From contig JBKJIT010000003.1 of assembly GCA_046598345.1 (NCBI GenBank), positions 73,023-137,022 on the forward strand: a DNA stretch of 64,000 bases, given 5' to 3'. The notes under the pieces were generated by a model. The model did not search any database. It worked only from the letters and a program-made list of their open reading frames with translations, and was not told where the DNA came from. Numbering within the stretch: the stretch's first letter is position 1; every line of letters starts with the position of its first letter. The position numbers and the translations under genes are program-made. Below are positions 1 through 64,000 of this stretch, piece by piece. This DNA comes from Minisyncoccia bacterium (lineage in GTDB: Bacteria > Patescibacteriota > Minisyncoccia > Phycocordibacterales > UBA918).

Positions 1-132
1 GACTTACATCCGGATTTTTTGTTATTTCTTCTTATCCTTCTTTGGTTTCTTTTTTTCTTTTTTATGGGTTACTCGTTCTGCCATATGTTACTTGTGACAC
101 ACTAATATATAAGTACTCTAACATATGAGGGC

Positions 133-1737
133 GTGACACGGGGTTACCTTGCACTGGAAAACTTTGATAGTATGGCCTATATGAATACATCTTTTCGCTC
201 ATGGCTCTATCTCACCGTGTTTGTGACGGGAGCCGCAGTCCTTATTGTTGAAGTTGCTGCAGTACGCGTACTTTCTCCGTACTATGGCTCTTCCCTCTAC
301 GTATTTTCGAGTGTGCTTACGGTGATCTTGGGTGCCTTAAGTGCAGGCTACTACGTAGGAGGAAGGATATCGGATCGACTCCCCCGCCATGAGCCACTCT
401 TCACCATTATCGGAGCAAGCGGCGTTGCGATACTTATCATGGAGTGGCTCGCGAAGTATATTCTTCCAGATGGAGCCAATCTTCTCACTTTTATATGGGG
501 TCCACTTGTCTTCGGTCTAGTACTCTTTTTTATTCCTGCCTTTCTCTTAGGTATTGTCTCGCCGTATGTAATTAAATTGCAGTCTCTTCATACGCCGGAA
601 GACAAAATCGGCGGTGTGGTCGGGGCAACTTTTTTCTGGGGAACATTGGGCAGTCTCACTGGAAGTCTCCTCACCGGTTTTGTGTTAATTCCGTTTCTCG
701 GTATCCATGTGAGTATTTTGGGCACAGGCACCACTCTTCTCTTCTTTGGGCTTGTGGTTAGCATACTACTCAGCCGGAATACAAACGAGACCGAGAAGCT
801 TTCATTCTTTGTAACCATTCATAGACACCGCGCGTATCTATTCCTCTTTGTGATTGCAGCGGTTATGATGTTTCTCTTCCGCACGGGGACGCTTGAGTCC
901 ACAAAGCAGGTGCTCTATGAAGCAGATGGGCTCTATAGCAGAATTCAGGTGTATGAACTTTCGCTTGGCCCAAACAGCGTTCGAGTCATGGAAAATGATA
1001 CAAATAATTCCTCTGCAACATATATGACGTCGTACGACCTCCTATTTGGGTATACGCAGTTTGCAGAATTCTATAAGGAATTGCTCCCTGGGTCAGAGCG
1101 GTTCCTGCTTATTGGTGGAGGCGCATACAGCATGCCGCGCACGCTCGTTCGGCGCGACAAGGATTTACTCGTTGATGTGGTGGAAATTGAACCTCGTCTT
1201 TTTACGCTTGCGCAGGAGTACTTTGATCTTTCCGATCTCTCACGAATTCAAAATTTCGCAATTGATGGACGAGTATTTTTAAATGAAAGCACGACGACAT
1301 ACGACATTATTTTTGCAGATGCCTTCGGGACCGATCTCAGTATTCCCTCTCACCTAGCGACTCGCGAGTTTTTTGAAAATGCGAAAGCCCACCTGAGTGA
1401 CGATGGTCTTTTTATGATGAATTACATTGGTAAAATAGATACGCCGAACCCTTCCCTTACTGGGTCTCTCTATAAAACTCTGACAAGCGTATTCCCGAAC
1501 ACAAAAGTGTTTGCGTTCAATCCCGAAAAGCCCGAGGTGCGGCAAAACATCATGTTCGTCTCAAGGAAGAGTGATATGGCAATCACAATCAATCCAAACA
1601 AAAAGGTTGTTGATATCACCCGCCCGCTCATAATTAAGGATATGGAAATTGAAGAAGACACGTTTCTTCTTGATGAAGAACTTACACTCACCGACGACAA
1701 AGCTCCCGTCGAATATTTGATGCTTAAGCAGTCGTAA
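133..1737 (+). CDS. Polytopic membrane protein fused to spermidine synthase-like (aminopropyltransferase-fold) domain
   Basis: N-terminal ~220 aa of repeated hydrophobic helices; C-terminal region with LLIGGGAYSMPR...VDVVEIEP...IIFADAF motifs typical of the SpeE/SAM-dependent transferase fold. The start is GTG at 133, with a GAGGG ribosome-binding site; ATG at 172 is an alternative. Confidence 0.6.
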   Translation: MTRGYLALENFDSMAYMNTSFRSWLYLTVFVTGAAVLIVEVAAVRVLSPYYGSSLYVFSSVLTVILGALSAGYYVGGRISDRLPRHEPLFTIIGASGVAILIMEWLAKYILPDGANLLTFIWGPLVFGLVLFFIPAFLLGIVSPYVIKLQSLHTPEDKIGGVVGATFFWGTLGSLTGSLLTGFVLIPFLGIHVSILGTGTTLLFFGLVVSILLSRNTNETEKLSFFVTIHRHRAYLFLFVIAAVMMFLFRTGTLESTKQVLYEADGLYSRIQVYELSLGPNSVRVMENDTNNSSATYMTSYDLLFGYTQFAEFYKELLPGSERFLLIGGGAYSMPRTLVRRDKDLLVDVVEIEPRLFTLAQEYFDLSDLSRIQNFAIDGRVFLNESTTTYDIIFADAFGTDLSIPSHLATREFFENAKAHLSDDGLFMMNYIGKIDTPNPSLTGSLYKTLTSVFPNTKVFAFNPEKPEVRQNIMFVSRKSDMAITINPNKKVVDITRPLIIKDMEIEEDTFLLDEELTLTDDKAPVEYLMLKQS

Positions 1738-1745
1738 ACCCTTCA

Positions 1746-1773
1746 TTGACAGACCGTTCCTGAGTGGTAGAGT
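1746..1773 (+). promoter_or_regulatory. sigma70-like promoter TTGACA-16-TAGAGT upstream of hfq
   Basis: TTGACA at 1746-1751, TAGAGT at 1768-1773, followed by an AAGGAG ribosome-binding site and a GTG start. Confidence 0.5.
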
Positions 1774-1825
1774 GCGGTCACTCATAGCGCATGTTGCGCA
1801 GTGAAAAACAACTAAGGAGTTCTTC

Positions 1826-2071
1826 GTGTCACAAAAGCATACAACGTTGCAAGACCCATTCCTCAACCAGCTTCGCAAAGAGCACATGCAAGTGTCGATT
1901 TATCTCGTAAATGGCATCAAGCTGCAGGGCCAAATCGAATCGTTCGACCAGTACGTAATTTTGCTCAAGAACACTGTGACTCAGATGGTCTACAAGCATG
2001 CGATCTCTACAGTGGTTCCCGCGAGGACAATTTCCATTCAGCGAGATGAGGGGAACGAGCCTCCAAGTTGA
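1826..2071 (+). CDS. hfq: RNA chaperone Hfq
   Basis: Sm motif [57 protein letters not shown], near-identical to the canonical Hfq core. GTG start 7 nt after AAGGAG. Confidence 0.9.
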
Positions 2072-2094
2072 TTGTTCTCTTAAGGAGAGTCCAT

Positions 2095-2124
2095 CCGGCG
2101 CAGTTTCACGCGCCGGTTTTTTTA
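2095..2124 (+). terminator. Intrinsic terminator after hfq
   Basis: ccggcgcagtttcacgcgccgg hairpin followed by a T7 run. Confidence 0.7.
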
Positions 2125-2153
2125 TTCTTCTTTATATTTGATACACTATCAAA

Positions 2154-2951
2154 ATGAAAATATTCTCGTGGAATGTGAATGGAATACGTGCTGTGCATAA
2201 AAAGGGGCTTTTTGTTCCGTTTATAGAAAAATATAATCCTGATATCCTTTGCCTCCAGGAGACAAAAGCAATGCAGGAACAATCAGTGATTGATCTCCCC
2301 GAGTACGACGAATACTGGAACTCAGCTCTGAAAAAAGGCTACTCGGGCACCGCTATTTTCACCAAAGTTGCTCCAGAGGAGGTTATTTTAGGAATTCCCG
2401 AGAAAATCTGTGCGAAATACAACCTCACAGACTCCTATGGAGATACCACCAAAGAAGGCCGGGTTATTACAATGGAATTTGAGAACTTCTTTGTAAGTAC
2501 GGTCTATACCCCGAATGCTAAAGATGATCTTTCCCGCATTCCGATGCGTACAGCGTGGGATCCCGCCTACCTCGATTTTATGAATACTCTTCAGAAAAAG
2601 AAACCGGTAATTTTCTGTGGGGACTTAAACGTGGCGCACACAGAAGACGATCTTGCACGGCCGAAAGAAAACGAAGGTATGAAAGGATTTACAAAAGAAG
2701 AACGAAGCGGTATTGATGCACTGTTGAAGGCAGGCTTCGTGGATACCTTCAGAATGTTCACAAAAGGGAATGGCCATTATTCATGGTGGTCAAATTTCAA
2801 TGCGGCAAGAGAGCGGAATGTTGGGTGGAGAATAGACTACATGATGGCCTCTAAATCACTCTCTCCAATTATAAAAAAAGCACTGATTCATGCTGAAGTG
2901 TATGGTAGCGACCACTGCCCTGTTTCAATTGATATTGATCTCGAAATGTAA
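2154..2951 (+). CDS. xth: Exodeoxyribonuclease III
   Basis: MKIFSWNVNGIRA...LCLQETK...GDLNVAH...SDHCPV, the hallmarks of the ExoIII/AP endonuclease family. Confidence 0.9.
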   Translation: MKIFSWNVNGIRAVHKKGLFVPFIEKYNPDILCLQETKAMQEQSVIDLPEYDEYWNSALKKGYSGTAIFTKVAPEEVILGIPEKICAKYNLTDSYGDTTKEGRVITMEFENFFVSTVYTPNAKDDLSRIPMRTAWDPAYLDFMNTLQKKKPVIFCGDLNVAHTEDDLARPKENEGMKGFTKEERSGIDALLKAGFVDTFRMFTKGNGHYSWWSNFNAARERNVGWRIDYMMASKSLSPIIKKALIHAEVYGSDHCPVSIDIDLEM

Positions 2952-2973
2952 AAACTGGCTTAAAATAAACACA

Positions 2974-3012
2974 AAATAGTGCATGTCCTTTTTAAAGGAC
3001 ATGCACTATTTT
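2974..3012 (+). terminator. Perfect 18-bp-stem hairpin terminator after xth
   Basis: aaatagtgcatgtccttt ttaa aggacatgcactatttt. A second, related hairpin (ggtatgtccttta...taaaggacatacc) lies at 3036-3075. Confidence 0.65.
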
Positions 3013-3527
3013 GATATCCACAGTTATGCACAGGTATGTCCTTTACACGTAATTCTAAAGGACATACCATAGTGTCAGGCCCAGAAAGGGCGAGCAGGTT
3101 CTCTCCTCGGAGAGTAACCCCTTAAAGAGATCATTATAAAATTGAGTTAATACCTCCAAAATAAACTCTAAGTACATCACGGTGAAGATCGTTAGAACCA
3201 TGCATAATGGTTCATGCAAGAATCACCAAAAAACAAGAGTCGCAAGAACGGGTACGGAGCACCTATAACTCCACCCTTAGGGACTCCGTCCCAGACGACT
3301 CAAAACCACCCCACAAACAAGGCCTGACGGATCGGCCGATGAGCACACGCTCACCTATCGATCCCTCAGGCCTTTTTTATTATTCAGCCTTCAAAACTGG
3401 CAAATTTCATCCACAAAATTTCAACCTTCCTTCTCACCGTATGTTTAATACGTTTCGCAGGAAGGTTTTATTTTGTCGCGAACTTCACTCGGTTTTGAAG
3501 GCTGAATTCCCTATATTGGACATTCAC

Positions 3528-5000
3528 TTAGCAGCAAGCACCGTGTTTTTTTTGCAATTCCTGTATTGCCATAGTCTCCTCTTCATCTCGCTTCTGTTTC
3601 CCTGCTTCTCCAAGCTGAATAAGGGCTTCAAGCGGTAATGCCATTAGCTCCACTGCCCTTTTTTCCATATATTCCTCTGTGTTTTTTCCTGGATCCTCCA
3701 AAACCTCTTCTAAGAGTGCATGGAGGGTGTGTCCGAGTTTAGGTCCGGGTTTCTCCCCAGATAATTCCATGATACGCGAACCATCAATCTTGAGCATTTT
3801 GACGGAGATAGGGTCGCGGAGAGCCTGCTCTACCATGGCGGTGTACTTCCGGAGACGAAGTGGCTGCTCTTTCGGCCTTCCTGTCCCAATTCGATCACAG
3901 CGCCTGAGTTGAAGGAGTTCCCATATGTGCTCTTCTCCCACATTTGCAATTGTCCGTCGAACTGCTGAGAGTGTGACTTGATCGGGGTCGCTAAAAAACA
4001 TGTGCCACCGGACGAGCTTCACCACTTTTTCAATGGTTTCACGTGGAAACTTGAGGTCCTGAAGTGCTTTTTTCGTGACCCGTGCCCCTACGACCTCATG
4101 TCCATGGAACGTCCAATCCTTCTTTTCATCAGACCATCGCCTTGTCTCGGGTTTTGAGACATCGTGAAACAATCCCGCCAACCGAACGTCGAAATGCCAG
4201 TCTTTGTCAGCGGCATGTTGCATGGTGCGAAGTAAATGCTCGTATACGTCAAACGCATGAGCCTGATTTTGCTCAATTCCAATTCCCCGCAGCAGATCTG
4301 GGGCTATATGCTTGAGTAAACCTAATTTCTCGAGGAAGATGATCCCCTGCATAGGGTGTTTTGAGCTTAGAATACGGCTAAATTCGTCGCGAATGCGCTC
4401 TTTTGATATCCGAGCTAAGTTATCACCCACTGCGGCAATGGCTGTAAGCGTATCCCCTTCTATAACGAAGTCTAATTCGACGGCGAGCCGCACAGCACGC
4501 ATCATACGGAGTGCATCTTCACTGAAGCGCTCTGCTGCATTCCCTACCGCTCTGATCCTTTTATCTTGAATATCGCGTATTCCTTCGAAGAGATCCACTG
4601 TTTTTTCCCCCTCCAACCTAAAAGCAATGGCGTTCACCGTAAAGTCTCGTCGTTTCAGGTCTTCTTCGAGGGACACACCAAATTCTACTGAGTCAGGGCG
4701 TCGGGCATCAGAATATACCGATTCGGTTCGGTATGGGGTCACTTCCACCACTTTCAAGGCTGGATTTTCTGTTTCTGACACTACGCCTACTGTGCCGAAG
4801 TCATTATTGAGGTATGTTTCCGGAAACAAGGAGACAATTTCTGTAGGATGCGCGTTTGTCGTTATATCCCAATCCTTTGGCTCCTTACCAATAAGAAGAT
4901 CTCGCACACACCCTCCAACTAGGTAGGCTTCATATCCCCCTTTCTCTAGGGTATCCGCAATATGTTGCACTTCTTTTGGTATATCACTCCGGACAATCAT
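3528..5000 (-). CDS. cca: CCA-adding tRNA nucleotidyltransferase with HD domain
   Basis: GGCVRDLLIGKEPKDWDITT polymerase-beta head motif, plus a C-terminal HD domain. The likely start is MIVRSD at 5000. The longer ORF, extending to 5150, would overlap tRNA-Arg. Confidence 0.85.
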   Translation of the reverse strand: MIVRSDIPKEVQHIADTLEKGGYEAYLVGGCVRDLLIGKEPKDWDITTNAHPTEIVSLFPETYLNNDFGTVGVVSETENPALKVVEVTPYRTESVYSDARRPDSVEFGVSLEEDLKRRDFTVNAIAFRLEGEKTVDLFEGIRDIQDKRIRAVGNAAERFSEDALRMMRAVRLAVELDFVIEGDTLTAIAAVGDNLARISKERIRDEFSRILSSKHPMQGIIFLEKLGLLKHIAPDLLRGIGIEQNQAHAFDVYEHLLRTMQHAADKDWHFDVRLAGLFHDVSKPETRRWSDEKKDWTFHGHEVVGARVTKKALQDLKFPRETIEKVVKLVRWHMFFSDPDQVTLSAVRRTIANVGEEHIWELLQLRRCDRIGTGRPKEQPLRLRKYTAMVEQALRDPISVKMLKIDGSRIMELSGEKPGPKLGHTLHALLEEVLEDPGKNTEEYMEKRAVELMALPLEALIQLGEAGKQKRDEEETMAIQELQKKHGACC

Positions 5001-5077
5001 GCTACCGATTGTAGCAGACTTTTCATACTTTTTCGTTGCAAATTCTAGCTTTAAAACGTATGATACGTCGACATTTT

Positions 5078-5149
5078 GCACCCATAGTGAAATGGATATC
5101 ATTTTTGACTTCGGATCAAACGTTCCAGGTTCGAGTCCTGGTGGGTGCA
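5078..5149 (+). tRNA. tRNA-Arg(TCG)
   Basis: Hand-folded: acceptor GCACCCA/TGGGTGC, D-stem GTGA/TCAT, anticodon stem TTTGA/TCAAA with loop CTTCGGA (anticodon TCG), T-arm CCAGG-TTCGAGT-CCTGG, discriminator A. CCA is not encoded. Confidence 0.85.
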
Positions 5150-5156
5150 CACGAGC

Positions 5157-5196
5157 AAAACAAAACCAGCATTCTCAGGAATGCTGGTTTTGTTTT
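5157..5196 (+). terminator. Hairpin terminator after tRNA-Arg
   Basis: aaaacaaaaccagcattc tcag gaatgctggttttgtttt, a perfect inverted repeat. Confidence 0.65.
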
Positions 5197-5241
5197 AGAG
5201 ACAGAAAGACTTCTGTCTCGGCTCGTGTGCAAGACGGAGCG

Positions 5242-5325
5242 TTATTTTCTTTCCTCACAGAAAGAAAATCGCGAGTCAGGGCAGGAGGTTCTTAGTGAGC
5301 AAAGCGAACTTAGAAACCTGCGCCA
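5242..5325 (+). repeat. Repeat family 2, copy A: stem GATTTTCTTTC/GAAAGAAAAT, then CGCGAG-TCAGGGCAGGAGG-TTCTTAG...CTTAGAAACCTGCG
   Basis: About 70% identical, with conserved blocks, to 11453-11507 (+) and 14412-14466 (-). The GGTT/AACC stem covaries among copies. Confidence 0.7.
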
Positions 5326-5360
5326 CCAAGTGCAAGGCGTAGTAATGTTTTTTAACTACA

Positions 5361-5389
5361 TTGCCTTCCCCTCTCCCCCATACTATAAT
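5361..5389 (+). promoter_or_regulatory. Promoter TTGCCT-17-TATAAT for tRNA-Gly(GCC)
   Basis: TTGCCT at 5361-5366, TATAAT at 5384-5389, about 18 nt upstream of the tRNA 5' end. Confidence 0.55.
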
Positions 5390-5407
5390 CTCTTCACAAT
5401 TTGAATT

Positions 5408-5478
5408 GCGGCCATGGTTAAATGGTATAACGAGTCCTTGCCAAGGATTAGTTGGGAGTTCGATTCTCCCTGGCCGCA
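5408..5478 (+). tRNA. tRNA-Gly(GCC)
   Basis: Acceptor GCGGCCA/TGGCCGC, D-arm GTTA-AATGGTA-TAAC, anticodon stem AGTCC/GGATT with loop TTGCCAA (anticodon GCC), T-arm GGGAG-TTCGATT-CTCCC. Confidence 0.85.
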
Positions 5479-5564
5479 CTAGGATAAGAAAAACTGGGCC
5501 TCGTGCCCGGTTTTTCGTATCCTTGCTGGAGAATCGAAAAGGTTGTCGATAATTCCGACTACAA

Positions 5565-5606
5565 GGAAGAAAGTATCATACAACCTGAACAGGTCCTGCA
5601 AGGACC
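5565..5606 (+). repeat. Repeat family 1, copy c5: GAAAGTATCATACAACCTGAACAG-GTCC-TGCAA-GGAC
   Basis: It shares the GAAAAGTATC...CAACCTG(A/T)AC(A/T)G-stem-TG(T)AA-stem' architecture with 11361-11432, 11521-11575, 44281-44340 and 46727-46790. The stems differ in a compensatory way. Confidence 0.65.
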
Positions 5607-5835
5607 GGCTCTCCCTGGGCGCCAAAATTAAAAACAACCACATCCAGACACAACTGTTGAAAACTGGGGAGAAGTAAGTTGATATGTGTATAAAGGACAA
5701 TTTGTAAAAGTCGTGTTGTCCTTAATATATGGCGTATAGACTTGATATGATAAGGTTTACTCTAGTTTTTAATGCTTGAATAGGTGTTTCACGTGGAACG
5801 TGTTTCCCATGAAACATATGTAGTAAGGTATATCC

Positions 5836-6231
5836 ATGGCTATACATAATACTATTGGAAGACTCGGGGAAGATTTGGCTGCCGACTGGCTCCGAAGGAA
5901 GGGTTTTACCATTGTTTCATGCAATTACAGACAAAAGTGGGGGGAGATTGATATTATCGCTAAAATGGATGGGCGTACTCACTTTTGTGAAGTGAAGACC
6001 GTTTCATATGAAACCATGTCTTTACTCGAGTATGCTGTTTCACATGGAACTTGGAGACCAGAGGAAAAGGTTGATTCGTATAAGCTTAAAAAATTCGCGA
6101 GAACAGTGGAAACTTGGCTTTCTGAAAATAAATACTTAGGTTCTTGGCAGATTGATGTTATTGCAGTGCGAATGGTTCCACGTGAAAAGCACGCAAGAAT
6201 AACAATAATCGAAAACGTGATTATTGAATGA
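5836..6231 (+). CDS. YraN/UPF0102 family endonuclease
   Basis: GEDLAADWLRRKGFTIVSCNYRQKWGEIDIIAKMDGRTHFCEVKT, the UPF0102 signature. Confidence 0.8.
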   Translation: MAIHNTIGRLGEDLAADWLRRKGFTIVSCNYRQKWGEIDIIAKMDGRTHFCEVKTVSYETMSLLEYAVSHGTWRPEEKVDSYKLKKFARTVETWLSENKYLGSWQIDVIAVRMVPREKHARITIIENVIIE

Positions 6232-6246
6232 TTCCACGTGAAACAT

Positions 6247-6867
6247 CTATTTCTGAAGCAATTTCTGAATATCTTCGATAATTTCAGGGAATGTGGGTGA
6301 ATTGAAGTGTCCTCTGTCCTTAAATAAGATATATTCAGCTTTTGGTAGGGCTATGTGATACTTTTCTCCATGTGAATAGGGAACGCAGTCATCGTCTTTT
6401 GAGTGATAAATAACGATGTTTTCGGTGTTCTTGTAGATATCTACAAGCTTAGAGGGGTCAGGGTTAAAATCCCCACCGTCCTCGCCACCGAAATTATCTG
6501 GCTCAAAGGGTGCTGCAACGAGATACAGTTTCCGAATAGGGAAAGGCGTTTGGTTTTCTGAAAGGTATTTTGCAAGAAAATACGCCCCCTGTGAGTGTCC
6601 TATAAGGATTATTTCCCCATTTATTAGCTCAAAATAACGCTCGAACCAGATTTTCCATTCGATATAGCGCGCGTTTTGTGTGTTGGGCATGGATGGATAA
6701 AAGACATCACACGTTGACCCAAATTCTTCTCTCAGTGTTTCTTTCCATTTTTTTCGCTTCAAAATACCAAAAAAATCATCAATTGGCTCTGTTCTTAGGT
6801 TTTCTAAGAACATTTCATAGTTTCGGTACGCTGTGCCTCCATGGATGTAGACGATTTGAGTTTTCAT
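6247..6867 (-). CDS. Alpha/beta hydrolase fold serine hydrolase
   Basis: GHSQGAYF nucleophile elbow (G-x-S-x-G). The size and layout fit small esterase/RBBP9-like hydrolases. Confidence 0.55.
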   Translation of the reverse strand: MKTQIVYIHGGTAYRNYEMFLENLRTEPIDDFFGILKRKKWKETLREEFGSTCDVFYPSMPNTQNARYIEWKIWFERYFELINGEIILIGHSQGAYFLAKYLSENQTPFPIRKLYLVAAPFEPDNFGGEDGGDFNPDPSKLVDIYKNTENIVIYHSKDDDCVPYSHGEKYHIALPKAEYILFKDRGHFNSPTFPEIIEDIQKLLQK

Positions 6868-6936
6868 CTAACCATAATACGAAACAATCCTGACTTTGTC
6901 AGGATTGTTTCGTATTCTGATTGAGAGTGGACTCTT

Positions 6937-6983
6937 TCATTTTAGTGTCTTCGTCCTGATATGGGTCGGGGAGCAGGGAATCT
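6937..6983 (-). repeat. Partial duplicate of the tRNA-Pro 3' end plus downstream flank (att-like direct repeat)
   Basis: ttcattttagtgtcttcgtcctgatatgggtcggggagcagggaatc versus 7279-7325 ttcattttggtgtctttgtcctaacctgggtcggggagcagggaatc. About 48 bp with about 6 mismatches, 342 bp apart. Confidence 0.7.
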
Positions 6984-7056
6984 TTCCTTACATTAACAGT
7001 CTAGGTTGTATGACCATTTCTTTCAGAAATGTTCGACAACCTTTTCGATTCCCTTG

Positions 7057-7104
7057 CGACAATAACAATAAAGACCGGCATAAGCCGGCCATTATTGTTA
7101 TTGT
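7057..7104. repeat. Long near-perfect hairpin (about 20-bp stem)
   Basis: gacaataacaataa-agaccggc-ataa-gccggcc-attattgttattgtc. Confidence 0.6.
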
Positions 7105-7307
7105 CGGGGAGATCGGGTGAGAAAGTACGGGGTACTTTCGCAAGAGCCTGACCACACCTTTCTTCGAAAGCCACAACAATTTTCTTACAGAAACTGTCTA
7201 CTTACATGATTTTGTTCATACTATTCACAAAATCGTTGTAAGTCTTGCGTTGCAAAGCAACTCACCCAGATTGTTGGTTCATTTTGGTGTCTTTGTCCTA
7301 ACCTGGG

Positions 7308-7378
7308 TCGGGGAGCAGGGAATCGAACCCTGACCACACGGTCCCAAACCGCGTACACTACCACTATGCTACACCCCG
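7308..7378 (-). tRNA. tRNA-Pro(TGG)
   Basis: The reverse complement folds as follows. Acceptor CGGGGTG/CTCCCCG, with one U-U mismatch at 6-67. D-arm GCAT-AGTGGTA-GTGT. Anticodon stem CGCGG/CCGTG with loop TTTGGGA. T-arm CAGGG-TTCGATT-CCCTG. Confidence 0.75.
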
Positions 7379-7423
7379 ACCCAAACTGGGACGAGATCTA
7401 GAACCAAGACACCAAAATGAACC

Positions 7424-7459
7424 CCAAACCGCGTACACTACCACTATGCTACACCCCGA
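7424..7459 (-). repeat. Perfect 36-bp duplicate of the tRNA-Pro 5' half
   Basis: cccaaaccgcgtacactaccactatgctacaccccga is identical to 7344-7379. It lies 80 bp upstream of the gene in the tRNA sense. An 18-bp inverted repeat, ggttcattttggtgtctt/aagacaccaaaatgaacc, also flanks the tRNA at 7276-7294 and 7405-7423. Confidence 0.75.
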
Positions 7460-7487
7460 TGTAGCGAGAGAAGTCGCAAAGTAAAGG

Positions 7488-7549
7488 CATTTTTACCGGA
7501 ATGTCTGAAAATAAAGCTTGTTTAATTTTCAGACATTCCGGTAAAAATG
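7488..7549. promoter_or_regulatory. 25-bp perfect inverted repeat with a 12-nt loop, upstream of the ECF sigma gene
   Basis: catttttaccggaatgtctgaaaat-aaagcttgttta-attttcagacattccggtaaaaatg. ORF 7501-7710 spans it and is probably spurious. Confidence 0.6.
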
Positions 7550-7774
7550 AGCATGTTCAGCATGCGCACTTTGCGATTTCCGAGCGAAGAAGGGTTGTAT
7601 CGCAGATACACCCACACCCCTCTATTGGTCAAAAAGCGATTCTTCTTGACGGCGAAATAATACCATCGACTCACGAAATATGCGAATCGGTGCCAGAGGC
7701 CTTGACATGAGCACTGTCATATTTCACTGAAAGAAGTCGGCTTTTTAACCGTCTTCGATTATAATGGTTTCCAC

Positions 7775-8371
7775 ATGGGCAGAGAACCAGAAAAACCACG
7801 TCGGAAACCGACAGGCGACCAAGAAGGAAGCCAAGAGGAGCGTTTTTTGAAAGCGTTTGATGAGTACGTAGACGCGCTCTATCGCCACTCGTCATTTCGG
7901 TTGGCTGATAAAGAACGATCTATTGAGCTCGTGCATGACACCTTCACCAAAGTGTGGGGATACATTCGTGCCGGGCATACCATTGATTCATACAAGCCCT
8001 TTTTGTATAAGGTGCTCAACAATCTTGTAATTGATGAGTATCGTCGTAAAAAGGATGTCTCTCTCGACTCGCTTCTTGCTGAAGAGGGGAAGAGTGAGAG
8101 TTCATTTGATGAGCTCCACGAGGGTTCGATCGAAGAAGTCGTCTTTGGACTTGATGCGAAGAAAGCGGTCGTACTTATCCATGAATTACCACACACGTAT
8201 CGTGAGGTGATCACACTCCGTTATATTGACGGCTTAGGTCCAAAAGAGATCAGCGTCCTCATCGAGGAGACCGAGAATGTTGTGTCGGTACGAATTCATC
8301 GAGCGCTCCGGTTACTTCGGGAACGGATCGAACTTTTGGAAGAAAAATCCAGACGAAAACGAAATGTATAG
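7775..8371 (+). CDS. ECF-type RNA polymerase sigma factor (sigma-24 family)
   Basis: Region 2 (DTFTKVWGYIRAG...YKPFLYKVLNNLVIDEYRRK) and region 4 (EVITLRYIDGLGPKEISVLIEETENVVSVRIHRALRLLRE). A TATAAT box lies 12 nt upstream. A possible ECF-like motif, TGAAAG-N15-CCGTCT, sits at about 7731-7757. Confidence 0.85.
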   Translation: MGREPEKPRRKPTGDQEGSQEERFLKAFDEYVDALYRHSSFRLADKERSIELVHDTFTKVWGYIRAGHTIDSYKPFLYKVLNNLVIDEYRRKKDVSLDSLLAEEGKSESSFDELHEGSIEEVVFGLDAKKAVVLIHELPHTYREVITLRYIDGLGPKEISVLIEETENVVSVRIHRALRLLRERIELLEEKSRRKRNV

Positions 8372-8374
8372 ACT

Positions 8375-9721
8375 ATGAAATCTTTTGATTCTGATGTAAA
8401 AAAATATTCTGAAAAAATACACTTGAGTGTATCTGAACGCCGCGCACTTCGCGAGCGTGTTGTTTCGTATATGGAGTACCATCCACTTGCAAAAGAGGAG
8501 GGGGCTTCATCGTATGCTTTTACTGAAAAATATGTCCTCCTTTCTTTTAATACATTCTGGACAAGAATTGCATCCGGAGCTGCACTCCTTTTACTTATTG
8601 TAGGTATTCCAGTTGCGGCTGAGCGTGCAGTGCCGGGAGATGTTCTCTATTTTGTAAAAACTGAAGTGAATGAAAGTATTCAGTCACAGTTTGCTGATTC
8701 ACCGTACGAAAAAATTGCTTTTGAAACAAAACTCATTGATCGACGTATTGATGAAGCACGTCTTCTTGCAAGTGAAGGGAAACTCACGAAGGAAGTAGAA
8801 GCTTCGATTGCGGAAGATGTAAAAGATCACGCAGAGGCCGCGCAAGATGGCCTTGCAGAACTTCGAACGAATGATGCTGAGGGAGCTGTTATTGCTGAGG
8901 TTACCCTAGGTTCCGCCCTTGAGGTGCAGTCTGCTGTACTCGACACAAATACGAGCGTATCAGCCACATCGTCAATTGAAAATATCTTGGGTGCAGTAAA
9001 TACTGCACGTGAAGAAATTGAGCAGAATCAGAGCACTACCACTTCTGTTACGGTGCTCACGAGTGAAATTGAAGAAGCAACAACTCGCGCGTACGAATTA
9101 TTTGAAACGGTGAAGGAATCAGCTACCAAAGAGGAGGAACGAGATATCAACCGGCGCCTTTCTGATATTGATCGACAAATAGTTGCGGCTAATAAACTTC
9201 GCAATCGTGACGAAGAGGCCGCGGTGAATGAACTCAAGGAGGTACTCGGACTTCTTCAAAAACTTATTGTATTCATGACTGATATTGATGTGAGTGAGAC
9301 GGTTACGCTTGAGGCACTTGTACCTATCGTACCGACGATTGAAGAGCATGTAGCAAGCACACGGGCTACACTTGCACGTGTGGCTACGACTGCAAGTATT
9401 ATTGAGAAGCGAACCTCCTTTGTTTCTGATGCTTCTGTGCAGGAAAAGGTGTTGCTAGGTCTCGAAGCAGTAGCAGCTCTCTCTGACGATGTACTAGTAC
9501 GGCTTTCGAGTGAAGAACCTGATATGGAAGGTATTCTGAAGCAACTCTTTGAAGCCGAAGCTCTCGTACAAGACCTTGAAAAAATGACTCTCGAAACAAT
9601 CATTTCAGACGAAGAGAGTACGAAGTTTCCAACACCAGTCATTCCCGGAGAAACGAGTACCAGTAGCTCATCCACGACCATAGAAGCTACACTTCCGCTC
9701 CCAATCTTTGTGGCAGAATAA
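8375..9721 (+). CDS. Putative anti-sigma factor: single-pass membrane protein with an extracytoplasmic coiled-coil/Ser-Thr-rich domain
   Basis: It starts 4 nt after the sigma gene. It has a ~65-aa cytoplasmic N-terminus, one TM helix (ALLLLIVGIPVAA), then a long helical low-complexity ectodomain. This is the classic ECF anti-sigma architecture, but the family was not recognised. Confidence 0.5.
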   Translation: MKSFDSDVKKYSEKIHLSVSERRALRERVVSYMEYHPLAKEEGASSYAFTEKYVLLSFNTFWTRIASGAALLLLIVGIPVAAERAVPGDVLYFVKTEVNESIQSQFADSPYEKIAFETKLIDRRIDEARLLASEGKLTKEVEASIAEDVKDHAEAAQDGLAELRTNDAEGAVIAEVTLGSALEVQSAVLDTNTSVSATSSIENILGAVNTAREEIEQNQSTTTSVTVLTSEIEEATTRAYELFETVKESATKEEERDINRRLSDIDRQIVAANKLRNRDEEAAVNELKEVLGLLQKLIVFMTDIDVSETVTLEALVPIVPTIEEHVASTRATLARVATTASIIEKRTSFVSDASVQEKVLLGLEAVAALSDDVLVRLSSEEPDMEGILKQLFEAEALVQDLEKMTLETIISDEESTKFPTPVIPGETSTSSSSTTIEATLPLPIFVAE

Positions 9722-9765
9722 TACATACTAAAAACGCGACCGTACGGTCGCGTTTTTAGTATGTA
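9722..9765. terminator. Bidirectional perfect hairpin terminator
   Basis: atacatactaaaaacgcgaccgtacggtcgcgtttttagtatgtat, between convergent genes. Confidence 0.7.
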
Positions 9766-10941
9766 TTATTCTGTCTTTTCCCCCGCGAGAAGCTCTTCGG
9801 TGAGCAACTTAGCGAGAAATGGAGTAAGTGCACCTTTAAATACATCTCCACGGTAGGCAAGATCGCCCTGCATATTGTCGCGAAGTGAATACCCGGTTTC
9901 TTCAATAATCGTTCTATTTATGTATGAAACAGTAATGGCATGGAGACTGTATTGACCCTCAGTCTCTTCGTTACCCTTTGTCACAATAAGCCCAATTACG
10001 TCGCCACTTTCTCGTGCAATCGGACCACCGGAGGCTCCCTGAGCACCAACGGGGGATTCTGATACTGAAAAAATATCAGCGTAGTTACTGCCGAATGTGT
10101 AAAGCTCACGTAAGGTCGTCGAAGCAATGACAGGAACAAGTCTTGCACGGGCGCCCTCACGGAACAATGCCTCGGCAGGATAGCCAGAGGTCAGGATTGA
10201 AATACCCTTTGTATGAATGGAAAGTAAATCAGTATCCAGTGTAAGGGAGGGGAATGTTTCGGGCAGGGTTCTGTCTTTTAGGGGTTCGGAAACATAGAGG
10301 AGAGCATAGTCACGTTCCCCCGTGCCACGCGGGGTTTCTTCCGCAATGAGGGCGGCATTTTCATAGACCCACATAGGTGAAAGGTACAACAGTTCTGCGT
10401 GGTAGGTCGGTACCGCAGGATTTCCGGTACGAACAATACATTCAGCATCGATTACATCCTCATCGTTTCCTTCAAGAAGTAGAAATTGTGCAACGTGTGC
10501 ATTGGTGAGGATGACTCCTTTTTTGTTGATGAAAAATCCAGTGCCTGTCGTCGTGCGAATATACTCGTCAGTTTTATACTGGCAAAAAATATTTACCAAT
10601 GATTCTTCTATTTGATTTCGCACCGGTGTATCTGAAGGGGTGGGGGTAAATTCTTCTCCGAGTGCTGCCGCGCTCTGTGCCGCCTGTAAGTATGCATCAT
10701 TGGTGCGAATAAGACTCAAGATTTCCGTGGTAAGCGACGTAGTGAGTTGCTTGCTCAGGTTCTTTAGTTCTTCTGAGGCTGTGATACGTGTCGGTTCTTC
10801 GTCAATGCTGACAGATTGTGCGGGTGGAGTCTCTTCAAGTTCTGCAATACGAATCACCTGATCAGCGACGATGTTCGTAAAAGCGAGGTATGCAACGAGA
10901 ACTGACGAAATAAAACTACCGAGGAACTCGAACATAACCAT
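9766..10941 (-). CDS. Membrane-anchored trypsin-like (S1 family, HtrA/DegS-like) serine protease, no PDZ domain
   Basis: N-terminal TM helix. GTGFFINKKGVILTNAHV for the His region, and GASGGPIARESGDVIGLIVT for the catalytic Ser motif GxSGGP. Confidence 0.75.
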   Translation of the reverse strand: MVMFEFLGSFISSVLVAYLAFTNIVADQVIRIAELEETPPAQSVSIDEEPTRITASEELKNLSKQLTTSLTTEILSLIRTNDAYLQAAQSAAALGEEFTPTPSDTPVRNQIEESLVNIFCQYKTDEYIRTTTGTGFFINKKGVILTNAHVAQFLLLEGNDEDVIDAECIVRTGNPAVPTYHAELLYLSPMWVYENAALIAEETPRGTGERDYALLYVSEPLKDRTLPETFPSLTLDTDLLSIHTKGISILTSGYPAEALFREGARARLVPVIASTTLRELYTFGSNYADIFSVSESPVGAQGASGGPIARESGDVIGLIVTKGNEETEGQYSLHAITVSYINRTIIEETGYSLRDNMQGDLAYRGDVFKGALTPFLAKLLTEELLAGEKTE

Positions 10942-11203
10942 ATTGATTTCATAGTAGCATGTGAGTGCTGCTAAAAATGGCTCAGGCTGGGGGTTTAATC
11001 TGGAGGCCTAATATGCTAGAATCATCCGGACTTCTAAAAGAGTTGTGGACGGGTGTATGACAAGCATACAACCGCCCAGTTCGCAGAAATGATGCAAAAG
11101 GAAGCACCGCTTCCGTAAGACTTCCATTATTTCACATGAAAGCAAGCTTTCCTTTGAAATAACGGTAGCCTTACCAGCTACTTTTGCATCATCCTACTCA
11201 CTT

Positions 11204-11274
11204 GCGGGTGTAGTTTAGTGGTAAAACGACTGCCTTCCAAGCAGTAGTTGGGGGTTCGATTCCTCTCGCCCGCA
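11204..11274 (+). tRNA. tRNA-Gly(TCC)
   Basis: Acceptor GCGGGTG/CGCCCGC, D-arm GTTT-AGTGGTA-AAAC, anticodon stem ACTGC/GCAGT with loop CTTCCAA, T-arm GGGGG-TTCGATT-CCTCT. Confidence 0.85.
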
Positions 11275-11318
11275 CACATACGAAAAACCGTCCTATAGGA
11301 CGGTTTTTCGTATGTGTG
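11273..11318 (+). terminator. Perfect hairpin terminator after tRNA-Gly(TCC)
   Basis: cacacatacgaaaaaccgtcc-tata-ggacggtttttcgtatgtgtg. Confidence 0.7.
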
Positions 11319-11360
11319 CGGGCGAAGCAATGTGCAAAATGCACATTGCGTGAGGAATCG

Positions 11361-11432
11361 AAGCTGTTGCGAGATATCTTTTTGAGTGAAACGATGAAAA
11401 GTATCCGCAACGGGTACTGAAACTGTAAGTTT
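11361..11432 (+). repeat. Repeat family 1, copy c3: stem GATATCTTTTT/GAAAAGTATC, then CGCAACGGGTACTGA-AACT-GTAA-GTTT
   Basis: Aligned with c1, c2, c4 and c5. It is immediately followed by a tRNA 3' fragment. Confidence 0.65.
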
Positions 11433-11447
11433 CGATTCCTCTCGCCC
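11431..11447 (+). repeat. Partial duplicate of the tRNA-Gly(TCC) 3' end (ttcgattcctctcgccc)
   Basis: 17/17 identical to 11256-11272, the T-loop and 3' acceptor of the intact tRNA, about 175 bp downstream. Confidence 0.7.
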
Positions 11448-11452
11448 TAAAC

Positions 11453-11507
11453 CGCGAGGTCGGGTAGGGAGTTCTTAGCAAGCGTAGCTAGCTTAGAAAC
11501 TTGACGC
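11453..11507 (+). repeat. Repeat family 2, copy B: CGCGAGGTCGGGTAGGGAG-TTCTTAG-CAAGCGTAGCTAG-CTTAGAAAC-TTGACGCCA
   Basis: It aligns block by block with 5269-5325 and with the minus strand of 14412-14466. Confidence 0.7.
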
Positions 11508-11520
11508 CAAAACTTTTTAT

Positions 11521-11575
11521 GAGCGAAGAGAACCAAAATATCGACAACCTGTACTGATCCTGTAAGGATCGATTC
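11521..11575 (+). repeat. Repeat family 1, copy c1: GAGCGAAGAGAACCAAAATATCGACAACCTGTACTGA-GATCC-TGTAA-GGATC
   Basis: See the family 1 alignment. Confidence 0.65.
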
Positions 11576-11615
11576 ATGTTTTATAAAAAAGCCGCCACTT
11601 TCATGGCGGCCGGGA

Positions 11616-11906
11616 CTACGGGGTTGGAAGATCCTTTATTCGAAGATGTTCAGGCAGTTGTGGACCGACTTCCTTGAATATTTCCATACAAGACTGAGCA
11701 CTGGTCTTGAGTTGGTCAAGGTTTATGGGGGCTGACTGTGCATTGAGGTTTGGCTTCTGAAACCCAAATGGGTCTTCAAGGTACTCCAGTCCGCGCACTG
11801 CTTCCTCACCAATCTTGATGGTGGTGGGAACAGTTGAATTCGCCCCAGGGCCAGGATCAACATAATTCCATCGTATAGCGTCTACTGTTAGGTCGTTTTC
11901 CATCAT
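11616..11906 (-). CDS. Hypothetical small protein
   Basis: A 96-aa ORF with no recognisable motif. Flanked by terminator-like hairpins. Confidence 0.35.
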   Translation of the reverse strand: MMENDLTVDAIRWNYVDPGPGANSTVPTTIKIGEEAVRGLEYLEDPFGFQKPNLNAQSAPINLDQLKTSAQSCMEIFKEVGPQLPEHLRIKDLPTP

Positions 11907-12132
11907 GTACTCCTCTGTATGCCAACCAGCAGTATCTCATATACTTTCATTATTATCACAGCAAAAAGCCCCTTGCGGGGCTTTTTGCTGTGATGGGATT
12001 AGCGGATGTATATCCGTGGTTTCCCACGTTGTATATATAGCGAGAGTTTGGGTACATGACCAAACTCAGTTAATACCTCCGCTACAAAAAAAGTATATCA
12101 TGTTCATGAAGTCGAGCTAGTGTGTATAACAT

Positions 12133-12167
12133 AAAAGAACGGCGAGCCGTAGGCTCGCCGTTCTTTT
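12133..12167 (-). terminator. Hairpin terminator after hup
   Basis: aaaagaacggcgagccgtaggctcgccgttctttt. Confidence 0.7.
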
Positions 12168-12178
12168 AAAAGGAGTGA

Positions 12179-12451
12179 TTACTTAACTGCATCCTTGAGT
12201 GCCTTTGCTGCGCGGAACTTTGGAACGCGCATTGCAGGAATATCAATAGTTTCGCCAGTGCGTGGATTTCGCCCAGTGCGTGCATTACGTGTCTTTGTTG
12301 AGAAAATCCCAAGACCCGCAACAGAAACTTCCTGACCCTTTTTGAGTGAAGCGACGATGCAATCAATCGCAGTCTCCACTGCGCGCTCTGCATCTGCACG
12401 AGTGCCACCGACAACCTCGTGAACCTTGTTGATTATGTCTGCCTTATTCAT
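12179..12451 (-). CDS. hup: DNA-binding protein HU
   Basis: MNKADIINKVHEVVGGTRADAERAVETAIDCIVASLKKGQEVSVAGLGIFSTKTRNARTGRNPRTGETIDIPAMRVPKFRAAKALKDAV, the canonical HU/IHF fold sequence. Confidence 0.92.
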   Translation of the reverse strand: MNKADIINKVHEVVGGTRADAERAVETAIDCIVASLKKGQEVSVAGLGIFSTKTRNARTGRNPRTGETIDIPAMRVPKFRAAKALKDAVK

Positions 12452-12602
12452 ACTGTATAAAATGTGTACTTAGGGCGTGTAAATAATATGTGTGCACTCT
12501 ACATGATGCCAAGATATGGCTACAAACAATTATATAGCAGGGTTTTTGCAGTGCAATACACTATCGCACACATCTAAAATGTGGTGTAGTTTTAATGGTG
12601 CT

Positions 12603-12646
12603 TGAAAACAACGGCCGCTTCTTTTGGAAGCGTCCGTTGTTTTCAA
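12603..12646 (-). terminator. Hairpin terminator after rny
   Basis: gaaaacaacggccgcttc-tttt-ggaagcgtccgttgttttcaag. Confidence 0.65.
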
Positions 12647-12650
12647 GCTT

Positions 12651-14177
12651 TTACTTTGCGTATTCGATTGCGCGGGACTCTCGAATGACATTAACTTTAA
12701 TTTCTCCCGGGTACCGTAGCTTCTCTTCAATGTCTGTCGCGATGCTGCGAGCGAGATTGTGGGCCTCGAGATCGGTCACCTTTTCAGGGTTTACTATGAC
12801 TCGTACCTCTCGTCCAGCCTGAATTGCGAATGCTTTCTCAACCCCTGGCATAGAGAGTGCAATTTCTTCGAGCTCACCCAGACGTTTTATGTAGTTCTCA
12901 ATGGAATCATGGCGTGCACCGGGACGACCTCCTGAAATCGCATCAGCGACCTGCACGATGATCGATTCCGGTGTGTCATACGGGTATTCTTCATGATGGG
13001 CGCGCATTGCGACAATGACTGCCTGATCCACTTCGTACTTTTGTAGGATCCGAATACCAATTTCAACGTGTGTCCCTTGCACCTCCTGGCTCACGGTCTT
13101 TCCAATATCGTGGAGGAGAGCTCCTGCACGTGCGACCGCTACATCCGCGCCCACTTCCTCAGCAATAATTGCCGCGATGTGCGCCATTTCAACAGAGTGC
13201 CAGAGCACGTTCTGTCCATAACTTGTTCTAAAATGCAGCCGTCCGAGGATTTTCACGAGATCAGGGTGAAGGTTAGGTACTCCTGCATCAAAACATGCTT
13301 TTTCACCCATCTTTCGAACAATAGTTCCAACCTCTTTCCGTGCCTTCTCAACGATCTCCTCGATCTTTGCCGGCTGAATACGTCCATCGGCGAGAAGGAG
13401 CTCAAGTGCGACGCGAGCAATTTCGCGACGCACCGGATCAAATGAAGATAGGGTGATGTGTCCTGGAGTATCGTCAATAAGCACGTCAACACCCGTCGCA
13501 CGCTCAAAGGCACGAACGTTCCGACCTTCCTTTCCGATGATTTTCCCCTTTACCTCTTCATTCGGAAGCGCGATCATCGAACTCATGATGTCGACTCGCA
13601 CAGAATTACCAATGCGATGTATCGCTGAGGTGATGATTTCTTTTGCTTTTTCGTCGTACTGTTCCTCGCCGCGCATGCTCATTTTCTGAATGCGCTTCAT
13701 GATGTTCACCTCATATTCCTTTTCAATATTCGCAACGACCCGTTCGTAGGCCTCGTCCTTGGTGAGTCCGGCAACTTCTTCAACTTTCTTTTCTATTTCA
13801 CCCTTTCGTTCATCGAGTTGAACCTTGATTTCTTTAACCTGCTCAATTTTTTGACGCACCGATTCAACCTCGGAATCGAGATCCATTTGGCGTTTATCGA
13901 GAAGTTCGTCCTTACGTATGTGGCGCTCTTCAGCCTTATTTAACTTTTCTTCCTGTTCCTTAAATCGTTCCTTCAGTTCTTTCTCCAGTGATTCGGCCTT
14001 CGTTTCTGCTTTTTCTAATATCTTGAGTGCTTTTGCTTCAGCATCGACAAGTTTTTCCTTAAGGGAAAGTTCAAGCGACTCTTTCTTGCTGAGTGCATAG
14101 ACATATCGGAGATAGTATCCCAAAGCAATACCGACAAGCCCTGCGACAATAAGCGCAAAGATTACGGAAAGTGGCAT
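12651..14177 (-). CDS. rny: Ribonuclease Y
   Basis: N-terminal TM helix, a long coiled coil, a KH domain (KGKIIGKEGRNVRAFERATGVDVLIDD) and an HD domain (ALLHDIGK). Confidence 0.9.
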   Translation of the reverse strand: MPLSVIFALIVAGLVGIALGYYLRYVYALSKKESLELSLKEKLVDAEAKALKILEKAETKAESLEKELKERFKEQEEKLNKAEERHIRKDELLDKRQMDLDSEVESVRQKIEQVKEIKVQLDERKGEIEKKVEEVAGLTKDEAYERVVANIEKEYEVNIMKRIQKMSMRGEEQYDEKAKEIITSAIHRIGNSVRVDIMSSMIALPNEEVKGKIIGKEGRNVRAFERATGVDVLIDDTPGHITLSSFDPVRREIARVALELLLADGRIQPAKIEEIVEKARKEVGTIVRKMGEKACFDAGVPNLHPDLVKILGRLHFRTSYGQNVLWHSVEMAHIAAIIAEEVGADVAVARAGALLHDIGKTVSQEVQGTHVEIGIRILQKYEVDQAVIVAMRAHHEEYPYDTPESIIVQVADAISGGRPGARHDSIENYIKRLGELEEIALSMPGVEKAFAIQAGREVRVIVNPEKVTDLEAHNLARSIATDIEEKLRYPGEIKVNVIRESRAIEYAK

Positions 14178-14348
14178 ACAAATGTGTGTTCAGGCAATGC
14201 ACTCAGGGGTTAGTGTCGAGGGAAGGGTCGTTCAGAATGAGCGCAAAGCCAGACGGTAAAATTTATCAATAATCGACTTTCTCACAGTAACAGAAGTTAT
14301 GAAGACTGTCTAATTCCGTCATGAAGGAGACAGTAATCCATTTTCTCT

Positions 14349-14387
14349 AAAAAACCTGACGGAACCTGGGGGTTCCGTCAGGGTTTT
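14349..14387 (-). terminator. Perfect hairpin terminator downstream of clpP
   Basis: aaaaacctgacggaacc-tggg-ggttccgtcagggttttt. Confidence 0.7.
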
Positions 14388-14411
14388 TAGGTTACTTTAG
14401 TATCTCGTCTA

Positions 14412-14466
14412 CAACGCAGGTTTGTAACTCGCTACGCTCCTAACAACCTCCTGTCCTGCCTCACGG
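14412..14466 (-). repeat. Repeat family 2, copy M (minus strand): CCGTGAGGCAGGACAGGAGG-TTGTTAG-GAGCGTAGCGAG-TTACAAACCTGCG
   Basis: Reverse complement of plus 14412-14466. It lies in the clpP 3' region, enclosed by a 13-bp stem (14399-14413 and 14505-14519). Confidence 0.65.
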
Positions 14467-14528
14467 TTTTTGCCATTGTGAGAGGCAAAACAACGCTCCG
14501 GCTCTTAGTAGACGAGATTTTAAAGTAC

Positions 14529-15149
14529 TTACTTTAAAATTTCGTCAACCAAGCCATATTTCTTAGCTTCGTCGGCGCTCATGAAGAAGTCGCGGTCTGT
14601 ATCCTTTTCAATCTGTGCAAGCGGCTTTCCTGAAGCCTTAGCAAGCATTTTGTTTAGTTGATCACGTGTCTTAAGGATATGACGAGCAGTAATTTCAATA
14701 TCTGATGCCTGCCCTTGAGTTCCTCCCCACGGCTGGTGAATCATGACTTCTGCATTAGGAAGACAGCTTCGCTTTCCTTTTGCACCTTGTGAAAGAATAA
14801 TAGAACCCATTGACGCTGCCATTCCAACACAGACAGTCGCAATGTCGGGCTTCACGTGGTTCATGGTGTCCACGATTCCAAGGCCCGCGCTCACTGATCC
14901 ACCAGGTGAGTTCACATACATAAATATGTCTTTCTTGGGATCTTCTGCTTCAAGGAAGAGAAGCTGTGCTACCACCAAGTTAGCCATATGATCGTCAATC
15001 GCTCCGGTTACAAAGACAATACGCTCTTTAAGGAGGCGGGAGAAGATGTCATACGCACGCTCACCTCCTTGGGTCTTTTCGACCACCATCGGTACGAGGA
15101 AGTTATTAATTTGATTGTTATTTTGAGATTCTTTTGATTGCATATACAT
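14529..15149 (-). CDS. clpP: ATP-dependent Clp protease proteolytic subunit
   Basis: [30 protein letters not shown]...[37 protein letters not shown], a canonical ClpP. Confidence 0.92.
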
Positions 15150-15289
15150 AGTACGAGCATCCTATCAAAAAGAGAGGGCATTGACAAACAATGCACCGTA
15201 ATCCCCGCTCGTTACGCACGAGTTTGGGAAAGTCTAGAAAAAACAGCCGCCCTGCAAGGGCGGCTGTTTTTTAGTGTACCGTAAATAAA

Positions 15290-15778
15290 TTACAACGAGA
15301 TAGACCCTGCGCCGTCAGTACTAAGAGACTCATCTCCTGGCGTTGTGATTTTGCAGGTGTTCTTCGCTGTCTTTTTGAATGTCTCCCATGCTGCCTTTCG
15401 ATCCTTTTTTAATGTCATGTGTGCGTCTTTGGATGATTTTTTCCAATCTTTCCAAGCTTTAATAATTGAAGTTTTCTGTGCTTTTAAATCTGTAAGCCCC
15501 CACGCTGCATTCAAGGCACTTTTACGTACACTGAGGGCTGCGAGCGTGCTTGAGCTAAATGTTGTCCATGCGGATTGAATTGCATCCTCGCGAACACCAA
15601 CTGCGGTTTGCATACATACTGCATCAACTTTGGCTTTTCGCATTTGGGTACTAGTGGCATTGGTATGAGATGATGCTTCAGAAACCTGCGGCATTGCAAA
15701 GAGTGCAACCATAGCGCCGAGACTAATCAAAGCGATAAGTAGAACATTGGGCATCATTAACAACTGTTTTGATCTCAT
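15290..15778 (-). CDS. Hypothetical secreted protein (signal peptide, Lys-rich)
   Basis: N-terminal hydrophobic signal-like segment. No recognised domain. Confidence 0.4.
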   Translation of the reverse strand: MRSKQLLMMPNVLLIALISLGAMVALFAMPQVSEASSHTNATSTQMRKAKVDAVCMQTAVGVREDAIQSAWTTFSSSTLAALSVRKSALNAAWGLTDLKAQKTSIIKAWKDWKKSSKDAHMTLKKDRKAAWETFKKTAKNTCKITTPGDESLSTDGAGSISL

Positions 15779-15922
15779 GATTTTAAATTGTTACGCGTTA
15801 GTAAAGATTCCCTCCAAAGCTATAGTATACATGGTGAAGGTCTGTATTTTTATAATGACGTGCATAAATCCCCTCGGACATTGAGTAGTCGAGGGGATTT
15901 ATTTTGATTGGTACACACTAAA

Positions 15923-17206
15923 CTAATTTATTTCCTCCAGCTTCTTCATCACGGCGTCGTTCATGAGGATGGATTCGACGTATACGCGAACTCGCTTTTC
16001 ATCGGCGTCTTTGTATTGCTCAAGGAGACGAGAAACTTCTTGGTCAACAAGGCTTGGGTCTGGTTTAATGCTTTCTCTTTCTGCGATGGCATTGAGCACA
16101 AGCTGGAGTTTTGCGCGTTTTTCCGCAGAGGGGGTCCACTCTTTTTTCAAGTCTTCCTTTGTCTTCTTAATATGACCGAGGTAATCATCTATCTTGAGTT
16201 GTGCACGAGTGAGGTCGTCTTCCATCTGCGCGAACATTTGGTTCATTTCTCCATCAATCATGATCTGAGGGATTTCTACTGTCGTTTTCTCAATGATGGC
16301 ATCAGTAATTTTTGCTCGGTGAGCAGAATCAACTGACTGGACCTTCTGAACTGCAAGGTGTTCCTTGAGCTTCGTTTTAAAATCAGAAACGGTTTCAAAC
16401 TGACCAGGCTTACCTAGTGTTTTTACGTATTCGTCGGTGAGCTCCGGAAGAATTAGTTCGCCCTTGTCATCTCGAGGAATTTGCCCCAGGGCACCCTCTC
16501 TGACTTCGTCATGGCCCAGGCCAGCTTCTCTATCTTCGATATTCACCTCCTTCACCTTGTCTTCGTCAGCATCATGGTCATCATGCGAGTGATCATGGTG
16601 TACATGATCATGTTCACCATGATCGCCGTGATCATGGTTGTGTCCCTCGTGATTGGCATGATTGTCGTGGTCGTGGGTGTGCGTATCGCCAGTAGTTTGT
16701 GCTTTGGATTGCATACGCTCGTACGCTACTTTTTGCCGTAGAATATCATTTACTTGCTTTTCCACTTCTTCCTCAGTGACTTCTTTAGATTCTTTATTCG
16801 CATTAACTTCCTTTGCAAGCTTTTCGTAGTCGGGAAGGGTGACTGGAGGTACTACCGCAACGGTTGCGGTGAAGCCGAGTGGGTTATCTTTGGCAATTTT
16901 CGTTATCTGAATCTGCGGGTAGCCGATTGCGTCGAGTTTGTGTTCTTTTACGATCTCCGCGTACGCTTCATAGAGCGCACGTTCTGCCATTTCACTTAAC
17001 ACATTCATTTCGCCCACCTTTTGGATGAGGATATTTTCAGGAATGTGGCCTTTTCGAAATCCCGGCATGTCCATGTCTTTTCCGATTGCTTTGAGAGCAG
17101 CTCCCCGATGCTTCTCTACAACTGAAAAGGGGATTTCACCCGTAATTTTTACGGTTGATTTTTCTCCGGGCTCAACGTGTATCTTCTTCAATTCTTCAGA
17201 TGTCAT
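15923..17206 (-). CDS. tig: Trigger factor with the PPIase domain replaced by a His/Asp-rich segment
   Basis: N-domain ribosome-binding motif GFRKGHIP, and a C-terminal TF chaperone domain. The middle region is HTHDHDNHANHEGHNHDHGDHGEHDHVHHDHSHDDHDADED instead of an FKBP domain. Confidence 0.8.
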   Translation of the reverse strand: MTSEELKKIHVEPGEKSTVKITGEIPFSVVEKHRGAALKAIGKDMDMPGFRKGHIPENILIQKVGEMNVLSEMAERALYEAYAEIVKEHKLDAIGYPQIQITKIAKDNPLGFTATVAVVPPVTLPDYEKLAKEVNANKESKEVTEEEVEKQVNDILRQKVAYERMQSKAQTTGDTHTHDHDNHANHEGHNHDHGDHGEHDHVHHDHSHDDHDADEDKVKEVNIEDREAGLGHDEVREGALGQIPRDDKGELILPELTDEYVKTLGKPGQFETVSDFKTKLKEHLAVQKVQSVDSAHRAKITDAIIEKTTVEIPQIMIDGEMNQMFAQMEDDLTRAQLKIDDYLGHIKKTKEDLKKEWTPSAEKRAKLQLVLNAIAERESIKPDPSLVDQEVSRLLEQYKDADEKRVRVYVESILMNDAVMKKLEEIN

Positions 17207-17294
17207 AGGTCGCTATAGTACACAAGAATAAGTGAAAAGCAAAGAAATCACCCCTCGAAGCCTCACGGTTTCGAGGGGTGATTTCATATTGCTA

Positions 17295-17666
17295 CTATTC
17301 AAGGGAAGATTTGAGCTCTGCATCAATCGATGTGAGATCAGAATCAAACGAGTCGAGGTTGGTGCTCATGACGTCTGCTTCAATGGCATTCATCTCATCT
17401 GAAGAGCTCATCGTGCCAAAGATTTGCATGTCGGCTACAGCTCTGGGTGTTTCAGGTTCGTTGTTCTCGATGTTTCGGAAATCATCTACGAGCGGTTCGT
17501 CTTGAACGAGAACTGAACCCCACAGCCACAGCCCCATAGCTACCAAGACGAGGAGAATGAGAAGAATACCAAGAATAGGTCCGAGGTGTGCATGGGTACC
17601 TGTTTGCGTAGCACGAATTGCTTGAGGGGTGATCGGGGATGTTTCTTGTGTTGGTTTTTCATTCAT
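17295..17666 (-). CDS. Hypothetical single-pass membrane protein
   Basis: One strong TM helix (ILGILLILLVLVAMGLWLWG) and an acidic C-terminus. Confidence 0.4.
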   Translation of the reverse strand: MNEKPTQETSPITPQAIRATQTGTHAHLGPILGILLILLVLVAMGLWLWGSVLVQDEPLVDDFRNIENNEPETPRAVADMQIFGTMSSSDEMNAIEADVMSTNLDSFDSDLTSIDAELKSSLE

Positions 17667-17678
17667 AGATATGCAAAG

Positions 17679-18269
17679 TTATTGTGGAGTGGTGACTCCT
17701 GCCCCTGCTCCGTTTTCAGTCGTAGCTTTCATCGGCGCTTTCTTAAGAAGAACGAGGGTGGACTTAAGGTATGTGTGTGCATCTCGAAGTGCTTCGCGTA
17801 CAACGACATATTGTGTGCGTGCACTCACAAATGCTTCCTTTGGGTTTTCTGCGGTAGCTGCCTGAACCGTTGTTGTGTCGAGAGTACTAAGGATAGTATT
17901 TGCTCGCTCTAGCGAATCCTTTGCTGTGGCGAGTGCCGCTTCAGCTTCGGTCGTGTCCACGCCACTATTTTTTAGAATTATGATTCGTGTATCAAAGCGG
18001 GTAGTGATCTGCGTAAGGCGATTGGTCGCTGCTTGCATCTTCCCAATAAGATTACGAGCGAGATTGATGATGCGGTTCTGTGTCTCTCCATTCAAGAGAG
18101 AACGGTTTTCGGAGGCGGGAGAGACGCTAGTTCCTTGCACAGCCTCTTCTGCAAGAACACGATTTGAAATTGCGAGCACCATGCTCACCACAGCGAGGGC
18201 GAGATACACATACTGCATTTTCCGGAGCGTAACTTTAACGCTTCGCCCTTTCACCGATTGTCTACTCAT
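17679..18269 (-). CDS. Hypothetical secreted/coiled-coil protein
   Basis: A signal-like N-terminus follows the internal Met. The 5' extension of the ORF would overlap ppa, so an internal start at about 18269 (or 18284/18218) was chosen. Confidence 0.4.
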   Translation of the reverse strand: MSRQSVKGRSVKVTLRKMQYVYLALAVVSMVLAISNRVLAEEAVQGTSVSPASENRSLLNGETQNRIINLARNLIGKMQAATNRLTQITTRFDTRIIILKNSGVDTTEAEAALATAKDSLERANTILSTLDTTTVQAATAENPKEAFVSARTQYVVVREALRDAHTYLKSTLVLLKKAPMKATTENGAGAGVTTPQ

Positions 18270-18345
18270 AAACTCTGTTAGCATCCTTATAGTATAAAAC
18301 AACTCCGCCAGAAGGCGGAGTTGTTTGTGCACACGTATACAGGGC

Positions 18346-18870
18346 TTACTTCCCTGGATTTTCTTTATAGAGTGAGACACTTCGCTCAAAAGCCTCCTTT
18401 GCCTTAGAAACACCATGCCATTCACCCACCTGTACTTCTTTATTTTGCACCTTCTTGTATGTTTCAAAGAAGTGTGTCATTTCCTTCACAAAGTGTTTGT
18501 TGAGGTCCTCAATATCCTTCACGTCATTAAAACGTGGGTCGTCAACGGGAACGGCGACAATCTTGTCGTCACGATCTCCACCATCAATCATTTCCATAAT
18601 TGCTACTGGGCGTGCTTTTACTAGAATGCCCGGAAGAAGGGGGTAGGTCGTGAGTAGTACGATGTCGAGTGCATCACCGTCATCAAACAGAGTCTGCGGT
18701 ACAAACCCGTAATCAAACGGATAGTCCTGCGAAGTGTGCATGACGCGATCGAGGGCGATAATGCCAGTCGCTTTATCAATCTCGTACTTATTCTTTGAGA
18801 ACTTTGGAATCTCAATGATGACATTCATTTCATCAGCGGTTCCGGGTGCGATATCGTGAAGTAGATTCAT
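18346..18870 (-). CDS. ppa: Inorganic pyrophosphatase (family I)
   Basis: IEIPKFSKNKYEID...DGDALD...DDPRF motifs. The start was taken at MNLLHD, to avoid overlapping nusA. Confidence 0.88.
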   Translation of the reverse strand: MNLLHDIAPGTADEMNVIIEIPKFSKNKYEIDKATGIIALDRVMHTSQDYPFDYGFVPQTLFDDGDALDIVLLTTYPLLPGILVKARPVAIMEMIDGGDRDDKIVAVPVDDPRFNDVKDIEDLNKHFVKEMTHFFETYKKVQNKEVQVGEWHGVSKAKEAFERSVSLYKENPGK

Positions 18871-18895
18871 AGTATTTTTGTTCAATGATAAATTA

Positions 18896-20161
18896 CTATT
18901 CCTTATCCTTAGTATCTTCCTCAACTGTAACCGCCGGAGCTGCCTCTTCGGTTGCTACCGGTGCCTTTTCAACTTCCTCTGATTCCTGCTTTGCAGAGAC
19001 AATATCAATCTTCCATCCAGTGAGCTTTGCGGCGAGGCGTACGTTCTGGCCTCCGCGTCCAATCGCGAGTGACTGTTGATCGGGAGCAACCATGACCGTT
19101 GAGCGACCGCGAGCTTCGTTACTCCCTTCTGTGGTCTCAATTGTTACCTTCATGACCTGGGCTGGGGAAAGCGCATCCTCAATAAATTCTGCCGCATCCT
19201 CAGACCATTCGATGATGTCGATTTTCTCGCCACCGAGTTCGCTCATCACCGTTGAAACGCGCACACCGCGCTGTCCGACGAGTGACCCAACAGGATCGAT
19301 GTGATCATCGGTTGAGAACACCGCAATCTTTGAACGTGAACCTGCTTCACGTGCGATCGCCTTTACGAGCACCGTACTGCTTTGAAGCTCAGGTGTTTCA
19401 ATCGCAAAGAGCTTCTCGAGGAAATTAGGGTGTGCTCGTGAGAGTTTAAGGAAAATTCCTCGTGGTGTCTCGTCTACTGAGACGAGAAGTGCGCGAATAC
19501 GTTCTCCTGGTCGGAATCGTTCGCCGGGGATCTGCTCATCGTACGGCATAACACCGGTTACGCGACCAAGGTCGATGTAGAGATTGCCACGTTCAAATCG
19601 CTGGACATGTCCCACCACAATATCGCCTTCTTTTTGTCCGAATTCAGAGAGTGCCGATTCTTTTTCTGCCTCACGAATTTTTTGGATAATAACTTGCTTT
19701 GCGGTTTGTGCTGCAATACGTCCGAAATCATCCTTTGGTTCAAGTGGAAAGATGAGTTCTTCGCTCAGCGCAACGTCACGCTTAATGAGGCGCGCATTTT
19801 CAATGAGGATGTGCTTCTCAGGATCAAAACGTACACGGGTGTCCCCGTCTTCACGCACCGGCTCTACTTCTTCACGTGTAAATTTGCCACGTCCCTTTGT
19901 TTCGTCCTCCTCAGGAAGCTCTTCAACCGGATCTTCTACACGGGCTGTCGTTTCATCAACGACAATCTTTACCTGGTCAAATGTCGTTACTCCAGAGTTA
20001 ATATCAAAACGCGCTCGGACAATCTGTCCGCGCTTTCCGAATTCTTTTTTATATGCGGTTGCAAGCGCCTGCTCAATCGCATCGATCATTTTTTCACGAC
20101 CGATACCGCGCTCGTCTTCCATTTGGTCTAGGACCGAATTTATTACCTTTAAATCAAACAT
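18896..20161 (-). CDS. nusA: Transcription termination/antitermination protein NusA
   Basis: N-terminal NusA domain (LDQMEDERGIGREKMIDAIEQALATAYKK), an S1 domain and two KH domains. Confidence 0.9.
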   Translation of the reverse strand: MFDLKVINSVLDQMEDERGIGREKMIDAIEQALATAYKKEFGKRGQIVRARFDINSGVTTFDQVKIVVDETTARVEDPVEELPEEDETKGRGKFTREEVEPVREDGDTRVRFDPEKHILIENARLIKRDVALSEELIFPLEPKDDFGRIAAQTAKQVIIQKIREAEKESALSEFGQKEGDIVVGHVQRFERGNLYIDLGRVTGVMPYDEQIPGERFRPGERIRALLVSVDETPRGIFLKLSRAHPNFLEKLFAIETPELQSSTVLVKAIAREAGSRSKIAVFSTDDHIDPVGSLVGQRGVRVSTVMSELGGEKIDIIEWSEDAAEFIEDALSPAQVMKVTIETTEGSNEARGRSTVMVAPDQQSLAIGRGGQNVRLAAKLTGWKIDIVSAKQESEEVEKAPVATEEAAPAVTVEEDTKDKE

Positions 20162-20454
20162 ATCAGTGAGCAGTTTTTGAAAAATTGACGAATTTCTTTG
20201 TCGAAACGGCGATTTTCTCCTTCATCGTACATGTGTACGCCTCAGTCGTAAATCTTGTTTCTTCGCGAACTTCATTCAATTCTTCAAAACTGCGTGTGGG
20301 GTATTCCCCATTAACAATTTTTGTAAATCTCCTTATTTTTAACAAAAAAATGCCGGCCGCATGTGGCCGACGTTCAGTCATTAATGACGAGTATACGTGA
20401 ATTTATGAAGTTGTCAAAACATGTCGTTTCGGGGTCTTTTTTTAGTTTTTACTC

Positions 20455-21456
20455 CTAGCCCTTTAAAAGATGTTGGTGTTCAGCTAAATATTTTTCCATC
20501 GCAGTCATTCCGTGCTCGTTATTATTTTTATGCCAATGTCTAAAGCGTGTGCAGTATGAAATGATAACGCCTGCATGAAGAAGCTGTGCATTGTAGCCTT
20601 CTTCCTTAAAATAGCCTTGAAGTAATTGTTCCCACGCAATAGCAGGATGTCTACCCTCAATAAGCTTTACCATGCATCTCCCGATGTCGATGTATCGAGT
20701 ATTAAATCTTGGGATAGGGTCAAATATCGTAATTGGATTCGTTGCAAAAATATTACCCACTCCGAGATCATCGTGACAATAACTGCTGTGCTCCTCTCCT
20801 TTGGTGAGATTTGTAAGAATCTCAATACTTTTTTCCAAGTCAGTGTGACTAAGTGCATTATGTTCCCGCGCGTATCTTAATTGAGATCCAGTCCGTCCGT
20901 TCAAGAGCCACTCAGATAAGGTTGTATACTCGGCTTTTCCATTCACTACGCTCCCGTACCCTTTTCCATGCGGTTCGTGCATCTTCCGAAGCGTCTCTCC
21001 GACCTCTTTGTGTACTTCTTTTTGAATCAACTCTGGAGGGGTAAAACGATCTCGTAGTCTCGGCGCATCAATGTAGTTCATGAGTATATACGGGTGGCTA
21101 TCAATCACACCAGTTTCCTCTACGTGCGGTACGGAAACTCCGGCTTCCTCCCATACCCGCAAGAATTCTGCCTCACCGTCAGTCCAGTTACGGATGAGAG
21201 GAATTTTAAGTACATGTTTTTCTCCCGCTGCATCGAGAACACTGACGAGAGAGGCCATTCCCGTATCAAAAAACGAGACAGAGACCTTTCCCGCGCCTTG
21301 AAATAAGGGGTGTTTTTTTAGAAATGTTTCCTGGTGGTGCACGAGCGAAATGCGCCGCTCATTTTCCGCATCATCAGCTTTATTAAGAGACAGCTTTGGA
21401 GTATTGAGAAACACTATTTCAGGCTCCTTCTCAAAAGATTTGAATTCAAATGACAT
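20455..21456 (-). CDS. Phosphotransferase (APH/choline-kinase-like protein kinase fold)
   Basis: Catalytic-loop motif HDDLGVGNI and a downstream IFDPIPRF. This fits the aminoglycoside phosphotransferase/kinase-like family. The start was chosen at MSFEFK. Confidence 0.55.
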   Translation of the reverse strand: MSFEFKSFEKEPEIVFLNTPKLSLNKADDAENERRISLVHHQETFLKKHPLFQGAGKVSVSFFDTGMASLVSVLDAAGEKHVLKIPLIRNWTDGEAEFLRVWEEAGVSVPHVEETGVIDSHPYILMNYIDAPRLRDRFTPPELIQKEVHKEVGETLRKMHEPHGKGYGSVVNGKAEYTTLSEWLLNGRTGSQLRYAREHNALSHTDLEKSIEILTNLTKGEEHSSYCHDDLGVGNIFATNPITIFDPIPRFNTRYIDIGRCMVKLIEGRHPAIAWEQLLQGYFKEEGYNAQLLHAGVIISYCTRFRHWHKNNNEHGMTAMEKYLAEHQHLLKG

Positions 21457-21552
21457 GTTTCGAGTATACCAAGAAAAAAGTACTCCTTTATATACATGGA
21501 TCGCGCGAAGTTTAATGGGTGTGAATGATATACTGAGTGTGTAATCTGCTCT

Positions 21553-23322
21553 TTGGAGCTTTTTGGAACTGTGCGAATACAAGATGCACAATTAAAGCGC
21601 TTTGTTCTTGATTCAGGGCTTGTGACCCGGAAGGATATTGAGTCTGCCGAGCGAGTTGCGCTCGAAGAAAAGCGTTCACTCTCCGAAGCACTCGTCTCCT
21701 CTGGTGCAATGACCGAGGACGATCTGAGGCGTGTTGAGTCGTACGTACTCGGTGTGCCATTCGTGGCTCTCAAGAATGTAAAGATTGATTTCGCAATTCT
21801 CTCGCTCATTCCGGAGCCAATCGCGCGCAATCATAATATTGTTGCGTACAAAAAGGGGGAAGGGTCGCTCGAGGTTGCGATGCTCGATACTGCCGATCTT
21901 TCGGCGATCGATTTTGTGAAAAAGAAAGTGGGCCTTAAGATTTTGCCCCGCCTCACAGATACTGAATCCATGAGGAGCGTACTCATGCAGTATCAGAAGA
22001 CACTCAAGGATGAGTTCGGAGACATCATTATGAAAGAGACCTTGGCACTCAAGGTACTTAAGGAAGAGGGGGCAGATGACATGTCGGAGAAGGATCTGAA
22101 GAAAATGGCAGAAGATCTCCCAGTTGTGCGAATTGTCGATACACTCCTCCGTCACGCAATCATTCAAGGAGCGTCAGATATCCATATTGAACCAATGGAG
22201 AATGAGCTTCTCGTGCGGTATCGTATTGACGGTATTCTCCACGACGCGATGTCGCTCCCTAAGCATGCAGCACCAACTATTTCCGCGCGCATTAAGGTGC
22301 TTTCGAATTTGAAGCTTGATGAAAAGCGTTTGCCGCAGGATGGTCGCTTTAAGATGGAGATGGAGAGTCAGAAGGTCTCATTCCGTGTTTCCATTTTGCC
22401 TATCTTCTACGGAGAAAAGATTGTGATGCGTCTCCTCAGGGAGGGTCGCTCGGGCTTTACGCTCGAAGGATTGGGTTTCCATGGACAGGCGCTCGAAGGT
22501 TTGCACTCTGCAACGAAGCAAACGACTGGAATTATTCTTGTTACGGGGCCTACAGGTTCAGGAAAGACGACGACCCTGTACACAGTGCTCGATATTTTAA
22601 ATACGCCGGAGGTTAACATTTCGACGATTGAAGATCCGGTGGAATATCAAATGCCGCGCGTGAACCAAACGCAGGTAAAGCCGGATATTGGGTTTAGTTT
22701 TGCGAATGGACTCCGCTCTCTTATGCGTCAGGATCCAGACATTATCATGGTAGGAGAGATTCGTGACCAAGAGACAGCGTCCCTCGCCATCAATGCGGCT
22801 TTGACCGGACACCTCGTACTTGCGACAGTGCACACCAACTCCGCCTCAGCGACAGTAGCTCGTCTCGTCGATATGGGAGTTGAGACTTTCCTCCTGGTAT
22901 CAACCCTCAAGGTGGCGGTGGGGCAGCGACTCGTGAGAAGACTCACGGATACGAAGGAAGCCTACACGCTTTCCTCAAATGAAAAAGCAGATATTGAGAA
23001 ATACGTAGATTTGGATCGAGTGCTTGAAGCCCTGAAGAAAGAGGGTGTCGTAAAGCCGGGGGCAACCTGGAATAGCATTCCGTTCTATCGCCCTAAAGTA
23101 AATAGTGAGACAGATAATGGGTACAAGAGTCGAATGGGAATTCATGAAGTGCTTCGCATGTCTCCAGCGCTCAAAGATTTGGTCATGGCGTCAGGGACGG
23201 CAGACGCGATCGAAGCACAGGCTCGCAAAGAGGGAATGCTCACTATGATTGAAGATGGGATTTACAAGGCTGCATTGGGACAGACGAGTGTGGAGGAGGT
23301 CCTTCGCGTTATTTCAGAATAA
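21553..23322 (+). CDS. pilB: Type IV pilus assembly ATPase PilB / GspE
   Basis: N-terminal GspII-like domain, Walker A GPTGSGKTTT, plus Asp and His boxes. Confidence 0.9.
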   Translation: MELFGTVRIQDAQLKRFVLDSGLVTRKDIESAERVALEEKRSLSEALVSSGAMTEDDLRRVESYVLGVPFVALKNVKIDFAILSLIPEPIARNHNIVAYKKGEGSLEVAMLDTADLSAIDFVKKKVGLKILPRLTDTESMRSVLMQYQKTLKDEFGDIIMKETLALKVLKEEGADDMSEKDLKKMAEDLPVVRIVDTLLRHAIIQGASDIHIEPMENELLVRYRIDGILHDAMSLPKHAAPTISARIKVLSNLKLDEKRLPQDGRFKMEMESQKVSFRVSILPIFYGEKIVMRLLREGRSGFTLEGLGFHGQALEGLHSATKQTTGIILVTGPTGSGKTTTLYTVLDILNTPEVNISTIEDPVEYQMPRVNQTQVKPDIGFSFANGLRSLMRQDPDIIMVGEIRDQETASLAINAALTGHLVLATVHTNSASATVARLVDMGVETFLLVSTLKVAVGQRLVRRLTDTKEAYTLSSNEKADIEKYVDLDRVLEALKKEGVVKPGATWNSIPFYRPKVNSETDNGYKSRMGIHEVLRMSPALKDLVMASGTADAIEAQARKEGMLTMIEDGIYKAALGQTSVEEVLRVISE

Positions 23323-23324
23323 AT

Positions 23325-24551
23325 ATGGCAGAATTTAAATACAAAGGTGTGGCAGCAAATGGGGAAGCGGTAACAATGACCGTTGAAGCGGCTGATCGGT
23401 ATGCAGTGTACGCAATCGCGCGCACGAACGGTCATGTGGTGAAATCAGTAGATGCGGTAGGCAAGTTTTCTCTTGGGAAACTCCTCAATATGGAGAAGCT
23501 CAACTACTTCCTCTCTCGCATCAAGGCGGATGAACTCGTGATGCTCACCCGCAATCTTGCTTCGATGCTCACGGCAGGGCTTCCATTAACGCGTGCCCTC
23601 TCTGTCATCGAGCGCCAAACCAAGAATCAGCGACTCATCACCGTGATGAAAAGCGTTAGGGAGAGTCTTAATAAAGGAGATCAATTTAATCTCGCCCTTA
23701 GCGTTTTCCCTGAAACATTTTCTCCGCTCTATGTTGCGATGGTGCGCGCGGGTGAAGAAAGTGGAGGACTCGCGCCCGCGCTCAAAACGATTGCGCTCCA
23801 GCTTGAACGATCATCAAGTCTTAAAAAGAAAATTAAGGGTGCGATGATCTATCCCGCAATCGTGGTTTCGGTGATGTGTATCATTGGAGTGCTTATGATG
23901 ATTTATGTGGTGCCAACGCTCACGGAAACATTTACGAAGCTTGGCACCGAACTGCCTGCGACAACGAGAATCTTGATCGGGACGAGCGACGTGCTTTCAA
24001 ACTACGGCATCTTCGTACTTCTTGGGTTCATTGCGCTTGTTTCAGGGTTCGTTTCTGGCGCAAAGACAAAGCCTGGGAAGCAGATTCTCCACTACGTCAT
24101 TATCCGAATTCCTGTGATTGGAAATCTAGTAAAGCAGACGAACTCGGCATATACCGCGCGTACGCTATCGTCCCTCCTCTCCTCGGGCGTAGACGTGCTT
24201 GGCGCAATCAGGATTACTGAGGATGTGCTTCAAAATGTGTACTACAAAGCGATTCTACGGGAGGCGGGAGAGAAGGTGGAAAAGGGAAGCCCACTCTCTG
24301 AAACATTTGTTGCGCATGACGATCTCTACCCACTCCTCGTGGGAGAAATGATTTCTGTGGGAGAAGAGACAGGTCAAATTTCAGGCATGCTCACCGAAGT
24401 CGCAACATTTTATGAAACAGAAGTAGAACAAAAGACAAAGGATCTCTCTACCATCATTGAGCCAATTCTAATGGTCGTGATTGGAGGTGTGGTGGGATTC
24501 TTTGCGCTCGCGATGATCGCACCGATTTACTCTATTTCAGATTCAATATAG
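23325..24551 (+). CDS. pilC: Type IV pilus platform protein PilC / GspF
   Basis: Two T2SS-F repeats and three TM segments. Immediately downstream of pilB. Confidence 0.88.
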   Translation: MAEFKYKGVAANGEAVTMTVEAADRYAVYAIARTNGHVVKSVDAVGKFSLGKLLNMEKLNYFLSRIKADELVMLTRNLASMLTAGLPLTRALSVIERQTKNQRLITVMKSVRESLNKGDQFNLALSVFPETFSPLYVAMVRAGEESGGLAPALKTIALQLERSSSLKKKIKGAMIYPAIVVSVMCIIGVLMMIYVVPTLTETFTKLGTELPATTRILIGTSDVLSNYGIFVLLGFIALVSGFVSGAKTKPGKQILHYVIIRIPVIGNLVKQTNSAYTARTLSSLLSSGVDVLGAIRITEDVLQNVYYKAILREAGEKVEKGSPLSETFVAHDDLYPLLVGEMISVGEETGQISGMLTEVATFYETEVEQKTKDLSTIIEPILMVVIGGVVGFFALAMIAPIYSISDSI

Positions 24552-24555
24552 TTCT

Positions 24556-25017
24556 ATGGAATTGTATTCGAACAGAGAGGCAGGATTCACACTTGCTGAA
24601 ATTGTTGTGGTCGTGGCCATAATCGCAATTATGGCCACGGTAACTATGGTGGGGTTTCAGAACTTTAATCGGAGTGCAGTTTTAAAGACGGCGACCCAAG
24701 AAGTATCGGTCGCACTTACGAGCGCACGAACAAGTACCCTTTCTTCTGAAGCCGACACCGTCTATGGAGTGCATATGAGTACGACATCTGTTACTAAGTT
24801 TGTGGGAAGCACCTACGCTGCCGGCGCTTCCACCAATGAAACGTACACCTTTGAAGGGGGGGTAACCGCCACTAGTTCCTTAATTGCGACTAATACCGAT
24901 GTGGTTTTTGCGCGCCTCACGGGGGAACCGTCAGCTGTAGGGACTATCTATATAGTGAATAGCGCACTGGATTCCACCACAACTGTCACAATTCATGCCT
25001 CAGGGCTGGTAGAGTAG
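24556..25017 (+). CDS. Prepilin-type (class III signal) pilin/pseudopilin
   Basis: The N-terminus has G|FTLAEIVVVVAIIAIMATV, with E at +5. Confidence 0.8.
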   Translation: MELYSNREAGFTLAEIVVVVAIIAIMATVTMVGFQNFNRSAVLKTATQEVSVALTSARTSTLSSEADTVYGVHMSTTSVTKFVGSTYAAGASTNETYTFEGGVTATSSLIATNTDVVFARLTGEPSAVGTIYIVNSALDSTTTVTIHASGLVE

Positions 25018-25024
25018 TAGAAGT

Positions 25025-25513
25025 ATGCACATGAGATTACATAGTAGACGGCGAGGATTCACTGCACTTGAAACTGCAATTGGTGTGAGTCTTGTGGCAC
25101 TTGTGCTTACATTTGTAATGACAACCGTAGCGCAATTTATTAATACAGGAAGGACAACAACACAAAAGACACAAGCGCTCTACCTAGCGGAAGAGACACT
25201 TGAGCTGGTGCGATTTGTTCGAGATGTGTCATGGACCAATATCAGTTCGCTCACAAATGGCACCACCTACTACATTAGAGTAGCGAGCGGTGCAGTGAGT
25301 GTGACGACGACCCCGCAGATCGCTGCAGGCTTCACCCGATCCTTCGTGATCTCAAATGTGTACCGGAACGCAACGACCGATGATATTGTCGCGAGTACGA
25401 CGGGAGGAAGCGTGGCTGACACAAGTACGAAGTATGTAACTGCACGGGTAGTGGGTGGAAATCCTACTTCAACAGTTTCGTTAACCACTATCATCGCTGA
25501 TCTAGATCCATGA
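25025..25513 (+). CDS. Prepilin-type minor pilin
   Basis: RRG|FTALETAIGVSLVALVL, with E at +5. Confidence 0.75.
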   Translation: MHMRLHSRRRGFTALETAIGVSLVALVLTFVMTTVAQFINTGRTTTQKTQALYLAEETLELVRFVRDVSWTNISSLTNGTTYYIRVASGAVSVTTTPQIAAGFTRSFVISNVYRNATTDDIVASTTGGSVADTSTKYVTARVVGGNPTSTVSLTTIIADLDP

Positions 25514-26037
25514 GTTCCTTCTTTAAAAAACAGCAGGTAGGAAGCCGTGGGTTTTCACTCATTGAAATCCTTATTTATCTTGCGATCACTGTCATGGTGT
25601 CCCTTGCAGGGGTTACGACATTTCTCTCTCTCGATACCGTACTTCTTCGAAATCAAACCGAGAGAGTCTTAACAAGAGCAGCGACCGTGAGCTTGGATCG
25701 ACTCCTCCATGATATTCGGGAAGCGGACGCAGTGAATACAGGACTGAGTACACTTGATGTGTCGAATGGTGTACTTGCTCTCACGAACACACCTACGACT
25801 ACTACATTTGCAATTTCGGGAGGTAATCTCGTCGTCAGCGTGAATGGGGTAGAACTCGGGCCACTCACTGGAGATGACGTGGTGGTTCAAGATGTTGTCT
25901 TCTCTCGCTATGTGAGTGGAGGAGCGACGAGCACTGAGCTTGTCCGTGTCGCCCTAACGCTCAGCGCATCCTCAAAAGCAGCATCGTCAACCAAGACATT
26001 TTATACAAGTGCGGTACTTCGCGGTTCATATGAATAA
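25510..26037 (+). CDS. Prepilin-type minor pilin
   Basis: SRG|FSLIEILIYLAITVMV, with E at +5. Confidence 0.75.
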   Translation: MSSFFKKQQVGSRGFSLIEILIYLAITVMVSLAGVTTFLSLDTVLLRNQTERVLTRAATVSLDRLLHDIREADAVNTGLSTLDVSNGVLALTNTPTTTTFAISGGNLVVSVNGVELGPLTGDDVVVQDVVFSRYVSGGATSTELVRVALTLSASSKAASSTKTFYTSAVLRGSYE

Positions 26038-27349
26038 TCGTAACAACAATCAGAGCCGAGGTGCCGCACTCATGCTGTTTGTTATTTTCTTTATTATTGG
26101 AAGCACGGTTTTGGTTCTCGGTATCACGCGAGGGGTGTACGAAGATTTAGTGGGGTATAGGATTCGCGCGGCCTCGGTACAAGGTTTTTATGCCGCAGAG
26201 GCTGGCATTGAAGACGCGATTTATCGGCACCGGGATGGCCGCGCGTATTCAAATACAGAAACATTCGCAATGCAGGGAGCCACCACATCAGTGACGCGGA
26301 CGCTTGTGGTGGATAGCTTCGAAATTGTCTCCGTTGGTACGTACGGCGGTACGACCAAGCGTAGTGAACTTTGGCTCTCAGTGGGGGATGGGGCGGCATT
26401 TAGTTTTGGACTCCAGAGTGGAAACGGCGGCATTCTCATGAGTAATAGCACGAGTGTTATTGGGAATGTATTTTCGAATGGAACTGTTGAGGGGGCAGGG
26501 ACAGCAATCGTACGCGGAGACGTTATTTCTGCAGGACCCTCAGGGCTAGTGGATTCTATTCACGCAACAGGTTCGGTCTGGGCGCACACCATCGAAAATT
26601 CTGTCATTGATACGAATGCGTACTACTTTAGTACTTCAACCTTGATCGGGACGGTAGTGGGAGGGACGCAGTTCCCGGGAAATGAGGATGAGGCAACGGC
26701 GACAATGCCGATTTCCGACAGCATGATCGAAGATTGGAAGCAGGTGATTGAGGATACGGGAACGGTTATTTCAAGCGCATCGCCAGAATGTTTGAGTGGT
26801 ACCTATACGATAAACACAAACACGACACTGAATAACGTAAAGATTGAATGTAATGTCGATTTGAAAAAACAGGGTGCCTCTACGGTGGTTACCTTTGCGG
26901 GTCCTGTATGGATTGAAGGAAATCTGTCGTTTTCATCAGGACCGACAATTGTTGCGTCATCATCCTTGGGAACGAGAAGTGTACAAATTATTGTGGATGA
27001 CGAGGATAGTCACGCGACGGGAAGTAAGATTAGTGTTAACCAGTCGACCGTGTTTAGCTCTGGAAACGCGCAGTCATTTGTCCTCCTTATTTCAATGAAT
27101 ACTGATGCAGAAGACGGTGGCTCTGAGAAAGCGATAGATCTCGCACAGTCCGCGAGTGGGAAAGTGCTCGTCTACGCTTCGCATGGACGTGTTTCCTTGG
27201 GAAATAATATTTCACTGAAAGAGGTAACAGGGTACCAAATCGATATTTCAAATGGAGCAGAAGTGGTATATGAGAGTGGACTCATGAGTCTCCTCTTCAC
27301 GGGAGGTCCAGGTGGAGGGTATGCGATAAGTTCATGGCAGGAAATCTAG
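26030..27349 (+). CDS. PilX-like large minor pilin / putative pilus tip protein
   Basis: A hydrophobic N-terminal helix, followed by a FYAAEAGIEDAIY motif typical of the PilX N-terminal domain. The ATGAATAA start overlaps the upstream stop codon. Confidence 0.6.
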   Translation: MNNRNNNQSRGAALMLFVIFFIIGSTVLVLGITRGVYEDLVGYRIRAASVQGFYAAEAGIEDAIYRHRDGRAYSNTETFAMQGATTSVTRTLVVDSFEIVSVGTYGGTTKRSELWLSVGDGAAFSFGLQSGNGGILMSNSTSVIGNVFSNGTVEGAGTAIVRGDVISAGPSGLVDSIHATGSVWAHTIENSVIDTNAYYFSTSTLIGTVVGGTQFPGNEDEATATMPISDSMIEDWKQVIEDTGTVISSASPECLSGTYTINTNTTLNNVKIECNVDLKKQGASTVVTFAGPVWIEGNLSFSSGPTIVASSSLGTRSVQIIVDDEDSHATGSKISVNQSTVFSSGNAQSFVLLISMNTDAEDGGSEKAIDLAQSASGKVLVYASHGRVSLGNNISLKEVTGYQIDISNGAEVVYESGLMSLLFTGGPGGGYAISSWQEI

Positions 27350-27553
27350 CGTGTGGTCAAAAACCTCACATACTGCGTTAGACTTCGTTCAGAAAGACTC
27401 ATCGTATGTGAAATACGCCTCGCATTTCCTCTCTCGTGCGCCTTGTCTCTAAGGTATTTGACCACACGCTCGTGATTGTTAGTGACACTAAGAAACCCCA
27501 GCCCGAATAGATTAGATGCATGTCCACGTGTCCTCTGTTAGAATGGAATCATT

Positions 27554-28318
27554 ATGAAAAAGGTGGTGCACCCTCTCATTGTCGGAAATTGGAAAATGAA
27601 TCCCCAATCTGTGACTATGGCATCCCGACTTGCAACGGACATTAAGAAAGGACTAGCCCGCCTCCGGGGAGCTGAAGTCGTAATAGCACCACCCTTTGTC
27701 TACCTTGATGCCGTGCGTCGCGTACACGACGGAGGTAAATCATTCACGGTCGGAGCACAAAATGTGCACGAAGAAAATGCAGGCCCACATACCGGAGGCA
27801 TTTCTATTTCTATGATTAAGAGTTTCGAAGTGAGTCATGTGATTGTGGGTCATTCAGAGCGTCGCGCACGAGGAGAGAAGAATACAGATATCAATAAAAA
27901 AATTCATGCGGTCATAAAAGCGGGAATGACCGCGATTGTGTGCGTGGGTGAAGGAAGTCGTGACCCCGAAGGTCACTATCTAGGATTCATTGAGACACAG
28001 GTGCGGGAAGCATGTGCGGGCATCCCGAAATCAAAACTCACACACCTTGTAATTGCGTATGAACCGCTTTGGGCAATAGGGACCGGGAAAAATGCTACAC
28101 CGGAAAATGTGCACGAAGTAAAATTATTTATACAGAAACTGCTTACCGATATGTATGGACGAACTGCGGGCACGCAGGTACGCGTTCTCTATGGTGGATC
28201 GGTGAATCAAAAGAACGCACTCGAGCTCCTCGAAGAGGGACAGGTGGATGGGTTTCTCGTGGGCGGATCAAGTCTCAGTGCTTCTGAGTTTGTAGGAATT
28301 GTGAAGGCTGCACAATAA
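27554..28318 (+). CDS. tpiA: Triosephosphate isomerase
   Basis: VGNWKMN, IVGHSERR, AYEPLWAIGTGK and YGGSV motifs. Confidence 0.92.
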   Translation: MKKVVHPLIVGNWKMNPQSVTMASRLATDIKKGLARLRGAEVVIAPPFVYLDAVRRVHDGGKSFTVGAQNVHEENAGPHTGGISISMIKSFEVSHVIVGHSERRARGEKNTDINKKIHAVIKAGMTAIVCVGEGSRDPEGHYLGFIETQVREACAGIPKSKLTHLVIAYEPLWAIGTGKNATPENVHEVKLFIQKLLTDMYGRTAGTQVRVLYGGSVNQKNALELLEEGQVDGFLVGGSSLSASEFVGIVKAAQ

Positions 28319-28321
28319 TAT

Positions 28322-29458
28322 ATGAGTGGTATTTCTCTCCCGGCAATCACTGATGTAGGAAATCTCCAAGGGAAGCGAGTAATTGTTCGCGCTTCACTCG
28401 ATGTCCCACTTAAGGATGGGATAATTACGAATGGATTCCGCGTACAGCGAGCGCTCCCGACGCTTTCGTTCTTGGTCGGTAAAGGCGCAAGAGTTATTCT
28501 CCTTACCCATATAGGACGAAATCCAGAAACAACGCTCGACCCGCTCATTTCGGTTCTCAGGGACGCACTTCCACTCACGTATGTGCGTGCACTTGAAGGA
28601 GACGTAGTGAACGAGGCCTTGAGGACTCAAGAGAATGGCACCGTTGTGCTTTTAGAAAACCTGAGATCGCAGAAAGGGGAGGAAGAAAATGACAAAGCGT
28701 TTGCAGCTCTCCTCGCGTCCTACGGCGACATGTACGTGAACGATGCGTTTGCGGTGTCACATCGAGCACACGCTTCTATCGTGGGAATTCCAGAGCATAT
28801 TCCAAGCTTCGCAGGGATTACCTTTCTCGAGGAGTATGAAGCACTTGGGCGTGTTGGCGAACCACTTCCACCATCCCTTTTTATTTTAGGTGGCGCAAAG
28901 TTTGAAACGAAGGAGCCACTTATTGAACGATACGCAGAAACGTACTCGACGGTTTTTATTGGAGGTGCACTTGCGAATGATTTCTTAAAAGCAAAAGGGT
29001 TTCAGGTGGGGAAGTCGCTCCTTTCCTCAGTTGATCTAGGTACGCATGCACTCATGCAAAGGGGAAATATCCTCCTTCCAATTGATGTCGTGGTGCAAGG
29101 GGAGTCTGGAATGCGAACGACCGTTCCTGCTGACGTGAAAGAAGACGAACACATTTTCGATATAGGTCCGGAGACCATTAAGTTGCTTGCACCTCATATT
29201 GCTTCAGCAAAAAATATTTTATGGAATGGACCACTCGGATATTACGAAGGTGGTTTTGATGTAGCAACAAAGGCATGCGCGGCACTCGTTGCCGCAAGCG
29301 AAGCGCATTCGGTAATTGGAGGTGGCGACACAGTAGCAACAATTGAGTCACTCAATCTCACGAGTTCATTCGACTTTATTTCTACGGCGGGTGGTGCGAT
29401 GCTTACCTTCCTAGAAAAGGGCACCCTACCTGGAATTGAGGCGCTCATTCGAAAGTAG
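28322..29458 (+). CDS. pgk: Phosphoglycerate kinase
   Basis: Canonical PGK layout and motifs (RASLDVPL, GGGDT...). Confidence 0.9.
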   Translation: MSGISLPAITDVGNLQGKRVIVRASLDVPLKDGIITNGFRVQRALPTLSFLVGKGARVILLTHIGRNPETTLDPLISVLRDALPLTYVRALEGDVVNEALRTQENGTVVLLENLRSQKGEEENDKAFAALLASYGDMYVNDAFAVSHRAHASIVGIPEHIPSFAGITFLEEYEALGRVGEPLPPSLFILGGAKFETKEPLIERYAETYSTVFIGGALANDFLKAKGFQVGKSLLSSVDLGTHALMQRGNILLPIDVVVQGESGMRTTVPADVKEDEHIFDIGPETIKLLAPHIASAKNILWNGPLGYYEGGFDVATKACAALVAASEAHSVIGGGDTVATIESLNLTSSFDFISTAGGAMLTFLEKGTLPGIEALIRK

Positions 29459-29469
29459 AAAGTTCTAGT

Positions 29470-29946
29470 ATGGAAAAAATCAGTACCACGCTCATATTCC
29501 TTATTCGTGAACACGAGCTATGTCTTGCAATGAAGAAGCGTGGTTTTGGTATGGGTAATTGGAATGGGTACGGTGGAAAAGTAGATCCTCCTGAATCACT
29601 CGTGGAGTGTGCTGTGCGGGAAACATTTGAAGAGTCCGGTGTGGTTGTTACACCAGTAGATCTCGAGCAGGTTGCATTCAATGAGTTTTTTCTCGCGAGT
29701 GGTACACATATTGAAGTGACAATTTATTTTGCGCGCAGATGGAAAGGAGAGCCTTTTGAAACTGAAGAAATGTCACCGAAGTGGTTTTCCTTTAATTCGA
29801 TTCCCTACGAAACAATGTGGGCCGATGACCCCTACTGGCTCCCTCGATGTATCTTGGGGGAAAAGATTCGCGGGAGGGCTTCGTTCCTTCCTGATGAAAA
29901 AACGATTACAGAAATGGAATGGCAGCGCGTCAGTTCATGGGATTAA
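29470..29946 (+). CDS. NUDIX hydrolase (MutT/NUDT1-like)
   Basis: Nudix box GGKVDPPESLVECAVRETFEESGV. Confidence 0.8.
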   Translation: MEKISTTLIFLIREHELCLAMKKRGFGMGNWNGYGGKVDPPESLVECAVRETFEESGVVVTPVDLEQVAFNEFFLASGTHIEVTIYFARRWKGEPFETEEMSPKWFSFNSIPYETMWADDPYWLPRCILGEKIRGRASFLPDEKTITEMEWQRVSSWD

Positions 29947-30335
29947 GCCAGGTTTGCTTTAATTTTTTCTGATTCTCGAAGAAGGACAATGTCTTCGGCC
30001 GCCTCTCCCGCATGTCGTTTAAAGTCAGATTCATCCATTATTGGATACAGCTTGATATGAGTATGTGGTACTTCAAACCCTTCAACAACCATGCACGTGC
30101 GTAGCGGTGTGTACGTTGCGTCGAGTGCGTGTACTACACGTTTCGTTACTTGTAACAGGTGTTCGTAGGTATGATCAGGAGTTGTAAACAGATACTCTGT
30201 ATGTTCTTTTGGTATGACGAGCACTTGTCCCTGGACGATTGGAAATTTATCCATCACCACGATACATAGGTCATCTTCGTACACGAATTGTGCTGGTATT
30301 TCCCTTGCGATGATTTTGTCAAAAATGTCTTGCAT
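29943..30335 (-). CDS. HIT family hydrolase
   Basis: Histidine triad EVPHTHIKL. Confidence 0.8.
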   Translation of the reverse strand: MQDIFDKIIAREIPAQFVYEDDLCIVVMDKFPIVQGQVLVIPKEHTEYLFTTPDHTYEHLLQVTKRVVHALDATYTPLRTCMVVEGFEVPHTHIKLYPIMDESDFKRHAGEAAEDIVLLRESEKIKANLA

Positions 30336-30508
30336 ATATAAAGAATGAGTGGATTTGAGTGCAGTTCGAGGTGGTGCGAAGCTTGCGACTAAACAATAGT
30401 AAACCTATTGTGCATGAAGCAAATGAGCAATGCAACGATGAAATGTGCCAAATGCACTCATTCTGGTCATGATGCCATAGCGATGAAGCATGGTAAAATC
30501 ACTCCACT

Positions 30509-32230
30509 ATGGCAGGAAAGCGTACGTACGCACTCTACGAAGCGAGTGCTGAAAAAGAGAGTTTGCTCGCGTACACGCCACTCATGCAGCAACTTCTCCT
30601 AAATCGGGGTATAACGAATGCGGAAGATGCCGAGAAGTTTCTGCATCCCAATTATGACGCACACCTGCATGACCCGTTTCTCTTTACCGATATGGAACGT
30701 GCGGTAGGACGGATACTTTTGGCAGTAAAAAACAATGAGCACATTGTGATTTACACCGATTATGACTGTGATGGAATTCCAGGCGGCGTCGTACTCCACG
30801 ATTTTTTTACCGCTATCGGGTACACAAATTTTGAAAATTACATTCCCCACCGTCACCACGAAGGGTATGGGTTCAACGCTGCATCGGTTTCGCAATTTAA
30901 AGAGCGGGACGCGAAACTCATCATCACCGTTGATTGCGGCATTGTTGATCACGAAGCTGCGACGCGGGCAAAAGAAGAAGGAATTGATGTCATCATTACT
31001 GACCACCACGAACCAAGTGACACGCTCCCTGATGCGTACGCAGTCATTAACCCAAAACGCGACGATGCGTATCCGTTCAAAGGCATATGCGGTACAGGTG
31101 TTGCGTTCAAGCTAGCCCAAGCAGTACTGACTCGAGGAAGAGAACAGGGAACGATCACGCTCAAAGAAGGTCTGGAGAAATGGTGGCTCGACATGGTTGG
31201 TCTTGCGACGATTGCTGATATGGTGCCACTTCGAGACGAAAACCGAGTGCTCGCGCATTACGGGCTCTCTGTCCTTCGAAAATCAAATCGTCCAGGGCTT
31301 CAGCAACTCCTCAAAAAATCTGGGGGTAGCCAGAGACATCTTACGGAAGATGATATTGGATTCACTATTGCTCCAAGGATTAATGCCGCTTCACGCATGG
31401 ATAATCCAGAGGATGCGTTTCACATGCTTCGTACGAGAGACGTGCTCGATGCTGATATACGAGCAACGCATCTTGAGAAACTAAACAACGAGCGAAAGGG
31501 CGTTGTTGCAGCAATGTCGAAGGAAGTTAAAAAACGAATTGAGGCGCAGGAAAGTGTGCCGAGCGTAATTGTGATGGGGAATCCTGAGTGGCGGCCGTCC
31601 CTTGTTGGGCTTGTGGCGAATTCGCTCATGGAAGAATACCGACGCCCTGTGTTTCTTTGGGGGCGGGACGGCCGCGGCATTATCAAAGGATCGTGTCGAA
31701 GTGATGGGTCGCCAAGTACACTCAACCTTATGGAAGCAGTAAAAGACTCCTTTTTATTTTATGGAGGTCACCATGGTGCGGGTGGTTTCGCGGTGAGTGA
31801 TGATGGTATTTTCACACTTGGTGACTCGCTGAATTCCGCATATGAAACGTTCAACACGGAACTAGGAAGTGCGGAAGAAACATACGTCGACGCAGACATC
31901 TCACTTATTGATATCAATGACGGACTCTTGCGCACACTTCGTGATCTCTCGCCGTTTGGAGAAGGAAATCCAAAACCACTCTTTAGACTGAATAATATTG
32001 TTCCCGAAAAAGTACAAAGTTTTGGAAGTACGAAGAATCACACAAAACTTATTTTTAATGCAGGTAGAAAAGATATCGAAGCAATCGCTTTCTTTAAAAC
32101 TCCAGAACAATTTGATCTCATGCCGGTAGCAGACAGGGCACTCACGCTTATCGCACATGTGGAGCAGTCGTATTTTATGGGCAGGATGCAGACGCGTTTA
32201 CGAATCGTTGATATCATAGAAACACAATGA
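30509..32230 (+). CDS. recJ: Single-stranded-DNA-specific exonuclease RecJ
   Basis: DHH motifs (DYDCDGI, ITDHH) and a DHHA1 domain. Confidence 0.88.
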   Translation: MAGKRTYALYEASAEKESLLAYTPLMQQLLLNRGITNAEDAEKFLHPNYDAHLHDPFLFTDMERAVGRILLAVKNNEHIVIYTDYDCDGIPGGVVLHDFFTAIGYTNFENYIPHRHHEGYGFNAASVSQFKERDAKLIITVDCGIVDHEAATRAKEEGIDVIITDHHEPSDTLPDAYAVINPKRDDAYPFKGICGTGVAFKLAQAVLTRGREQGTITLKEGLEKWWLDMVGLATIADMVPLRDENRVLAHYGLSVLRKSNRPGLQQLLKKSGGSQRHLTEDDIGFTIAPRINAASRMDNPEDAFHMLRTRDVLDADIRATHLEKLNNERKGVVAAMSKEVKKRIEAQESVPSVIVMGNPEWRPSLVGLVANSLMEEYRRPVFLWGRDGRGIIKGSCRSDGSPSTLNLMEAVKDSFLFYGGHHGAGGFAVSDDGIFTLGDSLNSAYETFNTELGSAEETYVDADISLIDINDGLLRTLRDLSPFGEGNPKPLFRLNNIVPEKVQSFGSTKNHTKLIFNAGRKDIEAIAFFKTPEQFDLMPVADRALTLIAHVEQSYFMGRMQTRLRIVDIIETQ

Positions 32231-32907
32231 AGCAGGTAACCATTTACTGTGACGGAAGTTCGATTGGGAATCCTGGCCCTGGTGGTTGGGGTGCGGTTGT
32301 GGCAGACCAGGCACGAGTAAAAGAAATGGGTGGATTCCAAATGCACACCACCAACAATAGAATGGAACTTACCGCGGCGATTGAATCACTGAAACTTATT
32401 CGAACGCCCGCACACATTACGATCCATACCGATTCACAGTACGTGATTAACGGGATAACGAAGTGGGTGTTTGGATGGGAACAGAAAGGATGGATCACTG
32501 CCGGAAAAACTGAAGTACAAAATAAAGATCTCTGGCAGGCACTCGTGAAAGCAGTTTCAAAACACGATGTGATGTGGAAGCATGTGAAGGGACATGCAGG
32601 TGTTCCACAAAACGAGCGTGCTGATCAGATTGCAAATGGTTTCGCGCGAAAAGAAAAAGTAGAATTGTTTTACGGTTCACTCGCGAAGTACAAAGCATTT
32701 GTTGCGACGCTCCCTAAACCGCGTGTCGTTTCTTCGTCTGCAAAAAAGAAAGGCAAAGCATTTTCGTACGTGTCACTCGTTGAAGGAAAAGTTATGACGC
32801 ACACGACATGGATAGAGTGTGAGAAACGAGTGAAAGGAAAGAAAGCAAAATTTAAAAAGGTGTTTTCAAAAGAAGAGGAAGAGTCACTTCGGCGAGAGTG
32901 GTCGTAA
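32227..32907 (+). CDS. rnhA: Ribonuclease HI with a Lys-rich C-terminal extension
   Basis: IYCDGSSIGNPGPGGWGAV...TNNRMELTAAIESL...HTDSQYV...VKGHAGVPQNERADQIA, then a ~70-aa basic tail. Confidence 0.88.
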   Translation: MKQVTIYCDGSSIGNPGPGGWGAVVADQARVKEMGGFQMHTTNNRMELTAAIESLKLIRTPAHITIHTDSQYVINGITKWVFGWEQKGWITAGKTEVQNKDLWQALVKAVSKHDVMWKHVKGHAGVPQNERADQIANGFARKEKVELFYGSLAKYKAFVATLPKPRVVSSSAKKKGKAFSYVSLVEGKVMTHTTWIECEKRVKGKKAKFKKVFSKEEEESLRREWS

Positions 32908-32909
32908 TT

Positions 32910-32941
32910 AAAAAAAGCCCCGAGCGAAACGCTCGGGGCTC
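32910..32941 (+). terminator. Hairpin terminator after rnhA
   Basis: aaaaaaagccccgagcgaaacgctcggggct. Confidence 0.65.
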
Positions 32942-33023
32942 CTCTCAGTTATCGTATCCGCCAGCACCCTCTCACTAAAAAGAAAATGGATCAATCGAGT
33001 GTTGCGTGTGTCATAATTTATAG

Positions 33024-34613
33024 ATGAATGGGGTTTTCTTCTACACCATAAGTATCGCGTTTGCGAGCGGAATTTTGTTTCGCTCATTTTTATATATAGA
33101 GTGGGGAACCCTATTCTTTTTTATTCTTGTTGCAGGTGCGGCAACAGTGTTGTGGGTGCGAAGTAGGCGTGAGCCCTCCTCTCCGTTCCTTCTTCTAGCA
33201 GTCACAATCTTCTGTTTCACACTAGGCGCTCTCCGGTTTGATGTAAGTAACACACTACATGAGGAGCTTGAAGCACGTGTTGGAGAAAAAATATATGTGG
33301 AGGGAATCATTGCTCGCGAACCGGAGGTTCGCGAGTCGTCTACACATCTCTACGTACGACTCGAAGAAACTGACGAACTTATTTTGGTGAGTGCGGACCG
33401 ATTTCAGCCGTTTGCGTACGGGGAACGAATTGCAATCGAGGGTGTTCTCAAGAAGCCAGAAGCGTTTGAAACTGAATACGGAAGAACATTTGATTACCCA
33501 GGGTATCTGCGAGCGAAAGGTGTGTCATATATGATTTCCTACGGAAAGGTGGAAGTCACGGAAAGTGGACAAGGGAATTCTTTTCTTGCTGCGCTCTTTA
33601 AAGGAAAACAACGTTTCACAGAAGCAATCGAAGCGGCAATTCCAGAACCCGAGTCGGGACTGGGACTCGGGCTTCTTCTTGGTGCGAAACGTGCACTGGG
33701 AGAAGATTTAGAAAATGCCTTTAGGCGTGTGGGGATTATTCATATTGTCGTACTGTCGGGGTATAACATCATGCTTGTCGCGGAGGCGATCATGCGCCTC
33801 CTTTCGTCTTTCTTTCGTCCGAGGATGCGGATGCTCATTGGCATAATCGCCATCATATGTTTTGCGATTCTCGTCGGACTTTCCGCGACCGTCGTACGCG
33901 CAACGATTATGGCTGCGCTCGTTCTTGTTGCGCGCACGACGGGGCGTCAATATGCGGTCATGCGTGCACTCATGATTACGGGGCTTTGTATGCTCCTCAT
34001 CAATCCATACCTTCTTGCGTTTGATCCAGGATTTCAACTCTCGTTTCTCGCAACGATGGGACTCATTCTCGTGTCTCCAATTATTGAAGCGAGACTTATT
34101 ACAGTTCCGACACGATTTCAAATACGTGAGTTTTTAACAGCAACACTTTCTACACAAATTTTTCTCCTGCCATTTCTCACGTACCTCATCGGTACGTTCT
34201 CAGTGGTTTCCGTCCTCGTGAATGTGCTCGTACTGCCGGTCGTACCGGTCGCCATGTTCCTCGCTTTCATGACCGGGATTATTTCCGTGCTCATTCCAGC
34301 ACTGGGAGTTATTGTGGCACTTCCCGCGTCCGCATTCTTGGGCTACATTATTTTTCTTGCAGAACAATTTTCGCGACTTCCGTTTGCATCATTTTCAGTT
34401 CCGCAATTTTCTTTTTTGATTGTGGTGCTTTCCTATGTTGCGATTGCATTTGGGATTTTCTATCTCACACAAAAAAAGAAAGACGAATCAATGGCCTCTC
34501 AAAATGCTTCCCCCGGATCGTTTGACGATTGGACAATTATTGATGAGAACGAAACCCTGAAAAGCGAACAAGTTCCTTCTGCGAGTGCTTCAGGGTCTTT
34601 CCCATTTCGCTAA
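33024..34613 (+). CDS. comEC: ComEC/Rec2 competence channel protein (membrane domains only)
   Basis: A DUF4131-like N-terminus and a competence domain (GLGLGLLLGAKRALGEDLENAFRRVGIIHIVVLSGYNIML). There is no C-terminal metallo-beta-lactamase domain. Confidence 0.8.
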   Translation: MNGVFFYTISIAFASGILFRSFLYIEWGTLFFFILVAGAATVLWVRSRREPSSPFLLLAVTIFCFTLGALRFDVSNTLHEELEARVGEKIYVEGIIAREPEVRESSTHLYVRLEETDELILVSADRFQPFAYGERIAIEGVLKKPEAFETEYGRTFDYPGYLRAKGVSYMISYGKVEVTESGQGNSFLAALFKGKQRFTEAIEAAIPEPESGLGLGLLLGAKRALGEDLENAFRRVGIIHIVVLSGYNIMLVAEAIMRLLSSFFRPRMRMLIGIIAIICFAILVGLSATVVRATIMAALVLVARTTGRQYAVMRALMITGLCMLLINPYLLAFDPGFQLSFLATMGLILVSPIIEARLITVPTRFQIREFLTATLSTQIFLLPFLTYLIGTFSVVSVLVNVLVLPVVPVAMFLAFMTGIISVLIPALGVIVALPASAFLGYIIFLAEQFSRLPFASFSVPQFSFLIVVLSYVAIAFGIFYLTQKKKDESMASQNASPGSFDDWTIIDENETLKSEQVPSASASGSFPFR

Positions 34614-34688
34614 GGTATTACATTGGCGCAGCGGTGCATGTTTCAAAAAAGGCCTGCGTGAACGCAGGCCTTTTTTGAATGCATACCT

Positions 34689-35285
34689 TTATCCAATCGC
34701 GTCAAATCGTTTTTCTGCAACGCTCCAGTTTGTGTTCTTGAGAAACGCTTCAATGTAATTTTTCTTTTCTGCAGGAACGTAGTCAACCATGAACGCGTGT
34801 TCCCACATATCCATCGCGAGAATAATCGGAAGACTTCCGAGCTGTCCAATTTCGTGATCGCTGACCCACGACACGTGTGGTGTGTTGCCCACAGGATCAT
34901 GGTAGAGAATTGTCCAACCAATGCCGCGACTCATGCCAACTTGCGTGAGGTGTGCGATGAACGCATCTGTCGATCCATATTTTTCGGTCAGCGCCTTTCC
35001 TACGTTTGAATCGGCGTTAAGGACTGATGCACCACCTTCAAATTGTTTGAAGTAGTACTCATGCATGCGCATGCCGTTAAATTCAAACCCGAGACGACGG
35101 CGAGTCTCCATGATTGCGAATGCGAATTTTTCTTTGTCGGCTGCTTCAAGATCTTGAATCTGCTCACGAAGTACGTTTACATGCTTTACGTATCCTTCGT
35201 AGAGTGCAATGTGTACTTTAATTTGTTTTTCAGAAAGTCCATCAAGTGTGGGGAGGTCAAACGTTTGCGGTGAGTAGGTGTGCAT
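34689..35285 (-). CDS. sodA: Fe/Mn superoxide dismutase
   Basis: C-terminal DMWEHAFMVDY metal-ligand motif, and an N-terminal helical domain with the expected His residues. Confidence 0.88.
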   Translation of the reverse strand: MHTYSPQTFDLPTLDGLSEKQIKVHIALYEGYVKHVNVLREQIQDLEAADKEKFAFAIMETRRRLGFEFNGMRMHEYYFKQFEGGASVLNADSNVGKALTEKYGSTDAFIAHLTQVGMSRGIGWTILYHDPVGNTPHVSWVSDHEIGQLGSLPIILAMDMWEHAFMVDYVPAEKKNYIEAFLKNTNWSVAEKRFDAIG

Positions 35286-35379
35286 ACTAAAAGAAAGCTA
35301 AAGAATAATGTTGGAAGCTATTATACCATTTTCCCCTTCATGAGCGATTCCGCGCGCGCTGGGAGCATACAATAGAGTC

Positions 35380-36240
35380 ATGCCTGCTCGCTCTCTTAAA
35401 GTCGCATTCCTTCTCGTACTTACCATTCTCATTATTGGAATTTTTTGGAGTTATGAACGAGCAGATAGCGGTGGCCTCTTAAAAGTTGTCTTTCTCGATG
35501 TGGGGCAAGGTGACGCAATCTTTATTGAATCGCCGAGCGGTAGACAAATCCTCATCGACGGCGGGGGAACTGAAGTGGTGCAGCGGCAACTCAGGAAACA
35601 CCTTGGCTTTTTTGATCGTGATCTCGATATGGTCGTGGCGACACATCCTGACCAGGATCACATTGGTGGACTGGTTTCAGTATTAAAGCGATATCGCGTG
35701 CAGTCGATTCTTCTCACTGAAAATAAAAATGATACACCTGTGGCCGATATGTTTCTCAAGGGAGTTCAGGGAGAGGGAGCAACCATTCATTATGCGCGTG
35801 CTGGGCAAGTGTATGACTTGGGGGTAGGCGAGCGAGGAAGCACGACACTCCGCATTCTTTTTCCAGATTATGATCCGACTGAACTTGAAAGCAATACGTC
35901 ATCTATTATTGCCAAACTTACGTACGGCTCAATCGACTTCATGCTCACGGGAGACTCTCCGATTGCGATAGAAGAATACTTAGTCGAACAAGGTATTCCG
36001 CTTCAAAGTGAGGTGTTGAAGGCTGGACATCATGGGTCTCGCACCTCATCGTCTGCAGAATTTGTAGCTGCTGTCGCGCCACAGTTCGCGGTGATTTCTT
36101 CTGGGAAAGATAATCGGTATGGGCATCCACACAAGGAAGTAACAAAGGTACTTACCGATGCGGGAGTCGCAATAAAAAATACCGCCCTTTTGGGCAGCAT
36201 TTCTTTTGAATCCGACGGAGTTACTTTTTGGGCCCGCTAA
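35380..36240 (+). CDS. Metallo-beta-lactamase fold protein, ComEC C-terminal-domain-like
   Basis: VVFLDVGQGDAIFIESP...HPDQDHIGG...GHHGS, matching the ComEC/Rec2 beta-lactamase domain. N-terminal signal/TM helix. Confidence 0.75.
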   Translation: MPARSLKVAFLLVLTILIIGIFWSYERADSGGLLKVVFLDVGQGDAIFIESPSGRQILIDGGGTEVVQRQLRKHLGFFDRDLDMVVATHPDQDHIGGLVSVLKRYRVQSILLTENKNDTPVADMFLKGVQGEGATIHYARAGQVYDLGVGERGSTTLRILFPDYDPTELESNTSSIIAKLTYGSIDFMLTGDSPIAIEEYLVEQGIPLQSEVLKAGHHGSRTSSSAEFVAAVAPQFAVISSGKDNRYGHPHKEVTKVLTDAGVAIKNTALLGSISFESDGVTFWAR

Positions 36241-36391
36241 CTCGAGATATCATACAAACTAAGCTTCAAAAGAACTTTTCGGAAAGCTTCAGATGCTAGG
36301 CGTCGAGGAGCGAAAAAAGAAGCCGTATTTCCTATACGGTGACTGTTTGAGCGACGAAGATAACAACGCAGATGAGGTTTTGTGAAGAGTT

Positions 36392-36646
36392 CTAGATGAG
36401 GTTTGCTTTCTTCAAGGTCGCATAAGCCCCATTCTTTGCAATAGTTCGAAGTGCTTTTGCTGAAACCTTAACTACTACGGACTTTCCGATTTCAGTTACG
36501 AAGATCCGCTTCTTTTGGAGATTAGCCTGGCGGCGAACCTTTCCGCACGGATTAAACTGCGTCGCACGAGTGCGGTTTGAGTAACGTCCCCCTACCTGGG
36601 AGCCCTTGCCGGTTATTTCACAAATTCGAGCCATAATGCGCGACAT
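36392..36646 (-). CDS. rpmB: 50S ribosomal protein L28
   Basis: MSRIMARICEITGKGSQVGGRYSNRTRAT...VKVSAKALRTIAKNG, the bL28 pattern. Confidence 0.8.
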   Translation of the reverse strand: MSRIMARICEITGKGSQVGGRYSNRTRATQFNPCGKVRRQANLQKKRIFVTEIGKSVVVKVSAKALRTIAKNGAYATLKKANLI

Positions 36647-36736
36647 CGTACCACATCACCTATTTTATGCAAAGGGGAGAGCAAGCGGTTAGCCCTCACT
36701 CGACTTATGGAAAACCATGGATGAGTAAGGTACTAT

Positions 36737-37384
36737 GTGCAAATGGGAATTGAAATAGCCATCATCGTCGTCCTTATCCTCTCCATTGTGCTCCACGAGG
36801 TGTCCCATGGATATGCAGCAAATGCGCTGGGGGACCCGACGGCACGCCTCGCTGGTCGCTTAAGTCCGAACCCTATTCGACATATTGATCCCGTTGGATC
36901 GATACTTGTGCCAGCGCTCCTTTTCTTCTCTGGAACGGGACTTCTTTTTGGATGGGCAAAGCCAGTGCCGTATAATCCGTACAATCTGAGCAATCAACGG
37001 TGGGGGGATGCGATTGTCGCTGCGGCAGGCCCGCTGACGAATCTCCTCCTTGCACTTATTTTTGCACTTATTTTGCGGGGGGCTGGAGCACTCGATCTAT
37101 CTCCCTCATTTCTCGAGCTTGCAAAATATATAGTGTACATAAATATTCTGCTTGCCCTTTTTAATTCAATCCCGATTCCTCCACTCGATGGATCGAAGGT
37201 TCTCGAGTCGATTCTTCCCTATAGTGCAAAACTTAAATACAAGGCGTTTGGGGATTTGATTAGCCGCTTTGGAATCATTGGGAGTTTTGTATTTGTGTAT
37301 ATTTTTATAAAAATCTTCTGGGGGCCGTTCAGTGTTCTGCTCGGATGGATTTTTGAGCTCTTTACGGGAATGCGTGCATTTTGA
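36737..37384 (+). CDS. Site-2 protease family (M50) membrane metalloprotease
   Basis: HEVSHGYAA zinc motif (HExxH) in a TM helix, plus multiple TM segments and a second LDGS-type motif. Confidence 0.7.
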   Translation: MQMGIEIAIIVVLILSIVLHEVSHGYAANALGDPTARLAGRLSPNPIRHIDPVGSILVPALLFFSGTGLLFGWAKPVPYNPYNLSNQRWGDAIVAAAGPLTNLLLALIFALILRGAGALDLSPSFLELAKYIVYINILLALFNSIPIPPLDGSKVLESILPYSAKLKYKAFGDLISRFGIIGSFVFVYIFIKIFWGPFSVLLGWIFELFTGMRAF

Positions 37385-37625
37385 CGTATTTCGAGAAAGA
37401 TCTATGATGGTGGATAGATATGAACACCCGTCTCGAGGGGACTATTCGGGAAAAGGCCCTCAGAGACCATGGGAACCAGACCTTTTTCTGCTAGGGGATA
37501 GTAGAAGATTGATACCCCGACCCAGAAACCCCGGGCGCTACGCGCGCCCGGGGCATTCTATTTCACCCTTGCTTGCATATTCCGGCTAATATAGTAGAGT
37601 ACACGCACTTGAAATATAGAAATAA

Positions 37626-38045
37626 ATGGCAACAATCAATCAATTAGCACGAAAGAAGCGACGAAACCCGGTTACGAAGAGTAAGACGGGTGCTTTGCAT
37701 TCCGGTTTTGATAAGATCAAGAACCGACCAAACTCATACAACTCACCTTTTAAGCGAGGTGTGTGTACGCGCGTGACCACGAAGACTCCTCGTAAGCCAA
37801 ACTCTGCGATTCGAAAGATTGCGCGTGTGCGTCTCACGAACGGGTATGAAATTACTGCGTACGTACCGGGTATTGGCCACACGCTCCAGGAACACTCAGT
37901 TGTTCTAGTTCGTGGAGGACGTGTAAAGGACATTGGAGTTCAATACACCATCGTTCGTGGTAAGTACGACGCAACCGGCGTAAATAATCGTCTTAATGGA
38001 CGATCACGCTATGGAGCGAAGCGACCAAAGGCAGGAAAGAAATAA
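37626..38045 (+). CDS. rpsL: 30S ribosomal protein S12
   Basis: KRGVCTRV...[10 protein letters not shown]...[19 protein letters not shown], with about a 12-aa insertion near the N-terminus. Confidence 0.93.
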
Positions 38046-38130
38046 TTAATTAATAGTCTATATTCGCTAGAGATATCTCAGCGCTCCTACGAAAGTAGGG
38101 AGCAAGCATGCGAAGAATAAAATATACAAT

Positions 38131-38604
38131 ATGCGACGACCAATTAAACGACGACCAGCACTCAAAGGAGACGATAGATTTAATTCAGTAACGGTTTCAC
38201 GCCTCGTAAACTATGTGATGGTTCGTGGACAGAAGGAAACTGCACGAAAGATCGTGTATGCAATGCTTGAGGAAATTAAGAATGCAAAGGAGGGTGGAGG
38301 TGATCCTGTAGAAATTTTGGAAACAGCAATCAGGAATGCCGGTCCCCAGATGGAAGTCCGATCACGACGTGTGGGTGGTGCTAACTATCAGGTGCCACGT
38401 GAAGTTCGCCAAGAGCGACGTCTTGCGCTTGCGTTCCGTTGGATCATTACTGCTGCGAGAGCACAGAAGGCGACTCCAATGTTCAAGGCACTCGCAAATG
38501 AAATTATGGCAGCTGCGCGTGAGGAAGGATCGGCAGTGAAGAAGAAGGAGGATACTCACCGAATGGCAGAAGCCAATCGCGCCTTCGCACACTTCGCTTG
38601 GTAG
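38131..38604 (+). CDS. rpsG: 30S ribosomal protein S7
   Basis: VNYVMVRGQKETARKIVYAMLEEIK...ANYQVPREV..., a canonical uS7. Confidence 0.93.
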   Translation: MRRPIKRRPALKGDDRFNSVTVSRLVNYVMVRGQKETARKIVYAMLEEIKNAKEGGGDPVEILETAIRNAGPQMEVRSRRVGGANYQVPREVRQERRLALAFRWIITAARAQKATPMFKALANEIMAAAREEGSAVKKKEDTHRMAEANRAFAHFAW

Positions 38605-38643
38605 AAACCTAAAAATTCAGCGACTTACTTTGTCGCACTACGA

Positions 38644-38687
38644 AAAAAGACCCTCGCCGTATGTTAAATACGTCTCGGGTCTTTTTT
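38644..38687 (+). terminator. Strong intrinsic terminator immediately after rpsG
   Basis: aaaaagaccctcgccgtatgttaaatacgtctcgggtcttttttc. Confidence 0.7.
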
Positions 38688-38735
38688 CTTGTGCTTCGCG
38701 TAATCCATCTGAATTTCTAGGTTTCTCAATCCAAG

Positions 38736-38764
38736 TTGACCAACTATATAATTAATTGTATAGT
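38736..38764 (+). promoter_or_regulatory. Promoter TTGACC-17-TATAGT for the sigma-r4/alpha-CTD fusion gene
   Basis: The same TTGACCAACT -35 context recurs at 40556. Confidence 0.5.
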
Positions 38765-38839
38765 CCTAAAGTAATTTGATCTTTGTAATCGGCATGTCGC
38801 CAGACCGCTCCTCAGGGAACACTGGGGTTGGAGAGAATA

Positions 38840-39484
38840 GTGAATAAAATATTTGAGGAGTTAGGTCTGTCGACAGAGGAACAAGATGAACTCGGAGAAG
38901 AGTGCCTTTCGCAACTCATGTTCAGGCTTTTAAGTCTCCTTTCTGAGCAGCAGTCGAGAGTCTTGAATGCGTATTTTGGCATGAATAGTCAACATCCTCA
39001 AACCTTGAGGGAGATTGCGAAAGCAATGAATCTTTCAAAGTCACGAGTTGGACAAATCAAACAAAAGGCCATCCGGATACTTCGTCATCCTTCGAGATTT
39101 AAGTTGGCATTGGAGGAAGTAAAGGATTCAAGGTGGAGTAATGAACCTAATCTACTCGTGCGTGAGCTTCGAAGGAGTTTGCTAGAGCTTGAGGCTAAGT
39201 TGGTCGATTCTAATAATCGCTTACAAAAAGCGGAACAAAGAATTGACAGGCTTGAGAGACATCTAAAGCGGCCGGATGTACATCCCTTGTCAGATCAGCC
39301 GTTTGAAGACTTATTCACCGTTCGAACGGCGACTTGCCTGAAGTGTGACGACATCTTGACGATCGGGGATATTTTGAAGCGAAATGAAAGTCAATTGCTC
39401 AGCGTTCCGAATTTAGGGCGTATGGCAGGTGCCGAAATCAAAGCGGTCCTCGCAGAGCGGGGACTTTCTCTCAAAGCAACTTAA
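38840..39484 (+). CDS. Chimeric protein: RpoD-like sigma-70 region 4.2 HTH + coiled-coil linker + RNA polymerase alpha-subunit C-terminal-domain (alphaCTD) homolog
   Basis: N-terminal LSEQQSRVLNAYFGMNSQHPQTLREIAKAMNLSKSRVGQIKQKAIRILRHPSR versus RpoD ...ERIRQIEAKALRKLRHPSR. C-terminal FEDLFTVRTATCLKCDDILTIGDILKRNESQLLSVPNLGRMAGAEIKAVLAERGLSL versus RpoA ...[55 protein letters not shown]. The GTG start at 38840 lies 4 nt after GGAGAG. The longer TTG start at 38828 is possible. Confidence 0.8.
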   Translation: MNKIFEELGLSTEEQDELGEECLSQLMFRLLSLLSEQQSRVLNAYFGMNSQHPQTLREIAKAMNLSKSRVGQIKQKAIRILRHPSRFKLALEEVKDSRWSNEPNLLVRELRRSLLELEAKLVDSNNRLQKAEQRIDRLERHLKRPDVHPLSDQPFEDLFTVRTATCLKCDDILTIGDILKRNESQLLSVPNLGRMAGAEIKAVLAERGLSLKAT

Positions 39485-39510
39485 TAAGTCTCTGAACTCT
39501 TCAGTACTCG

Positions 39511-39550
39511 AACCCGTCGTAAGTGTATGCTTGCGACGGGTTTTCTTTTT
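39511..39550 (+). terminator. Intrinsic terminator after the fusion gene
   Basis: aacccgtcgtaagtgtatgcttgcgacgggttttcttttt. Confidence 0.7.
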
Positions 39551-39577
39551 AATAATGTACCGTGATAGGGTATGTAG

Positions 39578-40222
39578 ATGCAATTTATTCTCCATAACTA
39601 TAGGCGATGTCCGTTTTGTATTCGTACCCGAATTCTTCTCTATCTGAAAAGAATCGAATATGACATTGTCGAGGAGCCGCTTCGGGAGTGGACTCCGTGG
39701 ATGAAAGAGTGGGCGTTTAGAACGGGCGAACGTACGCGTGTGCCCGTGCTTCGTTATGTGCTTGAAGAAGGAGTAGAGAAAGTGATGCCTGAATCAAATG
39801 AGATGAATCTTTTCATTGATAATTCAGATGGTGATCCAAAGTTTACACCGGGAATAGATAGTCCAGGTTATTCTGAAATGCTTGAGTGGTGGAATTGGTG
39901 CGACAAAAAACTGAAACCAATGATTGATCTCTATAAATATGGAGTGAATTTACAATTTGATCCTTTAATTCATCCGCTTCATACTGAAGAATTGCAAAAA
40001 CTCATACAAGTACTTGAAAATCACCTGCAGTCCAGAAAGTTTTTAATTGAAGAGCGACTTACTCTTGCTGATATTGCAATCATTCCGTTTATTCGCCAGA
40101 TCATGCGCACACGCGAAGGTGAGTTTGATTTTACCCCGTACCCTAAAGTGCTTGCATGGGCAAATCAGATTCTTCAAACTGACTGGTTTCAAAACGAAAT
40201 AATGAAAAAGCAACCAAAATAA
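39578..40222 (+). CDS. Glutathione S-transferase / glutaredoxin-2-like thioredoxin-fold protein
   Basis: N-terminal CPFC active-site motif with a downstream VPVL (cis-Pro), then a helical GST_C-like domain. Confidence 0.65.
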   Translation: MQFILHNYRRCPFCIRTRILLYLKRIEYDIVEEPLREWTPWMKEWAFRTGERTRVPVLRYVLEEGVEKVMPESNEMNLFIDNSDGDPKFTPGIDSPGYSEMLEWWNWCDKKLKPMIDLYKYGVNLQFDPLIHPLHTEELQKLIQVLENHLQSRKFLIEERLTLADIAIIPFIRQIMRTREGEFDFTPYPKVLAWANQILQTDWFQNEIMKKQPK

Positions 40223-40223
40223 C

Positions 40224-40544
40224 ATGGGAAAGAAAACGGGTAGAGCGGGAGGAAAATTCGGGGGTGGGCACACTACGGTGATTCCTGCGGCTGGCATTAT
40301 TGCTGATATTGCTCATCAGTGTGCTTCGGTCACAAAGATTTCTCCAGGGTTTATTAAGGGTGGTCTTTCTTCAGTGAAGGGTATTAAACGACTCAAAATA
40401 ACTGATGATGGAGGAAGTATTCTCCTTTCTGTGCGCGACAATATCTCGCATCAAGAATTACGTATCTATACGACTGACATACAAGCGACTCGCAGTTGCA
40501 TCGCAGAGGGTGCCCTCAAGGCCGGGTTTAAGATTTCCAACTAA
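40224..40544 (+). CDS. Hypothetical protein (Gly-rich N-terminus)
   Basis: A 106-aa ORF that starts 1 nt after the GST stop. No recognised motif. Confidence 0.35.
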   Translation: MGKKTGRAGGKFGGGHTTVIPAAGIIADIAHQCASVTKISPGFIKGGLSSVKGIKRLKITDDGGSILLSVRDNISHQELRIYTTDIQATRSCIAEGALKAGFKISN

Positions 40545-40555
40545 GTTTGACCAAC

Positions 40556-40583
40556 TTCTTAAAGGTTGTACAGTACAGGTTGG
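40556..40583 (+). promoter_or_regulatory. Promoter TTGACC-16-TACAGT
   Basis: TTGACCAACT -35 context as at 38736. It precedes the 40638 ORF, which has an AAGGGGATGAG ribosome-binding site. Confidence 0.45.
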
Positions 40584-40637
40584 TGTCTCGAGATTGGATG
40601 TTCGAGATGAGTACAACATGCGAAAGAAGGGGATGAG

Positions 40638-40952
40638 ATGGCTATAAAAGTTGTAGCAGAAAAAGCTGTTGCAGTTTTGGAATTTAAGCCAAACCAGTTT
40701 CAAACGAGGCTCGATCGACTTGCCACTCGTTTTTCTGGAGTTCTGGCAGACCTGCGTGTGCGAATGGTTCAGCAGGTCGGTGAGTGGACCTGGGAGCTCT
40801 TCGGACAGAAGACTAAGCGGGTGGTGGCTCGGATCAGCGTGGCACCAAACCAAGTTGTCGCATATGTGCGAAGGGGACGTTTCCGTCTTCGGAAAGCACT
40901 TCAAGCACTAATTGCCGAGTTTTTTCAGGTGGCAGAATTTAAGCCACTCTAA
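40638..40952 (+). CDS. Hypothetical protein
   Basis: A 104-aa ORF with a good ribosome-binding site, followed by a bidirectional terminator at 40970-40996. Confidence 0.4.
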   Translation: MAIKVVAEKAVAVLEFKPNQFQTRLDRLATRFSGVLADLRVRMVQQVGEWTWELFGQKTKRVVARISVAPNQVVAYVRRGRFRLRKALQALIAEFFQVAEFKPL

Positions 40953-40993
40953 ATCTCAACCTATAGAGGAAAGCCAGCGGCAACGCTGGCTTT

Positions 40994-42001
40994 TTACATG
41001 CTTTTAGGAGTTGGCCGTCTTCCAAGTTTGCGAGCGAATTTGTATACCAGTGCCAGTATGAGAATAAGGAGGCCAAGTTCAAGAAGCGCAGGATGCGCGA
41101 GGATATGTGAGAGGAGCCAAAGAATTACAGTGTATGCGGTGTAGAGGAGTGTCCGCCCTGCTTCTACGACTTGTGTAAAGAAGCTTTTCTCCGAATCCAT
41201 GGACGAGCGCGTGATGGTTGCAGTACCCGTACTCGTATTTCCCTCCGACGTAGATTGTTTGCCAAAGTATTCATCCATTTCATCTTGGCGCGTTTCGCGG
41301 TATGCATCGAGAGAAGTCTTTGACTTGATGATGCGGTCGGTAGCGCGTGAAAACACGGTATGTGTCTTACCTTCACGTAAGTACTGCTCAAGCCCATCTT
41401 CAGTTGCAAGAGTTACAGCAGCCGATTGCCCTGACTCATTACTCTCAGTATTTCTGTCAGTTGCTTTCTCTTCTACTTTTTCTTCAGGTATAGGATTTCC
41501 CACAAGTGGATTTGTACCTCGATTTTTTTCATCCTCGTCAGTGATGGTGTCATTGTCGTCATCGGTATCAGATTCATTTCCAGTGCCGTCTTTGTCAGTG
41601 TCGTAATCAATGCGGAGTGTGTCTTCTGCAATGGTACTTTCTATTTCTCCCGAATTTTCTTCCGCACCGACGACATGGAGCTTTACGTCAGTAAGCGTTG
41701 CGGTAATTTTGTGCTCACCAAAGGTTGGTGTCCAATCCACCCAACCTTCCACAATACGTCCGGGAAGCGCACTCACAACCCTGGTGCCAATCGTCGCGTC
41801 GTTATCGGTAAATCGAATAGTGCCACTTATGTCATGGTCGGTGTTGTTTCGGAGTGCCACATACATACGTGTTGGAACTTCCGCAAAAACAGTTGGGCTC
41901 GAGTACCAGAGTCCCTGCACGAGTCCCGCATTAAGTTCGTTCCCGAGGACAATTCCGGGGAAGAGGAGTATAAACGCACAGATATATAGAATCCGCTGCA
42001 T
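40994..42001 (-). CDS. Surface protein: signal peptide, acidic Ca-binding (thrombospondin-type-3-like D-x-D-x-D-G) repeats, C-terminal TM anchor
   Basis: MQRILYICAFILLFPGIVLG signal peptide. DTDKDGTGNESDTDDDNDTITDEDEKN repeats. C-terminal hydrophobic helices plus a KFARKLGRR stop-transfer. Confidence 0.55.
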   Translation of the reverse strand: MQRILYICAFILLFPGIVLGNELNAGLVQGLWYSSPTVFAEVPTRMYVALRNNTDHDISGTIRFTDNDATIGTRVVSALPGRIVEGWVDWTPTFGEHKITATLTDVKLHVVGAEENSGEIESTIAEDTLRIDYDTDKDGTGNESDTDDDNDTITDEDEKNRGTNPLVGNPIPEEKVEEKATDRNTESNESGQSAAVTLATEDGLEQYLREGKTHTVFSRATDRIIKSKTSLDAYRETRQDEMDEYFGKQSTSEGNTSTGTATITRSSMDSEKSFFTQVVEAGRTLLYTAYTVILWLLSHILAHPALLELGLLILILALVYKFARKLGRRPTPKSM

Positions 42002-42068
42002 ACCCTATAGTATACGTCAGCCTAAAGCTTTTGTTTTTGTCCGAAACTTCCTATACTAGTGCATCACT

Positions 42069-43301
42069 ATGAAATTTCTTCCGTACTGTGAGGAGTGTGG
42101 CGAACTGCGAGTCCCACATCGATTTCTTCGGCTCTCAGATCACCTAGTGACGAATGTGTTTGAAGGCGGTCCTTGGGGACGGGAATTCAAAGCACTTCAT
42201 GGATTTGTAGACACACGCGTGACAAACTTCTTCACTCCAAAGCGAGTCAAAGCACTCGCTCTTTTTACGAGGCGTCTAGGGATCGGTTCCTATTCATTCG
42301 CACCTACAAAAACAGACGACACACGCACACTCGCATTATACGAAGGTGCAGAAAAAACTGGAGTAACACTTCTCACATTCAAGCTTTTTGGCACCACGCT
42401 CTGCTTCGTTGCAGAAAAGGTCTTTCCAGATGGAAAGAAGGAAGAATTAGTTTTCAATCTCATTCCACGACCCAAGAACTTCGAATCGCCATCGCTCGAA
42501 TGGATGGGGGATAAGGCACTTCTTAAGGAAAGGCTCATGCATGCTGGACTGCCGTGTGCAGAAGGCGGAGTAGCAAGTACTGAAGCAGAGGCACTCATGC
42601 TTTTTAGGAAGATTGGTCGGCCAGTAATTACGAAGCCTCATATCGGTAGCCGCGGCCGTCATACGACGCTTGATGTCCGGACTGAAGAAGAGTTGATGCG
42701 AGCGTACCGTATTGCGACTCAAATTACGGATGGAGTTGTGGTTGAGGCCTACCTTAAAGGTACAGTCCACCGAGTGACGCTCGTTGGCGGAAAGCCGGCA
42801 GCTGTGGCGAGGCGTGAATACCCGCATGTGATCGGAGATGGGATGCATTCAGTTGGTGAACTTATCGCAGAGGAGAATGCAAAACCACATCGAAATGGTA
42901 CACATTTCAGACACATTGATACCGAGCACCGCATTCATGCTTCCCTTAAGAAACAAAACCTCACACTCGCCTCAATTCCTGAAGTGGGGGAAATGGTGAT
43001 CCTTAATGATAAAAATAGCCGTCTCCATGGAACCCTTACTGAAGATGTAACTGATACGGTGCACGAAGAAAATCTTGCACTTTTCACGAAGCTCGGAGAC
43101 CTTCTTGGGGATCCTATCGTTGGGGTTGATTTTATGATTACGGACATGAGTCGTTCCTGGAAAGAGCAACCGGACGCCGGGTTTATCGAATGCAACTCAA
43201 TGCCGTTTATTGATGTACACCATCAGGTCGTAAGTGGCCGGCCTATCAACGTGGCGGCACTCCTCTGGAATGAGGTATTTAAAACTCCTGAGTCTATTTG
43301 A
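42069..43301 (+). CDS. ATP-grasp ligase, cyanophycin-synthetase N-terminal-domain-like
   Basis: RPVITKPHIGSRGRHTT...VVVEAYLKGTVHRVTLVGGKPAAVARREYPHVIGDGMHSVGELI...IVGVDFMITDMS. This resembles the CphA ATP-grasp module. There is no Mur-ligase domain. Confidence 0.6.
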   Translation: MKFLPYCEECGELRVPHRFLRLSDHLVTNVFEGGPWGREFKALHGFVDTRVTNFFTPKRVKALALFTRRLGIGSYSFAPTKTDDTRTLALYEGAEKTGVTLLTFKLFGTTLCFVAEKVFPDGKKEELVFNLIPRPKNFESPSLEWMGDKALLKERLMHAGLPCAEGGVASTEAEALMLFRKIGRPVITKPHIGSRGRHTTLDVRTEEELMRAYRIATQITDGVVVEAYLKGTVHRVTLVGGKPAAVARREYPHVIGDGMHSVGELIAEENAKPHRNGTHFRHIDTEHRIHASLKKQNLTLASIPEVGEMVILNDKNSRLHGTLTEDVTDTVHEENLALFTKLGDLLGDPIVGVDFMITDMSRSWKEQPDAGFIECNSMPFIDVHHQVVSGRPINVAALLWNEVFKTPESI

Positions 43302-43360
43302 CGAAGGTAATGAGAAGAGTACACTACGAACAAAGCTCTTCATCAAAATAGGAAACTACC

Positions 43361-44164
43361 ATGGAAAAGTCCAAGTATATTTCAAAGGTTAACGGTCACG
43401 CTCTCGTTCTTGGCGGCTCTGGTGGAATCGGAGCAGAAATTTCGCTCGCATTTGCTGCAAATGGAGTAAAAGCTATTTCATTCACCTATAACCGTAACAA
43501 AAAAGCAGCGGACGCTCTCGCTAAAGAGCTCAAAAAAAATGGGGTGAAAAAGGTCTATTACGACGCTCTAAATCAATCAGACGATGTTGCTGTCGCCCAG
43601 TTCCTCGAGGCTGCGGTTGTGGCAAACGGTTCAGAGATCGAAATTGCCGTAAATGCAGTGGGTGTTTCACCGAATAAGCCACTTGAGAAACAGCGACTCG
43701 AAACCACGGGAGAGGGAACGGACAACATCGGCTGGCGCGAGGTGTTTGAGACTAATGTGTTTGGTTGTTTTGTCTCTACGCGGGCAATCGCCGAGCGCAT
43801 GAAGGCCAAAAAAATTAAGGGGGCAATAACTCTGATCACGTCAACGAACGGTATCAATAGCCATTCCCAAATTTCTGTGCATTACGATGCTTCGAAGGCC
43901 GCACAGTCACACATGATGCGCGTGCTTGCTGAGCACTATGGAAGAAAGTATGAGATTCGTATCAATGGGATTGCTCCAGGGTGGATTGATACTGACATGA
44001 ATAAGTCGCTACCAGTTTCCGAACGCAAAAAGGAAATGAAAAAAATCTGGAGTGGCCGTTTCGCTTTTCCCCATGAGGTCGCAGCCTTTGTGGTATTTAT
44101 CTCCGGAACTGGAGGGAGTTACACATACGGTCAAGACATTATGGTTGATGGAGGATATCGATAG
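43361..44164 (+). CDS. SDR family NAD(P)-dependent oxidoreductase
   Basis: GGSGGIGAEIS (TGxxxGxG) and YDASKAA (YxxxK). Confidence 0.8.
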   Translation: MEKSKYISKVNGHALVLGGSGGIGAEISLAFAANGVKAISFTYNRNKKAADALAKELKKNGVKKVYYDALNQSDDVAVAQFLEAAVVANGSEIEIAVNAVGVSPNKPLEKQRLETTGEGTDNIGWREVFETNVFGCFVSTRAIAERMKAKKIKGAITLITSTNGINSHSQISVHYDASKAAQSHMMRVLAEHYGRKYEIRINGIAPGWIDTDMNKSLPVSERKKEMKKIWSGRFAFPHEVAAFVVFISGTGGSYTYGQDIMVDGGYR

Positions 44165-44200
44165 GCATTAAGAGCGCATAACAGCGCTCTTTCTTTTATA

Positions 44201-44229
44201 TTGCCGAACCTATTTAAATACCGTATAGT
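44201..44229 (+). promoter_or_regulatory. Promoter TTGCCG-17-TATAGT for fusA, followed by a ~190-nt structured leader
   Basis: The leader contains a family 1 repeat copy at 44281-44340. Confidence 0.5.
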
Positions 44230-44280
44230 ATGCGCACTTAGGTGAGAGGTGACCAAATGTCACCTCGCAAGACCTTGTTA

Positions 44281-44340
44281 GATATTTCTTGAGTTTACGA
44301 AAGAAAATATCATCAAGGTGTACTGAACCTGTAAGGTTTG
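44281..44340 (+). repeat. Repeat family 1, copy c2 in the fusA leader: GATATTTC...GAAAATATC stem + CATCAAGGTGTACTGA-ACC-TGTAA-GGT
   Basis: See the family 1 alignment. Confidence 0.65.
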
Positions 44341-44421
44341 GGCCTTTTTATTTTCTTTTGAAGATCGCGGAGGCGCTCCTAAAAAGAGAGGTATTAATTC
44401 ATAATTTAGAACAAAAACATC

Positions 44422-46590
<2,169 letters not shown>

Positions 46591-46591
46591 A

Positions 46592-46625
46592 AGAAAAGAG
46601 CACCGCAAGGTGCTCTTTTCTTTTA
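46592..46625 (+). terminator. Intrinsic terminator after fusA
   Basis: aaaagagcaccgcaaggtgctcttttctttt. Confidence 0.7.
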
Positions 46626-46726
46626 TTACCTCTCATCTGTTACTCCGCGGGCCGAAGGCGAGGGGTGAGGAATGGGATGGGACCCATTCCTCAAGAGGTT
46701 GTCGACAAAATAATCCCACGTCAGCG

Positions 46727-46790
46727 GTTTTATTTTGTCATACAACCTGAACAGCGTCTGTAAGACGGGAAGGATGTTCAGGACGAAGCA
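46727..46790 (+). repeat. Repeat family 1, copy c4: TTATTTTGTCATACAACCTGAACAG-CGTC-TGTAA-GACG, nested in a CCTGAACA/TGTTCAGG stem
   Basis: See the family 1 alignment. Confidence 0.6.
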
Positions 46791-46821
46791 TAAAAAACAC
46801 CCATCGAAGGTGCTTTTTTGT

Positions 46822-47613
46822 TTACTCCCCATTAACCTCAGGAGCTTCCTTCACCGCCTCCAAAACCCTCTCATGACAAAACCCATTTGAGAAGATCATT
46901 CCGTGCGCAATACGATGATCCGGTGAGCCATATACAAGTGGTTTTCCGCCGCAGTCAGTAACTTTGCCGCCGGCTTCTTTCAAAATAATTTCCGGAGCGC
47001 AGACATCCCATTCCCCGAGCGTGCCTCTGGAAAAAAAGAAGTCGCCTTTGTTTTCTGCAATTACTCCCGCTTTTACCCCAATGCTTCCCCGAGGTACTTT
47101 TAGTGCCTGGGTTTTTTCTCTAACCACCTCCATGTACGGGGCAAAGTTGTTTGCACTGCAAAGAAAACGGAGCTGTTCGCCGTGTGCGTCCACCATGAGC
47201 TCGAGCGTGACGCCGTTTCGTACCATGTATGCTCCTCTCCCTTCCTCGGCGTAGTACATAGTGTGAGTGACAGGGACGTAGACCACTCCAAGTATTGGTC
47301 TCCCGTTTTCAATGAGCCCAATCATGACGGAGAAATCTCCGGTTTTCTGTAAAAAATCTTTAGTGCCATCGAGTGGATCGATAATCCAGAGTTGGTCTGG
47401 GTAGGGAAGCGCGATTCCTTCTGCTTCTTCCGAGAGTATTGGAATGCCAGTTGTATTGAGATACTTAAGAATGGTGTCATGGGCAGTTTTGTCCGCAACC
47501 GTAACTGGTGTACCATCCACTTTTGATTCAAAGTCAGTAGTTGCATACAGTGTTAAAACAGCGTCACCGGCTTCCTTGGCGGCTTTTTGGGCCGTTTTGA
47601 GTAGTGGATTCAT
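46822..47613 (-). CDS. Inositol monophosphatase / CysQ-SuhB family phosphatase
   Basis: WIIDPLDGTKDF motif. Confidence 0.8.
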   Translation of the reverse strand: MNPLLKTAQKAAKEAGDAVLTLYATTDFESKVDGTPVTVADKTAHDTILKYLNTTGIPILSEEAEGIALPYPDQLWIIDPLDGTKDFLQKTGDFSVMIGLIENGRPILGVVYVPVTHTMYYAEEGRGAYMVRNGVTLELMVDAHGEQLRFLCSANNFAPYMEVVREKTQALKVPRGSIGVKAGVIAENKGDFFFSRGTLGEWDVCAPEIILKEAGGKVTDCGGKPLVYGSPDHRIAHGMIFSNGFCHERVLEAVKEAPEVNGE

Positions 47614-47710
47614 AGGCTCAGTATATAGACAATTTGCAGTGAATCCAATTATTCGCTTTCGTAATTATTTATTTGTATACTCTCTACAGATTAGTTAAGG
47701 AGAGACAATC

Positions 47711-48226
47711 ATGAATAATGCTGAAACACGCACGTTCAGACTTCTCCAAGCTTTGAAGGAGAAAGGATGGACTGTTGATTTCCTTCAGGCACTCGCTCAT
47801 CAACCATTGTCACCAGGTTTTTCTGATGTACAAGTCGGAAAAGTTCTGTATGTCTCTACCAAAGAAAAAACACTAAATTTCAATCTCCAAGTCAAGGTGA
47901 ATCGGCCACTTAACCGTAAGGCTCGTCGGATCATCCAAAAGCTGGGCATATTTGAACTTCAAAGTGTATGTACTTTTGTTCCGATGCCGGAAGGTTTTAT
48001 TTTGTTTTGGTCTTGTCAGGAGCCACTTCTTTTTCGGGATAGTACGTCGTTGGAAAATTTCGTAACGAAAATTGAAGCCCGCTTTGAATTTGGCCAAGAG
48101 ATGTTGCTACCAAGTCTCCATCTTCTTCGTGAGTGTTATGTGAAAGATCCTCAGTTCAGAGCACTTCACCCTCTAAGCCTGTATGCATTTGCTGTTCACA
48201 TTGACGAAGAAGTAGTTTTACACTAA
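47711..48226 (+). CDS. Hypothetical protein (tandem paralog 1)
   Basis: 171 aa. Weak similarity to the next ORF (LLQALKEKGWTVDFL versus LREVLCDWAQANNWKVDTI). Its own terminator lies at 48226-48252. Confidence 0.45.
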   Translation: MNNAETRTFRLLQALKEKGWTVDFLQALAHQPLSPGFSDVQVGKVLYVSTKEKTLNFNLQVKVNRPLNRKARRIIQKLGIFELQSVCTFVPMPEGFILFWSCQEPLLFRDSTSLENFVTKIEARFEFGQEMLLPSLHLLRECYVKDPQFRALHPLSLYAFAVHIDEEVVLH

Positions 48227-48344
48227 AAAGCCGCGTTCGCGCGGCTTTTTTTAGTAATCCCCTCTCGAGAAAAAATTGCGTCGCAAACTCTATATACTTA
48301 CAGTAGGAATTACCGTAGCGTTCGTTTACATTAAGGAGACGGTC

Positions 48345-48857
48345 ATGCTGCAAACTATCACGGTATTACGAGAAGTGCTGTGTGATTGGGCACAAGCTAA
48401 TAACTGGAAGGTTGACACTATTGGGCTCAGAACATATGCGGATTTAAGAGAGCCGATACTGTCGGACTTACTAGGATATTGTTCTTTTAAATTCTTGCCA
48501 GCAGAGGATCAGCTCAGTGTTCATTTTTCGGTCAAAACACCTGAGTTCTCCATCCCAGAAAGACACTTTCTGGAAAAATACTGCAAAGAGGTTGCTTGCG
48601 CCAGGCAAGTAGAGCTATCCATCGGAGAGAAAAATAACTCACTTGAACTTTGGTGGTGGCCAAATTGGGAAAAGCATTTTGCCACACTTGTTGAGAACGA
48701 TATTCAAAAAGAATTGAATGCGCAAGTGAATTTTGGCAGGTGGATTCTCGTACGCACACTTGCAGATCTTCGATTTTACAATTTACTTAAGGGCGAAGAA
48801 GCGGTAACTCACGCTTCGGCATTAGTCGAGTTTTCAGATTTTTGCCCAGTAAATTGA
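48345..48857 (+). CDS. Hypothetical protein (tandem paralog 2)
   Basis: The start was chosen at MLQTIT, 5 nt after AAGGAGA. Two hairpin terminators follow. Confidence 0.45.
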   Translation: MLQTITVLREVLCDWAQANNWKVDTIGLRTYADLREPILSDLLGYCSFKFLPAEDQLSVHFSVKTPEFSIPERHFLEKYCKEVACARQVELSIGEKNNSLELWWWPNWEKHFATLVENDIQKELNAQVNFGRWILVRTLADLRFYNLLKGEEAVTHASALVEFSDFCPVN

Positions 48858-48956
48858 AAAATCAAAAAAGACCGCGCAGCATTAGCGCGGCTTTTGTTTT
48901 CATAAAAAAAGCGACCCGGATGGGTCGCTGTGCTAGGGAAACATGCTTGCGGGTTA

Positions 48957-49484
48957 CTATACCGCTTGAAAACCGCCTGCAGTTGTAGTCTTCGCCTGAT
49001 GCGCGAGGCCGGCGTTCGTGACTTCGTCCGCCTGTTGCATCTGCGGTTCCTTCGGCTGCATCCACTCAGTGTTCATAAGCGACTGCACACAGCGCCGGAA
49101 CATCTTTGCCTTCCAGTACTGGGCGAGGGCAATCAGAACGTGCACGTGCACTGAGTCGACCGTTGCCGTGACAAGGTCGTTCGTTTCCGTCCGCATTCCG
49201 AACTGCTCGTGCACAAGTTCCGGAAACGCGTACTTGATGATCTCGGGCTTGATGTGTCCGAGTTCGTTGCGCAAAAGGGCTTGCACCTTTTCGGGTGTGA
49301 TGCCCTTGGCGTATGCTTCCTGTCGTGTCATTTCGCGCTTCGGGTTTGCGATCAGGTGGCGACAGCCGGCCTTGAACTCCGCCGGCACATCGGCGAAACA
49401 GGACGTCTTGGAGTCCACCAGGACGATTTGTTCGCCGCTGATCATGCCGATCACGAGCTCGAACTTTGGTGCTGTTTCCATCAA
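48957..49484 (-). CDS. Hypothetical protein encoded in a visibly GC-rich segment
   Basis: A 175-aa ORF. By eye, the local sequence is markedly GC-richer than its surroundings. No recognised motif. Confidence 0.4.
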   Translation of the reverse strand: MMETAPKFELVIGMISGEQIVLVDSKTSCFADVPAEFKAGCRHLIANPKREMTRQEAYAKGITPEKVQALLRNELGHIKPEIIKYAFPELVHEQFGMRTETNDLVTATVDSVHVHVLIALAQYWKAKMFRRCVQSLMNTEWMQPKEPQMQQADEVTNAGLAHQAKTTTAGGFQAV

Positions 49485-49812
49485 TAACTCCTTGGTTTGA
49501 ATGTACTTAGAACCTGCCGCTGTGGCAGGAGGGAAGGCTATAATACCTCATAATTTTGAATTGTCAATGCCATTCTAATTCTGTATTGCAAAATCCCTAG
49601 GCTTCTTGTACTATTGCGGGCACCGCATCGCGCTTTATCTGTGATTTTATACAGATATTCGTGATCGAGAGTTTTTGCTCTTTATATGCAGCGTGTACTA
49701 AGTGGTAAGGCAATGTTCTCGCGCCCTTTCCTCTCAGTGCTCGCAGACTCTTTTTATACAAAAAGGGTCGCAGTGCGGAATTATTATCTAAATTAATTAG
49801 TATTTACGTACT

Positions 49813-51009
<1,197 letters not shown>

Positions 51010-51046
51010 GCTTCGTGGCTTACCAGCATCGCTAAGAAAAAGTACT

Positions 51047-51412
51047 ATGACAACGAAAACAACAGCTGAACCAAAGAAGCGGAAAAAGGAAGCCGCAAGT
51101 GAGGAGATTCAAAAACTTCGCATTCGTGTGCGCGCATACGAACACAAGATCCTCGATGCGTCCGTAAAGCAGATCATTGATACTGCAATGCGATTTGATG
51201 CAAAGGTGATTGGCCCCATTCCACTTCCGACTGAGATTAAAAAATATACGGTGAACCGTGCTGCGTTCGTGCACAAGGATGCGCGAGAGCAATTTGAAAT
51301 GCGAATGCATAAGCGAGTCATCGATATTATGAATCCAGGCGCAAAAGTGATTGAGGCGCTGACGAATCTTTCACTGCCATCTGGCGTCAATATTGACGTA
51401 AAGATGATGTAG
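51047..51412 (+). CDS. rpsJ: 30S ribosomal protein S10
   Basis: QKLRIRVRAYEHKILDASVKQIIDTAMRFDAKVIGPIPLPTEIKKYTVNRAAFVHKDAREQFEMRMHKRVIDI. It has a Lys-rich N-terminal extension. The start was chosen at MTTKT. Confidence 0.9.
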   Translation: MTTKTTAEPKKRKKEAASEEIQKLRIRVRAYEHKILDASVKQIIDTAMRFDAKVIGPIPLPTEIKKYTVNRAAFVHKDAREQFEMRMHKRVIDIMNPGAKVIEALTNLSLPSGVNIDVKMM

Positions 51413-51559
51413 TAATTCGCCGAAATCGCGATCTGCTTTGTCAGGGCTGCGATAATTTGAAACTCGTCGTATGTTGAAATACGCCTTGTCTCAAATTTCT
51501 TGCCTTCCGCGCATATCATCGATTTCGAAAAATTACTTTTAAGTAGTTGTCATATCTCA

Positions 51560-51597
51560 CAAAACCCCGCGGCCGTGAGGCCGCGGGGTTTTGTGTT
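51560..51597 (+). terminator. Intrinsic terminator after rpsJ
   Basis: aaaaccccgcggccgtgaggccgcggggttttgtgttt. Confidence 0.7.
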
Positions 51598-51696
51598 TGA
51601 CTCAGCTTTGTTTGCTACAGTGTTAAACACAGGCAGTGTATTGCTCATAAGATATAAGAGGCGTATATTTCTGCTGTAGTTCTTTCTGGAAACCTT

Positions 51697-52098
51697 GTGA
51701 AGGGGCATCTCAAAATGCATGCGACAGTAGCAATACCGAATTCTGGTGCAACCCCTGAAGAAGCCGTTATCATCGACATGGGGCAGCATCCACAGGTCAT
51801 GTGGAAAATCACCAAGCATGGAATGTACGTGCAGCGGGGCTTCGACGATGACGCCACGTACTTCCTGGTAAAAGAAACAGGCGAAGAAGAGGAGATTAGT
51901 TCGAGCAAATACGAACAAGCCATCGTAGGCTGGGCACCGTACGTCTCGCAGGTACTGGGACCGAACACCATTGAAATCATAAAAAATGGTGTCCAAAAAG
52001 TACTTCGCATTAGTTTTTTCTTCAACGAATGCCGTGCAGGTCCGAAAGGAATTCATGTTCGGACAGGAGATCGTTTCTCACTCATTCTTGTGGAGTAG
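51697..52098 (+). CDS. Hypothetical protein
   Basis: A 133-aa ORF, followed by the gaaaagcgcaggcacgcctgcgcttttt terminator at 52110-52136. Confidence 0.4.
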   Translation: MKGHLKMHATVAIPNSGATPEEAVIIDMGQHPQVMWKITKHGMYVQRGFDDDATYFLVKETGEEEEISSSKYEQAIVGWAPYVSQVLGPNTIEIIKNGVQKVLRISFFFNECRAGPKGIHVRTGDRFSLILVE

Positions 52099-52208
52099 GA
52101 CAGAAGCAGAAAAGCGCAGGCACGCCTGCGCTTTTTACGTTGCGCAAAAATCTGTAATGATATAGCGTACACGTAGAGAAGTTTCCTTTAGAACACCTAA
52201 CGTGAAGG

Positions 52209-52736
52209 ATGCACATGAGCGGAGAAACGGTTATTCGCACGGAAACATTTTGGGAGCAGCTTGCAAAAGCGGCAACTGGCACGATACTTCCAGTGTTTGA
52301 AGGGGAAGCGAAAGCCTTCCGAATCGACCGAAAGGGAAGATTGTACCTCTTCATGGAGACAGGAGAGGTATTTCGTCTCGATGATTACTGCATCCTGCAA
52401 TCGTACGGGATGCATGCAGATTGTGCTGGGTGGTTTGTAGATCATCTGGATAATTTGTGCATCATTCGTAACGGTCAAGTTTTCTGCGTGTGGGAGAATG
52501 GGCATGAAGCATTTCTGCGTAATCTCACCCCGAACATGTGGGTCGCTGATGCAGTGCGGCCGTATACGTCTACAAAAGCTGGCTTCCTATATCAAGAGGA
52601 CGACGTAAAATTTGAAATCCCATGCCCCTCCGTTGATTTGTATCTCGCGTGCGACCTGGGGCTTATGTTTCGGAAAGGGAACACTTTTTCGTTCCTTGTT
52701 GTGAAGCCGGAGGAATTCAAATCAACAAAGTCTTAA
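52209..52736 (+). CDS. Hypothetical protein
   Basis: A 175-aa ORF, followed by an identical copy of the same terminator at 52752-52780. Confidence 0.4.
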   Translation: MHMSGETVIRTETFWEQLAKAATGTILPVFEGEAKAFRIDRKGRLYLFMETGEVFRLDDYCILQSYGMHADCAGWFVDHLDNLCIIRNGQVFCVWENGHEAFLRNLTPNMWVADAVRPYTSTKAGFLYQEDDVKFEIPCPSVDLYLACDLGLMFRKGNTFSFLVVKPEEFKSTKS

Positions 52737-52814
52737 AGGATGATGTACGAGGAAAGCGCAGGCACGCCTGCGCTTTTTTTATGATGAGTATGCATTATTT
52801 GGTATATTGATCGT

Positions 52815-53666
52815 ATGGCGAAACGACAACTCAAAAAGACATTTCACAGCACTCCGACTATTGAAGGTGCGGGGGTATATCTCAAACGCTGTTTTGGACA
52901 TCCCGAACTACCACAGTTTGATCCGTTTCTTATGTTCGATGATTTCTCGAATACGGAAGCTTCTGCATACGACGCGGGTTTCCCCACCCACCCACATCGC
53001 GGGATGGAAACGGTCACGTACATACTTGAGGGAGAGGTTGCGCACCGAGATAGTTTAGGGAATACAGGAAGTATTAAAAGCGGCGAAGTGCAGTGGATGA
53101 CCGCGGGAAGCGGCATTCTCCACGAAGAAATGCCCATAGTGCATGAAGGCGGTGTCCGTGGTTTCCAGCTTTGGGTGAATTTACCGCAGGAGCATAAGAT
53201 GATGCCGCCTCGGTACCAGGAAATTAAAGCCACTGAAATCCCGGTAGTTGAAAGCGGAGAAACGAAAATAAAAATAATCGCAGGGGAATACAACGGAGTG
53301 CACGGTCCTGTACAAGACCTTATGGTATCGCCGACGTACCTTGATGTAACCGTACCCGCACTCACACAATTTACCGCTCCAACACCTGAAGATCAGAATT
53401 TCTTTGTGTATGTTTTTGAAGGGCATCTTGCTTTTAGGGAAGAGCGCACCGAATCCTGGGTGGCTGCGGGCGACATTGGACTCCTTACGAAGGAAAAGGA
53501 ATTTACCGCAATGGCGGGATCAAAAGGTGCCCGCTTTTTGCTCATTGGCGGCAAACCCCTAAACGAGCCTATAGCCTGGCACGGACCAATTGTTATGAAT
53601 ACTGACGAGGAAATTAGAACTGCTTTGGAAGAATTGCAGAACGGAACATTTATAAAACATTCCTAA
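52815..53666 (+). CDS. Pirin family cupin protein
   Basis: HPHRGMETVTYILEG pirin motif. Bicupin length. Confidence 0.85.
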   Translation: MAKRQLKKTFHSTPTIEGAGVYLKRCFGHPELPQFDPFLMFDDFSNTEASAYDAGFPTHPHRGMETVTYILEGEVAHRDSLGNTGSIKSGEVQWMTAGSGILHEEMPIVHEGGVRGFQLWVNLPQEHKMMPPRYQEIKATEIPVVESGETKIKIIAGEYNGVHGPVQDLMVSPTYLDVTVPALTQFTAPTPEDQNFFVYVFEGHLAFREERTESWVAAGDIGLLTKEKEFTAMAGSKGARFLLIGGKPLNEPIAWHGPIVMNTDEEIRTALEELQNGTFIKHS

Positions 53667-54009
53667 GAAATAAAAAAACGGCTCAGTCCGGGAGAAAAAC
53701 TTCTCTCCCAAACTACGCCGTCGGTGCGCCTTACTGCTCGGTTTCCTTCCGTTGCCGCCGGACTAGGACTCGTTCATCAGGGTGAAAATGGTCGCATCGT
53801 ACGAATCGCATGTCACAACCGGTCCCTGCTTTGCACTTCGTTGGTGGAGGATGGGTTAGCTATCCTGATGGTTTAACGAAAAAACGCACGCATCCAGGTC
53901 TTTTGAAAACTGATCTTCCTTGTTTTTTTGTAAAGAATAGGTATACTCATGCGAGCTTTTTAAAGACCTATGTACGTTTCTGTCTTAGGGCGGATGCGGA
54001 CCAATGGGC

Positions 54010-54070
54010 ACAAAACCGTGACTTTTCAGTCTGCGAGCTTGTGCTCGTGACATGAAAAGTCACGGTTTTG
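54010..54070 (+). promoter_or_regulatory. 18-bp perfect inverted repeat (attenuator/terminator-like) 48 nt upstream of rplC
   Basis: caaaaccgtgacttttca...tgaaaagtcacggttttg, followed by ttttgtttt. It sits in a 450-nt non-coding leader (53667-54117). Confidence 0.5.
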
Positions 54071-54117
54071 TTTTGCACGGTCATACGAAAAGCCATTTAT
54101 AAGTTAGTTTCGACACA

Positions 54118-54738
54118 ATGAAGTTCATACTCGGAACAAAAGAGCGTATGACGCAGGTGTTCGGTGAAGACGGAGTGCTTCATCCAGCAACCATTTTGCG
54201 CGTTACTCCTGTCACCATCACGCAAGTGAAGGTACTCGGGAAGGACGGATACGCTGCAGTGCAGGTGGGGCAGGGAGCGCAGAAAGCGCACCGCACCACA
54301 AAGGCAGAGAAGGGTCACCTTGGCGCTTCATACAAAGAGGTTCGAGAGTTTCGACCTCGCGCTACACACAATGAATCAGTCGAAGGACTGGAGAAGGGTG
54401 CGACACTCGAGGCAGACGTATTTGCTCCCGGAGACATCATTACCGTTTCAGCAGTTTCGAAAGGTAAGGGATTCCAGGGTGTGGTAAAACGCTATAACTT
54501 CTTAGGAGGTCCGGCGAGCCATGGTATGAAGAACACACTTCGTACGCCAGGTTCTATTGGAGCAACAGGTCCACAGCGTGTTTTCAAAGGTACTCGTATG
54601 GCAGGACGTATGGGAAGTGATCGCGTCACCGTTAAAAATCTTAAGGTTTTGCAGGTTAACACAAAGGAGAATATGCTCCTCGTGTCCGGCGCAGTTCCTG
54701 GTCGAAAAGGTACCGTAGTAGAAGTTCGAAGCGTATAA
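54118..54738 (+). CDS. rplC: 50S ribosomal protein L3
   Basis: Canonical uL3 sequence. Confidence 0.93.
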   Translation: MKFILGTKERMTQVFGEDGVLHPATILRVTPVTITQVKVLGKDGYAAVQVGQGAQKAHRTTKAEKGHLGASYKEVREFRPRATHNESVEGLEKGATLEADVFAPGDIITVSAVSKGKGFQGVVKRYNFLGGPASHGMKNTLRTPGSIGATGPQRVFKGTRMAGRMGSDRVTVKNLKVLQVNTKENMLLVSGAVPGRKGTVVEVRSV

Positions 54739-54740
54739 GT

Positions 54741-55466
54741 ATGGCTAAAAAATCAACAACTGGAACATTGGAAGCGTCTGTCTACTCACAGGCAGGGAAG
54801 GAGGTTTCAAAAGTCTCTCTTCCTGAAAGCGTATTTGGTGTTGCATGGAATAATGACCTCGTTCACGAAGTCACCGTTTCAATGCAATCAAATGCACGTG
54901 GTGGACTCGCGCACACGAAGTTCCGTGGAGAGGTACGAGGAGGAGGTAAGAAGCCATGGCAGCAAAAGGGTACGGGTCGTGCACGTCACGGTTCGTCACG
55001 TTCTCCTATTTGGTCAGGAGGAGGTGTTGCGCTCGGTCCCCGTAACGTAAAGGATTACGGAAAGAAGATTAACCGAAGCGTTCGCGCGAAAGCGCTTGCA
55101 GCGGTCTTGTCACAAAAGTTTGCTGATGGAGAGATTCTCTTCGTTGATGCACTCTCATTTGGTACGCCAAAGAGCAAAGACGCAAAGAGCATGCTCACTT
55201 CACTTGGTACTATCTCGGGGAAGGAAAGTCTCGCAACTAAGCGATCAAATGCTGCACTCATCGTTCTTTCTGGACGGGATGAGAATACAGAAAAGAGTTT
55301 CCGAAACTTTGGAAACGTCATGGTGTCACAGATTAAGGATGTGAACCCGGTTGAATTACTCACGTATAAGTACGTTGTAGTCGCAAAACCTGAGGAGGCA
55401 ATTGAAACGCTCGTGAAGCGTGTAGCTGTCCGTAAGGCACGTAAGGTTGCAACGATTAAGAAGTAA
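54741..55466 (+). CDS. rplD: 50S ribosomal protein L4
   Basis: GGGKKPWQQKGTGRARHGS, the uL4 signature. Confidence 0.93.
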   Translation: MAKKSTTGTLEASVYSQAGKEVSKVSLPESVFGVAWNNDLVHEVTVSMQSNARGGLAHTKFRGEVRGGGKKPWQQKGTGRARHGSSRSPIWSGGGVALGPRNVKDYGKKINRSVRAKALAAVLSQKFADGEILFVDALSFGTPKSKDAKSMLTSLGTISGKESLATKRSNAALIVLSGRDENTEKSFRNFGNVMVSQIKDVNPVELLTYKYVVVAKPEEAIETLVKRVAVRKARKVATIKK

Positions 55467-55467
55467 C

Positions 55468-55839
55468 ATGGGATTATTTGGAAAAAAAGAGGCGAAAGCT
55501 CCCGTGGAAACGGAAGTGATAGCGCAAAAGAAGCAAACACCACAAAGGGCAACAGCACACTACACTGAAGGTGCAATTGTCCGCCCAAGGGTGACTGAAA
55601 AGTCTGCGCTCCTCATTGATAAGAACGTATACACGTTCGAGATCAAGAAAGGTGCCACAAAGTACGAAGTGCGCGATGCGGTGAAGTCACTTTTCAAGGT
55701 GACTCCAGTGAGTGTGCACATTGTGAATAGACCCGCACGAAAAAGTTTGTCTGCAACACGCGGTCGTCGTGTTACTCAGTCGGGATTACGAAAAGCGTAC
55801 GTCTACCTCAAAGAGGGAGACCGTATTGATTTGGTTTAG
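55468..55839 (+). CDS. rplW: 50S ribosomal protein L23
   Basis: VRPRVTEKSALLIDKNVYTFEIKKGATKYEVRDAVKSLFKV. Confidence 0.88.
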   Translation: MGLFGKKEAKAPVETEVIAQKKQTPQRATAHYTEGAIVRPRVTEKSALLIDKNVYTFEIKKGATKYEVRDAVKSLFKVTPVSVHIVNRPARKSLSATRGRRVTQSGLRKAYVYLKEGDRIDLV

Positions 55840-56006
55840 ATTATTATCAGTAAAGTAATTGAAGAGTGACAGTGAAAGAGAATATTTGGAATTTCTAATT
55901 CCTTACAGGAACTGTCCACTTATTGGATTTTTAAATAAAAAATCTCAATAAGTCTTGCGAAGTTCCAAGTATTCACTTCTCACGCTACGCTCATAAGAAA
56001 TTTGGC

Positions 56007-56855
56007 ATGAAAAAATTTAAACCAACATCAGCAGGGCGACGTGGCATGACAGTAATCTCGTATCGAGATGTACTCACAACTACAAAGAATGCCCCGCTCA
56101 AATCGCTCACGAAAGGGCGACGAAGTACGGGAGGAAGGAACAGTCAGGGTCGCACCACAAACCTCTATCAAGGAGGTGGAAATAAGCGAACCTATCGCGA
56201 CGTCGATTTCACGATGAACAAGAAGAATGTAGTCGCACGCGTTGAATCCATTGAGTACGATCCGTTTCGCACGGGATTCATTGCACTCGTCTGCTATGCA
56301 GATGGTGAGCGACGCTACGTTCTTGCACCAGACGGCATGGTAAAAGGGGATGAGTTTATTGTCTCAGAAGCGGCAAAGCCGAAGATGGGAAACAGACTTA
56401 CACTCGGAAACATTCCAGTTGGTACATTTGTCTCAAACATTGAGCTGAAGCCAGGAGCAGGTGGGCGCCTTGCACGTTCTGCAGGAAGCTATGCGGAAGT
56501 AGTTGCGCATGACGCAGGCTACACCCAGATCAAGATGCCATCGAGTGAAATTCGAAAGATTATTTCAACGGCATGGGCAACGATCGGTAAGGTATCAAAC
56601 GATGAGCACCAGCTCGTTACGCTTGGTAAAGCGGGACGCGCACGTTATCTAGGTCTCCGACCAAAGACACGTGGAAGCGCTAAAAACGCTGTTGATCACC
56701 CACACGGAGGAGGTGAAGGACGCGCACCGCGTGGACACAGACGAGCTCGAACGAAACAAGGTCGGCCAACAGGAAAAGGACAGAAGACACGAAGTCCAAA
56801 GAAATACTCGAACGTATTCATCGTTTCTCGCCGCAAGGTTGGAAAGCGAGGATAG
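56007..56855 (+). CDS. rplB: 50S ribosomal protein L2
   Basis: Canonical uL2 (GRNSQGRTT...HPHGGGEG). Confidence 0.94.
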   Translation: MKKFKPTSAGRRGMTVISYRDVLTTTKNAPLKSLTKGRRSTGGRNSQGRTTNLYQGGGNKRTYRDVDFTMNKKNVVARVESIEYDPFRTGFIALVCYADGERRYVLAPDGMVKGDEFIVSEAAKPKMGNRLTLGNIPVGTFVSNIELKPGAGGRLARSAGSYAEVVAHDAGYTQIKMPSSEIRKIISTAWATIGKVSNDEHQLVTLGKAGRARYLGLRPKTRGSAKNAVDHPHGGGEGRAPRGHRRARTKQGRPTGKGQKTRSPKKYSNVFIVSRRKVGKRG

Positions 56856-56873
56856 TCGGAGTGAAGGGACAGA

Positions 56874-56902
56874 AAAAAGCCCGCGCATGCGCGGGCTTTT
56901 TT
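56874..56902 (+). terminator. Intrinsic terminator after rplB
   Basis: aaaaaagcccgcgcatgcgcgggctttttt. Confidence 0.7.
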
Positions 56903-56911
56903 GTGCAGCAG

Positions 56912-57253
56912 CTAGAAAGAATGAAGCATTCGGCACCACATGTGTTCAGCGAACACAAACTTCTGGGGCTTTCTCATTTCACCCCCACGGTAGATGGAGA
57001 GAGTCATACGAGCAAGTCCACAATGTTCAGATCGCACCCAGAGATACGAATCGTGATCCAACATGTACCCATTGAGAGGAGACATTTGAACCTGTCGAAA
57101 TGTTACGTTCGACATGTAGAAACGCCACCTGTCTCGTGGCTCAAGATTTTCGGGTGATACTGAAGGTGCGTAAGAAACCATAAAACCGCATGGCATTTCC
57201 ACTACCCTCAGCACAAAATTTTGCTCGTCGAGCAATTGTCGGATGTTACTCAA
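56912..57253 (-). CDS. Hypothetical protein (TTG start)
   Basis: A 113-aa ORF with a GAGGAGG ribosome-binding site 5 nt upstream of TTG. It lies in a GC-richer segment. Confidence 0.3.
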   Translation of the reverse strand: MSNIRQLLDEQNFVLRVVEMPCGFMVSYAPSVSPENLEPRDRWRFYMSNVTFRQVQMSPLNGYMLDHDSYLWVRSEHCGLARMTLSIYRGGEMRKPQKFVFAEHMWCRMLHSF

Positions 57254-57371
57254 CGCGCCTCCTCATGTACGTGAACGATCAAACCAAAATATAACGACGA
57301 ATGGCGGATATGTCTAGGGTAGTTACGCACTAAAAAACCCGCGGTGTAGCCGCGGGTTTTGGAAAACTCAA

Positions 57372-57692
57372 TCATCGCCTCATCATGATCGTCGACCAGA
57401 TGTCGCAAGGAAATGTGTAGGCTGACGTGGCATCGCCCTTACTGAAAACATACAGAACGATGAAGTCGTTTTCCGTCACCCAGCTCCATTCGACAAGGGA
57501 AGAAGGATCAATAGCAGTGCCTGTTTCCATGTTTTCCTTCATGGCGCGGAATATCTCGAAAGGAATTCTCATGGAGACGTCGTATTCTCCCGAGATGATA
57601 ATTTGAATGTGCGCCCCCTCTGGTTGTACAAACACTCGGCACCTCGGAGTCTCTTGCCCTTGAATCTGATTTGTCGTCATGACTACCTCCAT
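57372..57692 (-). CDS. Hypothetical protein
   Basis: A 106-aa ORF, followed by a terminator at 57332-57361. Confidence 0.4.
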   Translation of the reverse strand: MEVVMTTNQIQGQETPRCRVFVQPEGAHIQIIISGEYDVSMRIPFEIFRAMKENMETGTAIDPSSLVEWSWVTENDFIVLYVFSKGDATSAYTFPCDIWSTIMMRR

Positions 57693-57819
57693 ACACTGAT
57701 CAACACAGAATATAGCGATTTATGTATGAGTTGTCGAGTAAATCGTATGCCATTGAAGTATTTGAATTATTCCAGTATCCTGCCTCTAGTAGCACCTTTA
57801 GTTTCTACGGGGGGACAAT

Positions 57820-58263
57820 ATGCAAAAGGTAATCGCAGTACGAAATGGCCGGAGCGATATTCAACATCTTACTGGAGACGGTATAGAAGAAATGCGAGCT
57901 CTCGCGGTGAAATTGAAAAATTTGATCCCACCGGGCTCGCCTACGCTTATTGTCACATCCCCACTTTCTCGAGCGCTCGAGTCGGCGAGAATCTTGGGTG
58001 AAGTGCTTCGCCAGGATGTTGTGACTTGCGATGTTCTCCAATTCGCAGCCTACCGGTTTGGAAACCAACTGAAGGTCGCGATTGAGGCTCAGGCCAGGCT
58101 CTACGACATTGTAATTGTGGTAACTCATGGCGAGTCGCCTTCAGGGATTCTGAACGCTTTCAAGCGAGAGCGTGGGGGATCAGCAGTGCTGAGGCAAACG
58201 ATTCCAGAAGGCACGGCACTCATAATGTCTCTGGACACTGGAATTTTTAACCCGATTCCGTAA
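57820..58263 (+). CDS. Histidine phosphatase superfamily protein (SixA/PGAM-like)
   Basis: VRNGRS (RHG-motif variant), LIVTSPLSRALESA and VVTHG. Terminator at 58289-58325. Confidence 0.65.
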   Translation: MQKVIAVRNGRSDIQHLTGDGIEEMRALAVKLKNLIPPGSPTLIVTSPLSRALESARILGEVLRQDVVTCDVLQFAAYRFGNQLKVAIEAQARLYDIVIVVTHGESPSGILNAFKRERGGSAVLRQTIPEGTALIMSLDTGIFNPIP

Positions 58264-58333
58264 CGAAGAACGAGTAGACGCTTGTGTACTCAAAGGCTGA
58301 CCCCCAGGTCAGCCTTTCCTTTTTCCCAATCTG

Positions 58334-58362
58334 TTGACAGATTCTCACGCTTCGCGTACTAT
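58334..58362 (+). promoter_or_regulatory. Promoter TTGACA-17-TACTAT driving rpsS and downstream r-protein genes
   Basis: Consensus -35 with a near-consensus -10. A ~150-nt leader precedes rpsS. Confidence 0.55.
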
Positions 58363-58516
58363 AGCCCCGTTCCACAGACTCCTGCGGTTGCAGGTAATTC
58401 AAGGACATCTACCTCTGAATTAGTGCAACACGCACCTGGTGGGATTCTCTTCTAGCGCTGGCCGTTACCTGCTGCTAGACGAGGTTCTCACCTCGCGCTT
58501 ACTAGCGATTTTCTCT

Positions 58517-58855
58517 ATGTCACGATCACTTTACAAAGGACCCTATATTCATCCTAAGCTTCTTAAGAAAGTGGAAGGAAAAAAGCCTGCGGACACAGGT
58601 GTTATTAAGACGTGGTCCCGTGCTTCAGTTATTTCCCCAGAAATGGTTGGTTTTACTTTTGGTGTACATAACGGCAAGACCCACGTATCTGTGTTTGTGA
58701 GCGAAGAAATGGTAGGACATCGTCTCGGTGAATTCTCTCCAACAAAGAAATTCATTCGTCACGGAGGTAAGATGCAGAAAGAGCTAGAGGTCAAAAAGAA
58801 AGAATCAGAAATTGCTGCAGCTAAGGCAGCAAAGGTTGCTAGCCCTGCGAAATAA
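58517..58855 (+). CDS. rpsS: 30S ribosomal protein S19
   Basis: [19 protein letters not shown]...[13 protein letters not shown], plus a Lys/Ala-rich C-terminal tail. Confidence 0.9.
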
Positions 58856-58871
58856 CTTTTGAATTCCTATC

Positions 58872-59195
58872 ATGAAAGCAATGCTTAAAAACTATCGTCA
58901 GTCACCTCGCAAGGTTCGCCTTATTGCTGATCTCGTGCGTGGCAAGAAGGTAGCGAAGGCACTTGAGACACTCAAGTTCGTAAATAAGCGTGCATCAGAG
59001 CCGTTTTCTAAACTTATCGAATCTGCAGTTGCAAATGCAAAGACCGCAGGTGTTTCTATCGATACACTCATCATCAAGTCAGTTACCGTAAACAAGGGCA
59101 CCGTGATCAAACGATTTATGCCACGAGCACGTGGTACGGCAGCCCGAATCAACAAGCGAAATAGCCATATTCACGTCGAACTCGCGCAGAAATAA
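58872..59195 (+). CDS. rplV: 50S ribosomal protein L22
   Basis: uL22 sequence. Confidence 0.92.
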   Translation: MKAMLKNYRQSPRKVRLIADLVRGKKVAKALETLKFVNKRASEPFSKLIESAVANAKTAGVSIDTLIIKSVTVNKGTVIKRFMPRARGTAARINKRNSHIHVELAQK

Positions 59196-59214
59196 TTTTA
59201 TTTTGTAATACATC

Positions 59215-59937
59215 ATGACACACGTCGTACATCCATATGCGCATCGCCTCGGCATCATCCGTGATTGGAAATCACGCTGGTTTGCGACGACTCCGAAACA
59301 GTATCGTGAGTACATGCGCACCGACATTGCCGTTCGAAAGTATCTTGCAACGAAGCTTCGTGGCATGCACATTGCTAACATTGAAATTGAGCGCAACGAG
59401 AAGATGTATCGTCTCATAATCAGTACATCGAGACCTGGTCTCATCATCGGACGTGGAGGGGACGGTGCGACAAAGCTCAAGAAGGAAGTTGATCTCATCC
59501 TCCGTACGCTGAAGCTCACAGAGAAGCCAGAAGTCAAAATTGATATTGAAGAAGTACGTTCGCCTGAATCAAGTGCAGCTATTATCGGCCAAATGGTCGT
59601 TGAAGGACTTGAGAAGCGTATGCCATTCCGTCGCGTCATGAAGCAAACGGCTGAAAAAGTGATGGCGAATCGAGATGTGAAGGGTATTCGAATCATTGCC
59701 TCCGGACGTCTTGGAGGTGCTGAAATGGCACGTCGTGAGGAGACTAAGCGAGGACGAATCCCGCTGCAGACACTTCGCGCAGACATTGACTTTGCACGTG
59801 AGAAAGCAATCCTCCCGTATGGCTCTATCGGTGTAAAGGTATGGATTTACCGAGGGGATATCTTTGCTGATCGTAAGGTGAATTCTGAAGAGAGTACTGT
59901 TCGTGCAGAGCGTCGTAATCGTGATCGAGCGCAGTAA
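59215..59937 (+). CDS. rpsC: 30S ribosomal protein S3
   Basis: uS3 with a KH domain. Confidence 0.94.
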   Translation: MTHVVHPYAHRLGIIRDWKSRWFATTPKQYREYMRTDIAVRKYLATKLRGMHIANIEIERNEKMYRLIISTSRPGLIIGRGGDGATKLKKEVDLILRTLKLTEKPEVKIDIEEVRSPESSAAIIGQMVVEGLEKRMPFRRVMKQTAEKVMANRDVKGIRIIASGRLGGAEMARREETKRGRIPLQTLRADIDFAREKAILPYGSIGVKVWIYRGDIFADRKVNSEESTVRAERRNRDRAQ

Positions 59938-59951
59938 TTCTGAATTTTCAT

Positions 59952-60386
59952 ATGTTATTTCCTAAGAAAGTAAAACACCGAAAGTGGCAGACAGACAGAC
60001 GACATCCTGATCGTCTTAATGCGCCAGAAACTCGTGGCATCACGGTGTCCTTTGGTGCGTTCGGTCTCAAGGCAACCACACAGTCTCGAGTGAAGAGCAA
60101 TCAGATTGAAGCAGCGCGTCGCGTGATCTCTCGAACACTTGGAAAGACAGGAAAGGTATGGATTCGTATTTTCCCCGATAAGCCAGTCACGAAGAAACCT
60201 GCAGAAGTAGGTATGGGTAAAGGAAAGGGAGATCCAGATCACTTCATCTTCGATGTTCGCCCTGGCCGTGTTCTCTTTGAGATCGATGGAGTAACTGAAG
60301 CGGTTGCACGTGAGGCACTAAGGAAGGCAACGGCGAAACTTCCGCTTAAGGCAAAAGTCGTAACGCGTGAGCAAACTGGAGAATAA
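59952..60386 (+). CDS. rplP: 50S ribosomal protein L16
   Basis: uL16 sequence. Confidence 0.94.
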   Translation: MLFPKKVKHRKWQTDRRHPDRLNAPETRGITVSFGAFGLKATTQSRVKSNQIEAARRVISRTLGKTGKVWIRIFPDKPVTKKPAEVGMGKGKGDPDHFIFDVRPGRVLFEIDGVTEAVAREALRKATAKLPLKAKVVTREQTGE

Positions 60387-60391
60387 AGTAT

Positions 60392-60607
60392 ATGAATATG
60401 GAAGAACTTAAAAAAATGAATGATGCAGACTTGCAGAAGGAGCTCGCCGAAAAGCGAGACGCCCTTCGAAAGCTCACATTTGGTACTGCAGGAAGCGCAA
60501 TGCGCGACGCTCATGCAAAGCGAAACACAAGAAATGCAATCGCGCGCATACTTACCGAGCAGAACCGCCGCGCGGGAGATGTGAAGAAGGAAACCAATAA
60601 CGCATAG
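60392..60607 (+). CDS. rpmC: 50S ribosomal protein L29
   Basis: uL29 sequence. Confidence 0.88.
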   Translation: MNMEELKKMNDADLQKELAEKRDALRKLTFGTAGSAMRDAHAKRNTRNAIARILTEQNRRAGDVKKETNNA

Positions 60608-60614
60608 TTTCAAT

Positions 60615-60884
60615 ATGGCAACAGAAAACCTTACAACAAAGACAGAAGAAACCATCGCAAAGCGACGTGTGCTTCAGGGTGTCGTAGTGTCTACAAAGAT
60701 GCAAGACACGATTACCGTCGCTGTCGAGCGGTATGTGATGCATCCAAAGTACAAGAAGTACCAGCGCCGAACGAAGAAGTTCCTCGTGCACGACGCAGGG
60801 AACACAGCGAAGGAGGGAGAGCGCGTCAGTATTCGTGAGACGCGCCCGATGTCTCGCCGTAAGCATTTTGAGCTCATAAAATAA
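60615..60884 (+). CDS. rpsQ: 30S ribosomal protein S17
   Basis: uS17 sequence. Confidence 0.9.
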   Translation: MATENLTTKTEETIAKRRVLQGVVVSTKMQDTITVAVERYVMHPKYKKYQRRTKKFLVHDAGNTAKEGERVSIRETRPMSRRKHFELIK

Positions 60885-60888
60885 GTAT

Positions 60889-61260
60889 ATGATTCAACCA
60901 CGATCAATTGTGAATATCACAGATAACTCCGGCGGAAAGCTCGGACGTGTTTTCAAGGTACTTGGAGGCTCAAAGAAGCGTTACGCTGAACTTGGCGAAA
61001 TGGTTGTCCTCTCAATTCAGACTGCAGAGCCACGAAAGTCAGTAAAGAAGAAAGACATAGTGTACGGGGTTGTTGTGCGTCAGAAGAAGGCGTACCGACG
61101 AAAGGATGGCTCATACGTGAGCTTTGACGACAACGCGGTTGTGCTTGTCGATAAGGAAAAGAAGGAACCAAAGGCAAACCGTGTGTTTGGACCGATTCCT
61201 CGCGAGCTGGGAGAAACGGGCTTTCAGAAGATTGTTTCTCTCGCACCAGAAGTGGTGTAA
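60889..61260 (+). CDS. rplN: 50S ribosomal protein L14
   Basis: uL14 sequence. Confidence 0.94.
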   Translation: MIQPRSIVNITDNSGGKLGRVFKVLGGSKKRYAELGEMVVLSIQTAEPRKSVKKKDIVYGVVVRQKKAYRRKDGSYVSFDDNAVVLVDKEKKEPKANRVFGPIPRELGETGFQKIVSLAPEVV

Positions 61261-61278
61261 CCCAATAACTATTTGCAT

Positions 61279-61596
61279 ATGAAGATTAAAAAGAAAGACA
61301 CAGTTATCATCACAGCTGGAAAGGACAAAGGAAAGTCCGGCACGGTGATTCGTGCGTTCCCAAAAAAGGACATGGTGCTCATTGAAGGAGTGAATGTGCA
61401 AACACATCACGAAAAATCAAAGCGCCGTGGCCAGCAGGGGCAGATTGTAGTGCGCCCTACTCCAATTCACGTATCGAATGTGGCACTGAAGCACGGAAAG
61501 GAAGGGAAGGGCGTGCGCATTGGATACGTAATGGAGAAAGACGGTGCGAAGATGAAAAAGGTGCGCGTCGCGCGACCGAGTGGAGACAAAGTATAA
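61279..61596 (+). CDS. rplX: 50S ribosomal protein L24
   Basis: MKIKKKDTVIITAGKDKGK, uL24. Confidence 0.9.
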   Translation: MKIKKKDTVIITAGKDKGKSGTVIRAFPKKDMVLIEGVNVQTHHEKSKRRGQQGQIVVRPTPIHVSNVALKHGKEGKGVRIGYVMEKDGAKMKKVRVARPSGDKV

Positions 61597-61622
61597 TTTT
61601 AGTAAGTATTTAAAGAGAACGT

Positions 61623-62183
61623 ATGGCAAAGACATTTACCACAATGAAGGAAAAAATGGAATCGGTGTATCCTTCACTCCGAGAGTCTTTTGCGTACAAG
61701 AACAAGATGCAGGCACCACGCATCATGAAAATGATCGTTTCAACGGGTGTTGGAAAAATTTCAGATAAGCATAAGCGAGAACTCATTCAGAATCGGCTTG
61801 CACAGATTACAGGGCAGAAGACGGTTGAGCGACGTGCAAAGAAATCTATTGCGACATTCAAGCTCCGAGAAGGTGATGTGGTTGGGTATCAAGTAACGCT
61901 CCGTGGTCCACGCATGCGCACATTCCTTGATAAGCTCATTCACCTGGCACTTCCACAGACGCGTGACTTTCGAGGTCTCCCGATTTCAGCTATTGATGAG
62001 ATGGGTAACTACACTCTCGGTATTAAAGAGCACACGATCTTCCCTGAGACGGCTGACGAGGAAATCAAGAATGTATTTGGATTCGGGATCACAATTGTGA
62101 CAACTGCGAAGACTAAGAAGGAAGCAGAGGCGCTCCTCACGCACATTGGACTTCCACTTCGAGACAAGTCGACCAAGAAGTAA
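61623..62183 (+). CDS. rplE: 50S ribosomal protein L5
   Basis: uL5 sequence. Confidence 0.94.
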   Translation: MAKTFTTMKEKMESVYPSLRESFAYKNKMQAPRIMKMIVSTGVGKISDKHKRELIQNRLAQITGQKTVERRAKKSIATFKLREGDVVGYQVTLRGPRMRTFLDKLIHLALPQTRDFRGLPISAIDEMGNYTLGIKEHTIFPETADEEIKNVFGFGITIVTTAKTKKEAEALLTHIGLPLRDKSTKK

Positions 62184-62330
62184 TGAGAAAAGAAAAAACT
62201 CGATCGAAAAGCTCGAGTTTTTTAGACCTAACAGTGTATTGACATTATTTGTTTTAGTTGTATGATCACTCTCAGTAGCACCTCCCGCAGCCACATGGCT
62301 ACGGGAAATGTAGTTCTAAGGAGATGAATC

Positions 62331-63116
62331 ATGCAAGTGCACATTGATGTACCGGAGTCACTTCAAACGGCGTGGCCAGAAAGTTTGGGGCCCCAGGATA
62401 CGGCCATCGCACGGGCCAAGCAGCGTGTCCGTGAGCATTTTGTGAAAGACCAGCCACAAAAGGTCGTTGTTTCACTTGTTGGGAAATACGATGCATGCAC
62501 AAGTGATCCTTGTGCGGTGTGGCCTATCCCGACAAGTGGCGAGGAAAACGAACCTACGTACTCAGTCTCTCTCGAGGGCAAGCTTGGCCTCCAGTGCACG
62601 ATCGTCGTCGATGAACTTACGTCAGTTCGGACGAAGAACATGATCACGAATCAACACGTTCCTCGAAGTCCCATGTCTCCGGTACTCCGCCAACAACGCC
62701 AGCCGGCACAGCCACCACAGCATAACGGGGTTCAGCCTACCCAAATTGGCCAGAATTACAGCCCTAACGGTTCGACGGTGGCACATGTGAACGGCAAAGC
62801 GTTCGATTTCGATGGGGTGCCGCTCCTTTGTACGGAAGTAAGTACCGCCATGAAATCTCGTGGCGGCGACGCGTACCAGAAGGCTGAGGTTCTACGGAAA
62901 CGAGTGGAGGAAGCGCATCAAGACGTTGACAAGAAAATCCAGGCGGCTCTCGACGCCGAAGTCGAACTGACGAAGCTTGAAGCCGAGTTGCGGGTAGCGG
63001 AAGACCATGTCCGCTCCCATATTCCTCCCAGAATAATTACAGAGTTGATGCGAAGGCACCTTGAACGAATCAAACCGCCGACACCAGAAATGCCGGCGGA
63101 AGCTACCCTTCAATAA
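62331..63116 (+). CDS. Hypothetical protein encoded in a GC-richer insert (Gln/Pro-rich middle, coiled-coil C-terminus)
   Basis: A 261-aa ORF, followed by a terminator at 63141-63172. No recognised domain. Confidence 0.4.
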   Translation: MQVHIDVPESLQTAWPESLGPQDTAIARAKQRVREHFVKDQPQKVVVSLVGKYDACTSDPCAVWPIPTSGEENEPTYSVSLEGKLGLQCTIVVDELTSVRTKNMITNQHVPRSPMSPVLRQQRQPAQPPQHNGVQPTQIGQNYSPNGSTVAHVNGKAFDFDGVPLLCTEVSTAMKSRGGDAYQKAEVLRKRVEEAHQDVDKKIQAALDAEVELTKLEAELRVAEDHVRSHIPPRIITELMRRHLERIKPPTPEMPAEATLQ

Positions 63117-63173
63117 GGGCTTGCGCTCGTATATCCACTTGAATCCCGGACAAACACGTCCGGGATTTTTTTA

Positions 63174-63202
63174 TTGACTCAAGTAGGTGTTTCTGGTATA
63201 TT
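63174..63202 (+). promoter_or_regulatory. Promoter TTGACT-17-TATATT with a ~225-nt leader before rpsZ
   Basis: Near-consensus elements. Confidence 0.55.
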
Positions 63203-63430
63203 CACCCCGTAGCGATATTCGCCTACTCTCGGTTTTGCGGGGTACAGGATGGCTCAAGTGAGCCAAAAGTACTTACGCAAATGAGGACGCGCCGATCATC
63301 TGGCTTTGCTAGAGACGGAAAGCGAGTCTTACGTAGTGCGTGAGGAGAGTGTAGTCACTGATTCGCAGTGAAACAGCTCACCGGTTACATATTTATTCAT
63401 GTTTGGGGAACCAAACTAACCATTTGATTA

Positions 63431-63619
63431 ATGGCAAGAAAATCAGTACTACTTCGTGCACTCCGTGCACCAAAGTTCAAGAGCCGCGTCGTACGACGTT
63501 GCTATCGCTGCGGTCGTAAGCGAGCCTATATGCGCGACTTCGATTTGTGTCGCATCTGCTTCCGTGAAGCAGCGAACGAAGGTCTTATTCCCGGAATTAA
63601 GAAATCATCATGGTAAACG
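63431..63619 (+). CDS. rpsZ: 30S ribosomal protein S14 type Z (zinc-binding)
   Basis: A 61-aa protein, [20 protein letters not shown]. Confidence 0.92.
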
Positions 63620-64000
63620 ATCCTGTAGGAGATTTTATCATCCAGCTTAAGAACGCTGGCATGGTGCGAAAGGAAGCAGTTAGCGTGCCTTACTCAAAAC
63701 TGAAAGCTGCAATTGCGGAGAAGCTTCTTGCAGTTGGGTACATCGGGGCTATCGCAAAGCATGGCAAGAAAGTGAAAAAGACGCTCGACGTAACCCTCAA
63801 GTATGACAAGGATGGTATCCATGTAATGCAGGGAGTGAAACGATCGTCAAAGCCAGGACGTCGCATGTACCTGGGTGTTCAAGACATTTTCCCTGTGAAG
63901 TTCGGAAAGGGAGAACGAATTCTCTCAACGCCGCTTGGAATTCTTACCGGCAAGGAGGCTCGTGAGAAGAACGTCGGAGGAGAAGAACTCTTTATCATTT
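63613..64000 (+). CDS. rpsH: 30S ribosomal protein S8 (partial, runs off the window end)
   Basis: [46 protein letters not shown]... The start overlaps the rpsZ stop. Confidence 0.88.

Follow-up and report, generated by a model that had tools for sequence, protein, structure and literature searches.

The hotspot of accessory genes lying between conserved core genes is a general concept in bacterial genomics. Among ATP-grasp ligases, the glutathione-synthetase module of GshF and N-acetylglutaminylglutamine synthetase lengthen small peptides or N-acyl amino acids at their C-terminal carboxylate. BshC adds cysteine in the synthesis of bacillithiol. Residue roles in the G domain of the cyanophycin synthetase CphA1 are available for TeCphA1 (PMC9427784). 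Here we analyse six genes located between rpsG and fusA (Table 1) in a 64,000-nucleotide stretch of DNA (the window). We consider it likely that this interval, here in an uncultured, Kaiserbacteria-like member of the Patescibacteria (CPR), is a patch of accessory genes that is specific to its clade, turns over rapidly and splits rpsL-rpsG from fusA, and not one pathway; the six genes would stand together because this lineage tolerates gains and losses at the junction, rather than through cooperation of their products. The ATP-grasp ligase, the most distinctive gene of the patch, most merits study.

Table 1. Genes and candidate expression signals from rpsG to fusA (window coordinates).
Feature	Position	Strand	Remarks
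rpsG (ribosomal protein S7)	38131..38604	+	left conserved flank; ORF and translation
Terminator hairpin 3' of rpsG	38642-38688		inverted repeat I3, 21-nt arms, then T-run
Promoter-like site 5' of sigma-r4/alphaCTD gene	38736..38764	+	TTGACC-17-TATAGT with TTGACCAACT 10-mer
sigma-r4/alphaCTD gene	38828-39484		additional to the six genes
Terminator-like hairpin ending sigma-r4/alphaCTD unit	39510..39543	+	15-pair stem, then T-run
Cys-type GST / Grx2-like protein	39578..40222	+	214 aa; CPFC active-site motif, residues 11-14
DUF2103 protein	40224..40544	+	106 aa; Pfam PF09876, 37.1 bits (cut-off 22.4)
Promoter-like site 91 nt 5' of ORF104	40547..40574	+	TTGACC-16-TACAGT with second TTGACCAACT
ORF104	40638..40952	+	104 aa, rich in basic residues; GGGGA-type ribosome-binding site, upstream promoter-like and downstream terminator-like site
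Terminator-like hairpin common to convergent ORF104 and surface-protein genes	40968..40995	.
Surface protein	40994..42001	-	335 aa
Stand-alone ATP-grasp ligase	42069..43301	+	410 aa
Classical short-chain dehydrogenase/reductase (SDR)	43361..44164	+	267 aa; FabG-like
Terminator-like hairpin past SDR	44170-44191	+
Promoter-like site ahead of fusA	44201-44229	+	TTGCCG-17-TATAGT
fusA (EF-G)	44422..46590	+	right conserved flank

All six reading frames lie where the original prediction had placed them, and most of its domain calls were upheld (CPFC GST, anchored surface protein, CphA-like ATP-grasp, SDR). On the flanks, the Pfam Ribosomal_S7 profile matches the gene of L001 that is identical to the window rpsG, and the window fusA falls in a cluster of 38 EF-G sequences at 90% identity. 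Promoters and terminators were called by consensus matching only, and the promoter-like sites are no more numerous than in shuffled sequence; taken at face value, these signals would divide positions 39578-44164 into at least three separate expression units, namely GST, DUF2103 and ORF104 (the last with a promoter-like site of its own), the minus-strand surface protein alone, and ATP-grasp followed by SDR, with fusA served by its own promoter-like site. DUF2103 starts 2 nt past the GST stop, hence without its own promoter, and is probably co-transcribed with GST. The SDR gene begins 59 nt past the ATP-grasp gene with no terminator in the intergenic sequence. The window contains three exact copies of the 10-mer TTGACCAACT, where 0.26 would be expected, and none of 100 shuffles reaches this count. 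Its two intergenic copies (38736 and 40547), each with a -10-like hexamer, lie 91-92 nt 5' of the sigma-r4/alphaCTD gene and of ORF104, and not, as had been proposed, ahead of the two small ORFs of the patch; at the third copy (11710, minus strand), no -10-like hexamer was found at promoter spacing.

The GST matches Pfam GST_N_2 (39 bits), GST_N_3 and GST_C (40 bits), all above their cut-offs, as well as NCBIfam Grx2 (1.4e-6), and its closest solved sequences in the PDB are Leishmania TDR1 and E. coli Grx2. The two consecutive ORFs of ~105 aa, both initially described as uncharacterised, fare differently: the first belongs to Pfam DUF2103, and the second, ORF104, stays without family. ORF104 has no match in Pfam, NCBIfam, PADLOC or PHROGs, no homologue but itself among 5.8 billion protein clusters and none in any relative compared; judged by these searches it is a strict orphan, which plausibly encodes a protein. 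The SDR matches adh_short (120.7 bits) and adh_short_C2 (129.3 bits) in Pfam, and no NCBIfam model at cut-off. In the surface protein, a signal-peptide-like N-terminus is followed by an Ig-like region, one TSP3-type Asp-rich Ca-binding motif (DTDKDGTGNESD), an acidic linker rich in Ser and Thr, a hydrophobic C-terminal anchor and a basic tail. Hydrophobic residues cluster at 1-28 and 296-327, and the Pfam matches to TSP3_bac and Big_3_5 are both under cut-off. Its expected secretion and membrane anchoring thus agree with the signal peptide and C-terminal anchor, and the expected TSP3-like repeats reduce to one clear motif and a degenerate acidic run.

We then compared the rpsG-fusA interval among relatives. 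In metagenome loci whose rpsG is at least 68% identical to that of the window, 8 of the 10 informative ones carry at least 3 kb past rpsG; at 52-68% identity, 35 of 44 carry less than 1 kb. The large gap is clade-specific, and such genes at this site are indeed unusual when set against more distant relatives, in line with the original remark. In six close relatives, examined as 20-kb pieces so that absence is from the patch and not necessarily from the genome, the surface protein is present in 6/6, DUF2103 in 4/6, ATP-grasp in 4/6, GST in 2/6 and SDR in 1/6; sigma-r4 and ORF104 are present in none. The surface protein (46-51% identity in these six and in L090) is the sole constant member of the patch. 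DUF2103 orthologues (58-64% identity) occur in L002, L083, L085/86, L087/88 and also L090, and GST orthologues (74-75%) only in L002, L085/86 and L090 among the relatives compared. ATP-grasp and GST are both present in the window and L002, ATP-grasp without GST in L082, L083 and L084, and GST without ATP-grasp in L085/86 and L090. The gene following ATP-grasp is an SDR in one of the four relatives that have it (L082, 54% identity) and glutamate dehydrogenase in the other three; glutamate dehydrogenase also occupies this place where ATP-grasp is missing. Other occupants of the gap are GH15, ParE, Fic, a MazG-like protein, a helicase with an S24 domain, GNAT, GFA and Peptidase_S51. Thiol-related families recur in the patch (GST, and GFA in L087), which could hint at a theme. 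The divergent surface-protein/ATP-grasp pair is kept in every close relative with ATP-grasp (with an extra gene between in L083), and some coupling of these two genes is possible.

These comparisons bear on whether the genes form one system. A single cluster of GST, ATP-grasp, SDR and small ORFs devoted to a small peptide, thiol or amino-acid polymer would fit the confinement of all genes within 4.6 kb, the use of glutathione-type thiols by the GST family and the rank of the GshF glutathione-synthetase module as second-best relative of the ATP-grasp. We nevertheless regard it as very improbable. ATP-grasp and GST, which had been proposed to act jointly, are 1.85 kb apart in different predicted transcription units, with an opposite-strand gene and terminator-like sites between them; several close relatives carry only one of the two, and in three of the four that have ATP-grasp the next gene is not an SDR. 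Using tblastn with the window genes against 80 genome loci with an ATP-grasp homologue, we recovered the rpsG/GST/DUF2103/surface-protein/fusA context only in L002, the closest, and the ATP-grasp context differs in 79 of these 80 other genomes. This neighbourhood comparison, suggested with the original prediction, gives no consistent co-occurrence, an outcome that the prediction itself had named as refuting, and largely refutes the single cluster. An integrated mobile element or defence island is likewise improbable, despite the fixed flanks with variable content, the presence of ParE, Fic, MazG-like protein and S24-domain helicase at the same site in relatives, and a slight GC dip (0.42-0.43) over 39000-40500: no integrase, tRNA or flanking direct repeats were found, none of the six genes matches PADLOC, and PHROGs matches are to generic GST and FabG families only. 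Moreover, the divergence of the surface protein, DUF2103 and ATP-grasp is roughly matched by that of the flanks, and this points to vertical inheritance with loss. We therefore retain the accessory patch with rapid turnover as the preferred reading.

In the ATP-grasp ligase, residues ~1-70 form an N-terminal C7-x2-C10...H17 knuckle and three helices; next come a pre-ATP-grasp subdomain (~70-142) and then the catalytic core, of CphA-G/GshF type (143-404). Its top NCBIfam match is cyanophycin synthetase (4.5e-60), residues 147-406 aligning with positions 213-474 of the 871-position model, at a score of 203.7 for a cut-off of 877, and it stops at the point at which, in CphA, the Mur-ligase-like half would follow. 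Matches to GshAB (5e-29) and N-acetylglutaminylglutamine synthetase (6e-26) are weaker, as are those to RimK (1e-6) and Ddl (2e-6), and assignment to either of these two families was rejected. The AF2 model (pLDDT 94.8) has CphA2, CphA1 and GshF (E ~1e-22) as top Foldseek matches. Profiles, fold and residue mapping thus agree with the proposed kinship to the N-terminal ligase half of CphA without its Mur-ligase half, and the profile check decides for CphA-like over RimK-like and GshB-like. The family (~400 aa) is present in at least 426 species genomes, all named records being Patescibacteria. K149, K189, E226, R235, D354, E374 and N376 are conserved in 95/95 sequences and D382 in 94/95, with 22 invariant columns in this alignment, including the N-terminal motif.

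The closest characterised relative in sequence and fold is the CphA1 G domain (TeCphA1, 7WAC; SuCphA1, 7LG5). All its residues for ATP, Mg2+ and acyl-phosphate are retained in sequence and model, with identical pairs (window = TeCphA1) K149=K220, K189=K261, R235=R309, R249=R323, D354=D431, E374=E450 and N376=N452. Therefore the same chemistry is expected, i.e. ATP-dependent formation of an acyl-phosphate on a carboxylate followed by amine attack, and we infer that the enzyme uses ATP to activate the carboxylate of a substrate, which it then couples to an amine. However, it is clearly not a cyanophycin synthetase, though related to one: it has neither the primer-binding N domain nor the Mur-ligase M domain, the knuckle and its helices are particular to its family, and in the P-loop it has Arg in place of His267 and an invariant His in place of the next-but-two Gly. 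Of the residues that bind aspartate in CphA1, Asn394 has given way to Ser, Ser396 to Leu or a variable residue, and Arg458 to Asp in 94/95 sequences; the incoming nucleophile would therefore not be aspartate. Judged from one alignment column and a homology model, the group that this nucleophile places at the Arg458 position is probably positive or uncharged. The GshF/GshAB C-terminal module (3LN6, 3LN7) and N-acetylglutaminylglutamine synthetase fall in the same subgroup of ATP-grasp enzymes, but the window ligase has no GshA or GNAT domain, and GshF carries Tyr/Phe and Met/Tyr at the His267 and Arg458 positions (PMC9427784) in place of the Arg and Asp of the window family.

What this ligase does can be approached from its relatives. 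That it is what remains of a truncated cyanophycin synthetase gene, as its best database match and its end at the would-be M-domain start might suggest, has next to no probability: the constant length of the family, its invariant columns with their own N-terminal motif, the confident full-length model and the family-wide, uniform replacement of aspartate-binding residues refute it. A cell-wall role, adding an amino acid to a peptidoglycan precursor, e.g. on a side-chain amine as D-aspartate ligase does, is unlikely but has some points in its favor: ddl lies immediately upstream in L007 and uppS in L015 and L049, L173 has the order uppS, ddl, a 230-aa Asp/Glu racemase, a partner gene (see below) and ATP-grasp, L004 and L006 have YceG/MltG as a neighbour, a VanW/PG_binding protein is close by in L172, and the near-invariant Asp of the nucleophile pocket would fit an ammonium group. 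These are however a minority of loci, small genomes place cell-wall genes near many things by chance, and most loci have comFC and pilus genes instead (comFC, pilM/N/O and a 170-aa gene are the commonest neighbours outside the patch). The window ligase has no cell-wall neighbour, and among the NCBIfam matches listed there is no peptidoglycan ligase save the weak Ddl. Given about the same low probability is a CPR-specific two-ligase pathway, in which a partner with a BshC-like fold is encoded elsewhere in the genome and the product is a low-molecular-weight thiol or other small amide-linked compound. Six proteins matching the ATP-grasp profile (P0157, P0160, P0165, P0169, P0171 and P0178) carry the partner domain ahead of a full-length ATP-grasp. 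P0312 (818 aa), a match to the partner profile, is a candidate for a further such fusion by its similar length, and in Magasanikbacteria (L172) and Liptonbacteria (L173) the genes for partner and ATP-grasp lie side by side or overlap. The sole significant PDB match of the partner model is BshC 4wbd (E = 1.9e-6, 388 columns), a link at the fold level only, from a five-sequence alignment with pLDDT 79.8 and TM-scores of 0.46 and 0.40; even a 55-sequence profile gives no sequence-level match between partner and BshC. The partner is also found alone, was found neither in the window nor within 10 kb on either side in 84 ATP-grasp loci, and has no match from Kaiserbacteria or Nomurabacteria among those with a named taxon. 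For a small peptide-like or thiol-like product of the ligase, this partner, fused or adjacent in other lineages, is an independent but weak lead.

Overall, several described systems resemble parts of the patch. The likeness to BshC (4WBD) belongs to the partner protein of other lineages and not to any window gene. The GST shares with E. coli glutaredoxin 2, omega-class GSTs and Leishmania TDR1 a thioredoxin-like N-terminal domain, C-P-[FY]-C near the N-terminus and a helical GST_C domain, while scoring far below the cut-off of the Grx2 equivalog (28 bits versus 133). The interval as a whole differs from usual accessory-gene hotspots by its site within the normally tight rpsL-rpsG-fusA-tuf cluster, in a reduced CPR host genome with no mobility genes seen; it resembles them in its fixed flanks, rpsG and fusA, and in a content that varies among relatives, toxin- and defence-type genes included.

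Seven ORFs lie between rpsG and fusA, six of which belong to the present finding. The remaining one, fusing sigma-70 region 4, a coiled-coil and an RNA polymerase alpha-CTD, adjoins the six-ORF set; it is served by a strong promoter-like site and a terminator of its own, and its exact sequence, read from a TTG start, has no copy in the protein collection searched. The six ORFs proved to be as described in the original prediction, with corrections to the identity of one small ORF and to the placement of the promoter-like sites. The GST-fold protein combines a thioredoxin-like N domain carrying CPxC with a GST_C domain, as do Cys-type (Grx2/omega-like) enzymes; among solved structures, Leishmania TDR1 and E. 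coli Grx2 come closest to it in sequence, and it does not attain the Grx2 equivalog cut-offs of NCBIfam. Two nucleotides past its stop codon starts a 106-aa ORF that had been taken, together with the next one, for two consecutive unknowns of ~105 aa. This description stands for the second, ORF104, whose sole match among 5.8 billion protein clusters is itself; it does not stand for the first, since its match to Pfam DUF2103 is above cut-off. The surface protein has a hydrophobic, signal-like segment at its N-terminus, then a single motif of calcium-binding type (DTDKDGTGNESD), an acidic linker rich in Ser/Thr and a hydrophobic C-terminal anchor. It matches Pfam TSP3_bac at 15.8 bits against a cut-off of 25, through a single DxDxDGxxxxxD motif, and Big_3_5 below threshold; in its orthologues from relatives, the TSP3_bac matches were recorded as 'weak'. 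The SDR translation shows the GGSGGIG (Gly-rich NAD(P)-binding) and YDASK (YxxxK catalytic) motifs, and no specific NCBIfam equivalog was attained. PADLOC and PHROGs returned nothing informative for the six genes.

Features of the rpsG-fusA gap and other window features discussed in the text
Feature	Position	Strand	Description
PilB/GspE-type ATPase gene	21616-23319		
rpsG	38131-38604		
Terminator-like hairpin	38642-38688		after rpsG
Promoter-like site	38736		consensus match
Sigma-r4/alphaCTD gene	38828-39484	+	sigma-70 region 4, coiled-coil, RNA polymerase alpha-CTD
Terminator-like hairpin	39510-39543		after sigma-r4 gene
GST-fold protein	39578-40222	+	214 aa; Pfam GST_N_2, GST_N_3, GST_C, GST_C_2 above cut-off; CPFC at residues 11-14
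DUF2103 protein	40224-40544	+	106 aa; PF09876, 37.1 bits vs 22.4 cut-off
Promoter-like site	40547		consensus match
ORF104	40638-40952	+	104 aa; no match to other proteins
Terminator-like hairpin	40968-40995		after ORF104
Surface protein	40994-42001	-	335 aa; signal-like N-terminus, DTDKDGTGNESD motif, linker, C-terminal anchor
Divergent intergenic gap	42002-42068		67 nt
ATP-grasp protein	42069-43301	+	410 aa
Classical SDR	43361-44164	+	267 aa; adh_short, 120.7 bits vs 26.6 cut-off
Terminator-like hairpin	44170-44191		after SDR
Promoter-like site	44201		consensus match
fusA	44422-46590		
fusA-tuf junction	46590-49813		3.2 kb
Inositol-monophosphatase-family gene	46822-47613	-	in fusA-tuf junction

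The terminator-like and promoter-like sites were identified by consensus scans and direct reading and are consensus matches only, the number of promoter-like sites being no higher than in shuffled sequence. The window contains three exact copies of the 10-mer TTGACCAACT, for 0.26 expected. Its two intergenic copies are found upstream of the sigma-r4/alphaCTD gene and of ORF104, 91-92 nt from the start codons, instead of before the two small ORFs, for which promoters with a common -35 context had been predicted. The start codons of the surface-protein and ATP-grasp genes are divergent, and a TATACT box lies ~12 nt before the ATP-grasp ATG with no Shine-Dalgarno sequence, which suggests that transcripts from this gap would be very short-leader or leaderless.

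The window comes from a Patescibacteria (CPR) genome of the Paceibacteria/Kaiserbacteria type: its EF-G shares a 90%-identity cluster with a sequence named Minisyncoccia, and its ATP-grasp protein has identical copies on a Logan contig and an NCBI contig. We then compared the gap with its counterparts in relatives. When each species was represented by one genome, 426 genomes proved to encode a relative of the ATP-grasp protein; we retained 80 loci, with flanks of up to 10 kb on either side. Using tblastn with every window gene, the rpsL/rpsG/GST/DUF2103/surface-protein/fusA context was found only in L002, the closest of the 80 loci, whose ATP-grasp protein is 64% identical to that of the window. 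Close relatives were gathered in three ways, from ATP-grasp homologues (59-65% identity), from EF-G (~90% identical) and from rpsG in metagenomes. All have a common backbone upstream (RNase H, ComEC, SOD, MBL, L28, M50 protease, rpsL and rpsG), and the gene content ahead of fusA varies.

Gene content downstream of rpsG in close relatives (loci from other genomes or metagenomes)
Locus	Interval	Genes
L002	rpsG-fusA	unknown, GST, GH15, DUF2103, surface protein, ATP-grasp, glutamate dehydrogenase (GDH), unknowns
L083	rpsG-fusA	unknowns, ParE, DUF2103, GH15, surface protein, unknown 353-aa gene, ATP-grasp, GDH, Peptidase_S51, unknowns
L084 (= L091)	rpsG-fusA	methyltransferase-like gene, surface protein, ATP-grasp, GDH
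L082	after rpsG; no fusA in next 8 kb	methyltransferase-like gene, GH15, surface protein, ATP-grasp, SDR, others
L085/86, L090	rpsG-fusA	GST, DUF2103, surface protein, GDH; without ATP-grasp
L085/86, extra genes		MazG-like protein, helicase with S24 domain, Fic, GNAT
L087/88	rpsG-fusA	GFA, GH15, DUF2103, surface protein, unknowns; without ATP-grasp and GST

These contents include loci with the GST but no ATP-grasp protein and loci with the ATP-grasp protein but no GST. Only one relative has the SDR gene after the ATP-grasp gene, and the sigma-r4 gene and ORF104 are found only in the window, none of the six close relatives having either. The sole constant member across the relatives compared is the surface protein, of which the ATP-grasp gene, where present, is the divergent neighbor, with one gene between them in L083. 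The genes had been read as a cluster for making or modifying a small peptide, thiol or amino-acid polymer, to be abandoned if they did not co-occur in relatives. This comparison went against it: members do not co-occur consistently, only one of the 80 loci keeps the context, and the combination of co-occurrence and conserved order that defines a functional cluster or operon was not found across the relatives. The functional-cluster interpretation is thus not supported. A mobile element, recognizable by its recombinase, its flanking repeats or a targeted tRNA gene, does not account for the patch of accessory genes either, as no integrase, tRNA, or flanking direct or inverted repeats were found there. 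Genes of toxin or defense type are present in the same gap of relatives, namely ParE, Fic, MazG-like and an SLFN-type helicase with Peptidase_S24 (L083:3648-3917 and 10812-11471; L085:488-3978). In L083, and in no other of these loci, the second gene downstream of the ATP-grasp gene encodes a Peptidase_S51 protein (cyanophycinase/PepE family). L087 harbors in the patch a GFA-family gene (glutathione-dependent formaldehyde-activating enzyme family; L087:4451-4801, minus strand), so that GFA and GST are two thiol-related families recurring at this site.

rpsG and fusA are split in a clade-specific manner. In metagenome loci with an rpsG no less than 68% identical to the window copy, 8 of the 10 informative cases have at least 3 kb after rpsG or no fusA in the flank; with rpsG 52-68% identical, the distance is below 1 kb in 35 of 44 loci, 1-3 kb in seven and more in two. 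In our reading, str-cluster junctions in this lineage have probably become permissive to the gain and loss of accessory genes, the patch being an accessory-gene turnover site and not a pathway. Viewed as a gene cluster, it is ordinary; its significance is that, in one clade of CPR bacteria (Patescibacteria), the usually tight rpsL-rpsG-fusA-tuf block accepts insertions whose contents turn over quickly, and that studies of gene gain and loss in reduced genomes could make use of the rpsG-fusA junction, with its clean pair of fixed flanks. Three further metagenome loci (L100, L107 and L112; rpsG 63-73% identical) display no fusA within 10 kb downstream of rpsG, which is followed by GH15 and an unknown gene of ~500 aa (cluster c33) in L100 and by c33 in L107; in such loci, either fusA lies beyond a very large gap or the cluster is broken altogether. 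The fusA-tuf junction of the window is likewise split, by the inositol-monophosphatase-family gene and two to four ORFs without Pfam match, and in L087 a Pirin gene lies between rpsJ and rplC. The ribosomal clusters of the clade seem open to insertion in general.

The most distinctive gene of the patch encodes the ATP-grasp protein. The following NCBIfam matches of this protein are all far under the family cut-offs: cyanophycin synthetase (4.5e-60; NF010623, 203.7 bits vs 877; TIGR02068, 201.1 vs 850), GshAB (5e-29), N-acetylglutaminylglutamine synthetase (6e-26), LysX (3e-8), RimK (1.4e-6; 27.9 bits vs 143) and Ddl (2.3e-6; 26.6 bits vs 243), the last two being partial, over residues ~145-246. 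GSH-S_ATP does not appear among the matches listed. D-Ala-D-Ala ligase, RimK and GshB were rejected, as none is the best or an above-threshold profile match. In the AF2 model, built from a 95-sequence alignment (pLDDT 94.8), the predicted fold and the conserved Lys, Glu, Asp, Asn set are those of the ATP-grasp superfamily. At E ≤ 0.001, Foldseek returned 447 matches in the PDB; the ones listed are ATP-grasp enzymes, the best being CphA2, CphA1 and GshF over ~335 of 410 columns; residues 143-404 align to CphA1 219-484. Assignment to the CphA/GshF branch is supported, and the profile search bore out the original prediction of a CphA-like enzyme without the Mur-ligase half.

At the N-terminus (residues 1 to ~70), three helices come after a small hairpin in which Cys7, Cys10 and His17 are invariant; the hairpin looks like a metal knuckle, for which three candidate ligands were located and no fourth. 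This C-x2-C...H element, a P-loop GSRGRH and a P-F-I-D-x-H-H motif are the signature of a stand-alone family of ~400 aa. The window protein has all three and is 37-65% identical over its full length to 94 family members. It thus belongs to a large, uncharacterized ligase family with its own active-site signature, whose named members are all Patescibacteria. The family is widespread in Paceibacteria, where its only annotations are 'hypothetical' or the erroneous 'cyanophycin synthetase / Ddl-like', and a full-text literature search found no paper on it in CPR bacteria. As CPR bacteria have very few biosynthetic enzymes, a conserved ligase is a useful handle on their physiology.

Clustering all ORFs of 81 loci identified the genes most often found beside the ATP-grasp gene elsewhere: a comFC-type phosphoribosyltransferase (48 loci; same strand, ~59 nt upstream), a ~170-aa protein without Pfam or NCBIfam match (57 loci of L010-L081, including most Nomurabacteria-type loci; convergent, ~12 nt downstream; e.g. 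L016:5668-6180, minus strand), pilM/N/O and pilB. Only pilB has a window counterpart, a PilB/GspE-type ATPase ~39% identical to the one beside the ATP-grasp gene elsewhere and encoded ~19 kb upstream of the window ATP-grasp gene. Cell-wall genes are adjacent in divergent loci (ddl in L007, uppS in L015 and L049, MltG/YceG in L004 and L006), and L173 has uppS, ddl and a racemase nearby; they are too few to tell from chance in such small genomes.

A family-profile search of 1.84 billion representative proteins yielded, besides the ~400-aa members, proteins of 720-860 aa in which a domain of 330-470 aa precedes a full-length ATP-grasp copy, including C-x2-C. For this N-terminal domain, sequence searches of Pfam, NCBIfam and the PDB found no match. 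It corresponds to a partner family of ~450-550-aa 'hypothetical proteins' in Magasanik-, Lipton-, Peregrini-, Falkow- and Doudnabacteria. The partner family is CPR-only, with invariant motifs STADHHGP, SLNNSSFPRG and GGGFxQ (seen in L172:6001-8605, L173:6001-8527, P0157, P0160, P0165, P0169, P0171, P0178 and P0312). In L172 and L173, a stand-alone partner is directly followed by an ATP-grasp family member 32-35% identical to that of the window. Fusion and adjacency argue that partner and ATP-grasp protein work together in those lineages. The partner model (5-sequence alignment, pLDDT 79.8) has a sole significant PDB fold match, to BshC (4WBD; E = 1.9e-6, TM 0.46/0.40), the cysteine-adding enzyme of bacillithiol synthesis; this predicted resemblance is a fold-level lead, not membership. 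The partner HMM has no match in the 64-kb window or in 84 ATP-grasp loci, and the partner also occurs without the ligase; for the window genome, the association is therefore a family hypothesis and not a finding on the patch. A weak tblastn match of the fusion N-terminal domain at 13605-13754 of the window, inside a 508-aa ORF resembling RNase Y by sequence, was taken as chance. We consider it unlikely that the ATP-grasp family and its BshC-fold partner constitute a two-ligase system, observed to date in Patescibacteria alone, making a new small amide-linked molecule. Candidate products would be a low-molecular-weight thiol in the glutathione/bacillithiol role or a cell-wall side-chain modification and, if such a system exists, the Cys-type GST and GFA proteins of the patch could be users of its product.

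The ATP-grasp protein is not a cyanophycin synthetase. Of five defining features of that enzyme, it has one, the G domain, and lacks the other four. The primer-anchoring N domain (TeCphA1 1-161) has no counterpart, profile and pairwise matches beginning at CphA ~200-219; nor has the Mur-ligase-like, arginine-adding M domain, as the protein ends at residue 410, equivalent to CphA ~484, and the next gene is the SDR. Its best score is far below the family cut-off, and aspartate and P-loop residues are replaced. Residues for ATP, Mg2+ and acyl-phosphate are kept: K149, K189, R235, R249, D354, E374 and N376, fully or almost fully conserved across 95 family members, align to TeCphA1 K220, K261, R309, R323, D431, E450 and N452 (roles from PMC9427784). 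With these catalytic residues retained, the protein should do the same chemistry as the CphA G domain; it would activate a carboxylate as acyl-phosphate, then transfer it to an amine. Other positions differ. TeCphA1 P-loop His267 is replaced by Arg195 (Arg in 85 of 95 members). The incoming aspartate is held in TeCphA1 by Asn394 and Ser396 (PMC9427784), which are replaced by Ser317 and Leu319 (Ser and a variable residue in the family); Arg458, which binds the aspartate alpha-carboxylate (PMC9427784), is replaced by Asp382 (Asp in 94 of 95). The nucleophile thus plausibly differs from aspartate, with a cationic or uncharged group in place of the aspartate carboxylate. At the Arg458 position, CphA2 enzymes have Phe or Tyr in our alignment, and GshF has Met or Tyr (PMC9427784).
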